From Edaphobacter aggregans (GTDB taxonomy: Bacteria; Acidobacteriota; Terriglobia; Terriglobales; Acidobacteriaceae): a stretch of DNA of 32,000 bases. The stretch spans positions 6,120,257-6,152,256 of the forward strand of contig NZ_RSDW01000001.1 of NCBI RefSeq assembly GCF_003945235.1. The letters run 5' to 3'. The first letter of the stretch is position 1, and every line of letters begins with the position of its first letter. Under the pieces are notes generated by a model. That model was not told the DNA's origin and did not search any database. It saw nothing but the letters and a program-made list of their open reading frames with translations. The translations under genes and the position numbers were made by a program. Shown piece after piece: positions 1 through 32,000 of the stretch.

Positions 1-31
1 TTCAACTACGAAATAACAAGGGAGCAAGACG

Positions 32-1258
32 ATGGGATCATTTTCAACAGCGCTGACCGGATTGCAGGCTGATACGGTCTCGCTGAATACAATCGGCAAC
101 AATCTGGCAAATCTCAACACGACGGCCTTCAAGGATCAGAGCACGACCTTTGAAGATCTTTTCTACCAACAGATGGGAACGTCTGGATCGAATAATCCGA
201 TCCAGGTCGGCGTGGGAACGAAGGTGTCCGGCACGGATACGAACTTCTTGCAGGGGACCTTGTCGACGACGGGGAATTCGGCTGACATGGCGCTACAAGG
301 CAATGGGTTCTTCGTCGTGCAGCAGGGCAATGTTCAGTCATTGACGCGGGCCGGCAACTTTCAACTGGATCAGGTGGGAAATCTGACGACTGTAGATGGT
401 GAGCAGGTGATGGGATATCCAGCTCCTGGCGGAGTTGTGAACACGAATGCTGGTCTGGTGCCACTGAGCGTCCCCGTAGGCGTGAATGAGGCTGCCCATG
501 CGACACAAAACTTCTCGGTGACGGCAAATCTGGATGCCAGTGCTGCCACGGGAACGCAGGTAACGAGCCCAGTAAAGGTGTATGACTCACTTGGCCAGAG
601 TCATGAGGTTTCGGTGTCGTATACGAAGACGGGGGCGAATACATGGGATTATTCGATAACGCTTCCTGCGGGTGATGCGACGGGAACGCCGGTGAACAAT
701 ACGGGGACGCTGACGTTTGATACGAATGGGAACCTGGTGTCGCCAACGGCGAACGTTGCGGGGATTACGTTTCCTGCCTTGGCGGATGGAGCGAGCGATA
801 TGACCTTCAACTGGAATCTCTACACTAACGGGAGCCCGACGATGGCACAGTCGTCGGCGGCCTCGAGCACGGCGAATACAAATCAGGATGGTTATCCGAC
901 TGGAACGTATCAGAGCTTTACGGTAGATGCCAATGGTGTGATCTCAGCGACATTCAGCAATGGTCATACCCAGGACGTTGGGCAGGTTGCAGTGGCGTCA
1001 GTTACGAACACCGAAGGCCTGGTTCTGGTCGGCAATAACAACTACATGACGACGGCGGCCTCTGGCACAGCGACGGTCGGCGTGGCGGGCGTTGGCGGAC
1101 GTGGGACGATCGAGGACTCGGCGTTGGAGCAATCGAATGTCGATATCTCGACAGAGTTCGCCAATCTGATCGTGGCGCAGAGAGCGTTTCAGGCGAACTC
1201 GAAGACGATGACGACGTTCGATTCGGTGGCGCAGGATACGATCGCGATGATTCGATAG
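32..1258 (+). CDS. flgE: flagellar hook protein FlgE
   Basis: 408-aa ORF. The N-terminus carries the rod/hook family motif (SFSTALTGLQA...IGNNLANLNTTAFK). The C-terminus carries the family motif (LEQSNVDISTEFANLIVAQRAFQANSK). The internal DGYPTG...SNGHTQDVGQVAVA segment is hook-type. AAGGGAG Shine-Dalgarno lies 7 nt upstream of the ATG. Confidence 0.9.
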   Translation: MGSFSTALTGLQADTVSLNTIGNNLANLNTTAFKDQSTTFEDLFYQQMGTSGSNNPIQVGVGTKVSGTDTNFLQGTLSTTGNSADMALQGNGFFVVQQGNVQSLTRAGNFQLDQVGNLTTVDGEQVMGYPAPGGVVNTNAGLVPLSVPVGVNEAAHATQNFSVTANLDASAATGTQVTSPVKVYDSLGQSHEVSVSYTKTGANTWDYSITLPAGDATGTPVNNTGTLTFDTNGNLVSPTANVAGITFPALADGASDMTFNWNLYTNGSPTMAQSSAASSTANTNQDGYPTGTYQSFTVDANGVISATFSNGHTQDVGQVAVASVTNTEGLVLVGNNNYMTTAASGTATVGVAGVGGRGTIEDSALEQSNVDISTEFANLIVAQRAFQANSKTMTTFDSVAQDTIAMIR

Positions 1259-1274
1259 TGTGGGTTGCTAGCAA

Positions 1275-1319
1275 AGCGGGTGCTGAGTTGAAGTCTGACT
1301 TGGCACCCGCTGCTTTTTG
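1275..1319 (+). terminator. putative intrinsic terminator/attenuator after flgE
   Basis: Perfect 9-bp stem AGCGGGTGC (1275-1283) / GCACCCGCT (1303-1311), followed by GCTTTTTGC. The loop is long (19 nt), which weakens the call. Confidence 0.55.
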
Positions 1320-1400
1320 CTGCCTTGTTGGGGGATTCTAAAGATCCGTTAATTTTCAAGAGGCTGGCTATGGCTACTAGCTTGCAGTAATTACGGCATC

Positions 1401-1946
1401 ATGGCTACTTCTTCTCCAGTTGTTCCAGTTAGTGGTTCTGTTGAGCCGGTAAAGCTTCCGGTTGTTTCGCTGATGGTTGCGGTCGTGGTTGGGATTGTTG
1501 TCGCGACTGCAGGAGTTAGTGGGTTTGTTTATCTTCTTGCGCGCTCGGGCCATCTCCCGATGCCTGTCGCCGCTGCCGCTAAGGCCGAGCCGTCTGGACC
1601 GAGTGCAACGCGCGCGCTAGTGTTGGATTCGCTGCTGGTCAACCTGGCGGATAGCGGTGGGAGTGCGTATCTGCGAGTGGGTATGACGCTACGGGTGGTG
1701 GATGTCGTTGAGAAAAGCGGCGCGAAAAAGGACAACAAAGCTGTCGACGAAAAGATGAGCAAAGATGTCGAGGCGGCTGTTAGGGATACGGCGTTGACGG
1801 TTCTGGGCAGACAGACTTCAGAGGGATTGCTCGCGCCAGACGGCAAAGAGAAGTTGAAGATTGAGCTGAAGGCAGCGATGGCAAAACATAATGCGGATCT
1901 GAAGATTGAGGATCTGTTCTTCACTGAGTTTCTGGTGCAGCGGTAG
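1401..1946 (+). CDS. fliL: flagellar basal-body-associated protein FliL
   Basis: 181 aa with a single N-terminal TM helix (VVSLMVAVVVGIVVATAGVSGFVYLL), followed by the FliL-type core (LVLDSLLVNLADSGGSAYLRVGMTLRV...IEDLFFTEFLVQ). It sits between flgE and the export-gate genes. Confidence 0.85.
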   Translation: MATSSPVVPVSGSVEPVKLPVVSLMVAVVVGIVVATAGVSGFVYLLARSGHLPMPVAAAAKAEPSGPSATRALVLDSLLVNLADSGGSAYLRVGMTLRVVDVVEKSGAKKDNKAVDEKMSKDVEAAVRDTALTVLGRQTSEGLLAPDGKEKLKIELKAAMAKHNADLKIEDLFFTEFLVQR

Positions 1947-1953
1947 GAGATTT

Positions 1954-2283
1954 ATGACGGATACGGAGCTGATTCCTCGTGATGCCGAGCTGTCGACATT
2001 GCCGGTGGGTTCGGTCAGGATGGGAACTTTGGGAATGTCGCGGATTGAAGAACATGTGGCTTGGCCTTTGATGGCACGACTTGCGGTGAGGTTAGAGGCA
2101 GGAATTCCGCTGCCTCGGTTCAAGGTTCGCGATCTGCTGCGACTGGAAATTGACCAGGTTATCGAGAGCGAGTCGCCGGATTCGGAGGATGTTCCTCTGA
2201 AGGTCGGGCAGGTCCAGTTGGGATGGAGCGAGTTTGAAGTGGTCGAGCAGCAACTGGCTGTGCGGTTGACACGGTTGGCGTAG
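1954..2283 (+). CDS. small FliN/SpoA-family (flagellar switch C-ring-like) protein, second copy
   Basis: ATG at 1954 is preceded by AGGAGA. The 109-aa product ends in a SpoA-like pattern (ARLAVRLEAGIPLPRFKVRDLLRLEIDQVIESESPDSEDVPLKVGQVQLGWSEFEVVEQQLAVRLTRLA), comparable to the FliN C-terminal domain. I rejected the longer 1906 start of the track ORF because it overlaps fliL and lacks an SD. Confidence 0.65.
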   Translation: MTDTELIPRDAELSTLPVGSVRMGTLGMSRIEEHVAWPLMARLAVRLEAGIPLPRFKVRDLLRLEIDQVIESESPDSEDVPLKVGQVQLGWSEFEVVEQQLAVRLTRLA

Positions 2284-2324
2284 CGACTGGGTAAGAACGA
2301 AGACGTGACGAACGGAGCGGATGG

Positions 2325-2618
2325 ATGCAGGTTACACAAAAGACCGAACAGACGATCGCAGAGAATGCAGGTTTGGAGTTGCAGGGGTTTGCGGGATGGT
2401 TGCTTGGCCTTGTGCGGGGTCGAAGAGGTGTGCGTCATGGACAGCAGAGGTTGATGAAAGTGGTGGAGACGCTGCCGTTGGGTGGGAAGCGTCAATTGAT
2501 GCTGGTGCGCTGCGGGGAGAAGCATTTTCTTGTTGGCGGCGGGCTTGAGAGTGTTGAGACGATTGTGCGGGTTGAGGGTGGGATGTCGATCGAGAGTCAG
2601 GATGGGATATGTCTCTAG
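2325..2618 (+). CDS. fliO: flagellar biosynthesis protein FliO
   Basis: 97 aa with a short hydrophobic segment (FAGWLLGLV) followed by a FliO-type motif (LKVVETLPLGGKRQLMLVRCGEKHFLVGGGLESVETIV). It lies immediately upstream of fliP and overlaps it by 10 nt. Confidence 0.65.
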   Translation: MQVTQKTEQTIAENAGLELQGFAGWLLGLVRGRRGVRHGQQRLMKVVETLPLGGKRQLMLVRCGEKHFLVGGGLESVETIVRVEGGMSIESQDGICL

Positions 2619-3508
2619 GGCGTGGGCTGCGATGGTTCGCTCTGGTGGTATGGATGGTGGTGCCTCTGCCGGTGATGCTGGGCCAGCAGACGTTATTGGC
2701 GTCGTCGGCTTCTCCTGAGTCGTTTTGGGTGAAGCGGGATGCGGGTAAATCGAACGGCGTGGGTACGGGGAAAAAGGTCGCGGGGAAGGCCGGGGGCAAA
2801 GCACATTTGCACGAGTCGGCTGCCGGTCCGACTGGGAATACTGGGTTGAGCAAGAAAGACTCGATTGCGAGCGAGCTGGAGTCCAACCGGAGTACGCCGT
2901 GGTCGATTGTGGTGGGGTTGACGCTTTTGACGTTGTTGCCTGCGTTGCTGCTGTCGATGACTCCGCTGGTACGACTGTTGGTGGTGTTTCACTTTCTGCG
3001 GCAGGCGTTGGGGACGCAGACGGCGCCTTCGAATCAGGTGTTGATGGGACTGGCGTTGATGATGACCTGGTTCCTGATGCAGCCGGTGCTGCAGGAGGTG
3101 GAGCAGAAGGCAGTCGCTCCGTATCGAGCGGGGGCGATCTCGGGTGAAGATGCGTTGGATCGCGGTGTTCAGCCGGTGAAGCAGTACATGCTGCGTTATG
3201 CGCGGGAGAAGGATCTTGCTGTATTTGCTTCAGCGGGGATGAGTGAGCGGCCAAAGACGAAGGAGGATCTTCCGATCCAGGTTGTCGTGCCGGCTTACAT
3301 CCTGAGTGAGCTGAAGGCTGGATTTCAGATTGGGGCGGTTTTGTTTCTGCCGTTTCTTCTGGTGGACATTGTGGTTGCCAGCGTGACGACTTCGATCGGG
3401 ATGATGCAGCTGCCGCCGGTGGTGATCTCGACGCCTTTGAAGATTCTGCTGTTTGTGATGGTGGATGGATGGAATCTGCTGGCGGACCAGTTGATTAAGA
3501 GCTTCTAA
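2609..3508 (+). CDS. fliP: flagellar type III export gate protein FliP
   Basis: 299 aa. An N-terminal signal-like helix and a long Gly/Lys-rich linker precede the canonical FliP core (SIVVGLTLLTLLPALLLSMTPLVRLLVVFHFLRQALGTQTAPSNQVLMGLALMMTWFLMQPV ... VVPAYILSELKAGFQIG...LVDIVVASVTTSIGMMQLPP). Confidence 0.92.
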   Translation: MSLGRGLRWFALVVWMVVPLPVMLGQQTLLASSASPESFWVKRDAGKSNGVGTGKKVAGKAGGKAHLHESAAGPTGNTGLSKKDSIASELESNRSTPWSIVVGLTLLTLLPALLLSMTPLVRLLVVFHFLRQALGTQTAPSNQVLMGLALMMTWFLMQPVLQEVEQKAVAPYRAGAISGEDALDRGVQPVKQYMLRYAREKDLAVFASAGMSERPKTKEDLPIQVVVPAYILSELKAGFQIGAVLFLPFLLVDIVVASVTTSIGMMQLPPVVISTPLKILLFVMVDGWNLLADQLIKSF

Positions 3509-3532
3509 CTTTTGGGTTTTGTGGAGATGTGA

Positions 3533-3802
3533 ATGGGGCCGGACCAGACGGTGGAGATGATGCGGAAGGTGCTGATGGAGGCGATGATGCTATCTGCTCC
3601 GCTGCTGGTTACAGCTTGCCTTGTAAGTCTTCTGGTGAGTCTGGCGCAGACGTTGACGAGTGTGCAGGAGCAGACGCTGACGGCGGTGCCTCGGCTGGTG
3701 GTTGTGTTCGGCGTCACGATGACGATCCTTCCGTGGGTGGTGCATCGGCTGGTGAGCTTCACGCTGCATATGTTGACCGGGTTTCACAAGTACCTGGGGT
3801 AG
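3533..3802 (+). CDS. fliQ: flagellar export gate protein FliQ
   Basis: 89 aa with two TM helices and a FliQ pattern (LMEAMMLSAPLLVTACLVSLLVSLAQTLTSVQEQTLTAVPRLVVVF). GGAG lies upstream of the ATG. Confidence 0.9.
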   Translation: MGPDQTVEMMRKVLMEAMMLSAPLLVTACLVSLLVSLAQTLTSVQEQTLTAVPRLVVVFGVTMTILPWVVHRLVSFTLHMLTGFHKYLG

Positions 3803-3807
3803 ATGGC

Positions 3808-4590
3808 ATGAATCGAGAGGCTAGCACATTGATCAACGATTGGCCGCAGTACCTGACGGCGGCGGTGCTTGTGCTGGTGCGATTGAGTGGGCTGATGGTG
3901 TTTGCGCCGTTGTTTTCTTCAGCGGCAATTGCTCCTCGGATCAAGGCTGGGTTTGTGATCGCGATGACGGTCTTGCTTGCGCCTGCTGTTGCGGCGGTTC
4001 CGAATGCGCGGGTGTCGCTGGATATGAAGGCAGTGTTGGGTGAATTGGGTGTGGGATTGGTGTTTGGGTTGTCGCTGACGTTGCTGAATGAAGCGCTGAC
4101 ATTTGCTGGGGCGTTGTTGGGAATGCAGTTCAGTTTTTCGCTGGTGAATCTTATGGATCCGAACTCAAAGATCGAGACGCCCGTGTTAGGACAGATGCTG
4201 GGGTGGCTGGGGATTCTTGTACTGATCGGTGCGGGGTTGGATAGAAGTTTGCTGGCTGCTGTGGTGAGGAGCTTCTGCACTGTGCCGGTGGGACAGGCGG
4301 TGGTGCAGGCGAAGACGGGGATGGCACTGGCGATGATGGCGGGCGGGATTTTTTTGGCAGGGCTGCAGTTGGCTGCTCCGGTGATTGCAGCGGCGATGGC
4401 GGTGGAGGTGACGATTGCGTTGGTGGCTCGGCTGTCTCCGCAGTTGCCGGCGATGGTGCTGAGTGTGCCGCTGAAGACGCTGGTGTCATATGCGGTGCTT
4501 ATCGGGAGTTTGGCGGTTTGGCCGGGATGGATTGAGCGGCACTTTACTGCGTTGCTGGATGTGGCGGGAAGGTTGATCGCGAACGCATGA
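3808..4590 (+). CDS. fliR: flagellar export gate protein FliR
   Basis: This is an internal ATG of track ORF 3529..4590. From MNREAS the product is a polytopic membrane protein with a FliR pattern (VLVLVRLSGLMVFAPLFSSAAIAPRIKAGFVIAMTVLLAP). The first 93 codons of the track ORF overlap fliQ in another frame and are Gly/Asp/Ala-rich, so I treat them as noise. Confidence 0.88.
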   Translation: MNREASTLINDWPQYLTAAVLVLVRLSGLMVFAPLFSSAAIAPRIKAGFVIAMTVLLAPAVAAVPNARVSLDMKAVLGELGVGLVFGLSLTLLNEALTFAGALLGMQFSFSLVNLMDPNSKIETPVLGQMLGWLGILVLIGAGLDRSLLAAVVRSFCTVPVGQAVVQAKTGMALAMMAGGIFLAGLQLAAPVIAAAMAVEVTIALVARLSPQLPAMVLSVPLKTLVSYAVLIGSLAVWPGWIERHFTALLDVAGRLIANA

Positions 4591-5732
4591 GCACGAAGGG
4601 GACGGAACAGGCTACTCCTGAACGAAGGAAGAAGGCGAAGGCGAAGGGCGATAGTGTTCGCAGCCGTGAGTTGCTTTCTGCGATGGCAATGCTGGGTGGT
4701 GTGGCGATGTTGGGGATTTCGGCCCATGGATTTGTTGCGGGTTGGGGCAAGGTCTATATCGAGAGCTTGCGATCTGCTGCGGTGGACGAGGTGAACGGGG
4801 ATCAGGGGTGGAATGAAGCTGTGCGGCGAATGCTTGCTCCTGCGTTGCTACCGGTTGGGCTAGTTATGGCCGCGAGCTTCGGGGGTGCGCTGCTTGCGGG
4901 TGTGGCGCAGGGTGGTGGAGTGCAGGTTCATCCGAACGCGGTGGGAGTGAAGTTTTCGAAGTTGAATCCGGTTACGAATTTGGGACACCTGTTTAGTTTG
5001 CGATCGACGACACGTCTGGTGAAGTCTCTGGTGCCTGCGGCAGTGATGGTGGTGTTGGGGTGGGGAGCGCTGAAAGCGTTGATGCTGCCTATGCCGGTGA
5101 TGAGTTTGATGCGGCTACCCGCTACGTTTTCGACGGCGTATGGACTGGCGCTGGATGCGGCTTGGGTGACTCTGGCTTGGTCTGGGCTGGACTATGCGAT
5201 GGAGTGGAGGAGCTGGAATGAGCGGCTGAAGATGAGCAAGCAGGAGATCCGCGATGAAGTGAAAGAGGCGATGGGAAACCCGCAGGTGAAGATGAAGATC
5301 CGCCAGATCCAGATGGCGATGCGGAAGCGCAAGGTCAAGGCGGATATGTCGCGCGCGAGTGTGGTGATTACGAATCCGACGCACTATGCGGTGGCGCTGG
5401 AATTCAGCTTCGAAACGATGGAGGCCCCGAAGGTGCTGTGCAAGGGACGTGATCTGCATGCGGCGGAGATTCGAGAAGAGGCTCGGTGGGCTGGGATTCC
5501 GATGATAGAGAACCCTCCGTTGGCACGGAGTTTGTACAGGATGGTGGAACCAGGTCAGTCAATTCCATTTGAGCTGTATGCGACGGTTGCGGGGATTCTG
5601 GCTTATCTGTACCGGCAGAAAGTGGAGGAACGGATGCGGCGGGAACGGCAGGCACAGTTGGTTCGACAGAGTGGAGGGCTTCGTGAGATGGCAATGGCTG
5701 GTGGAATGCGTGGATTTGGAGGTGGAATGTGA
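4587..5732 (+). CDS. flhB: flagellar export switch protein FlhB
   Basis: 381 aa. The N-terminus reads TEQATPERRKKAKAKGDSVRSRELLSA. The conserved NPTH autocleavage site is present (VVITNPTHYAVAL), as is the C-terminal IPMIENPPLARSLY motif. ATGA overlap with the fliR stop. Confidence 0.93.
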   Translation: MSTKGTEQATPERRKKAKAKGDSVRSRELLSAMAMLGGVAMLGISAHGFVAGWGKVYIESLRSAAVDEVNGDQGWNEAVRRMLAPALLPVGLVMAASFGGALLAGVAQGGGVQVHPNAVGVKFSKLNPVTNLGHLFSLRSTTRLVKSLVPAAVMVVLGWGALKALMLPMPVMSLMRLPATFSTAYGLALDAAWVTLAWSGLDYAMEWRSWNERLKMSKQEIRDEVKEAMGNPQVKMKIRQIQMAMRKRKVKADMSRASVVITNPTHYAVALEFSFETMEAPKVLCKGRDLHAAEIREEARWAGIPMIENPPLARSLYRMVEPGQSIPFELYATVAGILAYLYRQKVEERMRRERQAQLVRQSGGLREMAMAGGMRGFGGGM

Positions 5733-7837
5733 GTGAAGCGGTGATGACGAAGAATGATGGGTTTTCTACTGCGAAATTGCAGAGTTTGTTGCTGCCGGTA
5801 ACTGCGATCAGCATGGTGTTCGTGATGCTGATTCCGGTGCCGAGCTTTGTGCTGGATCTTTTGCTGGCTGCTTCGATTACGGCTTCGGTGATTGTGTTTC
5901 TAACGGCTGTGCAGGTGCGACGGGCGGTAGATTTCTCTGTGTTTCCTACGCTGCTCTTATTGCTGACGTTGTTCCGGCTGTCGCTGAACCTGGCTTCGAG
6001 CCGAAGAATTCTGCTGCATGGACATGAGGGGACGCATGCCGCGGGTGCGGTGATTGAGGCGTTTGGGCAGTTTGTGATCGGGGGAAACTACGTTGTTGGG
6101 TTTGTATTGTTTCTGGCGCTGATCGCGATTCAGTTTTTGGTGGTGAGTCATGGCGCGGTGCGGACGGCGGAGGTGACAGCGCGGTTCACGCTGGATGCTC
6201 TTCCTGGTAAGCAGATGGCGATCGATGCGGATATGAACGCCGGGTTGATCGATGAGCAGGGTGCACGGAAGCGTCGGCAGGCGATTGCGCGAGAGGCCGA
6301 GTTCTATGGCGCGATGGATGGTGCGGCGAAGTTCAATCAGAGGGATTCGCTGGCGACGATTCTGATTACGGTGATCAATATTGTGGCGGGATTGTTGATT
6401 GGAGTGCTGCAGCAAGGCGCTGATCTGACTACGGCGGTGAAGACTTACACGATTCTTACGGTTGGCGATGGCTTGGTGACGATGATTCCGAGCCTGCTGG
6501 TGTCGATTGCTGGTGGCATGGTGCTGACGCGGGCTTCTTCGGCGGGATCGCTTGATGATGAGCTGGGAACGCAGTTGCTGCGCGGGCGGAACACGCTTTG
6601 GATTGCGTGTGCTGTATTGCTTGGACTGGCTTTGATTCCGGGATTGCCGAAGTTGTCGTTTGTGTTGATGGCGGCTGGGGTTGCGCTGATCGCGCGGAGA
6701 CTGCCGACCGGGAAGAATGGGGCGGCAGCGGTAGATGAAGCTGCTCCTGGAGAGAAGGCGAAGGTGGTTGAGGTGGCGAAGAGCGAGAACCTGGCTTCGC
6801 TGCTGAAGATGGATGAGCTGACGCTGGAGATTGGATTTCAGCTGATCTCGATGGTCGATGAGAAGCAGGGCGGGCAGATGCTGAATCGGGTTCGTGCGCT
6901 GCGACGGCATCTGGCTACGGAGCTTGGGTTCATTGTTCCGGCGGTACATATTACGGACAATCTGCGGTTGAAGCCGAGAGAGTATGTGGTGAGTCTGCGG
7001 GGAGTGGAGATTGCGCGATGGCAGACGGAGCAGAACTGTTTGCTTGCGGTAAATGCTGATCCTAAGGCTCGCGCTCTGCCGGGTGTGGAGACGCGGGAGC
7101 CGGCGTTCGGCGTGATGGCCAGGTGGATTCAGCCGGGGCTCGAGGAGCAGGCGCTTGCGGCGGGGTACTCGGTTGTAGACCAGACGACGGTGATTGGAAC
7201 TCATCTTGGCGAGCTGATTCGCAGACATGCGCATGAGTTGTTGGGGCGGCAGGAGGTGAAGCGACTTCTGGACAGCATGAATGAGAGTCATCCGAAGCTG
7301 GTGGAAGAGTTGGTGCCGAAGCTGATGACGCTAGGTGAAGTGCAGCGGGTGTTACAGCAGCTCCTGCGGGAACAGGTTTCAATTCGCGACCTAGGGGCGA
7401 TTCTTGAAGTGCTGGTTGAAGCGGCGCAACAGTCGAAGGATGTGGTGCATCTGGTGGAGAGCGTGCGTCAGTCGCTGGGACGTGGGTTGGTTCATCCGCT
7501 GCTAGATGGTGAAGGTGGGCTGCGCGTTCTGATGTTGGACCAGGCACTGGAGACGGAGTTGGTGCATACGTTCGATCCGCGCGGCGCTGCCTTGTTGCTT
7601 GGAGATGGAGCGCGACCAGGAGGAATGCCTGCGGATTTTCTGAGGCGGCTTGTGGAATCTGTGAAACGCCTAACCGGAGGGGCCCCGACATCGGCACTTC
7701 CCGTGCTTCTGTGTCAGAGTCCGGCGCGCTATCACGTACGGCGTTGGCTGGAGCCGTTTCTACCGAAAGTGACCGTGTTGGCACCGGCAGAGATTCCGCC
7801 GGAGATCCGGGTACGGAGTTTAGGGACGGTTGGTTGA
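5729..7837 (+). CDS. flhA: flagellar export apparatus protein FlhA
   Basis: 702 aa. Conserved FlhA/InvA N-terminal membrane domain (FGQFVIGGNYVVGFVLFLALIAIQFLVVSHGAVRTAEVTARFTLDALPGKQMAIDADMNAG) and a cytoplasmic C-terminal domain. GTG at 5729 overlaps the flhB stop. An alternative ATG at 5744 is possible. Confidence 0.95.
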   Translation: MSEAVMTKNDGFSTAKLQSLLLPVTAISMVFVMLIPVPSFVLDLLLAASITASVIVFLTAVQVRRAVDFSVFPTLLLLLTLFRLSLNLASSRRILLHGHEGTHAAGAVIEAFGQFVIGGNYVVGFVLFLALIAIQFLVVSHGAVRTAEVTARFTLDALPGKQMAIDADMNAGLIDEQGARKRRQAIAREAEFYGAMDGAAKFNQRDSLATILITVINIVAGLLIGVLQQGADLTTAVKTYTILTVGDGLVTMIPSLLVSIAGGMVLTRASSAGSLDDELGTQLLRGRNTLWIACAVLLGLALIPGLPKLSFVLMAAGVALIARRLPTGKNGAAAVDEAAPGEKAKVVEVAKSENLASLLKMDELTLEIGFQLISMVDEKQGGQMLNRVRALRRHLATELGFIVPAVHITDNLRLKPREYVVSLRGVEIARWQTEQNCLLAVNADPKARALPGVETREPAFGVMARWIQPGLEEQALAAGYSVVDQTTVIGTHLGELIRRHAHELLGRQEVKRLLDSMNESHPKLVEELVPKLMTLGEVQRVLQQLLREQVSIRDLGAILEVLVEAAQQSKDVVHLVESVRQSLGRGLVHPLLDGEGGLRVLMLDQALETELVHTFDPRGAALLLGDGARPGGMPADFLRRLVESVKRLTGGAPTSALPVLLCQSPARYHVRRWLEPFLPKVTVLAPAEIPPEIRVRSLGTVG

Positions 7838-7870
7838 GGTCGATGGTTCAGACGGTGAAAGCGCAAGGAT

Positions 7871-8806
7871 ATGGAGGAAGTGATGGGCTTAGGTAGTGTG
7901 GTTCCGGTGATGTTGGGGGGGGGGTCGAGGAGCGGGCTCCTTGGTGAGGAGCAGCCGGTGTTTGCTGGAGAAATGGCAAACACGTCAGGCGGATCGTTTA
8001 CACCGTTTACTGGCGACGAGTCGCTTGATAGCGGCGCAGTTGAAAGCGAAGTTGCGACGGATCGGGATCTGTTGCTGATGGAGCATCTGCCGACGGTGCG
8101 GTATCTGGCGCGGAGGATCCATGAGAGGTTGCCGCAGCATGTTGACTTGGACGATTTGATCTCGGCTGGTGTGGTGGGACTGATTGATGCGTTCTCGAAG
8201 TTCGATCACAGCAAGAAGGTGCAGTTCAAGAGCTATGCGCAGTTCAGGATTCGCGGGGCGATTCTCGATTCTCTGCGGACGCTGGACTGGAGTCCCCGGG
8301 AGCTGCGTCGGAAGGGCAGGGCCGTTGAGGAGGCTATACGGTCGGTGACGCAGCGGGTTGGGCGGGCACCATCGGAGCTGGAGATCGCCGGTGAGATGAA
8401 GCTGAGTTTGACGGAGTATCAGCAGCTGCTTGGGGACCTGAAGGGGTTGGAGATTGGCAGTCTGCATATGGAGCGGTCTGAGGAGTCGGGCGATGAGGAA
8501 CTGGCTTATGTGCCGGGATCGCCTGAGGAAGATCCGTTGTTTCGCTGTTTGAAGGGCGAGATGAAGCAGCGGCTGGCGGACGCGATCGATGAGCTTCCGG
8601 AGAAGGAGCGCATGGTGCTGACGCTCTACTACTACGAAGAGCTGACGATGAAGGAGATCGGATTGACGCTGGGCGTCGTGGAGTCTCGGGTCTCGCAGAT
8701 TCATTCTTCGGCAGTGTTGCGATTGCGGACGGCGCTGGCTGATTTGCGTAAGGGTGGAGAGATCTCGAAGAAGGTGACGGGGAAGAAGAAGGTTATTGCT
8801 CGTTGA
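7871..8806 (+). CDS. fliA: flagellar sigma factor FliA (sigma-28, FliA/WhiG family)
   Basis: Region 2 reads LPTVRYLARRIHERLPQHVDLDDLISAGVVGLIDAFSKFD...FKSYAQFRIRGAILD. Region 4 reads LPEKERMVLTLYYYEELTMKEIGLTLGVVESRVSQIHSSAVLRLR. The start is uncertain: ATG 7871, ATG 7883 (GGAGG 5 nt upstream) or ATG 7973 are all in frame. Confidence 0.88.
   Translation: MEEVMGLGSVVPVMLGGGSRSGLLGEEQPVFAGEMANTSGGSFTPFTGDESLDSGAVESEVATDRDLLLMEHLPTVRYLARRIHERLPQHVDLDDLISAGVVGLIDAFSKFDHSKKVQFKSYAQFRIRGAILDSLRTLDWSPRELRRKGRAVEEAIRSVTQRVGRAPSELEIAGEMKLSLTEYQQLLGDLKGLEIGSLHMERSEESGDEELAYVPGSPEEDPLFRCLKGEMKQRLADAIDELPEKERMVLTLYYYEELTMKEIGLTLGVVESRVSQIHSSAVLRLRTALADLRKGGEISKKVTGKKKVIAR
7915..7924 (+). repeat. G10 homopolymer tract in the fliA 5' region
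   Basis: Read directly: ...gtgatgttGGGGGGGGGGtcgagg... It encodes LGGG if fliA starts at 7871 or 7883. It lies about 50 nt upstream of the start if fliA begins at 7973. Confidence 0.9.
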
Positions 8807-8838
8807 GTATGAACTAAGACGGTGAAGAAGGGTGATGG

Positions 8839-9852
8839 ATGGAAAAGAATCTTTTACAGGAAGATATTGATGCGTTATTTGCGGCGGCTGGTGCGAATGC
8901 TACAGCCAAGACAAACGACAATGGCGATGCCAAGCCCCCGGAAAAATACAGCTTCAGCAATGCGGGGCAGATCAGCAACGATCAGATGCGGGCGATCAGT
9001 ACGGTTAATGATTTGTTTGCTCGCAACCTGATGCACACGCTGGGTGCATGGCTTCGGATGCCACTGAAGGTGAAGTTGGTATCGGGTGAACAGCTTCCGT
9101 TCAACGAATTTCTGGAGCGGCTTTCCACCATGTCGTATATCTGTTCGGTGCGCCTGGAGCCGTTGGGAGCAGTAGGATTGCTGGAGTTGGATCTGGCCCT
9201 GGCTGCGCCTATCGTGGATGTGCTGTTGGGTGGAACCGGGCGCGCGGGACAGGTGCGCGAGCTGACGGATATCGAGGAAGCAATTCTTACGGCCGTGGTG
9301 CAGGTGGTCATGCAGGAGCTGAACCTGGCGTGGCAGCCAGTGGGATTGGTATTCGCCTTCGAGAAGCGTGAGACGGAGGCGCAGGCGGCACGGACGATGA
9401 CGCTGGGTGAGAAGACGTTGTGCGTGAGCTTCGAGGCGCGTATGCCCGAGGTGCAGGGAGTGTTGAATCTGTGTCTGCCTGCGGTGGTGTTGAATGCGAT
9501 TCTGCGCAGATTGATCGCGCAAGGAGATCAGCCGCGCAGGAGGTCGAAGGACGCGCAGGCGAAGATGCGAGAGTTGGTGGGCGAGGTGAAGGTTGGTGCC
9601 GTGTTGCAGTTTCCGCCGGTGCGTTTACGCGCGGCTGAGCTGTCATCGCTGGAACCGGGTGCAGTTCTGCGGCTGCCGTTGCCGCGATACCAGATGGCAG
9701 AGTTGCGTGTGGGTGGGTTGCAGTTTGGACGGGCTTATCCGGTGCGAACAGGAGAGCATCGCGGCGCTCAGATTGAAGGCGAGAACTGCGGATCTCTGAT
9801 GAAGCTGTCTTCTGGCAATGATGTTGCTGCCGCAACGACGAGTGTGAATTGA
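8839..9852 (+). CDS. fliM: flagellar motor switch protein FliM
   Basis: 337 aa. The N-terminus has a CheY-P-binding-type peptide (LLQEDIDALF, compare the LSQxEIDxLL consensus). A FliM middle domain and a C-terminal SpoA-like region follow (VGAVLQFPPVRLRAAELSSLEPGAVLRLPLP...ELRVGGLQFGRAYPV). Confidence 0.88.
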   Translation: MEKNLLQEDIDALFAAAGANATAKTNDNGDAKPPEKYSFSNAGQISNDQMRAISTVNDLFARNLMHTLGAWLRMPLKVKLVSGEQLPFNEFLERLSTMSYICSVRLEPLGAVGLLELDLALAAPIVDVLLGGTGRAGQVRELTDIEEAILTAVVQVVMQELNLAWQPVGLVFAFEKRETEAQAARTMTLGEKTLCVSFEARMPEVQGVLNLCLPAVVLNAILRRLIAQGDQPRRRSKDAQAKMRELVGEVKVGAVLQFPPVRLRAAELSSLEPGAVLRLPLPRYQMAELRVGGLQFGRAYPVRTGEHRGAQIEGENCGSLMKLSSGNDVAAATTSVN

Positions 9853-9865
9853 GAGGGAAGAAGAA

Positions 9866-10174
9866 ATGGAAAATGTTGCGGGTGCGGATGAGCCGGCTAT
9901 CACGGCGGCGGCGATCGGTTTGTTGTCGGACGTCGAGCTGGATGCGACGCTGCGATTTGGCTCGCGTGAGATGGCGTTGCGCGAGGTGCTGGAACTGGGG
10001 CCGGGAGCTGTTGTTGAGCTGGACCGGCATGTCACTGAGCCAGTGGATCTGGTTGTAGGAGATCGGATTGTGGCTCGAGGTGAAGTGGTGGTGGTGAATG
10101 GCAACTTTGCGTTGCGCATTACGGAAGTGGCGACGCCGCAACTGCGGCTGGAGAGCATACGATGCCTTTTCTAG
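9866..10174 (+). CDS. fliN: flagellar motor switch protein FliN
   Basis: 102 aa with a canonical FliN SpoA domain (DVELDATLRFGSREMALREVLELGPGAVVELDRHVTEPVDLVVGDRIVARGEVVVVNGNFALRITEV). GAGGGAAG lies upstream of the ATG. Confidence 0.9.
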   Translation: MENVAGADEPAITAAAIGLLSDVELDATLRFGSREMALREVLELGPGAVVELDRHVTEPVDLVVGDRIVARGEVVVVNGNFALRITEVATPQLRLESIRCLF

Positions 10175-11103
10175 AGAAGCATAAGAATGTTGAGGACACA
10201 GTGGTGTGGGGTGGGGGTACGTATGGTCAGGCGGGGCTTGGGCCAGGGTCGGTGGGAGTTGCGGAGCCGCGGCGGTTATGTGGGTATGCGGAGTGCTCGA
10301 GTACCTGGACGGTGCCTTGGCGGAGTCGGAAGAGGCCTGTGTTTGAGGGGCAGTGGGGTTGTGGGGGGCGGTGTGTGCTGGGGCTGGTTCGGGCGGCGGT
10401 TCAGCGGGAGTTGGGAGAGGGCTCGGTGGGGCCTCAGGCGCATCGGCATAGGGTTCCGCTTGGGCTGGTGATGCTGGCGCAGGGGTGGATTACGCATCCT
10501 CAGTTAAGGAAGGCGCTGGATGCGCAGAGGGAGAGTGGGTCGGGGCGGATCGGCGACTGGCTGGTGAGCGAGTGCGGACTTGAGGCAGAGCAGATTACGC
10601 GAGGCCTCAGTATGCAGTGGAGTTGTCCTGTGCTGCCGATGATGGGCTTCGCTCCGGAGGCAATGGCCCTGGTGATGCCGAGGGTGTTTGTGGAGGAGTT
10701 CGGACTGTTGCCGCTTCGAGTTGCCGGATCGCGGATTCTGTACCTGGCGTTTGAGGATCGGCTGGATGCCGCGGCCGCGTTGGCGATCGAGAGGATGTCA
10801 GAGTTGAAGGTGGAGAGTGGGTTGGTGGATGGGAAGGAGTTTGAGCCGGCGCGGAGACGACTGCTTGAATATGAGTCTGTGCCGGTGAAGGTTGAGGTTG
10901 CTGCGGACTCGGATGCCTTGTCGGCCCGGATTACGGCAATTCTTGAACAGAAGCAGCCTCTGGCTTCGCGGTTGGTTCGGCTGCATCAATATTACTGGCT
11001 GAGGGTCTGGCTGGAGCAGGATGCGATGAGTGTGGTTGGGAGTTTGCCGAAGAGCTCTGAAGATGTTGGCGACTTCGTCTTTACGGTTGGCGGGCTGGCT
11101 TAG
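10162..11103 (+). CDS. uncharacterised protein with tandem MshEN-like motifs plus a T2SS-E N-terminal-like domain, no ATPase domain; candidate c-di-GMP receptor coupled to the flagellar switch genes
   Basis: 313-aa ORF whose ATG overlaps the fliN 3' end by 13 nt. Residues ~99-152 read PLGLVMLAQGWITHPQLRKALDAQ-RESGSG-RIGDWLVSECGLEAEQITRGLSMQ. This is followed by LPLRVAGSRILYLAFEDRLDAAAALAIERMSELKV, which resembles the GspE/PilB N-terminal domain. The N-terminus carries a C-x4-C...C-x3-C cluster. No Walker A motif is present. The CDS itself is well supported. The function is inferred. Confidence 0.6.
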   Translation: MPFLEKHKNVEDTVVWGGGTYGQAGLGPGSVGVAEPRRLCGYAECSSTWTVPWRSRKRPVFEGQWGCGGRCVLGLVRAAVQRELGEGSVGPQAHRHRVPLGLVMLAQGWITHPQLRKALDAQRESGSGRIGDWLVSECGLEAEQITRGLSMQWSCPVLPMMGFAPEAMALVMPRVFVEEFGLLPLRVAGSRILYLAFEDRLDAAAALAIERMSELKVESGLVDGKEFEPARRRLLEYESVPVKVEVAADSDALSARITAILEQKQPLASRLVRLHQYYWLRVWLEQDAMSVVGSLPKSSEDVGDFVFTVGGLA

Positions 11104-11183
11104 GGTTTGCCAGCTACAGAGGCCTAACACCGATTTCACCGATCAAGGCCGGTGAACGCCAAGGGCATTGAAACATCGGCTTA

Positions 11184-11591
11184 TTACTGGGAGAAGGTGG
11201 GTGTGTCGGAGGGGTTGGCAGCTCGGAAGGCCGGGGAACTAGCGGTTGGTTGAGCGTCCTGGTGGGGGCCGAGGCCGAGTTTGATGATGGCGCGGGAGTC
11301 GGGCATCAGCTTGGTTTGCCAACCATTGTCAGACTGGAATTTTTGCATCGCGGCCTCGGTTTGGGAGTCCCAATGACCGCTAGCTTGGCCGGAAAGGTAG
11401 CCGGATTTGATGAGGGCTGTCTGAATTTCAGTGGCGCGGTTATCGTCGATTGCGCGCTGGCCGGTGTGCTTAGGGGCTGGCTTAGTGTGCTTGGGAGAGG
11501 TCGGACCACGACGGGCGTGGGAAAACGCGACGCAGGGAATCGCAGTTGCAACGAGCAGCGCAGAGCTTAGGAGGAGTCTGACAGATTTCAT
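11184..11591 (-). CDS. secreted peptidoglycan-binding-domain protein
   Basis: 135 aa. Signal peptide (MKSVRLLLSSALLVATAIPCVAFS). PG_binding_1-like pattern (ATEIQTALIKSGYLSGQASGHWDSQTEAAMQKFQSDNGWQTKLMPDSRAIIKLGL). Confidence 0.72.
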   Translation of the reverse strand: MKSVRLLLSSALLVATAIPCVAFSHARRGPTSPKHTKPAPKHTGQRAIDDNRATEIQTALIKSGYLSGQASGHWDSQTEAAMQKFQSDNGWQTKLMPDSRAIIKLGLGPHQDAQPTASSPAFRAANPSDTPTFSQ

Positions 11592-11951
11592 AGAAAATTC
11601 AGCGCCTCGAGTTGCAGTATCGAACAGAACATGTACCGTCCCTGCTGAACTCGTGGTTAGGGTATCCCGAGAGTTACCAGTATGGCAACAACAAAGATTG
11701 GACGTACTGGTACGGCTTTTGGGTGAGTCTTGCTTACTTTTATTCTACCTGTTGGGTAGGCCAAAGCATTGATCGGGGCGGTGTTATTGGCGAGGATTTT
11801 ACTGTTGTTCACGTGGGTGCGGCATGTTCGATAAATAGCTTGCGAAAGAAGTCTAGGAGCTAAAGCCCTTATTATTAACGGCTTATTCCGCAGAGTTAAA
11901 GCCCAGCGCTCACCGTCCGCAGGACAGAGCCAAGCTACAGTAGATGTGCAA

Positions 11952-11978
11952 AGGGCGCGAAGGTGATCCGCGCCCCTT
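11952..11978 (-). terminator. putative intrinsic terminator downstream of degP
   Basis: On the minus strand: GGGGCGCG-GATCACCTT-CGCGCCC followed by TTTG. It begins ~20 nt after the degP stop. The T-tract is short. Confidence 0.45.
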
Positions 11979-11998
11979 GTGTTGTAAAGTGGTGGACG

Positions 11999-13657
11999 CT
12001 ACGGGAGAGTTCCGCCTACGTAGGAGTTGCCACTGTTTTTCTGCTGGGGATAGTGGACGACGAAGACGACGTCGTCTTTGGATTTAAGGGCGGAGACGAT
12101 AGCCTTGTAATCGGCCTCGTTGGTTACGGGCTTTTTGTTGATTTCAGTGATGATAGCGCCCTTGACGAGGTTGATCTCGTCGGCAAAGGAGCCAGGCCGA
12201 ACGGTGGTGACCAGGACACCGCCCTTGGTGCCGGTTTTGGTAGCAATCTGGGGCGGGACGGCCGAGACGGTGATGCCGAGTTTGTTCTGGCCGGCGTCTT
12301 CCTCTTGCGGTGCGGCGTTGTCGTCGTTGTCTCCAGCGAGATCGGAGTAAGTCTTGGCTCGGTCGCCGATCGCGACGTTAGCTGTTTCCTGTTTGCCGTT
12401 GCGGAGGTAGCCGAGTTTGACCATGGTGCCAACGTGACGGGCGGAGATGTCGGCTACGAGGTCGTCGCCATCTTTAATATTGCGGCCGTCAATCGAGACA
12501 ATGACGTCACCAGGTTGAAGGCCAGCTTTAGCAGCGCCGCCGTTAGGAGTGACGGTGGAGACCATGACTCCGTTGGTGAAGCCGTACATACGGCCGACCG
12601 CGGAGCTGAGGGCAGGCTGGAAGCTGATGCCGATGGAGCCGCGAACGACCTTGTGCTCGGGCCCGATGAGCATGTTGTAAACAGAGGCGATGGTGTTGGC
12701 CGGCATGGCGAAGCCGACACCCTGCGAGCCCATGGACTGGGTGTAGATGGCGGTGTTCATGCCGACGACGTTACCGGCCATATCCACGAGCGGCCCGCCG
12801 GAGTTGCCGGGGTTGATGGCGGCGTCGGTCTGGATGAAGCGCTGGAACTGGCTCTGCGAGACGCCGTTGGGGCCGGGTTCATCGATGGAGCGGTTTTTGG
12901 CGGAGATGATGCCGGCGGTGACGGTCTTGGAGAGGGCGAAGGGGCTGCCGATGGCGAGGACCCAGTCACCGACCTGTGCGCTGTCGGAGTTGCCGAGCTT
13001 GACGGTGGGCAGGGGTTCCTTGGAGTCGATCTTGATGACGGCGATATCGGTGTCTTTGTCGACGCCGACTACGTGGGCCGGACGGCCTTCTTCGCCTGGC
13101 GCGCCACCGTCAGGATCGGTGGAGAGGCGGACGAAGATCTTGTCGGCCTTATCGACGACGTGATTGTTGGTGATGATGTAGCCGCGCGAGTCAACGATGA
13201 AGCCGGAGCCGAGGGCTTTGCGCTCGCCCCCGAAGCCGCCGTCGTCGTCACCGTCGCCACCCTGGCCGCCGAAGAAGCGATTGAAAAAGTCCTGCATGTC
13301 GCCGGGCTGCTGCTGGTCGTCATCGTTCCCGCCCTGCGGAGCGCGCTGACCGCGATGGTTTTTCTTGACGGCGGACTGCTTGGGCAGGGAGTCGGTGGTG
13401 ATGTTGACCACGGCGGGACCGACCTGTTTGACGATCTGCGAAAAACCATTCGAAAGAGTGACGGGCGAAGGGATAACGAGAGGCTTTGCGTCGGATGAGT
13501 CGACTGTGGCCTGTTCCTTGCCGCTGACGCCGTGGGTGAGAACGGAGCCGACGAGTATGCCGACAGAGAGCGTCGCGAGCAAGGTGAAGGTGGTAGCAAG
13601 GCGGCGGCCGCGGATGCGATCCAGCAGGCTCGGAGAAGTGCGTATCGGTGTATCCAT
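11999..13657 (-). CDS. degP: periplasmic serine endoprotease, DegP/HtrA (Do) family, two PDZ domains
   Basis: 552 aa with an N-terminal TM/signal anchor. The trypsin-like triad context is present (GSGFIVDSRGYIITNNHVV; DIAVIKI; TDAAINPGNSGGPLV). Two PDZ-like segments follow (AAKAGLQPGDVIVSIDG; SFADEINLVKGAIITEINKKPV). Confidence 0.93.
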   Translation of the reverse strand: MDTPIRTSPSLLDRIRGRRLATTFTLLATLSVGILVGSVLTHGVSGKEQATVDSSDAKPLVIPSPVTLSNGFSQIVKQVGPAVVNITTDSLPKQSAVKKNHRGQRAPQGGNDDDQQQPGDMQDFFNRFFGGQGGDGDDDGGFGGERKALGSGFIVDSRGYIITNNHVVDKADKIFVRLSTDPDGGAPGEEGRPAHVVGVDKDTDIAVIKIDSKEPLPTVKLGNSDSAQVGDWVLAIGSPFALSKTVTAGIISAKNRSIDEPGPNGVSQSQFQRFIQTDAAINPGNSGGPLVDMAGNVVGMNTAIYTQSMGSQGVGFAMPANTIASVYNMLIGPEHKVVRGSIGISFQPALSSAVGRMYGFTNGVMVSTVTPNGGAAKAGLQPGDVIVSIDGRNIKDGDDLVADISARHVGTMVKLGYLRNGKQETANVAIGDRAKTYSDLAGDNDDNAAPQEEDAGQNKLGITVSAVPPQIATKTGTKGGVLVTTVRPGSFADEINLVKGAIITEINKKPVTNEADYKAIVSALKSKDDVVFVVHYPQQKNSGNSYVGGTLP

Positions 13658-13836
13658 TGGCGGGTTCTTACCTCATTCTTGCGTTACGGTGCGCCGGTGC
13701 CAGAAAGGCTCGGCGAAACCTTAAGTATAGTTGCATTTCAGTTTCCGCGGCTTTACTCGCCTGTACGTTCTGTATATAGAGAGGCGATTGACGCCTTTCG
13801 GTTGTTTAGACGCGAATCTCTGACAAAAGTGACAGA

Positions 13837-14763
13837 TCAGACGGGGTGGGTGGGGAGTTCCGATGGTGTTGCAGTGAGTTCGGTTATGGCGATTCCGGTG
13901 AGGATGAGAGCGGCTCCGATGAGAGCTCGTTGGCCTAGATGCTCGTGGAGGAAGAGGACGGAGGTCAGGGCAGCGAAGACGGGTTCGAGGGTGAGGAGTA
14001 GTGCCGTGTGGGTCGGCGGGAGGTGCTGCTGGGCCCAGCTTTGGATGGTGAAGGCGGCGGCGGTGGCTACGAGGCTGGTGATTCCGAGGGCGATCAGAAG
14101 GCGGAGCGTGATGGTGAGGTGAGGCTTGCCTCCGAGGGGGAGGGTGACGGCCATGATGACGGCGGCGGTGCCGATCTGGAGTGTGGCCAGTTGAGCGGTG
14201 GGAACTTTGTGCGAGGTGTGGGCAAGAGAGAGAAGGTGTCCGGCGAAGGCTATGGCGCAGACGAGGGTGAGGATGTCGCCGATGCCTATGCTGGAGAAGA
14301 GATTTTGCCATGTGGTCCCGGCTGGAGTGGTGAGGAACAGGAGGCCAGAGAAGGCCAGGAGCGCTCCGATGGCGGTGGTCCATCGGGGGGCGTGGGCGTT
14401 GGCGGGGCGCAGGATGGGGACGATGGTGAACAAGGGGACGAAGACGACGACCAGGCCGGTGATGAAAGCGGATTTGGCGGCGGTGGTGCGGGCGAGGCCA
14501 GCGGTTTGAAATTGGTATCCGGCGGCGAGGAAGAGGCCGACGATCAGCCCCGAGATGAGGGATGTGCGGTTAATGTTTCGCAGGTGGCGGTGATTGATGA
14601 TGACCAGCGCGATGGTGGCGAGGGTCATGCGGAGGAGATTGAAGAGGAGCGGGGAGGCGTCGTTGAGAGCGTCCTTGACGAGGACGAAGGTGACTCCCCA
14701 GACGGCGACGACTCCCAGGAGGAGGATGTGTGCGAGGGTAGATGGGCTTAGGCTGCGCGGCAA
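13837..14763 (-). CDS. EamA/DMT-family transporter
   Basis: 308 aa with ~10 predicted TM helices and a duplicated EamA pattern (LLGVVAVWGVTFVLVKDAL ... ALLLTLEPVFAALTSVLFLHEHLG). An apparent TTG start lies 1 nt after the upstream amidohydrolase stop. Confidence 0.85.
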   Translation of the reverse strand: MPRSLSPSTLAHILLLGVVAVWGVTFVLVKDALNDASPLLFNLLRMTLATIALVIINHRHLRNINRTSLISGLIVGLFLAAGYQFQTAGLARTTAAKSAFITGLVVVFVPLFTIVPILRPANAHAPRWTTAIGALLAFSGLLFLTTPAGTTWQNLFSSIGIGDILTLVCAIAFAGHLLSLAHTSHKVPTAQLATLQIGTAAVIMAVTLPLGGKPHLTITLRLLIALGITSLVATAAAFTIQSWAQQHLPPTHTALLLTLEPVFAALTSVLFLHEHLGQRALIGAALILTGIAITELTATPSELPTHPV

Positions 14764-14764
14764 A

Positions 14765-16486
14765 TTATTTGCTCAGCGGTGGGGTTTTCGGGTTGGTGTA
14801 GACGGTTTCGCCGTTGACGATGGTGCGGAGGACTTGGGTGTGCAGGAGTTCCTGTGGGGTGGCTTTGGTGATGTCGCGGTCGAGAATGACGAGGTCGGCT
14901 AGATAGCCGGGTTCGAGGCGGCCTTTGAATTTCTCGGCGTTTTGAGCGTAGGCGGAGGCTTGCGTGTAGGCGTAGAGGGCTTCGTTGAGGGTGATTTTTT
15001 CCTGGGGCTGGTAGGTTTTGGTGCCGGCTTCGTTCTGGCGGGTGACGGCGGCGTACAGGCCGCGGAAGGGGTTGATGGATTCGACGGGGTAGTCGGTGCC
15101 GAAGGCGAGGACGACATTGTGGTCGAGGAAGGAGCGCCAGGCGTAGGAGTATTTGACGCGCTCGGGGCCCAGGCGGGCTTCGGCCCAGTTCATGTCGGTG
15201 AGGAGGTGTGAGGGCTGCATGGAGGCGATGACGTGGAGTTTTGCGAAGCGGTCGAAGGCCCCGGGGGAGACGACCTGGGCGTGCTCGATGCGGAAGCGGG
15301 GAATGACGGTCAATTGGTCGAAAACGTTGTGGGGGCTGCGAAGAGCCTGCTCGAAGGCGTCGAGGGCCATGTCGTTGGCGCGGTCGCCTATGGCATGGAA
15401 ACCGAGTTGGAAACCGACCTCGGCACGTTCTTTGGCCATGGCGTTAAGCTTTGTCTGGTCGTAACGGGGGATGCCGGAATTGCCTGGGTCGTCCGAGTAG
15501 GGGGCATTGAGGGCGGCGGTGCGGGAGCCGAGGGAGCCGTCCATGAAGCCCTTGAGCATGGTGGTGTGGAGGAAGGCATCACTCTGCGGGTGGGAGGCCT
15601 GGCGCTGCTTCAAGGTGTCAACTGGGGTGTCGAAGGCAAGCCATTCGGCTACGCGGAGGTGGAGGTTGCCGGATTTTTCGAGGTCTTCGAGGGCCTGGAA
15701 GTCTTCCCAGTCGGAGAAGTCCTGGACGGAGGTGACGCCGTGAGCGAGAGCGTCGGCCATGGCGACTTCGAGGGCTCGGGTGCGCTCGTCGCGGGTAGGG
15801 GGCGGGACGACTTTGTAGATGAGCGCGAGAGCTGGACGTTCGCGGATGATTCCGGTGGGGTTGCCGTTGGCATCGCGGTCGATCTTTGCGCCTTCGGGAT
15901 CGGGGGTGGCGGCGGTGATGTTGGCGGCCGCGAGGGCTGCCGTGTTGACGACGGCAATGTGGCCGTCGGTGCGGCCCAGGATGGCGGGATGGCCAGCGGT
16001 GACGGCGTCGATGTCTTGACGGGTGGGGAGGGTTTTTCCAGGCCAGATGGTGTGGTCCCAGCCTCCGCCTTGTAGCCATGTGCCGGGCTGGGCGGTGGTG
16101 GCGAATGTTTTGATGCGCTGCTGCATCTCGGCCAGGTTGGCTACGTGGTCCAGGTCGATGGTGAGTTTTTGCTGGCCAGCCGACGCGATGTGCGTGTGTG
16201 CGTCGTTGAAGCCGGGCATGACGAAGGCGCCGTTTAGGTCGATGATTTTTGTTTGCGGACCTTTGAGCTTTAGGAGGTCTGCGTCGGTGCCGGCGGCGAG
16301 GATCTTGCCGTTTGCTATGGCGATTGCGGTGACATGGGCTGGTGTGGGACTTGTGTCCTGCTGGCGCAGATGGGTGCCTGTGACGATGTTTCCGTGGATG
16401 TAGATGGTGCCGGGCGGGGTCGTTTGGGCGAGGGTGGGCGCGGCGAGGGCGAGGAGCAGGAGGGTGGTGAGAATGCGGGGGTTCAC
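14765..16486 (-). CDS. secreted metal-dependent amidohydrolase (Amidohydro_3 / YtcJ-like)
   Basis: 573 aa. Signal peptide ([21 protein letters not shown]). Metal-binding motif [12 protein letters not shown]. Later motifs are [16 protein letters not shown] and [12 protein letters not shown] start. Confidence 0.88.
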
Positions 16487-16586
16487 GAGGTGGAGTGTAT
16501 CAAGGGATCACCATGCAAAACATGGAAATCGCGTGCCAAGGGCTTTCCGATAATCAGGGTTCGCTTTCCTCGGTCGTTCGATGAAA

Positions 16587-17489
16587 CTAGTTTTCTGAAG
16601 GCATCTCAACATGATCGATGACGAGAACCTGTACTGGTCCTTTGGTAGATTCCAGTTTCAGGCCGAGTTGTTCCTGAATCGCGGTGAAGATTGACGATCC
16701 GGAATCGGACGATGCGGCAGTGACCTCTCTGCCGTTGTCCAGGGGAGTTGTGCCGGTATCTGGTGTCCACTTGAGAGTGACGTTATATCTTCCGTCAATT
16801 CCGGTCTTATCGATGACGACGCGGCCCAGCTCCTGCGACAACTCCTGTGTCAATGCCTGGGCCATTTCCTGCAGGGTAACGCCTTGTGCTGTGAACTGGC
16901 CGGTGCTTGCGGATGTATTGGAACCTCCATCAGAGTCCTTCGATTTTTGAAGACTGGGACCTTTCTTTGCTACGACCAGGGCGTAGACCGGAAGGTCTCT
17001 TGTCTCCCAATGAATCGTTAGTTTGAAGCGGTCTGCCAAGAGCTGTTGAAACATCCCTTGCATCTGAAGTTTGCGCTGGACACGGCTAAGCGTTCGCAAT
17101 TGATCGGCGGTCGAGCTATCTATCTTTGCCTCGATGTCGAATCTTTCGGCATTGAGCCACTTCGGGCCGCCCAGAATACGAGGCTCTGGGACTCCGTAGG
17201 CCGAATACTGGATGAGATTTTTCAACAAGATGTTAGAGGCAGTGAAACGTCCATTTTCAAATTTGGAATGGGAGCTTGAGCTGCCGGACTTGTTCGGTTT
17301 TACGATAGTCACTTCGAAGGCCAGAGGTGTGGCAACTACAGGAGCGGCCGCAAGTGCTAGCGCGGTCGCGGCGGATGCTGAAGTCTGGGCGAACGATACG
17401 ATGGGGAGAGATGCAGTTATGGCCAACAACAGCTTTATGATGGAAGGCGTTTTTCGGTTCATACGCTCGATCAACTTGGAGGCACCCAT
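16587..17489 (-). CDS. TIGR03435-family 'soil-associated' uncharacterised protein (DUF3738-like)
   Basis: 300 aa with a signal peptide. Family-typical blocks as I remember them: LKNLIQYSAYGV...GGPKWLNAERFDIEAK, LQQLLADRFKLTIHWETRDLPVYALVVAKKGPSLQ, and C-terminal QEQLGLKLESTKGPVQVLVIDHVEMPSEN. An alternative start exists at the MNRK methionine (17462). Confidence 0.75.
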   Translation of the reverse strand: MGASKLIERMNRKTPSIIKLLLAITASLPIVSFAQTSASAATALALAAAPVVATPLAFEVTIVKPNKSGSSSSHSKFENGRFTASNILLKNLIQYSAYGVPEPRILGGPKWLNAERFDIEAKIDSSTADQLRTLSRVQRKLQMQGMFQQLLADRFKLTIHWETRDLPVYALVVAKKGPSLQKSKDSDGGSNTSASTGQFTAQGVTLQEMAQALTQELSQELGRVVIDKTGIDGRYNVTLKWTPDTGTTPLDNGREVTAASSDSGSSIFTAIQEQLGLKLESTKGPVQVLVIDHVEMPSEN

Positions 17490-17497
17490 AACTTCTT

Positions 17498-18781
17498 TTA
17501 TACGTGTTCTTCACGGGGTAGGGAGACGGATTGTGCGGTGAGGTGGGTGGTGTCTAGGAGGGCTAAGAGGATGCGGCGGAGGGCGGTTTCGCGGCCGGTG
17601 GGGTCGTACCATTCCTGGAGGGTGTGGATGCCTCCGCCGGTGCCTCCGGTGCCTATGGCTATGGCTGGAATGCCTCGGGAGAGGGGGATGTTGGCGTCGG
17701 TGGAGCCTAGACGGAGTTCGGTGCGGAGGGCCAGGTGGCGGTCTACGGCGCGGACGGTTTGGAGGATGGGGGAGTCGTCGGGGAGGGCGGCGGCGGGGCG
17801 ATTTCCTATGATTTCGATGAGGAGTTTTGGTGGACAGTTGGTGGTCTTTCGGTGGGCAAGGCTGGTTAGCAGATCGTCGAAGATTTGGTGGATCGTCGTG
17901 GCGGTGGAGAGGAGTTGGACGGGGTCGGTGGAGCGGAGGTCGAGGAGGGCGGTGGCGGTCTCGGGGATGGAGTTGATGGAGGTGCCACCGGAGATGTGGC
18001 CGACGTTGATGGTGGTGGCGGGGTTGGTGGGGAGTTCGAGGTCGGCGATGGTGGTGAGGGCTCGGCTGAGGATGAGGATGGGGTTAGGTGTGCCGGAGTC
18101 GGTCCAGGAGTGGCCACCGGGGCCGGTGATGGTGACGCGGAAGCGGAGGCTGCCGAGGGCTCGGGTGACGACGGCGGTGGTCCCGCTGCCTTCGAGGGCG
18201 ATGGCGGCAGCGATGCGGCGGCTATAGGTGCCGCGTTCGAAGAGGTGGCGCATGCCTCGGAGGTCACCTTCGCCTTCTTCGCCTACATTGGCGGCGAAGA
18301 GGATGGGGATAGGCGGGGTAATGTGCGCGTAGCGGAGTGCGGCGGCGATTCCCAGGAGGGCGGAGAGGCCGGCGCCGTTGTCGCAGATGCCGGGAGCGTA
18401 GATGCGTGCGGCGTCTTCGAGTTCTACGGGGTTGCAGTCGGTTCCGGCAGGGAAGACGGTGTCGAGATGTGCCGAGATGAGGACACAGGGGGGAGGGGAT
18501 AGCGGGTAGGGTGTAGAGGACGGATCGGGGGATAGTTCGGCTAGGACGTTTCCTGCGTCGTCGATGTGGATGTTGGTGAGGCCGAGGGCGTGGAAGCGGT
18601 CGAAGAACCAGGCGGCGCGAGCGGTTTCGCCGAAGGGGGGGGCGGGGATTCGCACGAGCTCTAGCTGCCAGCGGCGAAGTTGCGGCTGATGAAGATGCAG
18701 CCAATGGAAGGCGCGGTGGACTGCGGTGAGGGTCGCTAATCGCGCGATGCGCCGTTGGGCCGAGGCTACGGTGGTGGGCAT
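17498..18781 (-). CDS. M20/M25/M40-family metallopeptidase
   Basis: 427 aa with motifs ISAHLDTVFP, GICDNGAGLSALL and ANVGEEGEGDLRGMRHL. The start codon overlaps the truA stop by 1 nt (TGATG). Confidence 0.85.
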   Translation of the reverse strand: MPTTVASAQRRIARLATLTAVHRAFHWLHLHQPQLRRWQLELVRIPAPPFGETARAAWFFDRFHALGLTNIHIDDAGNVLAELSPDPSSTPYPLSPPPCVLISAHLDTVFPAGTDCNPVELEDAARIYAPGICDNGAGLSALLGIAAALRYAHITPPIPILFAANVGEEGEGDLRGMRHLFERGTYSRRIAAAIALEGSGTTAVVTRALGSLRFRVTITGPGGHSWTDSGTPNPILILSRALTTIADLELPTNPATTINVGHISGGTSINSIPETATALLDLRSTDPVQLLSTATTIHQIFDDLLTSLAHRKTTNCPPKLLIEIIGNRPAAALPDDSPILQTVRAVDRHLALRTELRLGSTDANIPLSRGIPAIAIGTGGTGGGIHTLQEWYDPTGRETALRRILLALLDTTHLTAQSVSLPREEHV

Positions 18782-19584
18782 CAGTACTCGACCTCTACGA
18801 GGAAGAGGCCGCGGGCTGGCGCGGTGGGACCGGCGGCGGCGCGGTTCTGAGCGAGGAGGATCACCGGAATGGAGTTGGCGGAGATGCGGCCTCGGCCTGC
18901 TTCAACGAAGGTTCCTACGAGGTTGCGGACCATGTGGTGGAGGAAGCCTGAGCCGGTGACTCGGTAGATGAAGAGATCGTTGTCGCTGCGCCAGGAGGAT
19001 TCGAAGATGGTGCGGGTGGAGCAGGGAGTAGGGAGTAGGGAATAGGGAATAGAAGGCGGGTCTGGGGATTCGACGGACTGTGCTTCGCGGGCGGTTAGAT
19101 CGGGGTCGGCGGCGGCGAAGGAGGTGAAGTCGTGGGTGCCAAGGACGTAGGCTGCGGCTTGCTGGAGTGTGGCGAGGTCGAGGGGCCAAGGGCAGTCCCA
19201 TACGTAGGGAGCGAGCATGGGGGAGCAGATGGGGGTGGTGGCGATGCGGTACTCATAGGTTTTGCGGAGGGCGCTGTGGCGGGCGTGGAAGTCTTCGGGT
19301 GCCTGCTCGACGGAGAGGATGCGGATGCTGGATGGGAGGGCTCGATTGAGGGCTTTGTGGAGATTGGGTGCGGGGATGGGTGCTGCGAGCGAGAAGGAGG
19401 CTACCTGGGCGAGGGCGTGGACGCCTGCGTCGGTGCGGCCGGAGCCCTGGGGTAGAACGGTCTCTCCGGTAATGTGATGGATGGCCTGAGCGAGAGTGCC
19501 TTGCACCGTGGGGAGATTGGGCTGGATCTGCCATCCGTTGAACGGTGTTCCGTCGTAAGTGAGGATTGTTTTCCAACGTGTCAT
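18781..19584 (-). CDS. truA: tRNA pseudouridine(38-40) synthase TruA
   Basis: Starting at the internal ATG (19584), the product reads MTRWKTILTYDGTPFNGWQIQPNLPTVQG...GSGRTDAGVHALAQVASF (catalytic Asp context) ...FLHHMVRNLVG. The 68 upstream codons of the track ORF have no TruA similarity. Confidence 0.9.
   Translation of the reverse strand: MTRWKTILTYDGTPFNGWQIQPNLPTVQGTLAQAIHHITGETVLPQGSGRTDAGVHALAQVASFSLAAPIPAPNLHKALNRALPSSIRILSVEQAPEDFHARHSALRKTYEYRIATTPICSPMLAPYVWDCPWPLDLATLQQAAAYVLGTHDFTSFAAADPDLTAREAQSVESPDPPSIPYSLLPTPCSTRTIFESSWRSDNDLFIYRVTGSGFLHHMVRNLVGTFVEAGRGRISANSIPVILLAQNRAAAGPTAPARGLFLVEVEY
19023..19050. repeat. 7-nt tandem repeat (AGGGAGT x2, AGGGAAT x2) inside truA
   Basis: Read directly on the + strand: cAGGGAGTAGGGAGTAGGGAATAGGGAATag. 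This gives four GGG tracts with 4-nt spacers. On the minus strand it encodes ...SIPYSLLPTP... within truA. Confidence 0.85.
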
Positions 19585-19989
19585 GCGATGTTCGGACGGT
19601 ATCACGGAGAAGGATGGTTTTGGCTGGGATGGGGTGACTGTGCAATTACTGGTGAAGTATATCGCTGACGGGCTGAAGAGTAAGGGCTGGGGGTTGATAT
19701 ACTTAGCCAGCTGCAATCGGGAAAAATTTGATGGAGTCCATGGGAACGAAGCGGTGCTCGTGTGCGTATGAGTGCCTAGCCGCAACATCCTGCAGGGTAG
19801 GGTGCCAAGGCCGGTAACTTTCTTTAAGAGTCCTCTGGAACCTGTTGCGCGTCTTAGAAGGAACCGAAAATTTAGTGTGTCCGTAGTTAGCCTGCAAATG
19901 TTGTGCTGGTTTCGGGCAAGACAAGAATCCGGTGAATGCCGGTGAAGAATCAGGGAAGAGTTGGAGAGCGCATCGTGAGATTAAGGGAT

Positions 19990-22104
19990 ATGCAGGCAGC
20001 TGCGAGCATCGCATTGCTGCTAATGAGCGTTAGCACGCAGCCGGGAATGGCGCAGCAGACAACCCCACAGACACAGACGAGCCCAACGGCACCTGCTCCC
20101 CCACAGGCTGTGGCGACCGATACGACGGGGACGCCCGGGCTGCCACAGGCTCCGGCGCCGACGCCGACCCAGCCGCTGTTCCTGCGTGACACGCCCATCG
20201 ATTACACGCAGCCCAAGAGCCACTTCTGGAATCCGATCGCTCCTTACACGGCGACCGATGTGCCGGCGCCGATGCTGCAGAATACACCCCGGCTGGATTC
20301 TCTTTTGAGAGACGGGAAGATCTATCTGAGTTTGTCGGATGCGGTGACGCTGGCGCTCGAGAATAACTACGACATCGCGATTGCGCGCATCAATCTGGAC
20401 ATTGCTGATACAGATATTTTGCGGACCAGGGCTGGCGGAACGATTCGCGGTGTATCGACGGGACTGGTGACCAATACGATTGGCGGCACGACCCAGACGA
20501 TCACATCCGGCGGCGGACCAGGCGGAACGTCGAGTGGAGCGGGCGGTGGCGCATCGGGTGCGTCGGGCATCGTTTTGAGTACAAACGGCGGCGGACCGCT
20601 TCCTGAGAGCCTGGATCCGATTCTGACTGGAACCTTGCAGTATGAGGCAGCGAATACTCCGCAGTCTACGACCTTCATTACCGGTACGAACACGCTGAAC
20701 CAGAACACGGGAACGTATAACTTTGGCTATCAGCAGGGTTTTCTGACTGGAACGTTGTTCAACGTTACGTTCAACAACAGTCGGACGACGACGAACAGCT
20801 TCCGATCGAACTACAGCCCGCAGCTGAACACGATCTTTCAGGCCAAGGTATCGCAGCATCTGCTTCAGGGATTTGGCCTTGCTCTTAACAGAAGACTGAT
20901 TGTGCAGGCGAAGAATAACCGGCAGATTACGGATTCGTCGTTCCGTCAGCAGCTTCTATTTACTGTGACCCAGGTGGAGAGCATCTACTGGGGCCTGGTG
21001 AGCGCTTATGAAGATGAACAGGCGAAGGAGCGGGCACTGACGCAATCGACACAGTTGTCCGCCGACAACCGCAAGCAGTTGGAGATTGGAACACTGGCAC
21101 CGCTGGATGTCGTGAACTCCGACAGTGCGGTGGCGACCGACAAGCAGGCATTGGTGGCCTCGCAGACGAACCTCGAGTATCAGCAGTTGCTGATGAAGCA
21201 GGCGATCGCGCGGAACCTGAACGATCCGCAACTCTCGAACGCTCCGGTCATTCCGACCGACCGTGTGGCACTCAATCGGCTTCCGGAAGAAGACTTGCCT
21301 GTGGAAGACCTGGTGAAGCAGGCTTATTCGAACAATCCGCAGATCGAACAGGCCGTGCTGAACATGAGCAACAATCAGATCACGATCAAGGCCTTCAAAA
21401 ACGGTTTGTTGCCGACTGTGGATGCGTACGCGTTCTATGGTGGTTCGGGTCTGGGCGGCGCGCAAAATCCGGCACTGCAGTGCACGGATTCAACCGGTAC
21501 GTCGATTATTCCTTGCCCTCCGAATGTTGTTCAACACACCGGCTATGGAGATGTGTTCACGAATGCATTCAACAACTCATTTCCGGACAAGGGCGTTGGT
21601 GTGAGCATCAATATTCCGCTGCGGAACCGGGTTGCGCAGGCCGATCAGGCGCGGTCGCAGATGGAGTACCGGCAGTCGCAGATGCGGTTGCAGCAGCTTT
21701 ATACGCAGATTCGGATTCAGGTCATCAACGGGCAGTTTGCACTGACCAACGACCGGGCGCAGGTGCAGGCAGCTCAGGCGGCTCGCGACTTTGCGGCGCA
21801 GAGCCTGGATGCGGAAGAGAAGAAGTACAAGCTGGGAGCTTCAACAACAGCGCTGGTGCTGCAGCAACAGAGGAATCTGGCGGCGGCGGACAATAACCTG
21901 ATCTCGGCTACGGCAGCTTATGCGAAGGACCGGGTTGCGCTGGGCCAGTTGCTGTCGAACATCCTGGATAAATATGGGATCGACATCAAGCAGGCTGCAA
22001 CTGGGAACATCACGCAGTCAGCGGTGGTTCCTGGTCTGACGACACCGAAGGCCCCGGAGGCTCCGAAGCCGCTGTCTTCGACGCCTACGCCTCCTCAGCA
22101 GTAA
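19990..22104 (+). CDS. TolC-family outer-membrane efflux/export protein
   Basis: Signal peptide MQAAASIALLLMSVSTQPGMAQ. OEP-type repeats are present (LSLSDAVTLALENNYDIAIARINLDIA...; DLVKQAYSNNPQIEQAVLNMSNNQITIK...). Track ORF start 19936 is possible. I prefer ATG 19990 because it begins the signal peptide. Confidence 0.85.
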   Translation: MQAAASIALLLMSVSTQPGMAQQTTPQTQTSPTAPAPPQAVATDTTGTPGLPQAPAPTPTQPLFLRDTPIDYTQPKSHFWNPIAPYTATDVPAPMLQNTPRLDSLLRDGKIYLSLSDAVTLALENNYDIAIARINLDIADTDILRTRAGGTIRGVSTGLVTNTIGGTTQTITSGGGPGGTSSGAGGGASGASGIVLSTNGGGPLPESLDPILTGTLQYEAANTPQSTTFITGTNTLNQNTGTYNFGYQQGFLTGTLFNVTFNNSRTTTNSFRSNYSPQLNTIFQAKVSQHLLQGFGLALNRRLIVQAKNNRQITDSSFRQQLLFTVTQVESIYWGLVSAYEDEQAKERALTQSTQLSADNRKQLEIGTLAPLDVVNSDSAVATDKQALVASQTNLEYQQLLMKQAIARNLNDPQLSNAPVIPTDRVALNRLPEEDLPVEDLVKQAYSNNPQIEQAVLNMSNNQITIKAFKNGLLPTVDAYAFYGGSGLGGAQNPALQCTDSTGTSIIPCPPNVVQHTGYGDVFTNAFNNSFPDKGVGVSINIPLRNRVAQADQARSQMEYRQSQMRLQQLYTQIRIQVINGQFALTNDRAQVQAAQAARDFAAQSLDAEEKKYKLGASTTALVLQQQRNLAAADNNLISATAAYAKDRVALGQLLSNILDKYGIDIKQAATGNITQSAVVPGLTTPKAPEAPKPLSSTPTPPQQ

Positions 22105-22122
22105 GCGGGTGGATGATGAAGA

Positions 22123-22156
22123 GGGTCCGGGCTTTGGCTCGGGCCCTTTTCTTTTT
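22123..22156 (+). terminator. intrinsic terminator after the TolC-family gene
   Basis: GGGTCCGGGC-TTTG-GCTCGGGCCC forms a 10-bp stem (two G-U pairs), followed by TTTTCTTTTT. Confidence 0.8.
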
Positions 22157-22239
22157 GGGAACAGGGATTAGGGATCAGGGAACATTGGGCAACGGTAATT
22201 GCACAAGGGGTATGGGTGGATGGGATCGGTGGAAATGGG
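22157..22239 (+). repeat. cluster of nine G3-4 tracts, the first four in 7-nt register (potential G-quadruplex region)
   Basis: GGGaacaGGGattaGGGatcaGGGaacattGGG ... GGGGtatGGGtggatGGG...GGG, read directly. It lies between the terminator and the DUF255 gene start (22264). Confidence 0.7.
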
Positions 22240-22263
22240 TGGTCGGCAAGTGAACTAAACTGA

Positions 22264-24429
22264 ATGTCTATGGCTACAGAGCGGGTTGTGAGTGAAGAAC
22301 AGGGTAGCGAGCATTTGAATGCGCTGGCGAAGGCGGCTTCGGCGTATCTGCGGTCAGCGAAGCATCAGCCGGTGGAGTGGCAGCAGTGGGGTGAAGAGGC
22401 GTTTGCCCAGGCGGAGGCGGAGGATAAGCCGATCCTGCTGGATATCGGCGCGGTGTGGTGTCACTGGTGCCACGTGATGGATCGCGAGTCGTATGAGGAT
22501 GCAGAGACGGCGAAGGTGATCAACGACCACTTTGTTGCGGTGAAGGTGGATCGGGACGAGCGGCCGGATGTGGATACGCGGTATCAGGCGGCGGTGTCGG
22601 CGATCAGTGGGCAGGGCGGTTGGCCTTTGACGGCTTTTTTGACACCGGATGGGAAGCCTTTCTTTGGGGGGACTTATTTCCCGCCGGAGGATCGGCATGG
22701 GCGGCCTAGCTTTCGGCGAGTGCTGCTGACGATGGCCGAGGCTTTTCAGGATCGGCGGAGCGAGGTGGATGAGTCGGCCGGTAGCGTGATGCGGGCGATT
22801 GAACATAATGAGTCGTTCATGGGGAGGAGCGGGAATCCGGGGCCGGAGCTGGTGGCTAAGCTGGTGTCGTCGGCGCTGAAGCAGTTTGATGCGCGGTCGG
22901 GCGGGTTTGGGTCGCAGCCGAAGTTTCCGCATTCGGGGGCGATTGATCTGCTGCTGGATTCGGCTTCGCGGGTGTCGAGTGGTGCGGGAGCGGAGTCGGC
23001 GAAGACGGCGGCGATGGTGACCCTGCAGAAGATGTCCAGGGGCGGGATCTATGATCATCTGGCTGGTGGGTTTCATCGGTATTCGGTGGATGACCGCTGG
23101 GTGGTGCCCCACTTCGAGAAGATGTCGTACGACAACAGCGAGTTGCTGAAGAACTATGTCCATGCCTTCCAGACGTTTGTAGATCCGGAGTGTGCACGGG
23201 TGGCTCGCGAGATGATTCAGTGGATCGATGAATGGTTGAGTGATCGAGAGCGTGGCGGGTTCTATGCTTCGCAGGATGCAGACTACTCGCTGGATGATGA
23301 CGGGGACTACTTTACGTGGACGCGGGATGAGGCGGCGGAGGTTTTGACCGGCGAGGAGTTGGCGGTCGCGAGTGCTTATTACGACATCGGTGAGATTGGG
23401 GACATGCATCACAATCCGGCGAAGAATGTGCTGCATGTGCGGGGAACGCTGGAGGGCGTTGCGAAGTCGAACGGGATCTCGCTGGATGAAGCGAAAGGCC
23501 TGCTGGCTTCGGCAAAGGCGAAGTTGTATGCGGCGCGGCTTAAGCGGCCTACTCCTTATGTAGACAAGACGATTTATGTGGCGTGGAACGGGATGATGAT
23601 CTCGGCTTATCTGGAGGCGGGACGGGTGCTGGATATGCCGGAGGTTCGAGCGTTTGCGCTGAAGTCTCTGGATCGCGTGCTTGAGGGTGCGTGGCACGCT
23701 TCGACCGGAATGGCGCATGTGGTTGCGTATGGCGAGACTGGTGTTGCGGGTGCGCGGGTGGCGGGCGTGCTTGATGACTATGTGGCGCTCGGTCATGCAG
23801 CGCTGGATGCGTGGGAAGCGACCGGGGAGATGCGGTATTACACGGTCGCTGAAGAGATTGCGCAGAGTGCAGTGGCTCGGTTCTACGATCCGGTGGGACT
23901 GGGGTTCTTCGATACCGATGCCCCAGCAGATGGTGAGCAGAGACTGGGTGCGCTGACGGCGAGGAGGAAGCCGCTGCAGGATTCGCCTACGCCGGCTGGG
24001 AATTCGGTTGCGGCGGCTTTGCTGTTGCGGCTTGAGGCTTTGAATGGGCGCGAGGACTATGCGGTGAAGGCGCTTGAGACGCTGGAGACGTTCGCTGGCG
24101 TGGTGGAGCACTTTGGGCTATATGCGGCGAGTTATGGGCTGGCGTTGCAGCGGATGGTGCAGCGGTCGGTGCAGGTTTGTGTGATTGGAGACGATGCGGC
24201 AGCGCGGCGGCTGGAGACTGTGGCGTTGGCGCGGTATGCGGTCAACAAGAGCGTAATTCGTCTGCGGCGGGACCAGATGGGAGCGCTACCGCCGATGCTG
24301 GCTGAGACGCTGCCTCACCTACCGGGGCTGCAGGAGGGGAGTGTGGCGGTCGTTTGCAGTAGCAAGGGATGTTTGCCGCCGGTGCGGACCGCCGATGAGT
24401 TGATTGAGGCTATGAATCAGTCGTTGTAA
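22264..24429 (+). CDS. thioredoxin-domain (DUF255/YyaL, COG1331-type) protein with a glycoside-hydrolase-like alpha/alpha toroid
   Basis: 721 aa. The N-terminus reads EEAFAQAEAEDKPILLDIGAVWCHWCHVMDRESYED...VAVKVDRDERPDVD...GGWPLTAFLTPDGKPFFGGTYFP, which is typical of the family. Confidence 0.9.
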   Translation: MSMATERVVSEEQGSEHLNALAKAASAYLRSAKHQPVEWQQWGEEAFAQAEAEDKPILLDIGAVWCHWCHVMDRESYEDAETAKVINDHFVAVKVDRDERPDVDTRYQAAVSAISGQGGWPLTAFLTPDGKPFFGGTYFPPEDRHGRPSFRRVLLTMAEAFQDRRSEVDESAGSVMRAIEHNESFMGRSGNPGPELVAKLVSSALKQFDARSGGFGSQPKFPHSGAIDLLLDSASRVSSGAGAESAKTAAMVTLQKMSRGGIYDHLAGGFHRYSVDDRWVVPHFEKMSYDNSELLKNYVHAFQTFVDPECARVAREMIQWIDEWLSDRERGGFYASQDADYSLDDDGDYFTWTRDEAAEVLTGEELAVASAYYDIGEIGDMHHNPAKNVLHVRGTLEGVAKSNGISLDEAKGLLASAKAKLYAARLKRPTPYVDKTIYVAWNGMMISAYLEAGRVLDMPEVRAFALKSLDRVLEGAWHASTGMAHVVAYGETGVAGARVAGVLDDYVALGHAALDAWEATGEMRYYTVAEEIAQSAVARFYDPVGLGFFDTDAPADGEQRLGALTARRKPLQDSPTPAGNSVAAALLLRLEALNGREDYAVKALETLETFAGVVEHFGLYAASYGLALQRMVQRSVQVCVIGDDAAARRLETVALARYAVNKSVIRLRRDQMGALPPMLAETLPHLPGLQEGSVAVVCSSKGCLPPVRTADELIEAMNQSL

Positions 24430-24434
24430 GGCTG

Positions 24435-24989
24435 GTGCAAATGCTACGAGTGAATTCCAACCTGGTGGTTATCACGGGAGGACCCGGAACAGGGAAGACG
24501 ACGGTCCTCCAAGAGTTGGAACGGCGAGGTTTTGCCTGTGTCGCGGAGGTGGCGCGACAAATCATTCTGGAGCAGGTGCATGCCAGAGGCGACGCGCTTC
24601 CGTGGGCGAACACGGAACGGTATTGCGAGTTGATGCTGAAGCGCTCCGTTGATTCGTTTCTGAAACATGATCCTGCGTATGCGATCACGTTTTGCGATCG
24701 AGGAATTCCGGACACGCTTTGTTATGCGCGTTTGATCCGGTCTCCGCGGGAGAGTGAGATTCTGGAGGCCTGCCGGGTAAACAGATATGCCAGCAGGGTG
24801 TTTCTGGCTCCGCCATGGCGGGAGATTTACGAGACCGATGCAGAACGTAAACAGACCTATGAGGACGCCGTGCGGACATACGAGCAGATGAAGCTGGCTT
24901 ATCAGGATTGCGGCTATGAGTTAGGCGAGATTCCCCGGCTTGATACTGCGAGTCGCGCTGACTTCATTCTGGATCATTTGCCTGGATGA
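24435..24989 (+). CDS. AAA_28-type P-loop ATPase/kinase-like protein
   Basis: 184 aa. Walker A VVITGGPGTGKTTVLQEL. The overall pattern resembles NadR-C/AAA_28 small ATPases (FCDRGIPDTLCYARL). Confidence 0.72.
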   Translation: MQMLRVNSNLVVITGGPGTGKTTVLQELERRGFACVAEVARQIILEQVHARGDALPWANTERYCELMLKRSVDSFLKHDPAYAITFCDRGIPDTLCYARLIRSPRESEILEACRVNRYASRVFLAPPWREIYETDAERKQTYEDAVRTYEQMKLAYQDCGYELGEIPRLDTASRADFILDHLPG

Positions 24990-24994
24990 GATGG

Positions 24995-25924
24995 TCAGGT
25001 TCCGAAGGTTTGTTGAACGGGTGGAGCGGTGGGGTCTGATTTCTGTTGTACGACCAGCATGTTGGAGGAGATGCCTAGAGGGATTCCTTCTTTCTCGAAG
25101 GCCAGGATGATGCGGCGGCGGAGTTCGCGGAGGACGCCGTCACGCTGGTTGGCACGGACGCGGGTGTTGATGAGGTAGATGATTTCGCGGCCGCGGATGT
25201 CGTTGATGCCGAGGACTTCGGGGTCGGAGATGGTGATGTCCTTGAAGGCGGAGTCCTGGCGGATGTCGGTGGCCAGCTTGCGGAGGACTGCCATGACGGT
25301 GTCGGGGTTGGCGCTGGCGTCGACGCTGACGGAGAGCGAGGCGACGGAGAAGTCGCGGGAGAGATTGGAGACGGTGGCGATCTGACTGTTGGGGATGATG
25401 TAGAGGGTGCCGTCGCCGTCGCGGAGGCGGGTGCTGCGGAGAGAGAGGTCTTCGACGGTGCCCTTGAGGCCGGCGAGGGAGACGGTTTCGCCGACGTTGT
25501 ACTGGTCTTCCATGAGAATGAAGACGCCGTTCAGCATGTCCTTGAAGATGGATTGCGCTCCGAGGCCTATGCCGACGCCGAGAATGCCGGCTGAGGCTAG
25601 TAGCGGCTGATACGGGATGTCAAAGATGTTCAGAACCTGCAGAAAAGAGATGAAGAGGATGAGGCCGTACGCCGTGGCGCGAATAATGGAGGCCATGGTG
25701 CGGAGCTGGGCGGCACGGTGGAAGTTGCCGACCTGCTGATCGGCGCGCTGGCGGAGTCCTTTGACAAAGAACAGGACGACTCGCTGCATGATAAAGAAGA
25801 GGATCAGGACGACGGCGAGCTTGGGTAACTTATCGTGGAAGAAGGAGATTACGTCTTCGCTCCAGTCCTGTCCGATCGTTTTGAAGATGTGTTCACCTTG
25901 CGGGGTCATGGCCAGAAGGAGCAT
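24995..25924 (-). CDS. small-conductance mechanosensitive channel (MscS family)
   Basis: 309 aa with three TM helices, then the MscS signature (AGILGVGIGLGAQSIFKDMLNGVFILMEDQYNVGETVSLAGLKGTVEDLSLRSTRLRDGDGTLYIIPNSQI). Confidence 0.9.
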   Translation of the reverse strand: MLLLAMTPQGEHIFKTIGQDWSEDVISFFHDKLPKLAVVLILFFIMQRVVLFFVKGLRQRADQQVGNFHRAAQLRTMASIIRATAYGLILFISFLQVLNIFDIPYQPLLASAGILGVGIGLGAQSIFKDMLNGVFILMEDQYNVGETVSLAGLKGTVEDLSLRSTRLRDGDGTLYIIPNSQIATVSNLSRDFSVASLSVSVDASANPDTVMAVLRKLATDIRQDSAFKDITISDPEVLGINDIRGREIIYLINTRVRANQRDGVLRELRRRIILAFEKEGIPLGISSNMLVVQQKSDPTAPPVQQTFGT

Positions 25925-26041
25925 GATTGCAATATCTCACTTTCGCGCTTACGTGCTTTGAACAGGATGTGACAGCTTAGAGTTGGATGCAAGGCGGTGC
26001 GGGAGTCATGGGAAGCGCCATTGCGGGCGGGAGGGGGAGCC

Positions 26042-26425
26042 ATGAAAATTCTTCGGGCCGCGATCATGGGGGCTTTACTGTTGACCGGAAGCTCCGTCAT
26101 GTTGCACGGGCAACTGGGAAGGGGTTCGAATCAGACGCAAAACCCTCTGCCTCCGGTTGGCCAGGGCAATATGGGAGGATTGGGTGGGCGTAATGAAGCG
26201 CCGGATCCGCTTGGGCCCCGGATACAGGAGCAGCAGGCCAAGAGTCGGAATAGCGACAGACAGCGGAAATTGGTGGAGGACACCGAACGATTGCTGTCGC
26301 TGGCGGCTGACCTGAAGCAGCAGATGGGTAACACGGGCAAAGATGCTATGTCGGCAGATATGGTCAGGAAGGCCGAAGAGATCGAGAAGTTGGCCAAGAG
26401 CGTGAAGGAACGGATGAAGGGCTAA
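26042..26425 (+). CDS. small secreted protein, paralog 1 of a three-member family (conserved C-terminal helical module)
   Basis: ATG 26042 begins the signal peptide MKILRAAIMGALLLTGSSVMLHGQ. A low-complexity linker follows, then DRQRKLVEDTERLLSLAADLKQQMGNTGKDAMSADMVRKAEEIEKLAKSVKERMKG. The track's upstream start (25997) adds 15 non-signal residues, so I rejected it. Confidence 0.7.
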   Translation: MKILRAAIMGALLLTGSSVMLHGQLGRGSNQTQNPLPPVGQGNMGGLGGRNEAPDPLGPRIQEQQAKSRNSDRQRKLVEDTERLLSLAADLKQQMGNTGKDAMSADMVRKAEEIEKLAKSVKERMKG

Positions 26426-26436
26426 GGGGTTGTGCG

Positions 26437-26844
26437 ATGAAGATGTTTCGAGTGGCGATGTTTGGGGTGGTTTTCGCGGCCAGTAGTTTTGCGGTATCGG
26501 GTTTAGGCCAGGCAACACCGTCTTCGGGGGCACAGGCACAGCAATCGTCTGGGCCGGCGCGGGCGAGCAATGACGCCGCGACTTCAAGCAAGGCAGATGT
26601 GACGACGGCGAGCAAGTCTGGTGGGGCAGATGCAAACGCTCAGGCTGCCGCGGGGGCGCAGCAGGGGACTGACAAACAGAAGAAACTTGCGGCGGATACG
26701 GACAAACTTCTGGCGATGGCTACTGATTTAAAGCAACAGGTGGACAAGACAAATAAAGACGTTTTGTCGGTGGACGTGATCAAAAAAGCAGAAGAGATTG
26801 AGAAGCTGGCGCGGAGTCTGAAACAGGAGATGAAACAGCAGTAG
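26437..26844 (+). CDS. small secreted protein, paralog 2
   Basis: Signal peptide MKMFRVAMFGVVFAASSFAVSGLGQ. An Ala/Ser/Gln-rich linker follows, then DKQKKLAADTDKLLAMATDLKQQVDKTNKDVLSVDVIKKAEEIEKLARSLKQEMKQQ. AAGGGG lies 7 nt upstream of the ATG. Confidence 0.72.
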   Translation: MKMFRVAMFGVVFAASSFAVSGLGQATPSSGAQAQQSSGPARASNDAATSSKADVTTASKSGGADANAQAAAGAQQGTDKQKKLAADTDKLLAMATDLKQQVDKTNKDVLSVDVIKKAEEIEKLARSLKQEMKQQ

Positions 26845-26855
26845 CTCATCCTTTT

Positions 26856-27804
26856 TTACGGTGCTGCGGACGAGGCTTCTGCAGACGTCAGAAGCCACTT
26901 GCCATCTTTTAGCTTGCATGTGTAGTGGACTGTCTTTGGCTTAACCGCTTGTTCGGCTTCTTCGCCAAATCCTTGTGGGCTCATCTGCACGTCGAACGAA
27001 AAAGCCTGTTCACTGACTGTCACTTTGTTGATATCAGTTTCAAATTCATCAGGATTGCAGGAGTGGTTTTCCTGCGCGCACCACTGTGAGGGCAGGTGAT
27101 TTTCAACTCTGCCGAAAACTGTTGGCGCGCCGAATCTGTTTCGTCCGGGAAAATTCGAATCAGTTGTTTTTGCCGAGGATCATAGATGGATAACTTCGCG
27201 GATTGGACCGGATCGAAGTGGATCATGCTTTCTTCGAAGATGATGTTTCCATCGATTTTGCCAACACCCATCCCCATATTCCTGCGCTGAAGGTTAGATC
27301 CGTATTCAAGACCAAGACACATCCGGCGGATGGGTTGATATGCGTGTTGATCGTGATGAATCCGTCTTTTTCTGAGATGTCTTGCGCCGATCCCAGGCAA
27401 TTACTGGAGACCTGTTCCATGATGGTGCTGAAGCCTAGAAACGGAATTTTTGCGCCGTGCAGATCGGCTCGACGAAGTTGATGGATTTGTTCGTCATACC
27501 GGATGACATGCAACACCGATGGCAACCTGCCAGAAGCGTCGTCGTCGTAATAGGCGAGGAGGAATGGGGAGTTGTCAGAAGACACGGCGTAGCTGGTTAT
27601 GGGCTGCTGACGGTCGCTCGCGGAGAAGAGATTTACAGGAATTTTATGGGCGGTTAGAACGTCTGCCAGGGTTTCGGCACGGAGGGGTGTCATGGCGAGA
27701 AGGGCCATTGTTATCAATGCTGATAAGGCGATTCTCAATGCGGTTCCTCTTCGGAGATGATGCATCGAAAGCAGGGTTTTGGCTATTGATGTCTTGCGAA
27801 TCAA
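26856..27804 (-). pseudogene. secreted hypothetical protein gene, apparently interrupted by two single-base frame changes (or assembly errors)
   Basis: Frame A (track ORF 27223..27804) carries a signal peptide and reads as plausible protein up to ...TDLTFSAGIWG. Frame B (track ORF 27020..27400) is protein-like only from ...GMGVGKIDGNIIFEESMIHFDPVQSAKLSIYDPRQKQLIRIFPDETDSARQQFSAEL. A third frame is open from ~27180 to a TAA at 26856-26858. My translation of it is ...NHLPSQWCAQENHSCNPDEFETDINKVTVSEQAFSFDVQMSPQGFGEEAEQAVKPKTVHYTCKLKDGKWLLTSAEASSAAP. The junctions fall at a coding-strand GGGG run (27272-27275) and an AAAA run (27090-27093). 949 nt plus 2 gives 951, which is 317 codons. Confidence 0.45.
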
Positions 27805-27923
27805 GTTGGCTAACTGGTGTCGGTCGGAACGACTTGCGCAGAAGGGAGGAGAAGGAGTACAAGGGTTCGGCTTCGGGCGGACCTATATAGCCGCAGGGGC
27901 CCAGGAAGGGCTGGTGCAGGGCA

Positions 27924-28277
27924 ATGCTTCGAGCAGGTTTAACCGTTTTAGTACTGTGGATTGTGATGTCAGCGACGGGCTGGGGACAAGCGGCACAACA
28001 GGCGGAGCAGAGGGTGGTGGAGTCTCCGCAATCGATACAACATCCGCGATCTGGATTTTATGGGCACAGTTTTGTCGCCCAGCAGAAGGCGATGCGGAAT
28101 ATCGAGAGACAGGACAAGCTTGTTAACGATACGAACAAGTTGCTGGCGTTGGTGGCCAACTTCAATCAGACGGCAAATAAGAGTGGTACCGAGTTGTCGT
28201 CTGCAGATATGGCGAAGCGGGTTGAGGAGATTGAGAAGTTGGCGCGTAGTGTGAAGGAACGGATGCTCAAGGAATAG
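27924..28277 (+). CDS. small secreted protein, paralog 3
   Basis: Signal peptide MLRAGLTVLVLWIVMSATGWGQ, then ...ERQDKLVNDTNKLLALVANFNQTANKSGTELSSADMAKRVEEIEKLARSVKERMLKE. It shares an identical 15-nt string GTGAAGGAACGGATG with paralog 1 (26402-26416 vs 28251-28265). Confidence 0.72.
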   Translation: MLRAGLTVLVLWIVMSATGWGQAAQQAEQRVVESPQSIQHPRSGFYGHSFVAQQKAMRNIERQDKLVNDTNKLLALVANFNQTANKSGTELSSADMAKRVEEIEKLARSVKERMLKE

Positions 28278-28317
28278 GGCCCAGGAAGCGGGAATAGGAG
28301 CAACGGAACGGCGCTTA

Positions 28318-29937
28318 TCAGGGTTGGGCCAGGGCTGCGGTGGCGTCTACCTGCGGGACGGGTAATTGAGGGGATGGGACGGCGGTTGAGCGCATGACGC
28401 TGATGATGTGGTCTGCACTCCAGGTGGGGTGGGCGGCTCGGAGCAGGGCGGCGACTCCGGCGGCGAGAGGGGCGGAGGCGCTGGTGCCGATGGCCTGGAC
28501 GTAGGGTGTGTGGCCGAGATTGAAGCATCCGTAGCTGTGGGCGGAGTCTGTTGGTGGTCCGTCGGTTGTAGACGGGTTTCCTGAGCTGCAGGCGCCGCGT
28601 ACCCATCCGCTGACGGCCAGGTCTGTGCCTGAGGGGTAGCTCCCGCCGGGCGCGGCCAGGGCGTTGAGAGGGGTTCCGTGGTTGCTGTAGTAGGGGAGCG
28701 AGATGGGGCCAGGGGTGCAGGTGGCTCCGGCAGAGAGATTTTCGACGCAGGCTGGGTTGGTGGATGCGACGATGGCGAGGACGTTGCGGGATTGGGCGGG
28801 GATCTCCAGGTAGCGAGGGTTGGAGAGGTCGTAGCCGTCGTTGCCGGCTGCGGCGATGAGGATGACTCCGGCTTGGGAGGCAGCGTAGGTGACTTGATCG
28901 AAGACGGCTTTGAGACCTGCGCCGTCCCCGGTGCTGAGGTCGACGATGGTGCCGAGTGAGAGGGAGATGATGTCGGCGCGGTTGGTAACGGCGTCTTCGA
29001 TACCTTGCATGACCCAGCTGAGGAGGCCGGTGGCTTCTCCTGCGGTGCAGCTTGCGGCGAGGGTGCTGGTGCCTGCGATGGAGGCTGGGAGGCGTTCGAG
29101 GACCTTGATGTTGAGGAGGGTTGCGGCAGGGGCGACTCCTATGACCTGCCCGGTGCCGGGACCGATGGCGGCGGCGGCGAGAGAGGCGGTCCAGGTGCCA
29201 TGGCCGGTTTGATCTTGCGGGCTGCCGTCGTCGCAGGAGCTTGGTAGCGCGGATGGATCGACTTCGCTGAGGTTGAGGGCGAGGTTGGGGGCGATGTCGG
29301 GATGGTTGGCGTCGACGCCGCTGTCGAGGATGGCGATGCGGACGCCTTTGCCCATGGTGGTGTTCCAGGGGCCGTTGGAGGGGCCGCCGGGGACGTTATT
29401 GCCGTAGCCGCCCACCTGCTGGACGGCCCAATCCTGAGGCGAGGTGTAGTAGGTGTCGTAGGGCGCCTGCGGGCCGATGACTACGCTGAAGGTGGGGTGC
29501 AGGATGGGCTGGATGTGGAGGCGGTGGGCGGTGACGAGGCGGTCGTGGAGGACGTATTCGACGTTGGGCTGGGCGGCGAGCCGACGCATGGTGGTTGCGT
29601 CGTCTTCGGTGCTGAGGGACTGGGCGGCGATGATACCGAAGTGCGGATTGCGTTGGGTGAGGCGCGCTCCTGCAGAGAGGGTGCGGGTTTCGGCGTCGGC
29701 TGGGACGACGGCGTTTCGGTAGACGACGAGATAGTGGTGGGGGACGATGGGGCTTGGCTGGGCATTCTGCGCGTGAAGAGATGCGGCCAGGGCGAGGGAG
29801 AGAATCGCTGCTGCCTGTTTGAGCCACCGGGTCGGCGCGGTATCGTATTGCAACTGGGGCGAATATCGACGAGCGGACTGGGATGGGATGAGAGTGGACA
29901 CGGCAGCACCTCGGAGTAATTGCACTGGTGTCTGCAT
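28318..29937 (-). CDS. secreted subtilisin-like serine protease (peptidase S8) with inhibitor-I9 propeptide
   Basis: 539 aa. Catalytic contexts are Asp (VRIAILDSGVDANHPDI), His (DQTGHGTWTASLAAA), Asn (IAAAGNDG) and Ser (AIGTSASAPLAAGVAALL). An I9-like propeptide is present (HYLVVYRNAVVP...MRRLAAQPNVEYVLHDRLV). The exact start is uncertain: the hydrophobic signal segment begins ~40 residues after the ATG, and an in-frame TTG lies closer to it. Confidence 0.9.
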   Translation of the reverse strand: MQTPVQLLRGAAVSTLIPSQSARRYSPQLQYDTAPTRWLKQAAAILSLALAASLHAQNAQPSPIVPHHYLVVYRNAVVPADAETRTLSAGARLTQRNPHFGIIAAQSLSTEDDATTMRRLAAQPNVEYVLHDRLVTAHRLHIQPILHPTFSVVIGPQAPYDTYYTSPQDWAVQQVGGYGNNVPGGPSNGPWNTTMGKGVRIAILDSGVDANHPDIAPNLALNLSEVDPSALPSSCDDGSPQDQTGHGTWTASLAAAAIGPGTGQVIGVAPAATLLNIKVLERLPASIAGTSTLAASCTAGEATGLLSWVMQGIEDAVTNRADIISLSLGTIVDLSTGDGAGLKAVFDQVTYAASQAGVILIAAAGNDGYDLSNPRYLEIPAQSRNVLAIVASTNPACVENLSAGATCTPGPISLPYYSNHGTPLNALAAPGGSYPSGTDLAVSGWVRGACSSGNPSTTDGPPTDSAHSYGCFNLGHTPYVQAIGTSASAPLAAGVAALLRAAHPTWSADHIISVMRSTAVPSPQLPVPQVDATAALAQP

Positions 29938-30121
29938 CGGCGGGTTTGCGAAAACAGGCTAGAGAATTGGCGAACGTGTGCTATTACTTTGGTTTATCGC
30001 GGGAAGCAGGAGGAGCGATCGGGCTTGGTATTGGGTGGATTGACCCTGTCGGAGCCATCATGCTCTAATTGCCGCTTTGTGAAGCAAGTTGCGGTTTGTC
30101 GTTATTCAAGGAGACCTTTGC

Positions 30122-32000
30122 ATGTACGTAGTAAGCCTTCTGGCTATAGCCGTTCAGGAACAAGTTCCCTTTACACCTGCAAGTGCTGATGATGGGCGGA
30201 TGTGGCTGTGGATTGCGCTGGGCGTCGGGGTATTGGCGCTGGGAGCGGCGCTGATGCTGGCGCGTGCTGTGATTGCGGCGGATACGGGAACGGCTGACAT
30301 GCGGGCGATTTCGGATGCGATCCGCGAAGGGGCCGAGGCGTTTTTGAAGAGGCAGTACAGGACGATCGGCGCGATTGCTGTCGTGCTGGCTGTGCTGCTG
30401 TTCTTTGGGTATCACCTGTCGCCCAGGACGGCGCCGTTTGCGCTGAAGACGGTGGTGAGCTTTCTGATGGGTGCGGTGTGCTCGGCTCTGGCAGGGTATA
30501 CAGGGATGTACTGCTCGATACGTGCGAACATACGAACGGCTTCGGCGGCGCGTACGAGTTTGAATGATGCACTACGAATGGCGTTGCATGGCGGTGCGGT
30601 TACGGGGCTTGTGGTCGTGGCGCTATCGCTCCTTGGCGTGGGTGTGCTGTTCCTATTCTTCGGTGGGCTGGAGAATCCTCAGGCGGTGCCATATCAGCTG
30701 GTTGGCTTTGGATTCGGGGCTTCGCTTGTGGCGCTGTTTGCTCAGTTGGGCGGCGGAATTTATACGAAGGCTGCGGATGTCGGTGCTGACCTTGTCGGCA
30801 AGGTGGAGGCCGGGATTCCGGAGGATGATCCGAGGAATCCGGCGGTGATTGCGGACCTGGTGGGCGACAATGTTGGCGACTGTGCGGGTCGCGGCGCTGA
30901 CTTGTTTGAGTCGACTGCAGCGGAGAATGTGGGCGCAATGATTCTGGGCGCTGCGCTGTATCCGGTGTTCGGGGTGAAAGGGATTTTGTTTCCGCTGATC
31001 GTTCATGCGATCAACTTGATTGCGAGCACGGTGGGCGTATTTGTGGTGAAGACACGCGAAGATGAAGACCCGATGCATGCTTTGAACAAAGGGTTCTACG
31101 TGACTTCGGCGCTGGCGTTGGCGGGCTTTGCGGTTGCTGTGTACACGATGCTGAATGGGCCACTAGTGCAGCCGTTGTGGCTGCTCGGCTGCGGCGTGAT
31201 CGGTTTGGGTACGGCGTTTTTATTTGTGTGGATTACGGAGTACTACACGGAGTCGAGGTATCGGCCGGTGAAGTCGATTGCCGAGGCTTCACTGACTGGC
31301 CCGGCGACGAATATCATCAGCGGGCTTGCGGTTGGTATGGAGACACCGGCGGCTCCTGTGCTGGTGATATCGGCGGCGTTGCTGCTGAGCTACTACTTTG
31401 GCGTGCAAGGGTTGGCGAATGTTGCTGGCATCAGCGATTATGCGAAGGGCATTTATGGCACGGCGATCGCCACGATGGGAATGCTGAGTTGCGCGGCTTA
31501 CATTCTGGCGATGGATACGTTTGGACCGATTACGGATAACGCAGGCGGCATTATCGAGATGTCGCATCAACCGCATGAGATTCGTGAGCGGACGGACAAG
31601 CTGGATTCGGCGGGGAATACGACCAAGGCGCTGACGAAGGGGTATGCGATTGGTTCGGCTTCGCTGGCGGCGTTTCTGCTGTTTTCTGCGTATCTTGAAC
31701 AGATCAAGACAATTGTGACCGATAAGGTTGCACATGCTGGCGGTTACATGCCACAGGGGTGGAGCTTTACGAATATCAATCTGGCGCAGATTCCTGTGTT
31801 TGTCGGTGCACTGTTGGGTGCGATGTTGACATATCTGTTTAGCTCGCTGGCCATCAAGGCGGTGGGGCGGACGGCGCAGATGGTTGTGCAGGATGTGCGG
31901 GCGCAGTTCAAGGAGAATCCCGGGATCATGGAGGGAACTTCGAAGCCGGACTATGCTCGGTGCGTCCATATTGTGACGGGCGCGGCGCTGAAGGAGATGG
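30122..32000 (+). CDS. hppA: membrane-bound proton-translocating pyrophosphatase (H+-PPase), 5' partial gene running off the window
   Basis: Not in the ORF track because it has no stop in the window. My own translation gives ...MWLWIALGVGVLALGAALMLARAVIAADTGTADMRAISDAIREGAEAFLKRQYRTI... It continues GFGFGASLVALFAQLGGGIYTKAADVGADLVGKVEAGIPEDDPRNPAVIADLVGDNVGDCAGRGADLFES... and then DTFGPITDNAGGI...DSAGNTTKALTKGYAIGSA. GNTTKA with Lys is the K+-independent signature. AAGGAG lies 8 nt upstream of ATG 30122. An alternative start is ATG 30200. Confidence 0.93.
   Translation, partial: MYVVSLLAIAVQEQVPFTPASADDGRMWLWIALGVGVLALGAALMLARAVIAADTGTADMRAISDAIREGAEAFLKRQYRTIGAIAVVLAVLLFFGYHLSPRTAPFALKTVVSFLMGAVCSALAGYTGMYCSIRANIRTASAARTSLNDALRMALHGGAVTGLVVVALSLLGVGVLFLFFGGLENPQAVPYQLVGFGFGASLVALFAQLGGGIYTKAADVGADLVGKVEAGIPEDDPRNPAVIADLVGDNVGDCAGRGADLFESTAAENVGAMILGAALYPVFGVKGILFPLIVHAINLIASTVGVFVVKTREDEDPMHALNKGFYVTSALALAGFAVAVYTMLNGPLVQPLWLLGCGVIGLGTAFLFVWITEYYTESRYRPVKSIAEASLTGPATNIISGLAVGMETPAAPVLVISAALLLSYYFGVQGLANVAGISDYAKGIYGTAIATMGMLSCAAYILAMDTFGPITDNAGGIIEMSHQPHEIRERTDKLDSAGNTTKALTKGYAIGSASLAAFLLFSAYLEQIKTIVTDKVAHAGGYMPQGWSFTNINLAQIPVFVGALLGAMLTYLFSSLAIKAVGRTAQMVVQDVRAQFKENPGIMEGTSKPDYARCVHIVTGAALKEM

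Follow-up and report, generated by a model that had tools for sequence, protein, structure and literature searches.

Among the themes of bacterial lifestyle switching, c-di-GMP control of swimming is a central one. Flagellar brakes and clutches are found among the PilZ proteins (YcgR, MotI/DgrA and FlgZ), and Cle of Caulobacter is a c-di-GMP-binding CheY-like protein. To our knowledge, all characterised receptors that act directly on the motor are PilZ or CheY-like proteins. The MshEN domain, which binds monomeric c-di-GMP chiefly by hydrophobic contacts, has so far been associated with pili, with secretion and with polysaccharide synthesis.

The reference motif used here for MshEN, (R/K/L)LGxx(L/V/I)(L/V/I)xxG(L/V/I)(L/V/I)xxxxLxxxLxxQ, contains six ligand-contact residues per motif. 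Changes to the “middle Gly” of MshE lower c-di-GMP binding, and the substitutions that abolish binding in XpsE are G11V, R38G, G40L, L54H, L58C and Q61V (PMC5013675). The GSPII-B domain of PilF binds c-di-GMP with a Kd of 6 nM. MshEN domains devoid of an ATPase are already known as REC, CheX, CheA and glycosyltransferase fusions and as the stand-alone protein PA3740 (Wang et al. 2016, PMC5013675), which binds c-di-GMP and is linked to swarming motility (Wang et al. 2016).

The gene described here, referred to as the target gene, lies in a flagellar operon of a soil bacterium belonging to the Acidobacteria, within a 32,000-nucleotide window that constitutes the whole stretch of DNA analysed. 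The open reading frame occupies positions 10162–11103 of the forward strand and encodes a 313-aa protein comprising a putative zinc finger, an MshEN domain and a C-terminal domain. No enzymatic domain was found in the protein with Pfam or NCBIfam. The upstream gene order is flgE, fliL, a second SpoA/FliN-like gene, fliO, fliP, fliQ, fliR, flhB, flhA, fliA, fliM and fliN. The last three genes, all on the forward strand, were identified with Pfam as fliA, a sigma-28 type sigma factor (7871–8806; Sigma70 r2, r3 and r4), fliM (8839–9852; FliM, E 5.9e-39, plus FliMN_C) and fliN (9866–10174; 102 aa, FliMN_C, E 2.3e-24). The target gene is the last of the operon, because the downstream genes converge from the opposite strand. 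Its own neighbourhood in the window contains no GGDEF, EAL or PilZ gene. A simple promoter and terminator scan of positions 7700–11700 returned none and is uninformative because the DNA is so rich in G+C.

The original prediction placed the start of the target gene 13 nt inside fliN and its end at the end of the flagellar operon, and both placements were borne out by the ORF coordinates and by the strand of the downstream genes. Since the fliN TAG codon lies at 10172–10174, the target-gene ATG at 10162 falls 13 nt inside fliN, and the end of fliN is shared with the start of the target gene (10162–10174, forward strand). A Shine-Dalgarno sequence, GGAGAG, was read at 10150–10155 of the same strand, within the 3′ end of fliN. 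The arrangement of TGGAGAG, six nucleotides and a start codon recurs at 34 or more loci of related genomes, with GTG as the start codon in two and ATG in the others. The same −13 overlap was scored in 34 of 63 related loci, with approximately eight more in which the script took a nearer start codon. The overlap is likely to reflect translational coupling. The invariance of the N-terminal MPFL reflects only that this stretch also encodes the end of fliN; MPFL was rejected as a docking peptide because its four codons coincide exactly with the overlap.

Homologues of the target protein number more than 1100 at E ≤ 1e-3, and 168 clusters were obtained at 50% identity and E < 1e-30. An exact look-up of the protein in a public gene index returned no record. 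Longer family members (P0123, P0125, P0127 and others) add an acidic disordered tail of ~200 aa, in which no known domain and no informative fusion was found.

[quoted passage not shown] Residues 99–152, encoded by nt 10456–10617, read PLGLVMLAQGWITHPQLRKALDAQ / RESGSG / RIGDWLVSECGLEAEQITRGLSMQ. The tandem motif had been placed at these residues by the original prediction, and both its sequence and its coordinates proved exact, as did the spacer length and the Pro at position 1 of the first copy. Of the deviations given for the second copy, Cys-Gly at positions 10–11 is present, but position 12 is Leu and the Glu assigned to it occupies position 13. Among 90 diverse members of the family, motif 1 (P-L-G...L17...L21...Q24) is conserved in 88–90 and motif 2 (R/K-(I/V/L)-G...(V/I)17...L21...Q24) in 89–90. 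In each motif, conservation at positions 2, 3, 17, 21 and 24 extends to 88–90 of the 90, and position 1 is Pro in all 90 members in motif 1 and Arg or Lys in 89 in motif 2. Judged by sequence, the target protein fits the tandem-motif definition with six ligand-contact residues in each motif, apart from the deviations listed here and below.

Profile searches with the 313-aa product gave significant matches to T2SSE_N and MshEN models, although the protein itself falls just under the curated cut-offs (18.3 versus 23.1 bits for Pfam PF05157; 37.6 versus 38 bits for NCBIfam NF053729). Residues 99–152 aligned to positions 1–53 of the 53-position NF053729 model, “c-di-GMP_motif”, with an E value of 1.4e-9, and the same model matched all 90 diverse relatives (best E 1e-13). 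The best NCBIfam match of the protein was to the NfrB C-terminal region (E 2.1e-10), and residues 101–240 aligned to positions 3–141 only of the PilB model TIGR02538 (E 1.1e-6). Several relatives exceed the PF05157 cut-off, with 24.0–25.7 bits, and others carry precomputed PF05157 annotation. Searching the PDB with the family profile returned PilF (3e-15), PilB (4e-11) and MshE (9e-7). These profile matches indicate that the similarity to NF053729 lies beyond chance and that the MshEN homology of the target protein is real.

The part downstream of the motifs, which had been likened to the N-terminal fold of GspE/PilB, was assigned to an MshEN_C or T2SSE_N1-like alpha/beta subdomain at residues 153–240 (10618–10881, forward strand) by PF05157, which matches residues 165–233, by the PilB alignment and by Foldseek. 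An AlphaFold model built from the 90 diverse members reached a pLDDT of 85.7 and a pTM of 0.81, with a pLDDT of 93–98 (10-residue block means) over residues 101–150; a run with 21 close homologues gave a pLDDT of 50 and was discarded. Helices were predicted at residues 100–106, 112–125, 130–138 and 142–152, followed by a beta-beta-alpha-beta-alpha arrangement. The top Foldseek matches were c-di-GMP-bound MshE (5HTL) and PilF GSPII-B (8PDK), each aligning over some 143 columns. The MshEN fold was thus recovered, with 5HTL as its nearest structure (E 4e-8, TM 0.76, rmsd 3.4 Å over 143 columns). Sequence and model together support a complete MshEN domain, composed of a four-helix bundle and a T2SSE_N1-like alpha/beta subdomain. 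The claim that the protein has no ATPase also held, as the sequence showed neither a Walker A nor a Walker B pattern and no T2SSE/ATPase domain was found in Pfam or NCBIfam.

Two further conserved domains, a 4-Cys zinc finger and an extra C-terminal domain, had been missed by the original prediction. The putative zinc finger spans residues 36–90 (10267–10431, forward strand), with the pattern C40-x4-C45 ... C67-x3-C71, after which comes a long helix. All four cysteines are invariant in alignment A4; across the 90 diverse members, C67 and C71 never vary, and conservation of C40 and C45 is at least 90%. The 4-Cys module would presumably bind metal. The A4 profile found no significant match in the PDB or Pfam, the MetAP1 zinc finger scoring E 0.27, and the module was given no family because all such matches were non-significant. 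The C-terminal domain (residues 241–313; 10882–11100, forward strand) is about 70 aa long and is predicted to adopt a beta-alpha-beta-beta ... beta topology with a pLDDT of 85–97 in the AlphaFold model. W279 is invariant and R281 near-invariant. Its profile, A3, had no match in the PDB. The domain was considered as an internal duplication, or “second T2SSE_N1”, but this is unsupported, as hhalign comparison with the MshEN subdomains of the family itself gave a probability below 1% (0.1% for T2SSE_N1).

All loci found belong to the Acidobacteriota, mostly to the Terriglobia. The order fliM-fliN-target gene was observed in approximately 60 of 68 species-level genome loci, and when metagenome loci were anchored on fliN, a target-type gene lay directly downstream of fliN in 74 of 75. 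The association of the family with fliM-fliN across Terriglobia is thereby supported from both directions, and orthologues were not scattered outside flagellar loci. In other clades, the family gene is followed by cheY-cheX-flgFG. In some, its neighbour is a divergent membrane GGDEF gene whose GGEEF site is intact, and this proximity persists when the genes lying between the two are not the same.

Taken together, these data are best explained if the target gene encodes a cytoplasmic c-di-GMP receptor that is dedicated to the flagellum and acts on the flagellar switch, a reading to which we assign a probability of roughly 55%. The domain homology, the conservation of the ligand contacts, the predicted fold, the fliM-fliN synteny and, in other clades, the adjacency to cheY-cheX or to a diguanylate cyclase are observations; from them we infer that c-di-GMP is bound, which component is the target and in which direction the effect goes, namely braking. 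One c-di-GMP molecule would bind the four-helix MshEN_N bundle (residues 97–152), and binding would shift the orientation of the bundle against the T2SSE_N1-like subdomain, as happens in PilF GSPII-B. The T2SSE_N1-like subdomain of secretion and pilus ATPases is a protein-docking module. Acting with the zinc finger and the C-terminal domain, the altered surface would then change binding to the switch complex (FliM/FliN, possibly FliG or CheY), so that motor output or switching would be changed at high c-di-GMP, most plausibly slowed or stopped. Because it is co-translated with FliM and FliN, the protein would be produced whenever C-rings are. An independent link between MshEN and chemotaxis is provided by existing (MshEN_N)2-CheX and CheA-MshEN_N fusions (PMC5013675 supplement). 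The original prediction had named no described receptor of this kind, and the full-text literature searched for MshEN or T2SSE_N in flagellar or Acidobacteria settings yielded no account of an MshEN effector at the flagellum. As a whole, its observation was confirmed and its interpretation supported wherever computation could test it.

A more specific form of this reading is offered tentatively. In Terriglobia, the protein may be a PilZ-independent, near-stoichiometric accessory subunit of the switch, based on MshEN and fed by a dedicated neighbouring diguanylate cyclase; on binding c-di-GMP, this subunit would stop or re-bias the motor. Signalling would be local, and the protein would dock on the rotor through its zinc finger and C-terminal domain. 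If true, the flagellar c-di-GMP effectors would gain a third structural class beside PilZ and the CheY-like Cle.

The same MshEN homology, fold and synteny could also be explained by a c-di-GMP checkpoint of flagellar assembly rather than rotation, acting on the C-ring or on type III export (FlhA, or FliH/FliI on FliN), in which case flagella would not be built at high c-di-GMP. The export ATPase complex docks on FliN, the target gene shares a transcript with the export-gate genes fliPQR-flhBA, and the conserved overlap suggests stoichiometric co-translation with FliN, all of which would suit such a role. The adjacency to cheY-cheX points instead to motor control, and the fliM-fliN-target triad survives apart from the export genes, being kept at locus L069 without flhA or canonical fliA. 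An assembly checkpoint is considered unlikely.

By analogy with RsiG-WhiG of Streptomyces, the protein might instead regulate flagellar gene expression, the ligand-bound form sequestering or modulating FliA or the REC-sigma chimera that takes its place. The gene fliA lies three genes upstream of the target gene in the window; a fliA or REC-sigma70_r4 gene lies upstream of the family gene in nearly all loci and is, in several classes, as constant a neighbour as fliM-fliN. At L059 and L064, the family gene comes immediately after the REC-sigma gene, without an intervening fliM-fliN. Zinc-binding modules are common among anti-sigma factors, which would accommodate the putative zinc finger, and PMC12871210 describes a c-di-GMP-armed anti-sigma-28 elsewhere, which would serve as a precedent. 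Against this, the Cys pattern differs from the HxxxCxxC of ZAS anti-sigma factors, and the Pfam search showed no RsiG or FlgM homology. A canonical flgM anti-sigma gene is present within the same cluster at L072 and L029, and the class D loci L058 and L071 keep the family gene beside cheY-cheX-flgFG with no adjacent sigma gene. Control of a sigma factor appears improbable.

It is equally improbable that the MshEN domain is degenerate and, like that of XpsE, non-binding, the protein then serving the Terriglobia switch complex as a structural or accessory subunit that needs no ligand. There are MshEN homologues that do not bind c-di-GMP (PMC5013675), and the scores under the curated cut-offs, the Pro in place of Arg at position 1, the 6-residue spacer and the Cys-Gly and mostly polar position 7 of motif 2 would all fit such a loss. 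In the clade of the target protein, motif-2 positions 10–11 are Cys-Gly rather than the consensus Gly-aliphatic, and position 7 is polar in most relatives. Under the published relaxed pattern, in which Pro is allowed at position 1, motif 1 fits and motif 2 of this clade fails. The ligand-contact positions are nevertheless the most conserved columns of the protein among members sharing only 22–30% identity, and none of the XpsE substitutions G11V, R38G, G40L, L54H, L58C and Q61V is present in the target protein. Alignment further indicates that each deviation occurs in a proven binder: Pro at position 1 in c-di-GMP-binding NfrB (P489-L490-G491) and PilF GSPII-C (P335), non-Arg first residues and a motif-2 turn one residue shorter in PilF GSPII-B, and Trp at position 11 in PilF “KGWIS”. 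The linkage of the family to a diguanylate cyclase with an intact GGEEF site, seen in two context classes, also argues against a non-binding domain. A truncated or pseudogenised pilB fragment was rejected, as the gene is intact, kept down to 22% identity, equipped with extra domains of its own and fixed in flagellar synteny.

If a flagellar receptor is indeed encoded here, MshEN, the other widespread high-affinity receptor fold, would also have been recruited to the flagellum, in a core operon and beside the rotor genes. With its MshEN domain and its flagellar neighbour genes, the family points to a putative, undescribed, non-PilZ wiring of the “stop swimming” signal to the flagellum. Acidobacteria are an abundant and little-studied soil phylum, for which the family would be the first concrete c-di-GMP effector candidate, and two conserved domains for which no homologues could be detected would gain a context. 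The system is simple and testable, consisting of one small soluble protein with clear motif mutants and with FliM, FliN, FliG, CheY and FliA as candidate partners.

Compared with known systems, the target protein resembles Vibrio cholerae MshE (5HTL; PMC5013675) in having two tandem 24-residue motifs, which form a four-helix bundle, and behind it an alpha/beta T2SSE_N1 subdomain. In the alignment to 5HTL, L100, G101 and Q122 pair with MshE L10, G11 and Q32, and R129, I130, G131, I145, L149 and Q152 pair with R38, L39, G40, L54, L58 and Q61. MshE Arg9 is replaced by Pro, and an invariant Arg two residues earlier aligns with MshE R7. The target protein differs in lacking the T2SSE ATPase domain, in its 6-residue spacer and in its extra zinc finger and C-terminal domain. 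Its gene lies in a flagellar operon rather than in one for pili or secretion.

PilF shares with the target protein a non-Arg first residue (K167 and L196; P335 in GSPII-C), Trp at motif-1 position 11 and, in motif 2, a Gly six residues ahead of the position-17 aliphatic residue. Its ligand-induced subdomain reorientation serves as the signalling model for the target protein. PilF carries three tandem copies of the domain in a hexameric pilus-assembly ATPase, while the target protein has a single copy and no ATPase. The C-terminal MshEN of E. coli NfrB (PMC8669469) binds c-di-GMP, begins motif 1 with the same Pro-Leu-Gly and is an allosteric switch outside the secretion ATPases. The output of NfrB is enzymatic because its MshEN is fused to a membrane glycosyltransferase, whereas the target protein has no enzymatic output domain.

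Pseudomonas aeruginosa PA3740 (Wang et al. 2016 supplement) is, like the target protein, an MshEN protein that has no enzymatic domain and an extra C-terminal domain, in its case a diverged T2SSE_N1. PA3740, which was compared with the target protein by domain description only, has no described zinc finger. The C-terminal domain of the target protein has no detectable T2SSE_N1 similarity, unlike the diverged T2SSE_N1 of PA3740. PA3740 is not known to be encoded in a flagellar operon. MshEN is tied to chemotaxis and the switch in Glov_2742 of Geobacter lovleyi, an (MshEN_N)2-CheX protein, and in a CheA into which MshEN_N is inserted (Wang et al. 2016, Supplementary Table 4); in many Terriglobia, a gene of the type seen in the window is directly followed by cheY-cheX, which may be compared with these fusions. 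The CheX and CheA fusions are uncharacterised and contain the MshEN_N subdomain only, whereas the target protein has a full MshEN and is a separate protein encoded beside fliM-fliN.

The job proposed for the target protein is that of the PilZ brakes and Cle, small cytoplasmic receptors for c-di-GMP that lower or bias motor output by docking on the rotor or stator. No PilZ, PilZN or YcgR match was found for the target protein at E ≤ 1 in Pfam (PilZ motif RxxxR ... DxSxxG). Relative to the PilZ brakes, the fold and the binding chemistry are unrelated, and the gene of the putative receptor is probably coupled translationally to fliN in the core flagellar operon.

Gene X occupies 10162..11103 (+) and encodes a protein of 313 aa; these coordinates, as originally predicted, were borne out by the sequence. 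The TAG stop of fliN (9866..10174, +; 102 aa) lies at 10172-10174 and the ATG of X (10162) is therefore 13 nt inside fliN, with a Shine-Dalgarno sequence, GGAGAG, at 10150-10155 (+). The flagellar genes of the window from flgE to fliN are all located on the X strand with short gaps or overlapping ends, in the order flgE (32-1258), fliL (1401-1946), a second SpoA/FliN-like gene (1906-2283; 125 aa, FliMN_C E 4e-10), fliO and fliP, fliQ (3533-3802), fliR and flhB, flhA (5729-7837), fliA (7871-8806) and fliM (8839-9852), all +. With the second SpoA/FliN-like gene in the cluster, two FliN-type proteins are encoded there in addition to FliM. The 3' neighbours of X (peptidoglycan-binding protein, HtrA, EamA) converge from the opposite strand, so X is the last gene of the operon, as had been proposed. 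X is co-operonic with the FliM and FliN genes and is probably co-translated with them.

Several other features of the window were recorded. The last 41 nt of fliL are shared with the second SpoA/FliN-like gene, after which comes fliO. The 353-aa ORF listed as fliR (3529-4590, +) has too early a 5' end: the start of fliR is probably near 3811 (MNREAST...), and the 89-aa fliQ is encoded separately, in a different frame. At the flhA-fliA junction (7837-7871 in the window, and likewise in related loci L072-L074) fliA directly follows flhA. In many polar flagellates the flhF/flhG (fleN) pair occupies the slot after flhA; no such pair was found between flhA and fliA in any Terriglobia locus examined. 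A DUF3738 protein (16587-17489, -; E 1e-61), unrelated to X, is encoded amid peptidase/amidohydrolase genes downstream of the flagellar cluster.

Scanning species-representative genomes gave 68 X loci. All belong to Acidobacteriota, the labels being mostly Acidobacteriaceae, Terriglobales or Terriglobia; because family-specific peptide patterns were used, absence outside the phylum cannot be read from the scan. X directly follows fliM-fliN in ~60 of the 68 loci, and the 13-nt overlap together with TGGAGAG is kept in at least 34. In the reverse test, 80 metagenome loci were picked by FliN similarity; X stands right behind fliN in 74 of the 75 with ≥150 nt downstream, the sole exception having just 167 nt there.

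Related loci fall into four context classes. Class A (the window, Edaphobacter, Granulicella, Tunturibacter) reads ...flhA-fliA-fliM-fliN-X with convergent genes after, and class B (Terracidiphilus and others, fullest in L072) reads fliOPQR-flhBA-fliA-fliM-fliN-X-cheY-cheX-flgFGAHIJ-flgM-flgN-flgK, placing X between rotor genes and cheY-cheX. In class C (L054, L059, L062, L064, L069/70) a membrane GGDEF gene is divergent from a REC-sigma70_r4 chimera gene followed by (fliM-fliN)-X; in class D (L058, L071) the same GGDEF gene is divergent from X-cheY-cheX-flgFG.... In the linked GGDEF protein the GGEEF site is intact, and the cyclase-X linkage persists through rearrangements that alter the intervening genes. 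The fliM-fliN-X triad also persists apart from the export genes (L069), and a role for X as a flagellar assembly or export checkpoint is regarded as unlikely. A c-di-GMP-armed regulator of sigma-28 would suit the fliA-type genes that are constant neighbours of X, and the position of X directly behind the REC-sigma gene in L059 and L064, but flgM is present as a separate gene and class D loci have no sigma neighbour, leaving this reading distinctly improbable.

The class C chimera, in the fliA slot, is a 292-aa protein joining an OmpR-type receiver, a partial winged helix and a FliA-like C-terminus with 50-73% identity to region 4 of FliA proteins from other loci (L069 5326-6204; L054 3770-4360; L059 5298-5885; L062 3910-4242; L064 5092-5681). 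It may mimic sigma-28 or compete with it under the control of phosphorylation. FliN has 102 aa in the window's clade, but its length is 263-288 aa in L069 and L072-L074, which are other Terriglobia. Between the FliM and FliN tblastn matches of class B loci lie 500-900 nt, which suggests a long N-terminal FliN extension. GC skew of the window + strand is very strong, 0.28 overall and 0.71 at X third codon positions, and is alike over plus-strand (32-11103: 0.305) and minus-strand genes (11184-19788: 0.298). Related Edaphobacter/Tunturibacter loci show 0.20-0.26 (skew was also seen in L002, L004, L008 and L017), distant Terriglobia loci ~0.01-0.06, and in L001 the value falls from 0.31 to 0.01 past ~7 kb. 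These data suggest that mutation in the clade is biased by replication strand to an unusual degree.

The tandem motif at residues 99-152 (nt 10456-10617) was found exactly as quoted in the original prediction, whose reading contained a single slip: position 12 of copy 2 is Leu, and the Glu is at position 13. The NCBIfam model NF053729 ('cyclic di-GMP-binding domain, MshE-related') covers these residues over all 53 model positions (E 1.4e-9; 37.6 bits against a curated cut-off of 38), and the models for the NfrB C-terminal c-di-GMP-binding region (E 2.1e-10) and the PilB N-terminus (E 1.1e-6) also matched. Pfam MshEN matched the second subdomain only (residues 165-233; 18.3 bits, cut-off 23.1), a cut-off passed by several relatives. 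A profile of 21 relatives matched MshEN-type domains of PilF (3e-15), Geobacter PilB (4e-11), Myxococcus PilB (1e-8) and MshE (5HTL; 9e-7), and NF053729 was matched by 90/90 members of a diverse alignment (best E 1e-13; 22-94% identity to the window protein). Single-sequence and family profile matches together therefore establish homology to MshEN, the window protein being by sequence a marginal scorer within a genuine family. Source records annotate X as 'hypothetical protein' or 'T2SS protein E, N-terminal domain' and nothing more. Walker A and Walker B patterns are both absent, in keeping with the predicted lack of an ATPase.

The AlphaFold model, built from the 90-sequence alignment, has pLDDT 85.7 and pTM 0.81, with 10-residue block means of 93-98 over residues 101-150, most of the motif region. 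Foldseek against the PDB returned MshEN-type domains only at E <= 1e-3, led by c-di-GMP-bound MshE (5HTL; E 4e-8, TM 0.76, 143 columns) and c-di-GMP-bound PilF GSPII-B (8PDK); 2BH1 and 7LKO were among the structural neighbours. Residues ~97-240 thus form a complete MshEN, a four-helix bundle plus a T2SSE_N1-like alpha/beta subdomain. Residues 36-90 contain four Cys (C40-x4-C45 ... C67-x3-C71; CxxxxC...WYCSPEC in distant members) followed by a long helix; C67 and C71 are invariant, C40 and C45 nearly so, and the module is probably a small zinc finger, for which profile search of PDB and Pfam gave no assignable family. A further domain, confidently modelled as beta-alpha-beta-beta...beta, spans residues 241-313; its W279 is invariant, and it has no PDB match by profile search and no likeness to the MshEN subdomains. 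The subfamily of homologue representatives P0123, P0125 and P0127 carries an additional ~200-aa C-terminal tail, acidic and apparently disordered, with conserved short end motifs (…E/D-P-(I/L)-DGEY(L/M)… and GWNR-GLL) and no Pfam domain found; it may be a linear docking motif.

Residues in and next to the putative binding site were compared with MshE by alignment: R97, P99, L100, G101 and Q122 of X correspond to R7, R9, L10, G11 and Q32, and R129, I130, G131, I145, L149 and Q152 to R38, L39, G40, L54, L58 and Q61. Motif 1 position 1 is Pro in 90/90 members, and positions 2, 3, 17, 21 and 24 are L, G, L, L and Q in 88-90/90; in motif 2, position 1 is R/K in 89/90 and the same five positions are I/V/L, G, V/I, L and Q in 89-90/90. 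These are among the best conserved columns of the family, despite identity down to 22%. Judged from sequence, every motif deviation has a precedent in a proven c-di-GMP binder. Pro at position 1 is shared with E. coli NfrB (P489-L490-G491) and PilF GSPII-C (P335), and is permitted in the relaxed search pattern of Wang et al. (PMC5013675), which motif 1 fits. PilF GSPII-B, which combines non-arginine first residues with 6 nM affinity, shares the motif 1 Trp at position 11 and, in motif 2, a turn whose Gly lies six residues ahead of the aliphatic at position 17. X has none of the substitutions to which the loss of binding in XpsE is attributed (PMC5013675). Residual worries are the 6-residue spacer and Cys-Gly at motif 2 positions 10-11, specific to the window's clade, position 10 being the canonical Gly in most relatives; that X is a degenerate, non-binding structural subunit is kept as an alternative of low probability.

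The evidence best supports reading X as a c-di-GMP receptor dedicated to the flagellum: the analysis provides homology to MshEN, a predicted MshEN fold, conservation of the ligand-contact residues and repeated linkage to cheY-cheX and to a diguanylate cyclase. That the protein acts as such a receptor on the switch or motor is given a probability of roughly 55%, brake, clutch or bias all being compatible. In GspE-GspL and PilB-PilZ complexes the T2SSE_N1 subdomain serves for protein docking. In X, c-di-GMP would bind the four-helix bundle and, by analogy with PilF GSPII-B, turn it relative to this subdomain; the altered surface, zinc finger and C-terminal domain would then bind to the switch complex and change the output of the motor. 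The original observation is confirmed, and its interpretation is supported as far as computation reaches.

The domain belongs to the MshEN family, whereas the protein is neither an MshE/PilB/GspE ATPase nor a PilZ protein. Since MshEN architectures without an ATPase or enzyme are already catalogued (MshEN-REC, (MshEN_N)2-CheX, CheA insertions and NfrB), as is PA3740, a stand-alone MshEN protein linked to swarming (Wang et al., PMC5013675), 'MshEN without ATPase' is not new in itself. PA3740 is the closest stand-alone relative placed by the literature, and no flagellar MshEN protein of the X type was reported in the full text searched, in which subscription journals are thinly covered. The family as a whole (zinc finger, MshEN and a C-terminal domain lacking detectable homologues, fixed beside fliM-fliN in a core flagellar operon) appears undescribed. 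It comes from a little-studied phylum and offers a concrete candidate, easy to put to the test, for a third class of flagellar c-di-GMP effector. Compared with known systems, X would put an established receptor fold to a new use, and would fill an established role with a fold new to it.

Follow-up and report, generated by a model that had tools for sequence, protein, structure and literature searches.

Three small, related proteins are encoded beside a mechanosensitive channel gene in Edaphobacter aggregans, a member of the Terriglobia. Bacteria of this class are among the most abundant in soil, yet the majority of the genes they conserve have received no study at all. The three genes, here called A, B and C, lie in a stretch of 32,000 nucleotides that was analysed as a whole and is referred to as the window. 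A and C are annotated in this organism solely as "hypothetical protein". A previous, sequence-only reading of the window had described all three as paralogues with a signal peptide, a low-complexity linker and a conserved C-terminal block of two helices, and had placed the block in no family. Here, we ask whether the genes are real, how widespread the family is, and what role its genomic context and predicted fold suggest.

Three conserved paralogues

The three open reading frames were found where the sequence-only reading had put them, on the plus strand (Table 1), and their paralogy is borne out by pairwise BLASTP (A-B 1e-23, A-C 6e-21, B-C 9e-16). The estimate of 30-32 identities between pairs of 56-residue blocks holds for A-B (32) and A-C (30), but is too high for B-C (25). 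Comparison with orthologues from four genomes gave dN/dS values of 0.10-0.33 for A, B and C (0.10-0.22 for B). Chance ORFs and a strain-specific artefact are ruled out by the paralogue BLASTP, the homologue counts given below and dN/dS. These comparisons show all three to be functional genes that are conserved and have evolved under purifying selection. Two outcomes had been named as speaking against the earlier proposal, namely membership in a characterised family and lack of conservation outside the strain, and neither was found.

Gene A is preceded by a GGAGG Shine-Dalgarno sequence and is probably co-transcribed with gene B. Gene C is the most divergent paralogue. Its protein ends in MLKE, not MKG, and is altered at positions conserved in the family (L91F, K92N and V95A). 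The GenBank start for this gene is Met15 (103 aa product), and most of the signal peptide is thereby lost. Such miscalls, with truncation of the signal peptide, are frequent among family members. All three proteins share the signal peptide with its small-x-small↓Q site, as well as R73, Q74, D80, T81, L84, L87, E113-A118 and M125.

Table 1. Features of the locus, in window coordinates (arrow, signal peptide cleavage)
Feature	Coordinates	Strand	Remarks
Small MscS-type mechanosensitive channel gene	24995..25924	-	309 aa; Pfam MS_channel_2nd 2.7e-20
Shared MscS/A intergenic region	25925..26041		117 nt; nucleotide blocks conserved across genera
Conserved block ATCTCACTTTCGC	25933-25946		adjoins MscS start
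Conserved block TTGAACAGGATG...TTGGATGCAAGG	25958-25994		promoter-like (TGAACA-N18-T[AT][AG]GAT)
Gene A	26042..26425	+	127 aa; RSL19485.1 / WP_125487702.1, EDE15_5154
A, signal peptide	26042-26110	+	HG↓Q; disordered linker follows
A, hairpin module	26222-26422	+
Gene B	26437..26844	+	135 aa; 11 nt 3' of gene A
B, signal peptide	26437-26508	+	LG↓Q; linker rich in A/S/Q/T follows
B, module	26638-26841	+
Pseudogene	26856..27804	-	carries two frameshifts; intact form is a signal-peptide protein of 292 aa, family unassigned
Gene C	27924..28277	+	117 aa; RSL19489.1, EDE15_5158
C, signal peptide	27924-27986	+	WG↓Q
C, module	28071-28274	+
Secreted S8 subtilase gene	28318..29937	-	Pfam Peptidase_S8 1.5e-41; convergent with gene C
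H+-translocating pyrophosphatase gene	30200..32000	+	continues beyond window

Protein architecture and predicted fold

The proteins share one layout, in which the signal peptide leads into a disordered linker and a hairpin of two helices, about 65 aa long, makes up the C-terminal part. The proposed signal peptides ending in G-Q are present in all three (Table 1), and a signal peptide was found in essentially all full-length homologues. In 122 of 149 family members, a [small]-x-[A/G/S]↓Q site directly follows the hydrophobic core. The family signal peptide is of the Sec type with a conserved small-x-small↓Gln site. The mature proteins are basic and very hydrophilic, with a mass of about 11 kDa, and their linkers, which are disordered and rich in Pro, Gly, Gln and Ser, span 17-82 aa.

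The description of a low-complexity linker followed by two helices agrees with the AlphaFold2 model of the full-length protein, in which a signal-peptide helix spans residues 2-19, residues 20-57 are disordered (pLDDT <50) and further helices span residues 58-97 and 105-126. AlphaFold2 predicted the hairpin with a pLDDT of 77. The module is predicted to be a slowly evolving antiparallel two-helix hairpin of 65 aa that ends 0-3 residues past M-K-G. The C-termini in the family are accordingly K-G or K-G-x(1-3), with variable tail residues. The module is always C-terminal in a separate ORF of 108-204 aa. The EEIEKLA(K/R)S core is invariant in the three copies, as had been noted, and only slightly looser at its ends across 146 distinct members ([ED]-E-I-E-K-L-A-[HKR]-S, with I114, E115, L117 and A118 at 100%). 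Per-position conservation supports a regular heptad hydrophobic seam, formed by L77, L84, L87/A88, L91 and V95 and by V107, A111, I114, A118, V121 and M125, and a set of near-invariant polar residues (R73, Q74, D80, T81, E113, E115, K116 and K122). There is no conserved His or Cys in the family.

A large family restricted to Terriglobia

With clustering at 50% identity, searches with the module identified 3,944 representatives, and 1,799 of these had E <= 1e-10. Among clusters at 90% identity, there were 1,437 matches in one search and at least 6,857 in another. All come from Terriglobia (Acidobacteriaceae, Ca. Sulfotelmatobacter and Ca. Angelobacter) and, to judge from record titles, from soil and peat acidophiles. 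The inability to assign the module to a described family was confirmed. No significant match was found with Pfam for A, B, C and 64 members, with NCBIfam, PADLOC and PHROGs, in a PDB sequence-profile search or with hhalign against Spy and ZraP, and the best Foldseek match in the PDB had an E value of only 0.74. Literature searches on Acidobacteria with mechanosensitive channels, on E. aggregans and on the peptide motifs yielded nothing on this family. JGI product names of some members (NorD-like, VasF, TolA-binding) contradict one another and were therefore taken as spurious. The family thus comprises thousands of clusters of predicted exported proteins, yet is missing from Pfam and NCBIfam. 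This large, unnamed and Terriglobia-restricted group has a solid claim to being a new family and is a clean candidate for a new domain family.

The survey of copy number and neighbours that the sequence-only reading had proposed found one copy at 155 of 166 loci. Local amplification, as it had been suggested, is correct in that three copies are present here, but it is not recent, and the family extends far beyond this locus. Copies of types A, B and C fall into distinct clades, each common to several species; the B-type clade, for example, is common to loci L005, L020 and L011. According to this clade structure, the triplication goes back to two older duplications common to at least three species, and this Edaphobacter lineage has retained two additional copies from them. 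Gene A holds the slot next to the MscS gene, as does the single copy in most genomes. The retained expansion is a natural case in which to follow the functional divergence of copies.

A broken gene for a secreted protein had been noted nearby. It is indeed a pseudogene, which aligns in three frames (-3, -2 and -1; tblastn E 1e-95) to a 292-aa protein that is encoded intact in a related genome. At loci L003 and L005, the undamaged gene sits between the orthologues of B and C, and a related sequence occupies the same place at L020.

The MscS gene as the most constant neighbour

A connection with the secreted protease had been hinted at in the sequence-only reading. An S8 gene does adjoin gene C, but the constant neighbour is the MscS gene, which is present at 69 of 74 genome loci, as against 39 of 74 for S8. 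The S8 gene is frequent rather than constant, being found near the family at those 39 loci, all of them in Acidobacteriaceae, and at 4 of 36 metagenome loci. A functional tie to the protease, with the family protein as its inhibitor, chaperone or substrate, would fit the convergent gene directly downstream. It was down-weighted because of the neighbour counts, since nearly half of the Acidobacteriaceae loci and 32 of 36 metagenome loci lack an adjacent S8 gene. Moreover, the convergent orientation precludes co-transcription, and subtilase propeptides and inhibitors, where their folds are known, are alpha/beta proteins rather than helical hairpins. We consider such a tie very unlikely. Other recurrent neighbours are an H+-PPase gene, within 4 kb of the family gene in Acidobacteriaceae and Sulfotelmatobacter-like genomes, and, in other lineages, genes for Rho, a Fur-family regulator and H+-PPase.

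At the usual family locus, a single copy and a small MscS gene stand back-to-back. This divergent arrangement, with MscS upstream, is also seen at 30 of 51 metagenome loci and at locus L085. The median start-to-start distance is about 110 nt (117 nt for gene A). The pairing is kept where MscS identity has dropped to 36-40% and all other neighbours have changed (DUF255/S8 to Rho/Fur). Over the same distance, module identity is about 46-61% by a position-by-position hand count rather than tool output. The "RNxxRQ" start of helix 1 was tried as a marker of the MscS neighbour and rejected, as it tracks lineage instead.

The conserved blocks of the shared intergenic region were defined by k-mer enrichment and by alignment of 34 loci. 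CTCGCTTT was found in 42 loci (0.5 expected) and GATGCAAT in 32 (0.3 expected). In Acidobacteriaceae, a conserved promoter-like block lies 5' of the family gene. Sulfotelmatobacter-like loci carry a perfect TATAAT 30-40 nt 5' of the start codon, with or without MscS. From these sequences, the family gene appears to have a strong promoter of its own that is probably constitutive. Sigma-70-type consensus promoters are no pointer to a dedicated stress regulon. Within 25800-28400, no terminators were found, and the promoter-like matches were two weak ones on the minus strand, at chance level. The window contains no Rfam RNA elements.

The constancy of the MscS neighbour over deep divergence and the overlapping divergent promoters could mean that the family protein is dedicated to the adjacent channel, as its partner or regulator in the periplasm. 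Its hairpin would then dock on the periplasmic N-terminal tail of MscS, on the TM2-TM3 loop or on the surrounding outer leaflet, and tune gating. Strong conservation, across the aligned loci, of the DNA that encodes this tail is in line with such docking. However, MscS is missing at about one third of the non-Acidobacteriaceae loci, which have the gene order Rho, family gene. Adjacency is therefore not obligatory. Rho directly replaces MscS upstream at 17 of 51 metagenome loci, and the module subtype is identical with and without MscS. Furthermore, the periplasmic domain of MscK/MscM has no Pfam match in the family, and we know of no soluble periplasmic partner or subunit of MscS-family channels. 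A dedicated channel partner is thus an unlikely explanation, and the adjacency may in part be inherited synteny within a core-genome region. In any case, the conserved pairing with MscS is a concrete lead on envelope management in acidophilic Terriglobia.

Proposed role

Our tentative preference is for a self-associating periplasmic helical bundle that would serve envelope, osmotic or ion homeostasis, similar to Spy or ZraP in its working and unrelated to them by descent. Export and subsequent cleavage would probably leave an N-terminal pyroglutamate. In the periplasm, the predicted hairpin may self-associate, either to a dimer that forms a four-helix bundle or to a higher oligomer. The conserved polar surface could be the binding site for a partner or ligand in the envelope that is likewise conserved, with the disordered linker as a flexible spacer. 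The likeliest role would be that of an envelope-homeostasis factor of the Spy/CpxP/ZraP type, chaperone or adaptor, tied to osmotic or ion balance. Divergence might have made each of the three paralogues specific for other partners or conditions, or they might form hetero-oligomers.

Alternatively, the proteins might be non-specific periplasmic protectants, similar to hydrophilins and LEA proteins or to Asr and HdeA, that shield the envelope against desiccation or acid. The soil and peat habitats of the acidophilic hosts, the long disordered segment, the GRAVY values of the mature proteins (A -1.10, B -0.80, C -0.81) and the adjoining ion and osmolyte transporters (MscS, H+-PPase) would be compatible with this. 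The Gly content of A (11.5%) exceeds the 6% expected of a hydrophilin, but those of B (5.4%) and C (3.1%) do not. Neither LEA nor HdeA Pfam matches were found in A, B, C and the 64 members, and the class-wide near-invariance of many surface polar residues is unexpected for a bulk protectant. We regard this explanation as rather improbable.

Finally, the family protein could be a structural element that, in the manner of Lpp, serves as a coiled-coil tether or spacer for the envelope layers. It is small, helical, exported and highly conserved, has a conserved Lys shortly before its C-terminus (M-K-G) and is probably expressed from a strong constitutive promoter. However, the lipobox Cys is absent, the Lys is followed by variable tails of 1-3 residues, and an N-terminal Gln would not be cross-linkable if cyclised. 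A tether is thus hardly to be expected.

It would be a more novel proposal, to which we give little credence, that the family is either the soluble periplasmic partner of a small MscS channel, in a two-gene mechanosensing/osmoprotection module, or the core stress chaperone in the periplasm of acidophilic Terriglobia, with an evolutionary origin independent of Spy, CpxP and HdeA. If either were true, the three paralogues would be specialised or hetero-oligomerising versions of it.

Comparison with known systems

Like the N-terminal domains of MscK and MscM (MscS_porin), the module is helical, predicted to be periplasmic and found with an MscS-type pore. Here it is encoded by a separate gene beside a small MscS, and the association is putative. 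There is no MscS_porin Pfam match, and no family member is fused to an MscS pore. CpoB/YbgF resembles the family in having an exported coiled-coil oligomerisation module at its N-terminus (TolA_bind_tri), and one JGI record is named "TolA-binding protein", but the family has neither the Pfam match nor a TPR domain. The Braun lipoprotein Lpp is likewise a coiled-coil envelope protein of similar mature size (about 6-11 kDa), in which a Lys close to the C-terminus matters for function. In contrast to Lpp, the Terriglobia proteins have no lipobox or +1 Cys, a signal peptidase I-type site, a two-helix hairpin instead of a single helix and a non-terminal Lys. HdeA/HdeB and Asr are small periplasmic proteins, helical or disordered, from acid-exposed bacteria, and a functional analogy is possible. 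HdeA has four helices and a disulfide, and Asr is wholly disordered and rich in His and Lys. Neither sequence nor profile similarity to the family was detected.

For the LTxxQ family (Spy, CpxP and ZraP), common descent finds no support in our comparisons. The LTxxQ motif, reported missing in the sequence-only reading, is absent from A, B, C and the family consensus, and the 64 members have no Pfam LTXXQ or Metal_resist match at E <= 1. The hhalign probabilities are 0.8% for ZraP and 0.4% for Spy, against manually entered Spy and ZraP sequences, and neither protein is among the PDB profile-search matches at E <= 10. Foldseek returned ZraP (3lay) at E 2.3 and TM 0.62, and ZraP and CnrX together at a non-significant E 2.3-3; two-helix hairpins match many folds. 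The long disordered N-terminal linker and the lack of conserved His or Cys also set the Terriglobia family apart. What it shares with Spy, CpxP and ZraP is small size, predicted Sec-type export and a predicted antiparallel helical hairpin, the form that in those proteins goes together with oligomerisation and a role in envelope stress.

Three exported paralogues in the window

The three small ORFs that the sequence-only reading had proposed as paralogues, here called A, B and C, are all present where it placed them, and their paralogy is unambiguous (BLASTP E-values of 1e-23 for A-B, 6e-21 for A-C and 9e-16 for B-C). The 30-32 identities counted by hand over the 56-aa C-terminal block hold for A-B (32) and A-C (30), but are slightly high for B-C (25). 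GGAGG serves as the ribosome-binding site of A. B starts 11 nt past the stop codon of A, and the two genes are therefore probably co-transcribed.

Features of the window around genes A, B and C, in order along the forward strand
Feature	Position (nt)	Strand	Length (aa)
TolC-like		+	
DUF255 thioredoxin		+	
AAA_28		+	
MscS (small mechanosensitive channel)	24995-25924	-	
MscS-A intergenic region	25925-26041		
Block ATCTCACTTTCGC	25933-25946		
Block TTGAACAGGATG-N-TTGGATGCAAGG	25958-25994		
A	26042-26425	+	127
B	26437-26844	+	135
Pseudogene, two frameshifts	26856-27804	-	
Direct repeat GGGCCCAGGAAG, first copy	27897-27908		
C	27924-28277	+	117
Part of C missing from its GenBank entry	27924-27965	+	
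Direct repeat GGGCCCAGGAAG, second copy	28277-28288		
S8 subtilase (secreted)		-	
H+-PPase	from 30200	+	

A is deposited as 'hypothetical protein EDE15_5154' of Edaphobacter aggregans (RSL19485.1). The entry for C (RSL19489.1, EDE15_5158) starts at Met15 and, at 103 aa, has lost most of the signal peptide. Many public calls for the family, among them many metagenome calls, begin at the Met just ahead of the conserved C-terminal module and yield 67-aa 'proteins'. Starts called too late thus mask the exported nature of the family in the databases.

Architecture and predicted fold

In essentially all full-length homologues the N-terminus consists of a positively charged n-region followed by a hydrophobic core. 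In 122 of 149 members a [small]-x-[A/G/S]-Q motif follows immediately, which fits a signal peptidase I site with Gln at +1; this Gln could cyclise to pyroglutamate. Next comes a linker of 17-82 aa (median 36) in which P, G, Q, S and A are abundant. In the AlphaFold2 model of full-length A, residues 20-57 are disordered (pLDDT below 50), between a signal peptide helix (2-19) and helices 58-97 and 105-126. That the family acts as a structural tether appears very improbable to us. Mature A, B and C are proteins of about 11 kDa (pI 8.9-9.7, GRAVY -0.8 to -1.1).

The two helices expected from the sequence recur in the model of the module, joined by a 7-residue loop (pLDDT 77). Hydrophobic positions have heptad spacing in both helices, with further hydrophobic residues flanking them, as would fit a hairpin packed on further helices. 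Among 146 distinct members, R73, L84, L87, I114, E115, L117 and A118 are 100% conserved, D80, T81, L91, E113, K116, V121 and M125 are at least 97% conserved, and M-K-G is followed by 0-3 residues to the protein end. That so many polar positions are invariant points to a specific partner or ligand; a role as bulk protectant is in our estimate unlikely.

Size, range and history of the family

Across 90%-identity clusters, a profile from the three modules matched 1,437 proteins, and no Pfam domain occurs in any of them. When 1.84 billion 50%-identity representatives were searched exhaustively with HMMER, 3,944 matched at E <= 1e-3, of which 1,799 reached E <= 1e-10; among the 150 matches listed of the 3,944, the module is almost always C-terminal, in proteins of 74-204 aa. 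A second profile, from distant members, added at least 6,857 90%-identity clusters, with names including Ca. Sulfotelmatobacter, Ca. Angelobacter and 'Acidobacteriia'. Members are named 'hypothetical protein' or carry assorted unrelated JGI product names, which we read as spurious.

At least 449 stretches in a one-genome-per-species collection encode a relative. Of 80 loci kept, all but two contigs are from Acidobacteriaceae (Edaphobacter, Granulicella, Terriglobus, Tunturiibacter, Silvibacterium). The two exceptions, MAG contigs L059 and L072, are labelled Sphingomonas and Rhodanobacteraceae; their gene order, DUF255-MscS-family-S8, is that of Acidobacteriaceae, and they are thus probably mis-binned. 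The family is real, ancient, slowly evolving and exported, has a fixed three-part design, and is confined to Terriglobia among the members inspected. Rare domain fusions, or members from beyond Acidobacteriota, may be present among the most distant of the 3,944 matches.

Single copies prevail (155 of 166 loci; two copies in 8, three in 3), and the family was triplicated in the lineage of the window. In a neighbour-joining tree of modules, the A-type clade holds copies from the window, L004, L005 and L011, the B-type clade from the window, L005, L020 and L011, and the C-type clade from the window, L005 and L020. Since these clades span species, the duplications are older than the species. The first copy of L020 clusters with orthologues that are single-copy in other Edaphobacter-like genomes, and loci L019, L030 and L037 underwent separate, independent tandem duplications. 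All three window copies are under purifying selection, judging by full-length dN/dS of 0.10-0.33.

The broken secreted-protein gene that the sequence-only reading had noted, which lies between B and C, is indeed a pseudogene. Its intact counterpart in L003 and L005 (6938-7816 in L003), between the B and C orthologues, encodes 292 aa with a signal peptide and matches no Pfam family; L020 has a related sequence at the same place. The exact 12-nt repeat on either side of C may have arisen by chance or be the scar of a duplication or an insertion.

Genomic neighbourhood

MscS lies upstream and divergent at 69/74 genome and 30/51 metagenome loci, its start codon a median of about 110 nt from that of the family gene. 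DUF255 is upstream at 43/70 and 8/29, and H+-PPase within 4 kb at 32/67 and 4/19, respectively. S8 is downstream and convergent at 39/74 genome and 4/36 metagenome loci; a protease-related role is one to which we give hardly any credence. Directly upstream Rho on the same strand (17/51) and a downstream Fur-family gene (13/36) were found in metagenome loci and not in genome loci.

Sulfotelmatobacter-like loci read Rho(+), [MscS(-)], family(+), then Fur(+) or H+-PPase(-). Some have MscS, 36-40% identical to that of the window, and others do not. In L167-L171 of this group the Rho(+)-family(+)-H+-PPase(-) trio is constant and the outer flanks vary; H+-PPase is close to the family in Acidobacteriaceae as well. 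Another locus, L085, pairs MscS and a family member with downstream Cupin and DinB genes. The pairing of MscS with the family is thus the sole adjacency that recurs across these otherwise dissimilar neighbourhoods. It is preferred, not obligatory, and loci with and without MscS do not differ in module subtype. We consider it improbable that the protein is a direct partner of MscS.

The whole window is extremely strand-asymmetric (G 11,987 vs C 6,778; GC skew about +0.28), irrespective of gene orientation. Third codon positions have G at 0.39-0.57 in + genes and C at 0.66 in the long - genes MscS and S8. Several other Acidobacteriaceae loci are alike; a literature search turned up nothing on this asymmetry.

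Regulatory signals

The MscS-family intergenic region keeps blocks across genera of Acidobacteriaceae (L004-L076), namely GTCTCGCTTTCGG and GAACAGAATGC...TAAGATGCAAT; the second window block reads TGAACA-N18-T[AT][AG]GAT. Overlapping promoters would be one explanation for these blocks and an operator another. Inside the blocks, a (G/A)ATGC direct repeat has copies about 21 nt apart.

The family gene of Sulfotelmatobacter-like loci is preceded, at 30-40 nt, by a perfect TATAAT whether MscS is present or absent, and a hairpin with a T-run after Rho indicates that the family gene has its own promoter. Another TATAAT is directly 5' of MscS on the opposite strand. There GCGCGATTATAACAAG is conserved (L147, L151, L161, L145 and similar loci), and on the MscS strand it places TTATAAT only about 14 nt ahead of the start codon, an arrangement that points to an almost leaderless mRNA. 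Expression of the family looks like the ordinary sigma-70 type, with no obvious ECF-type stress promoter.

Proposed role and comparison with known families

Tentatively, and at somewhat less than even odds, we favour a general mechanism in which the protein would reside in the periplasm, its hairpin would self-associate into a bundle, and a conserved partner would give it a role in envelope, osmotic or ion homeostasis.

The module had been described as belonging to no known family, and in Pfam (A, B and C, then 64 members one by one), NCBIfam, PADLOC and PHROGs no match reached a cut-off or recurred. The best match of a PDB sequence-profile search was a designed four-helix bundle (E 0.09). Foldseek against the PDB found nothing at E <= 0.001; de novo designed hairpins came top (E 0.74), with ZraP (3lay, E 2.3) and CnrX (E 2.5-3) lower. 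The LTxxQ motif of Spy, CpxP and ZraP is missing, as the sequence-only reading had remarked, and profile similarity is negligible (hhalign probability 0.8% for E. coli ZraP and 0.4% for Spy), which rules out membership in the Spy/CpxP/ZraP family. By analogy, the protein may still function like Spy, CpxP or ZraP.
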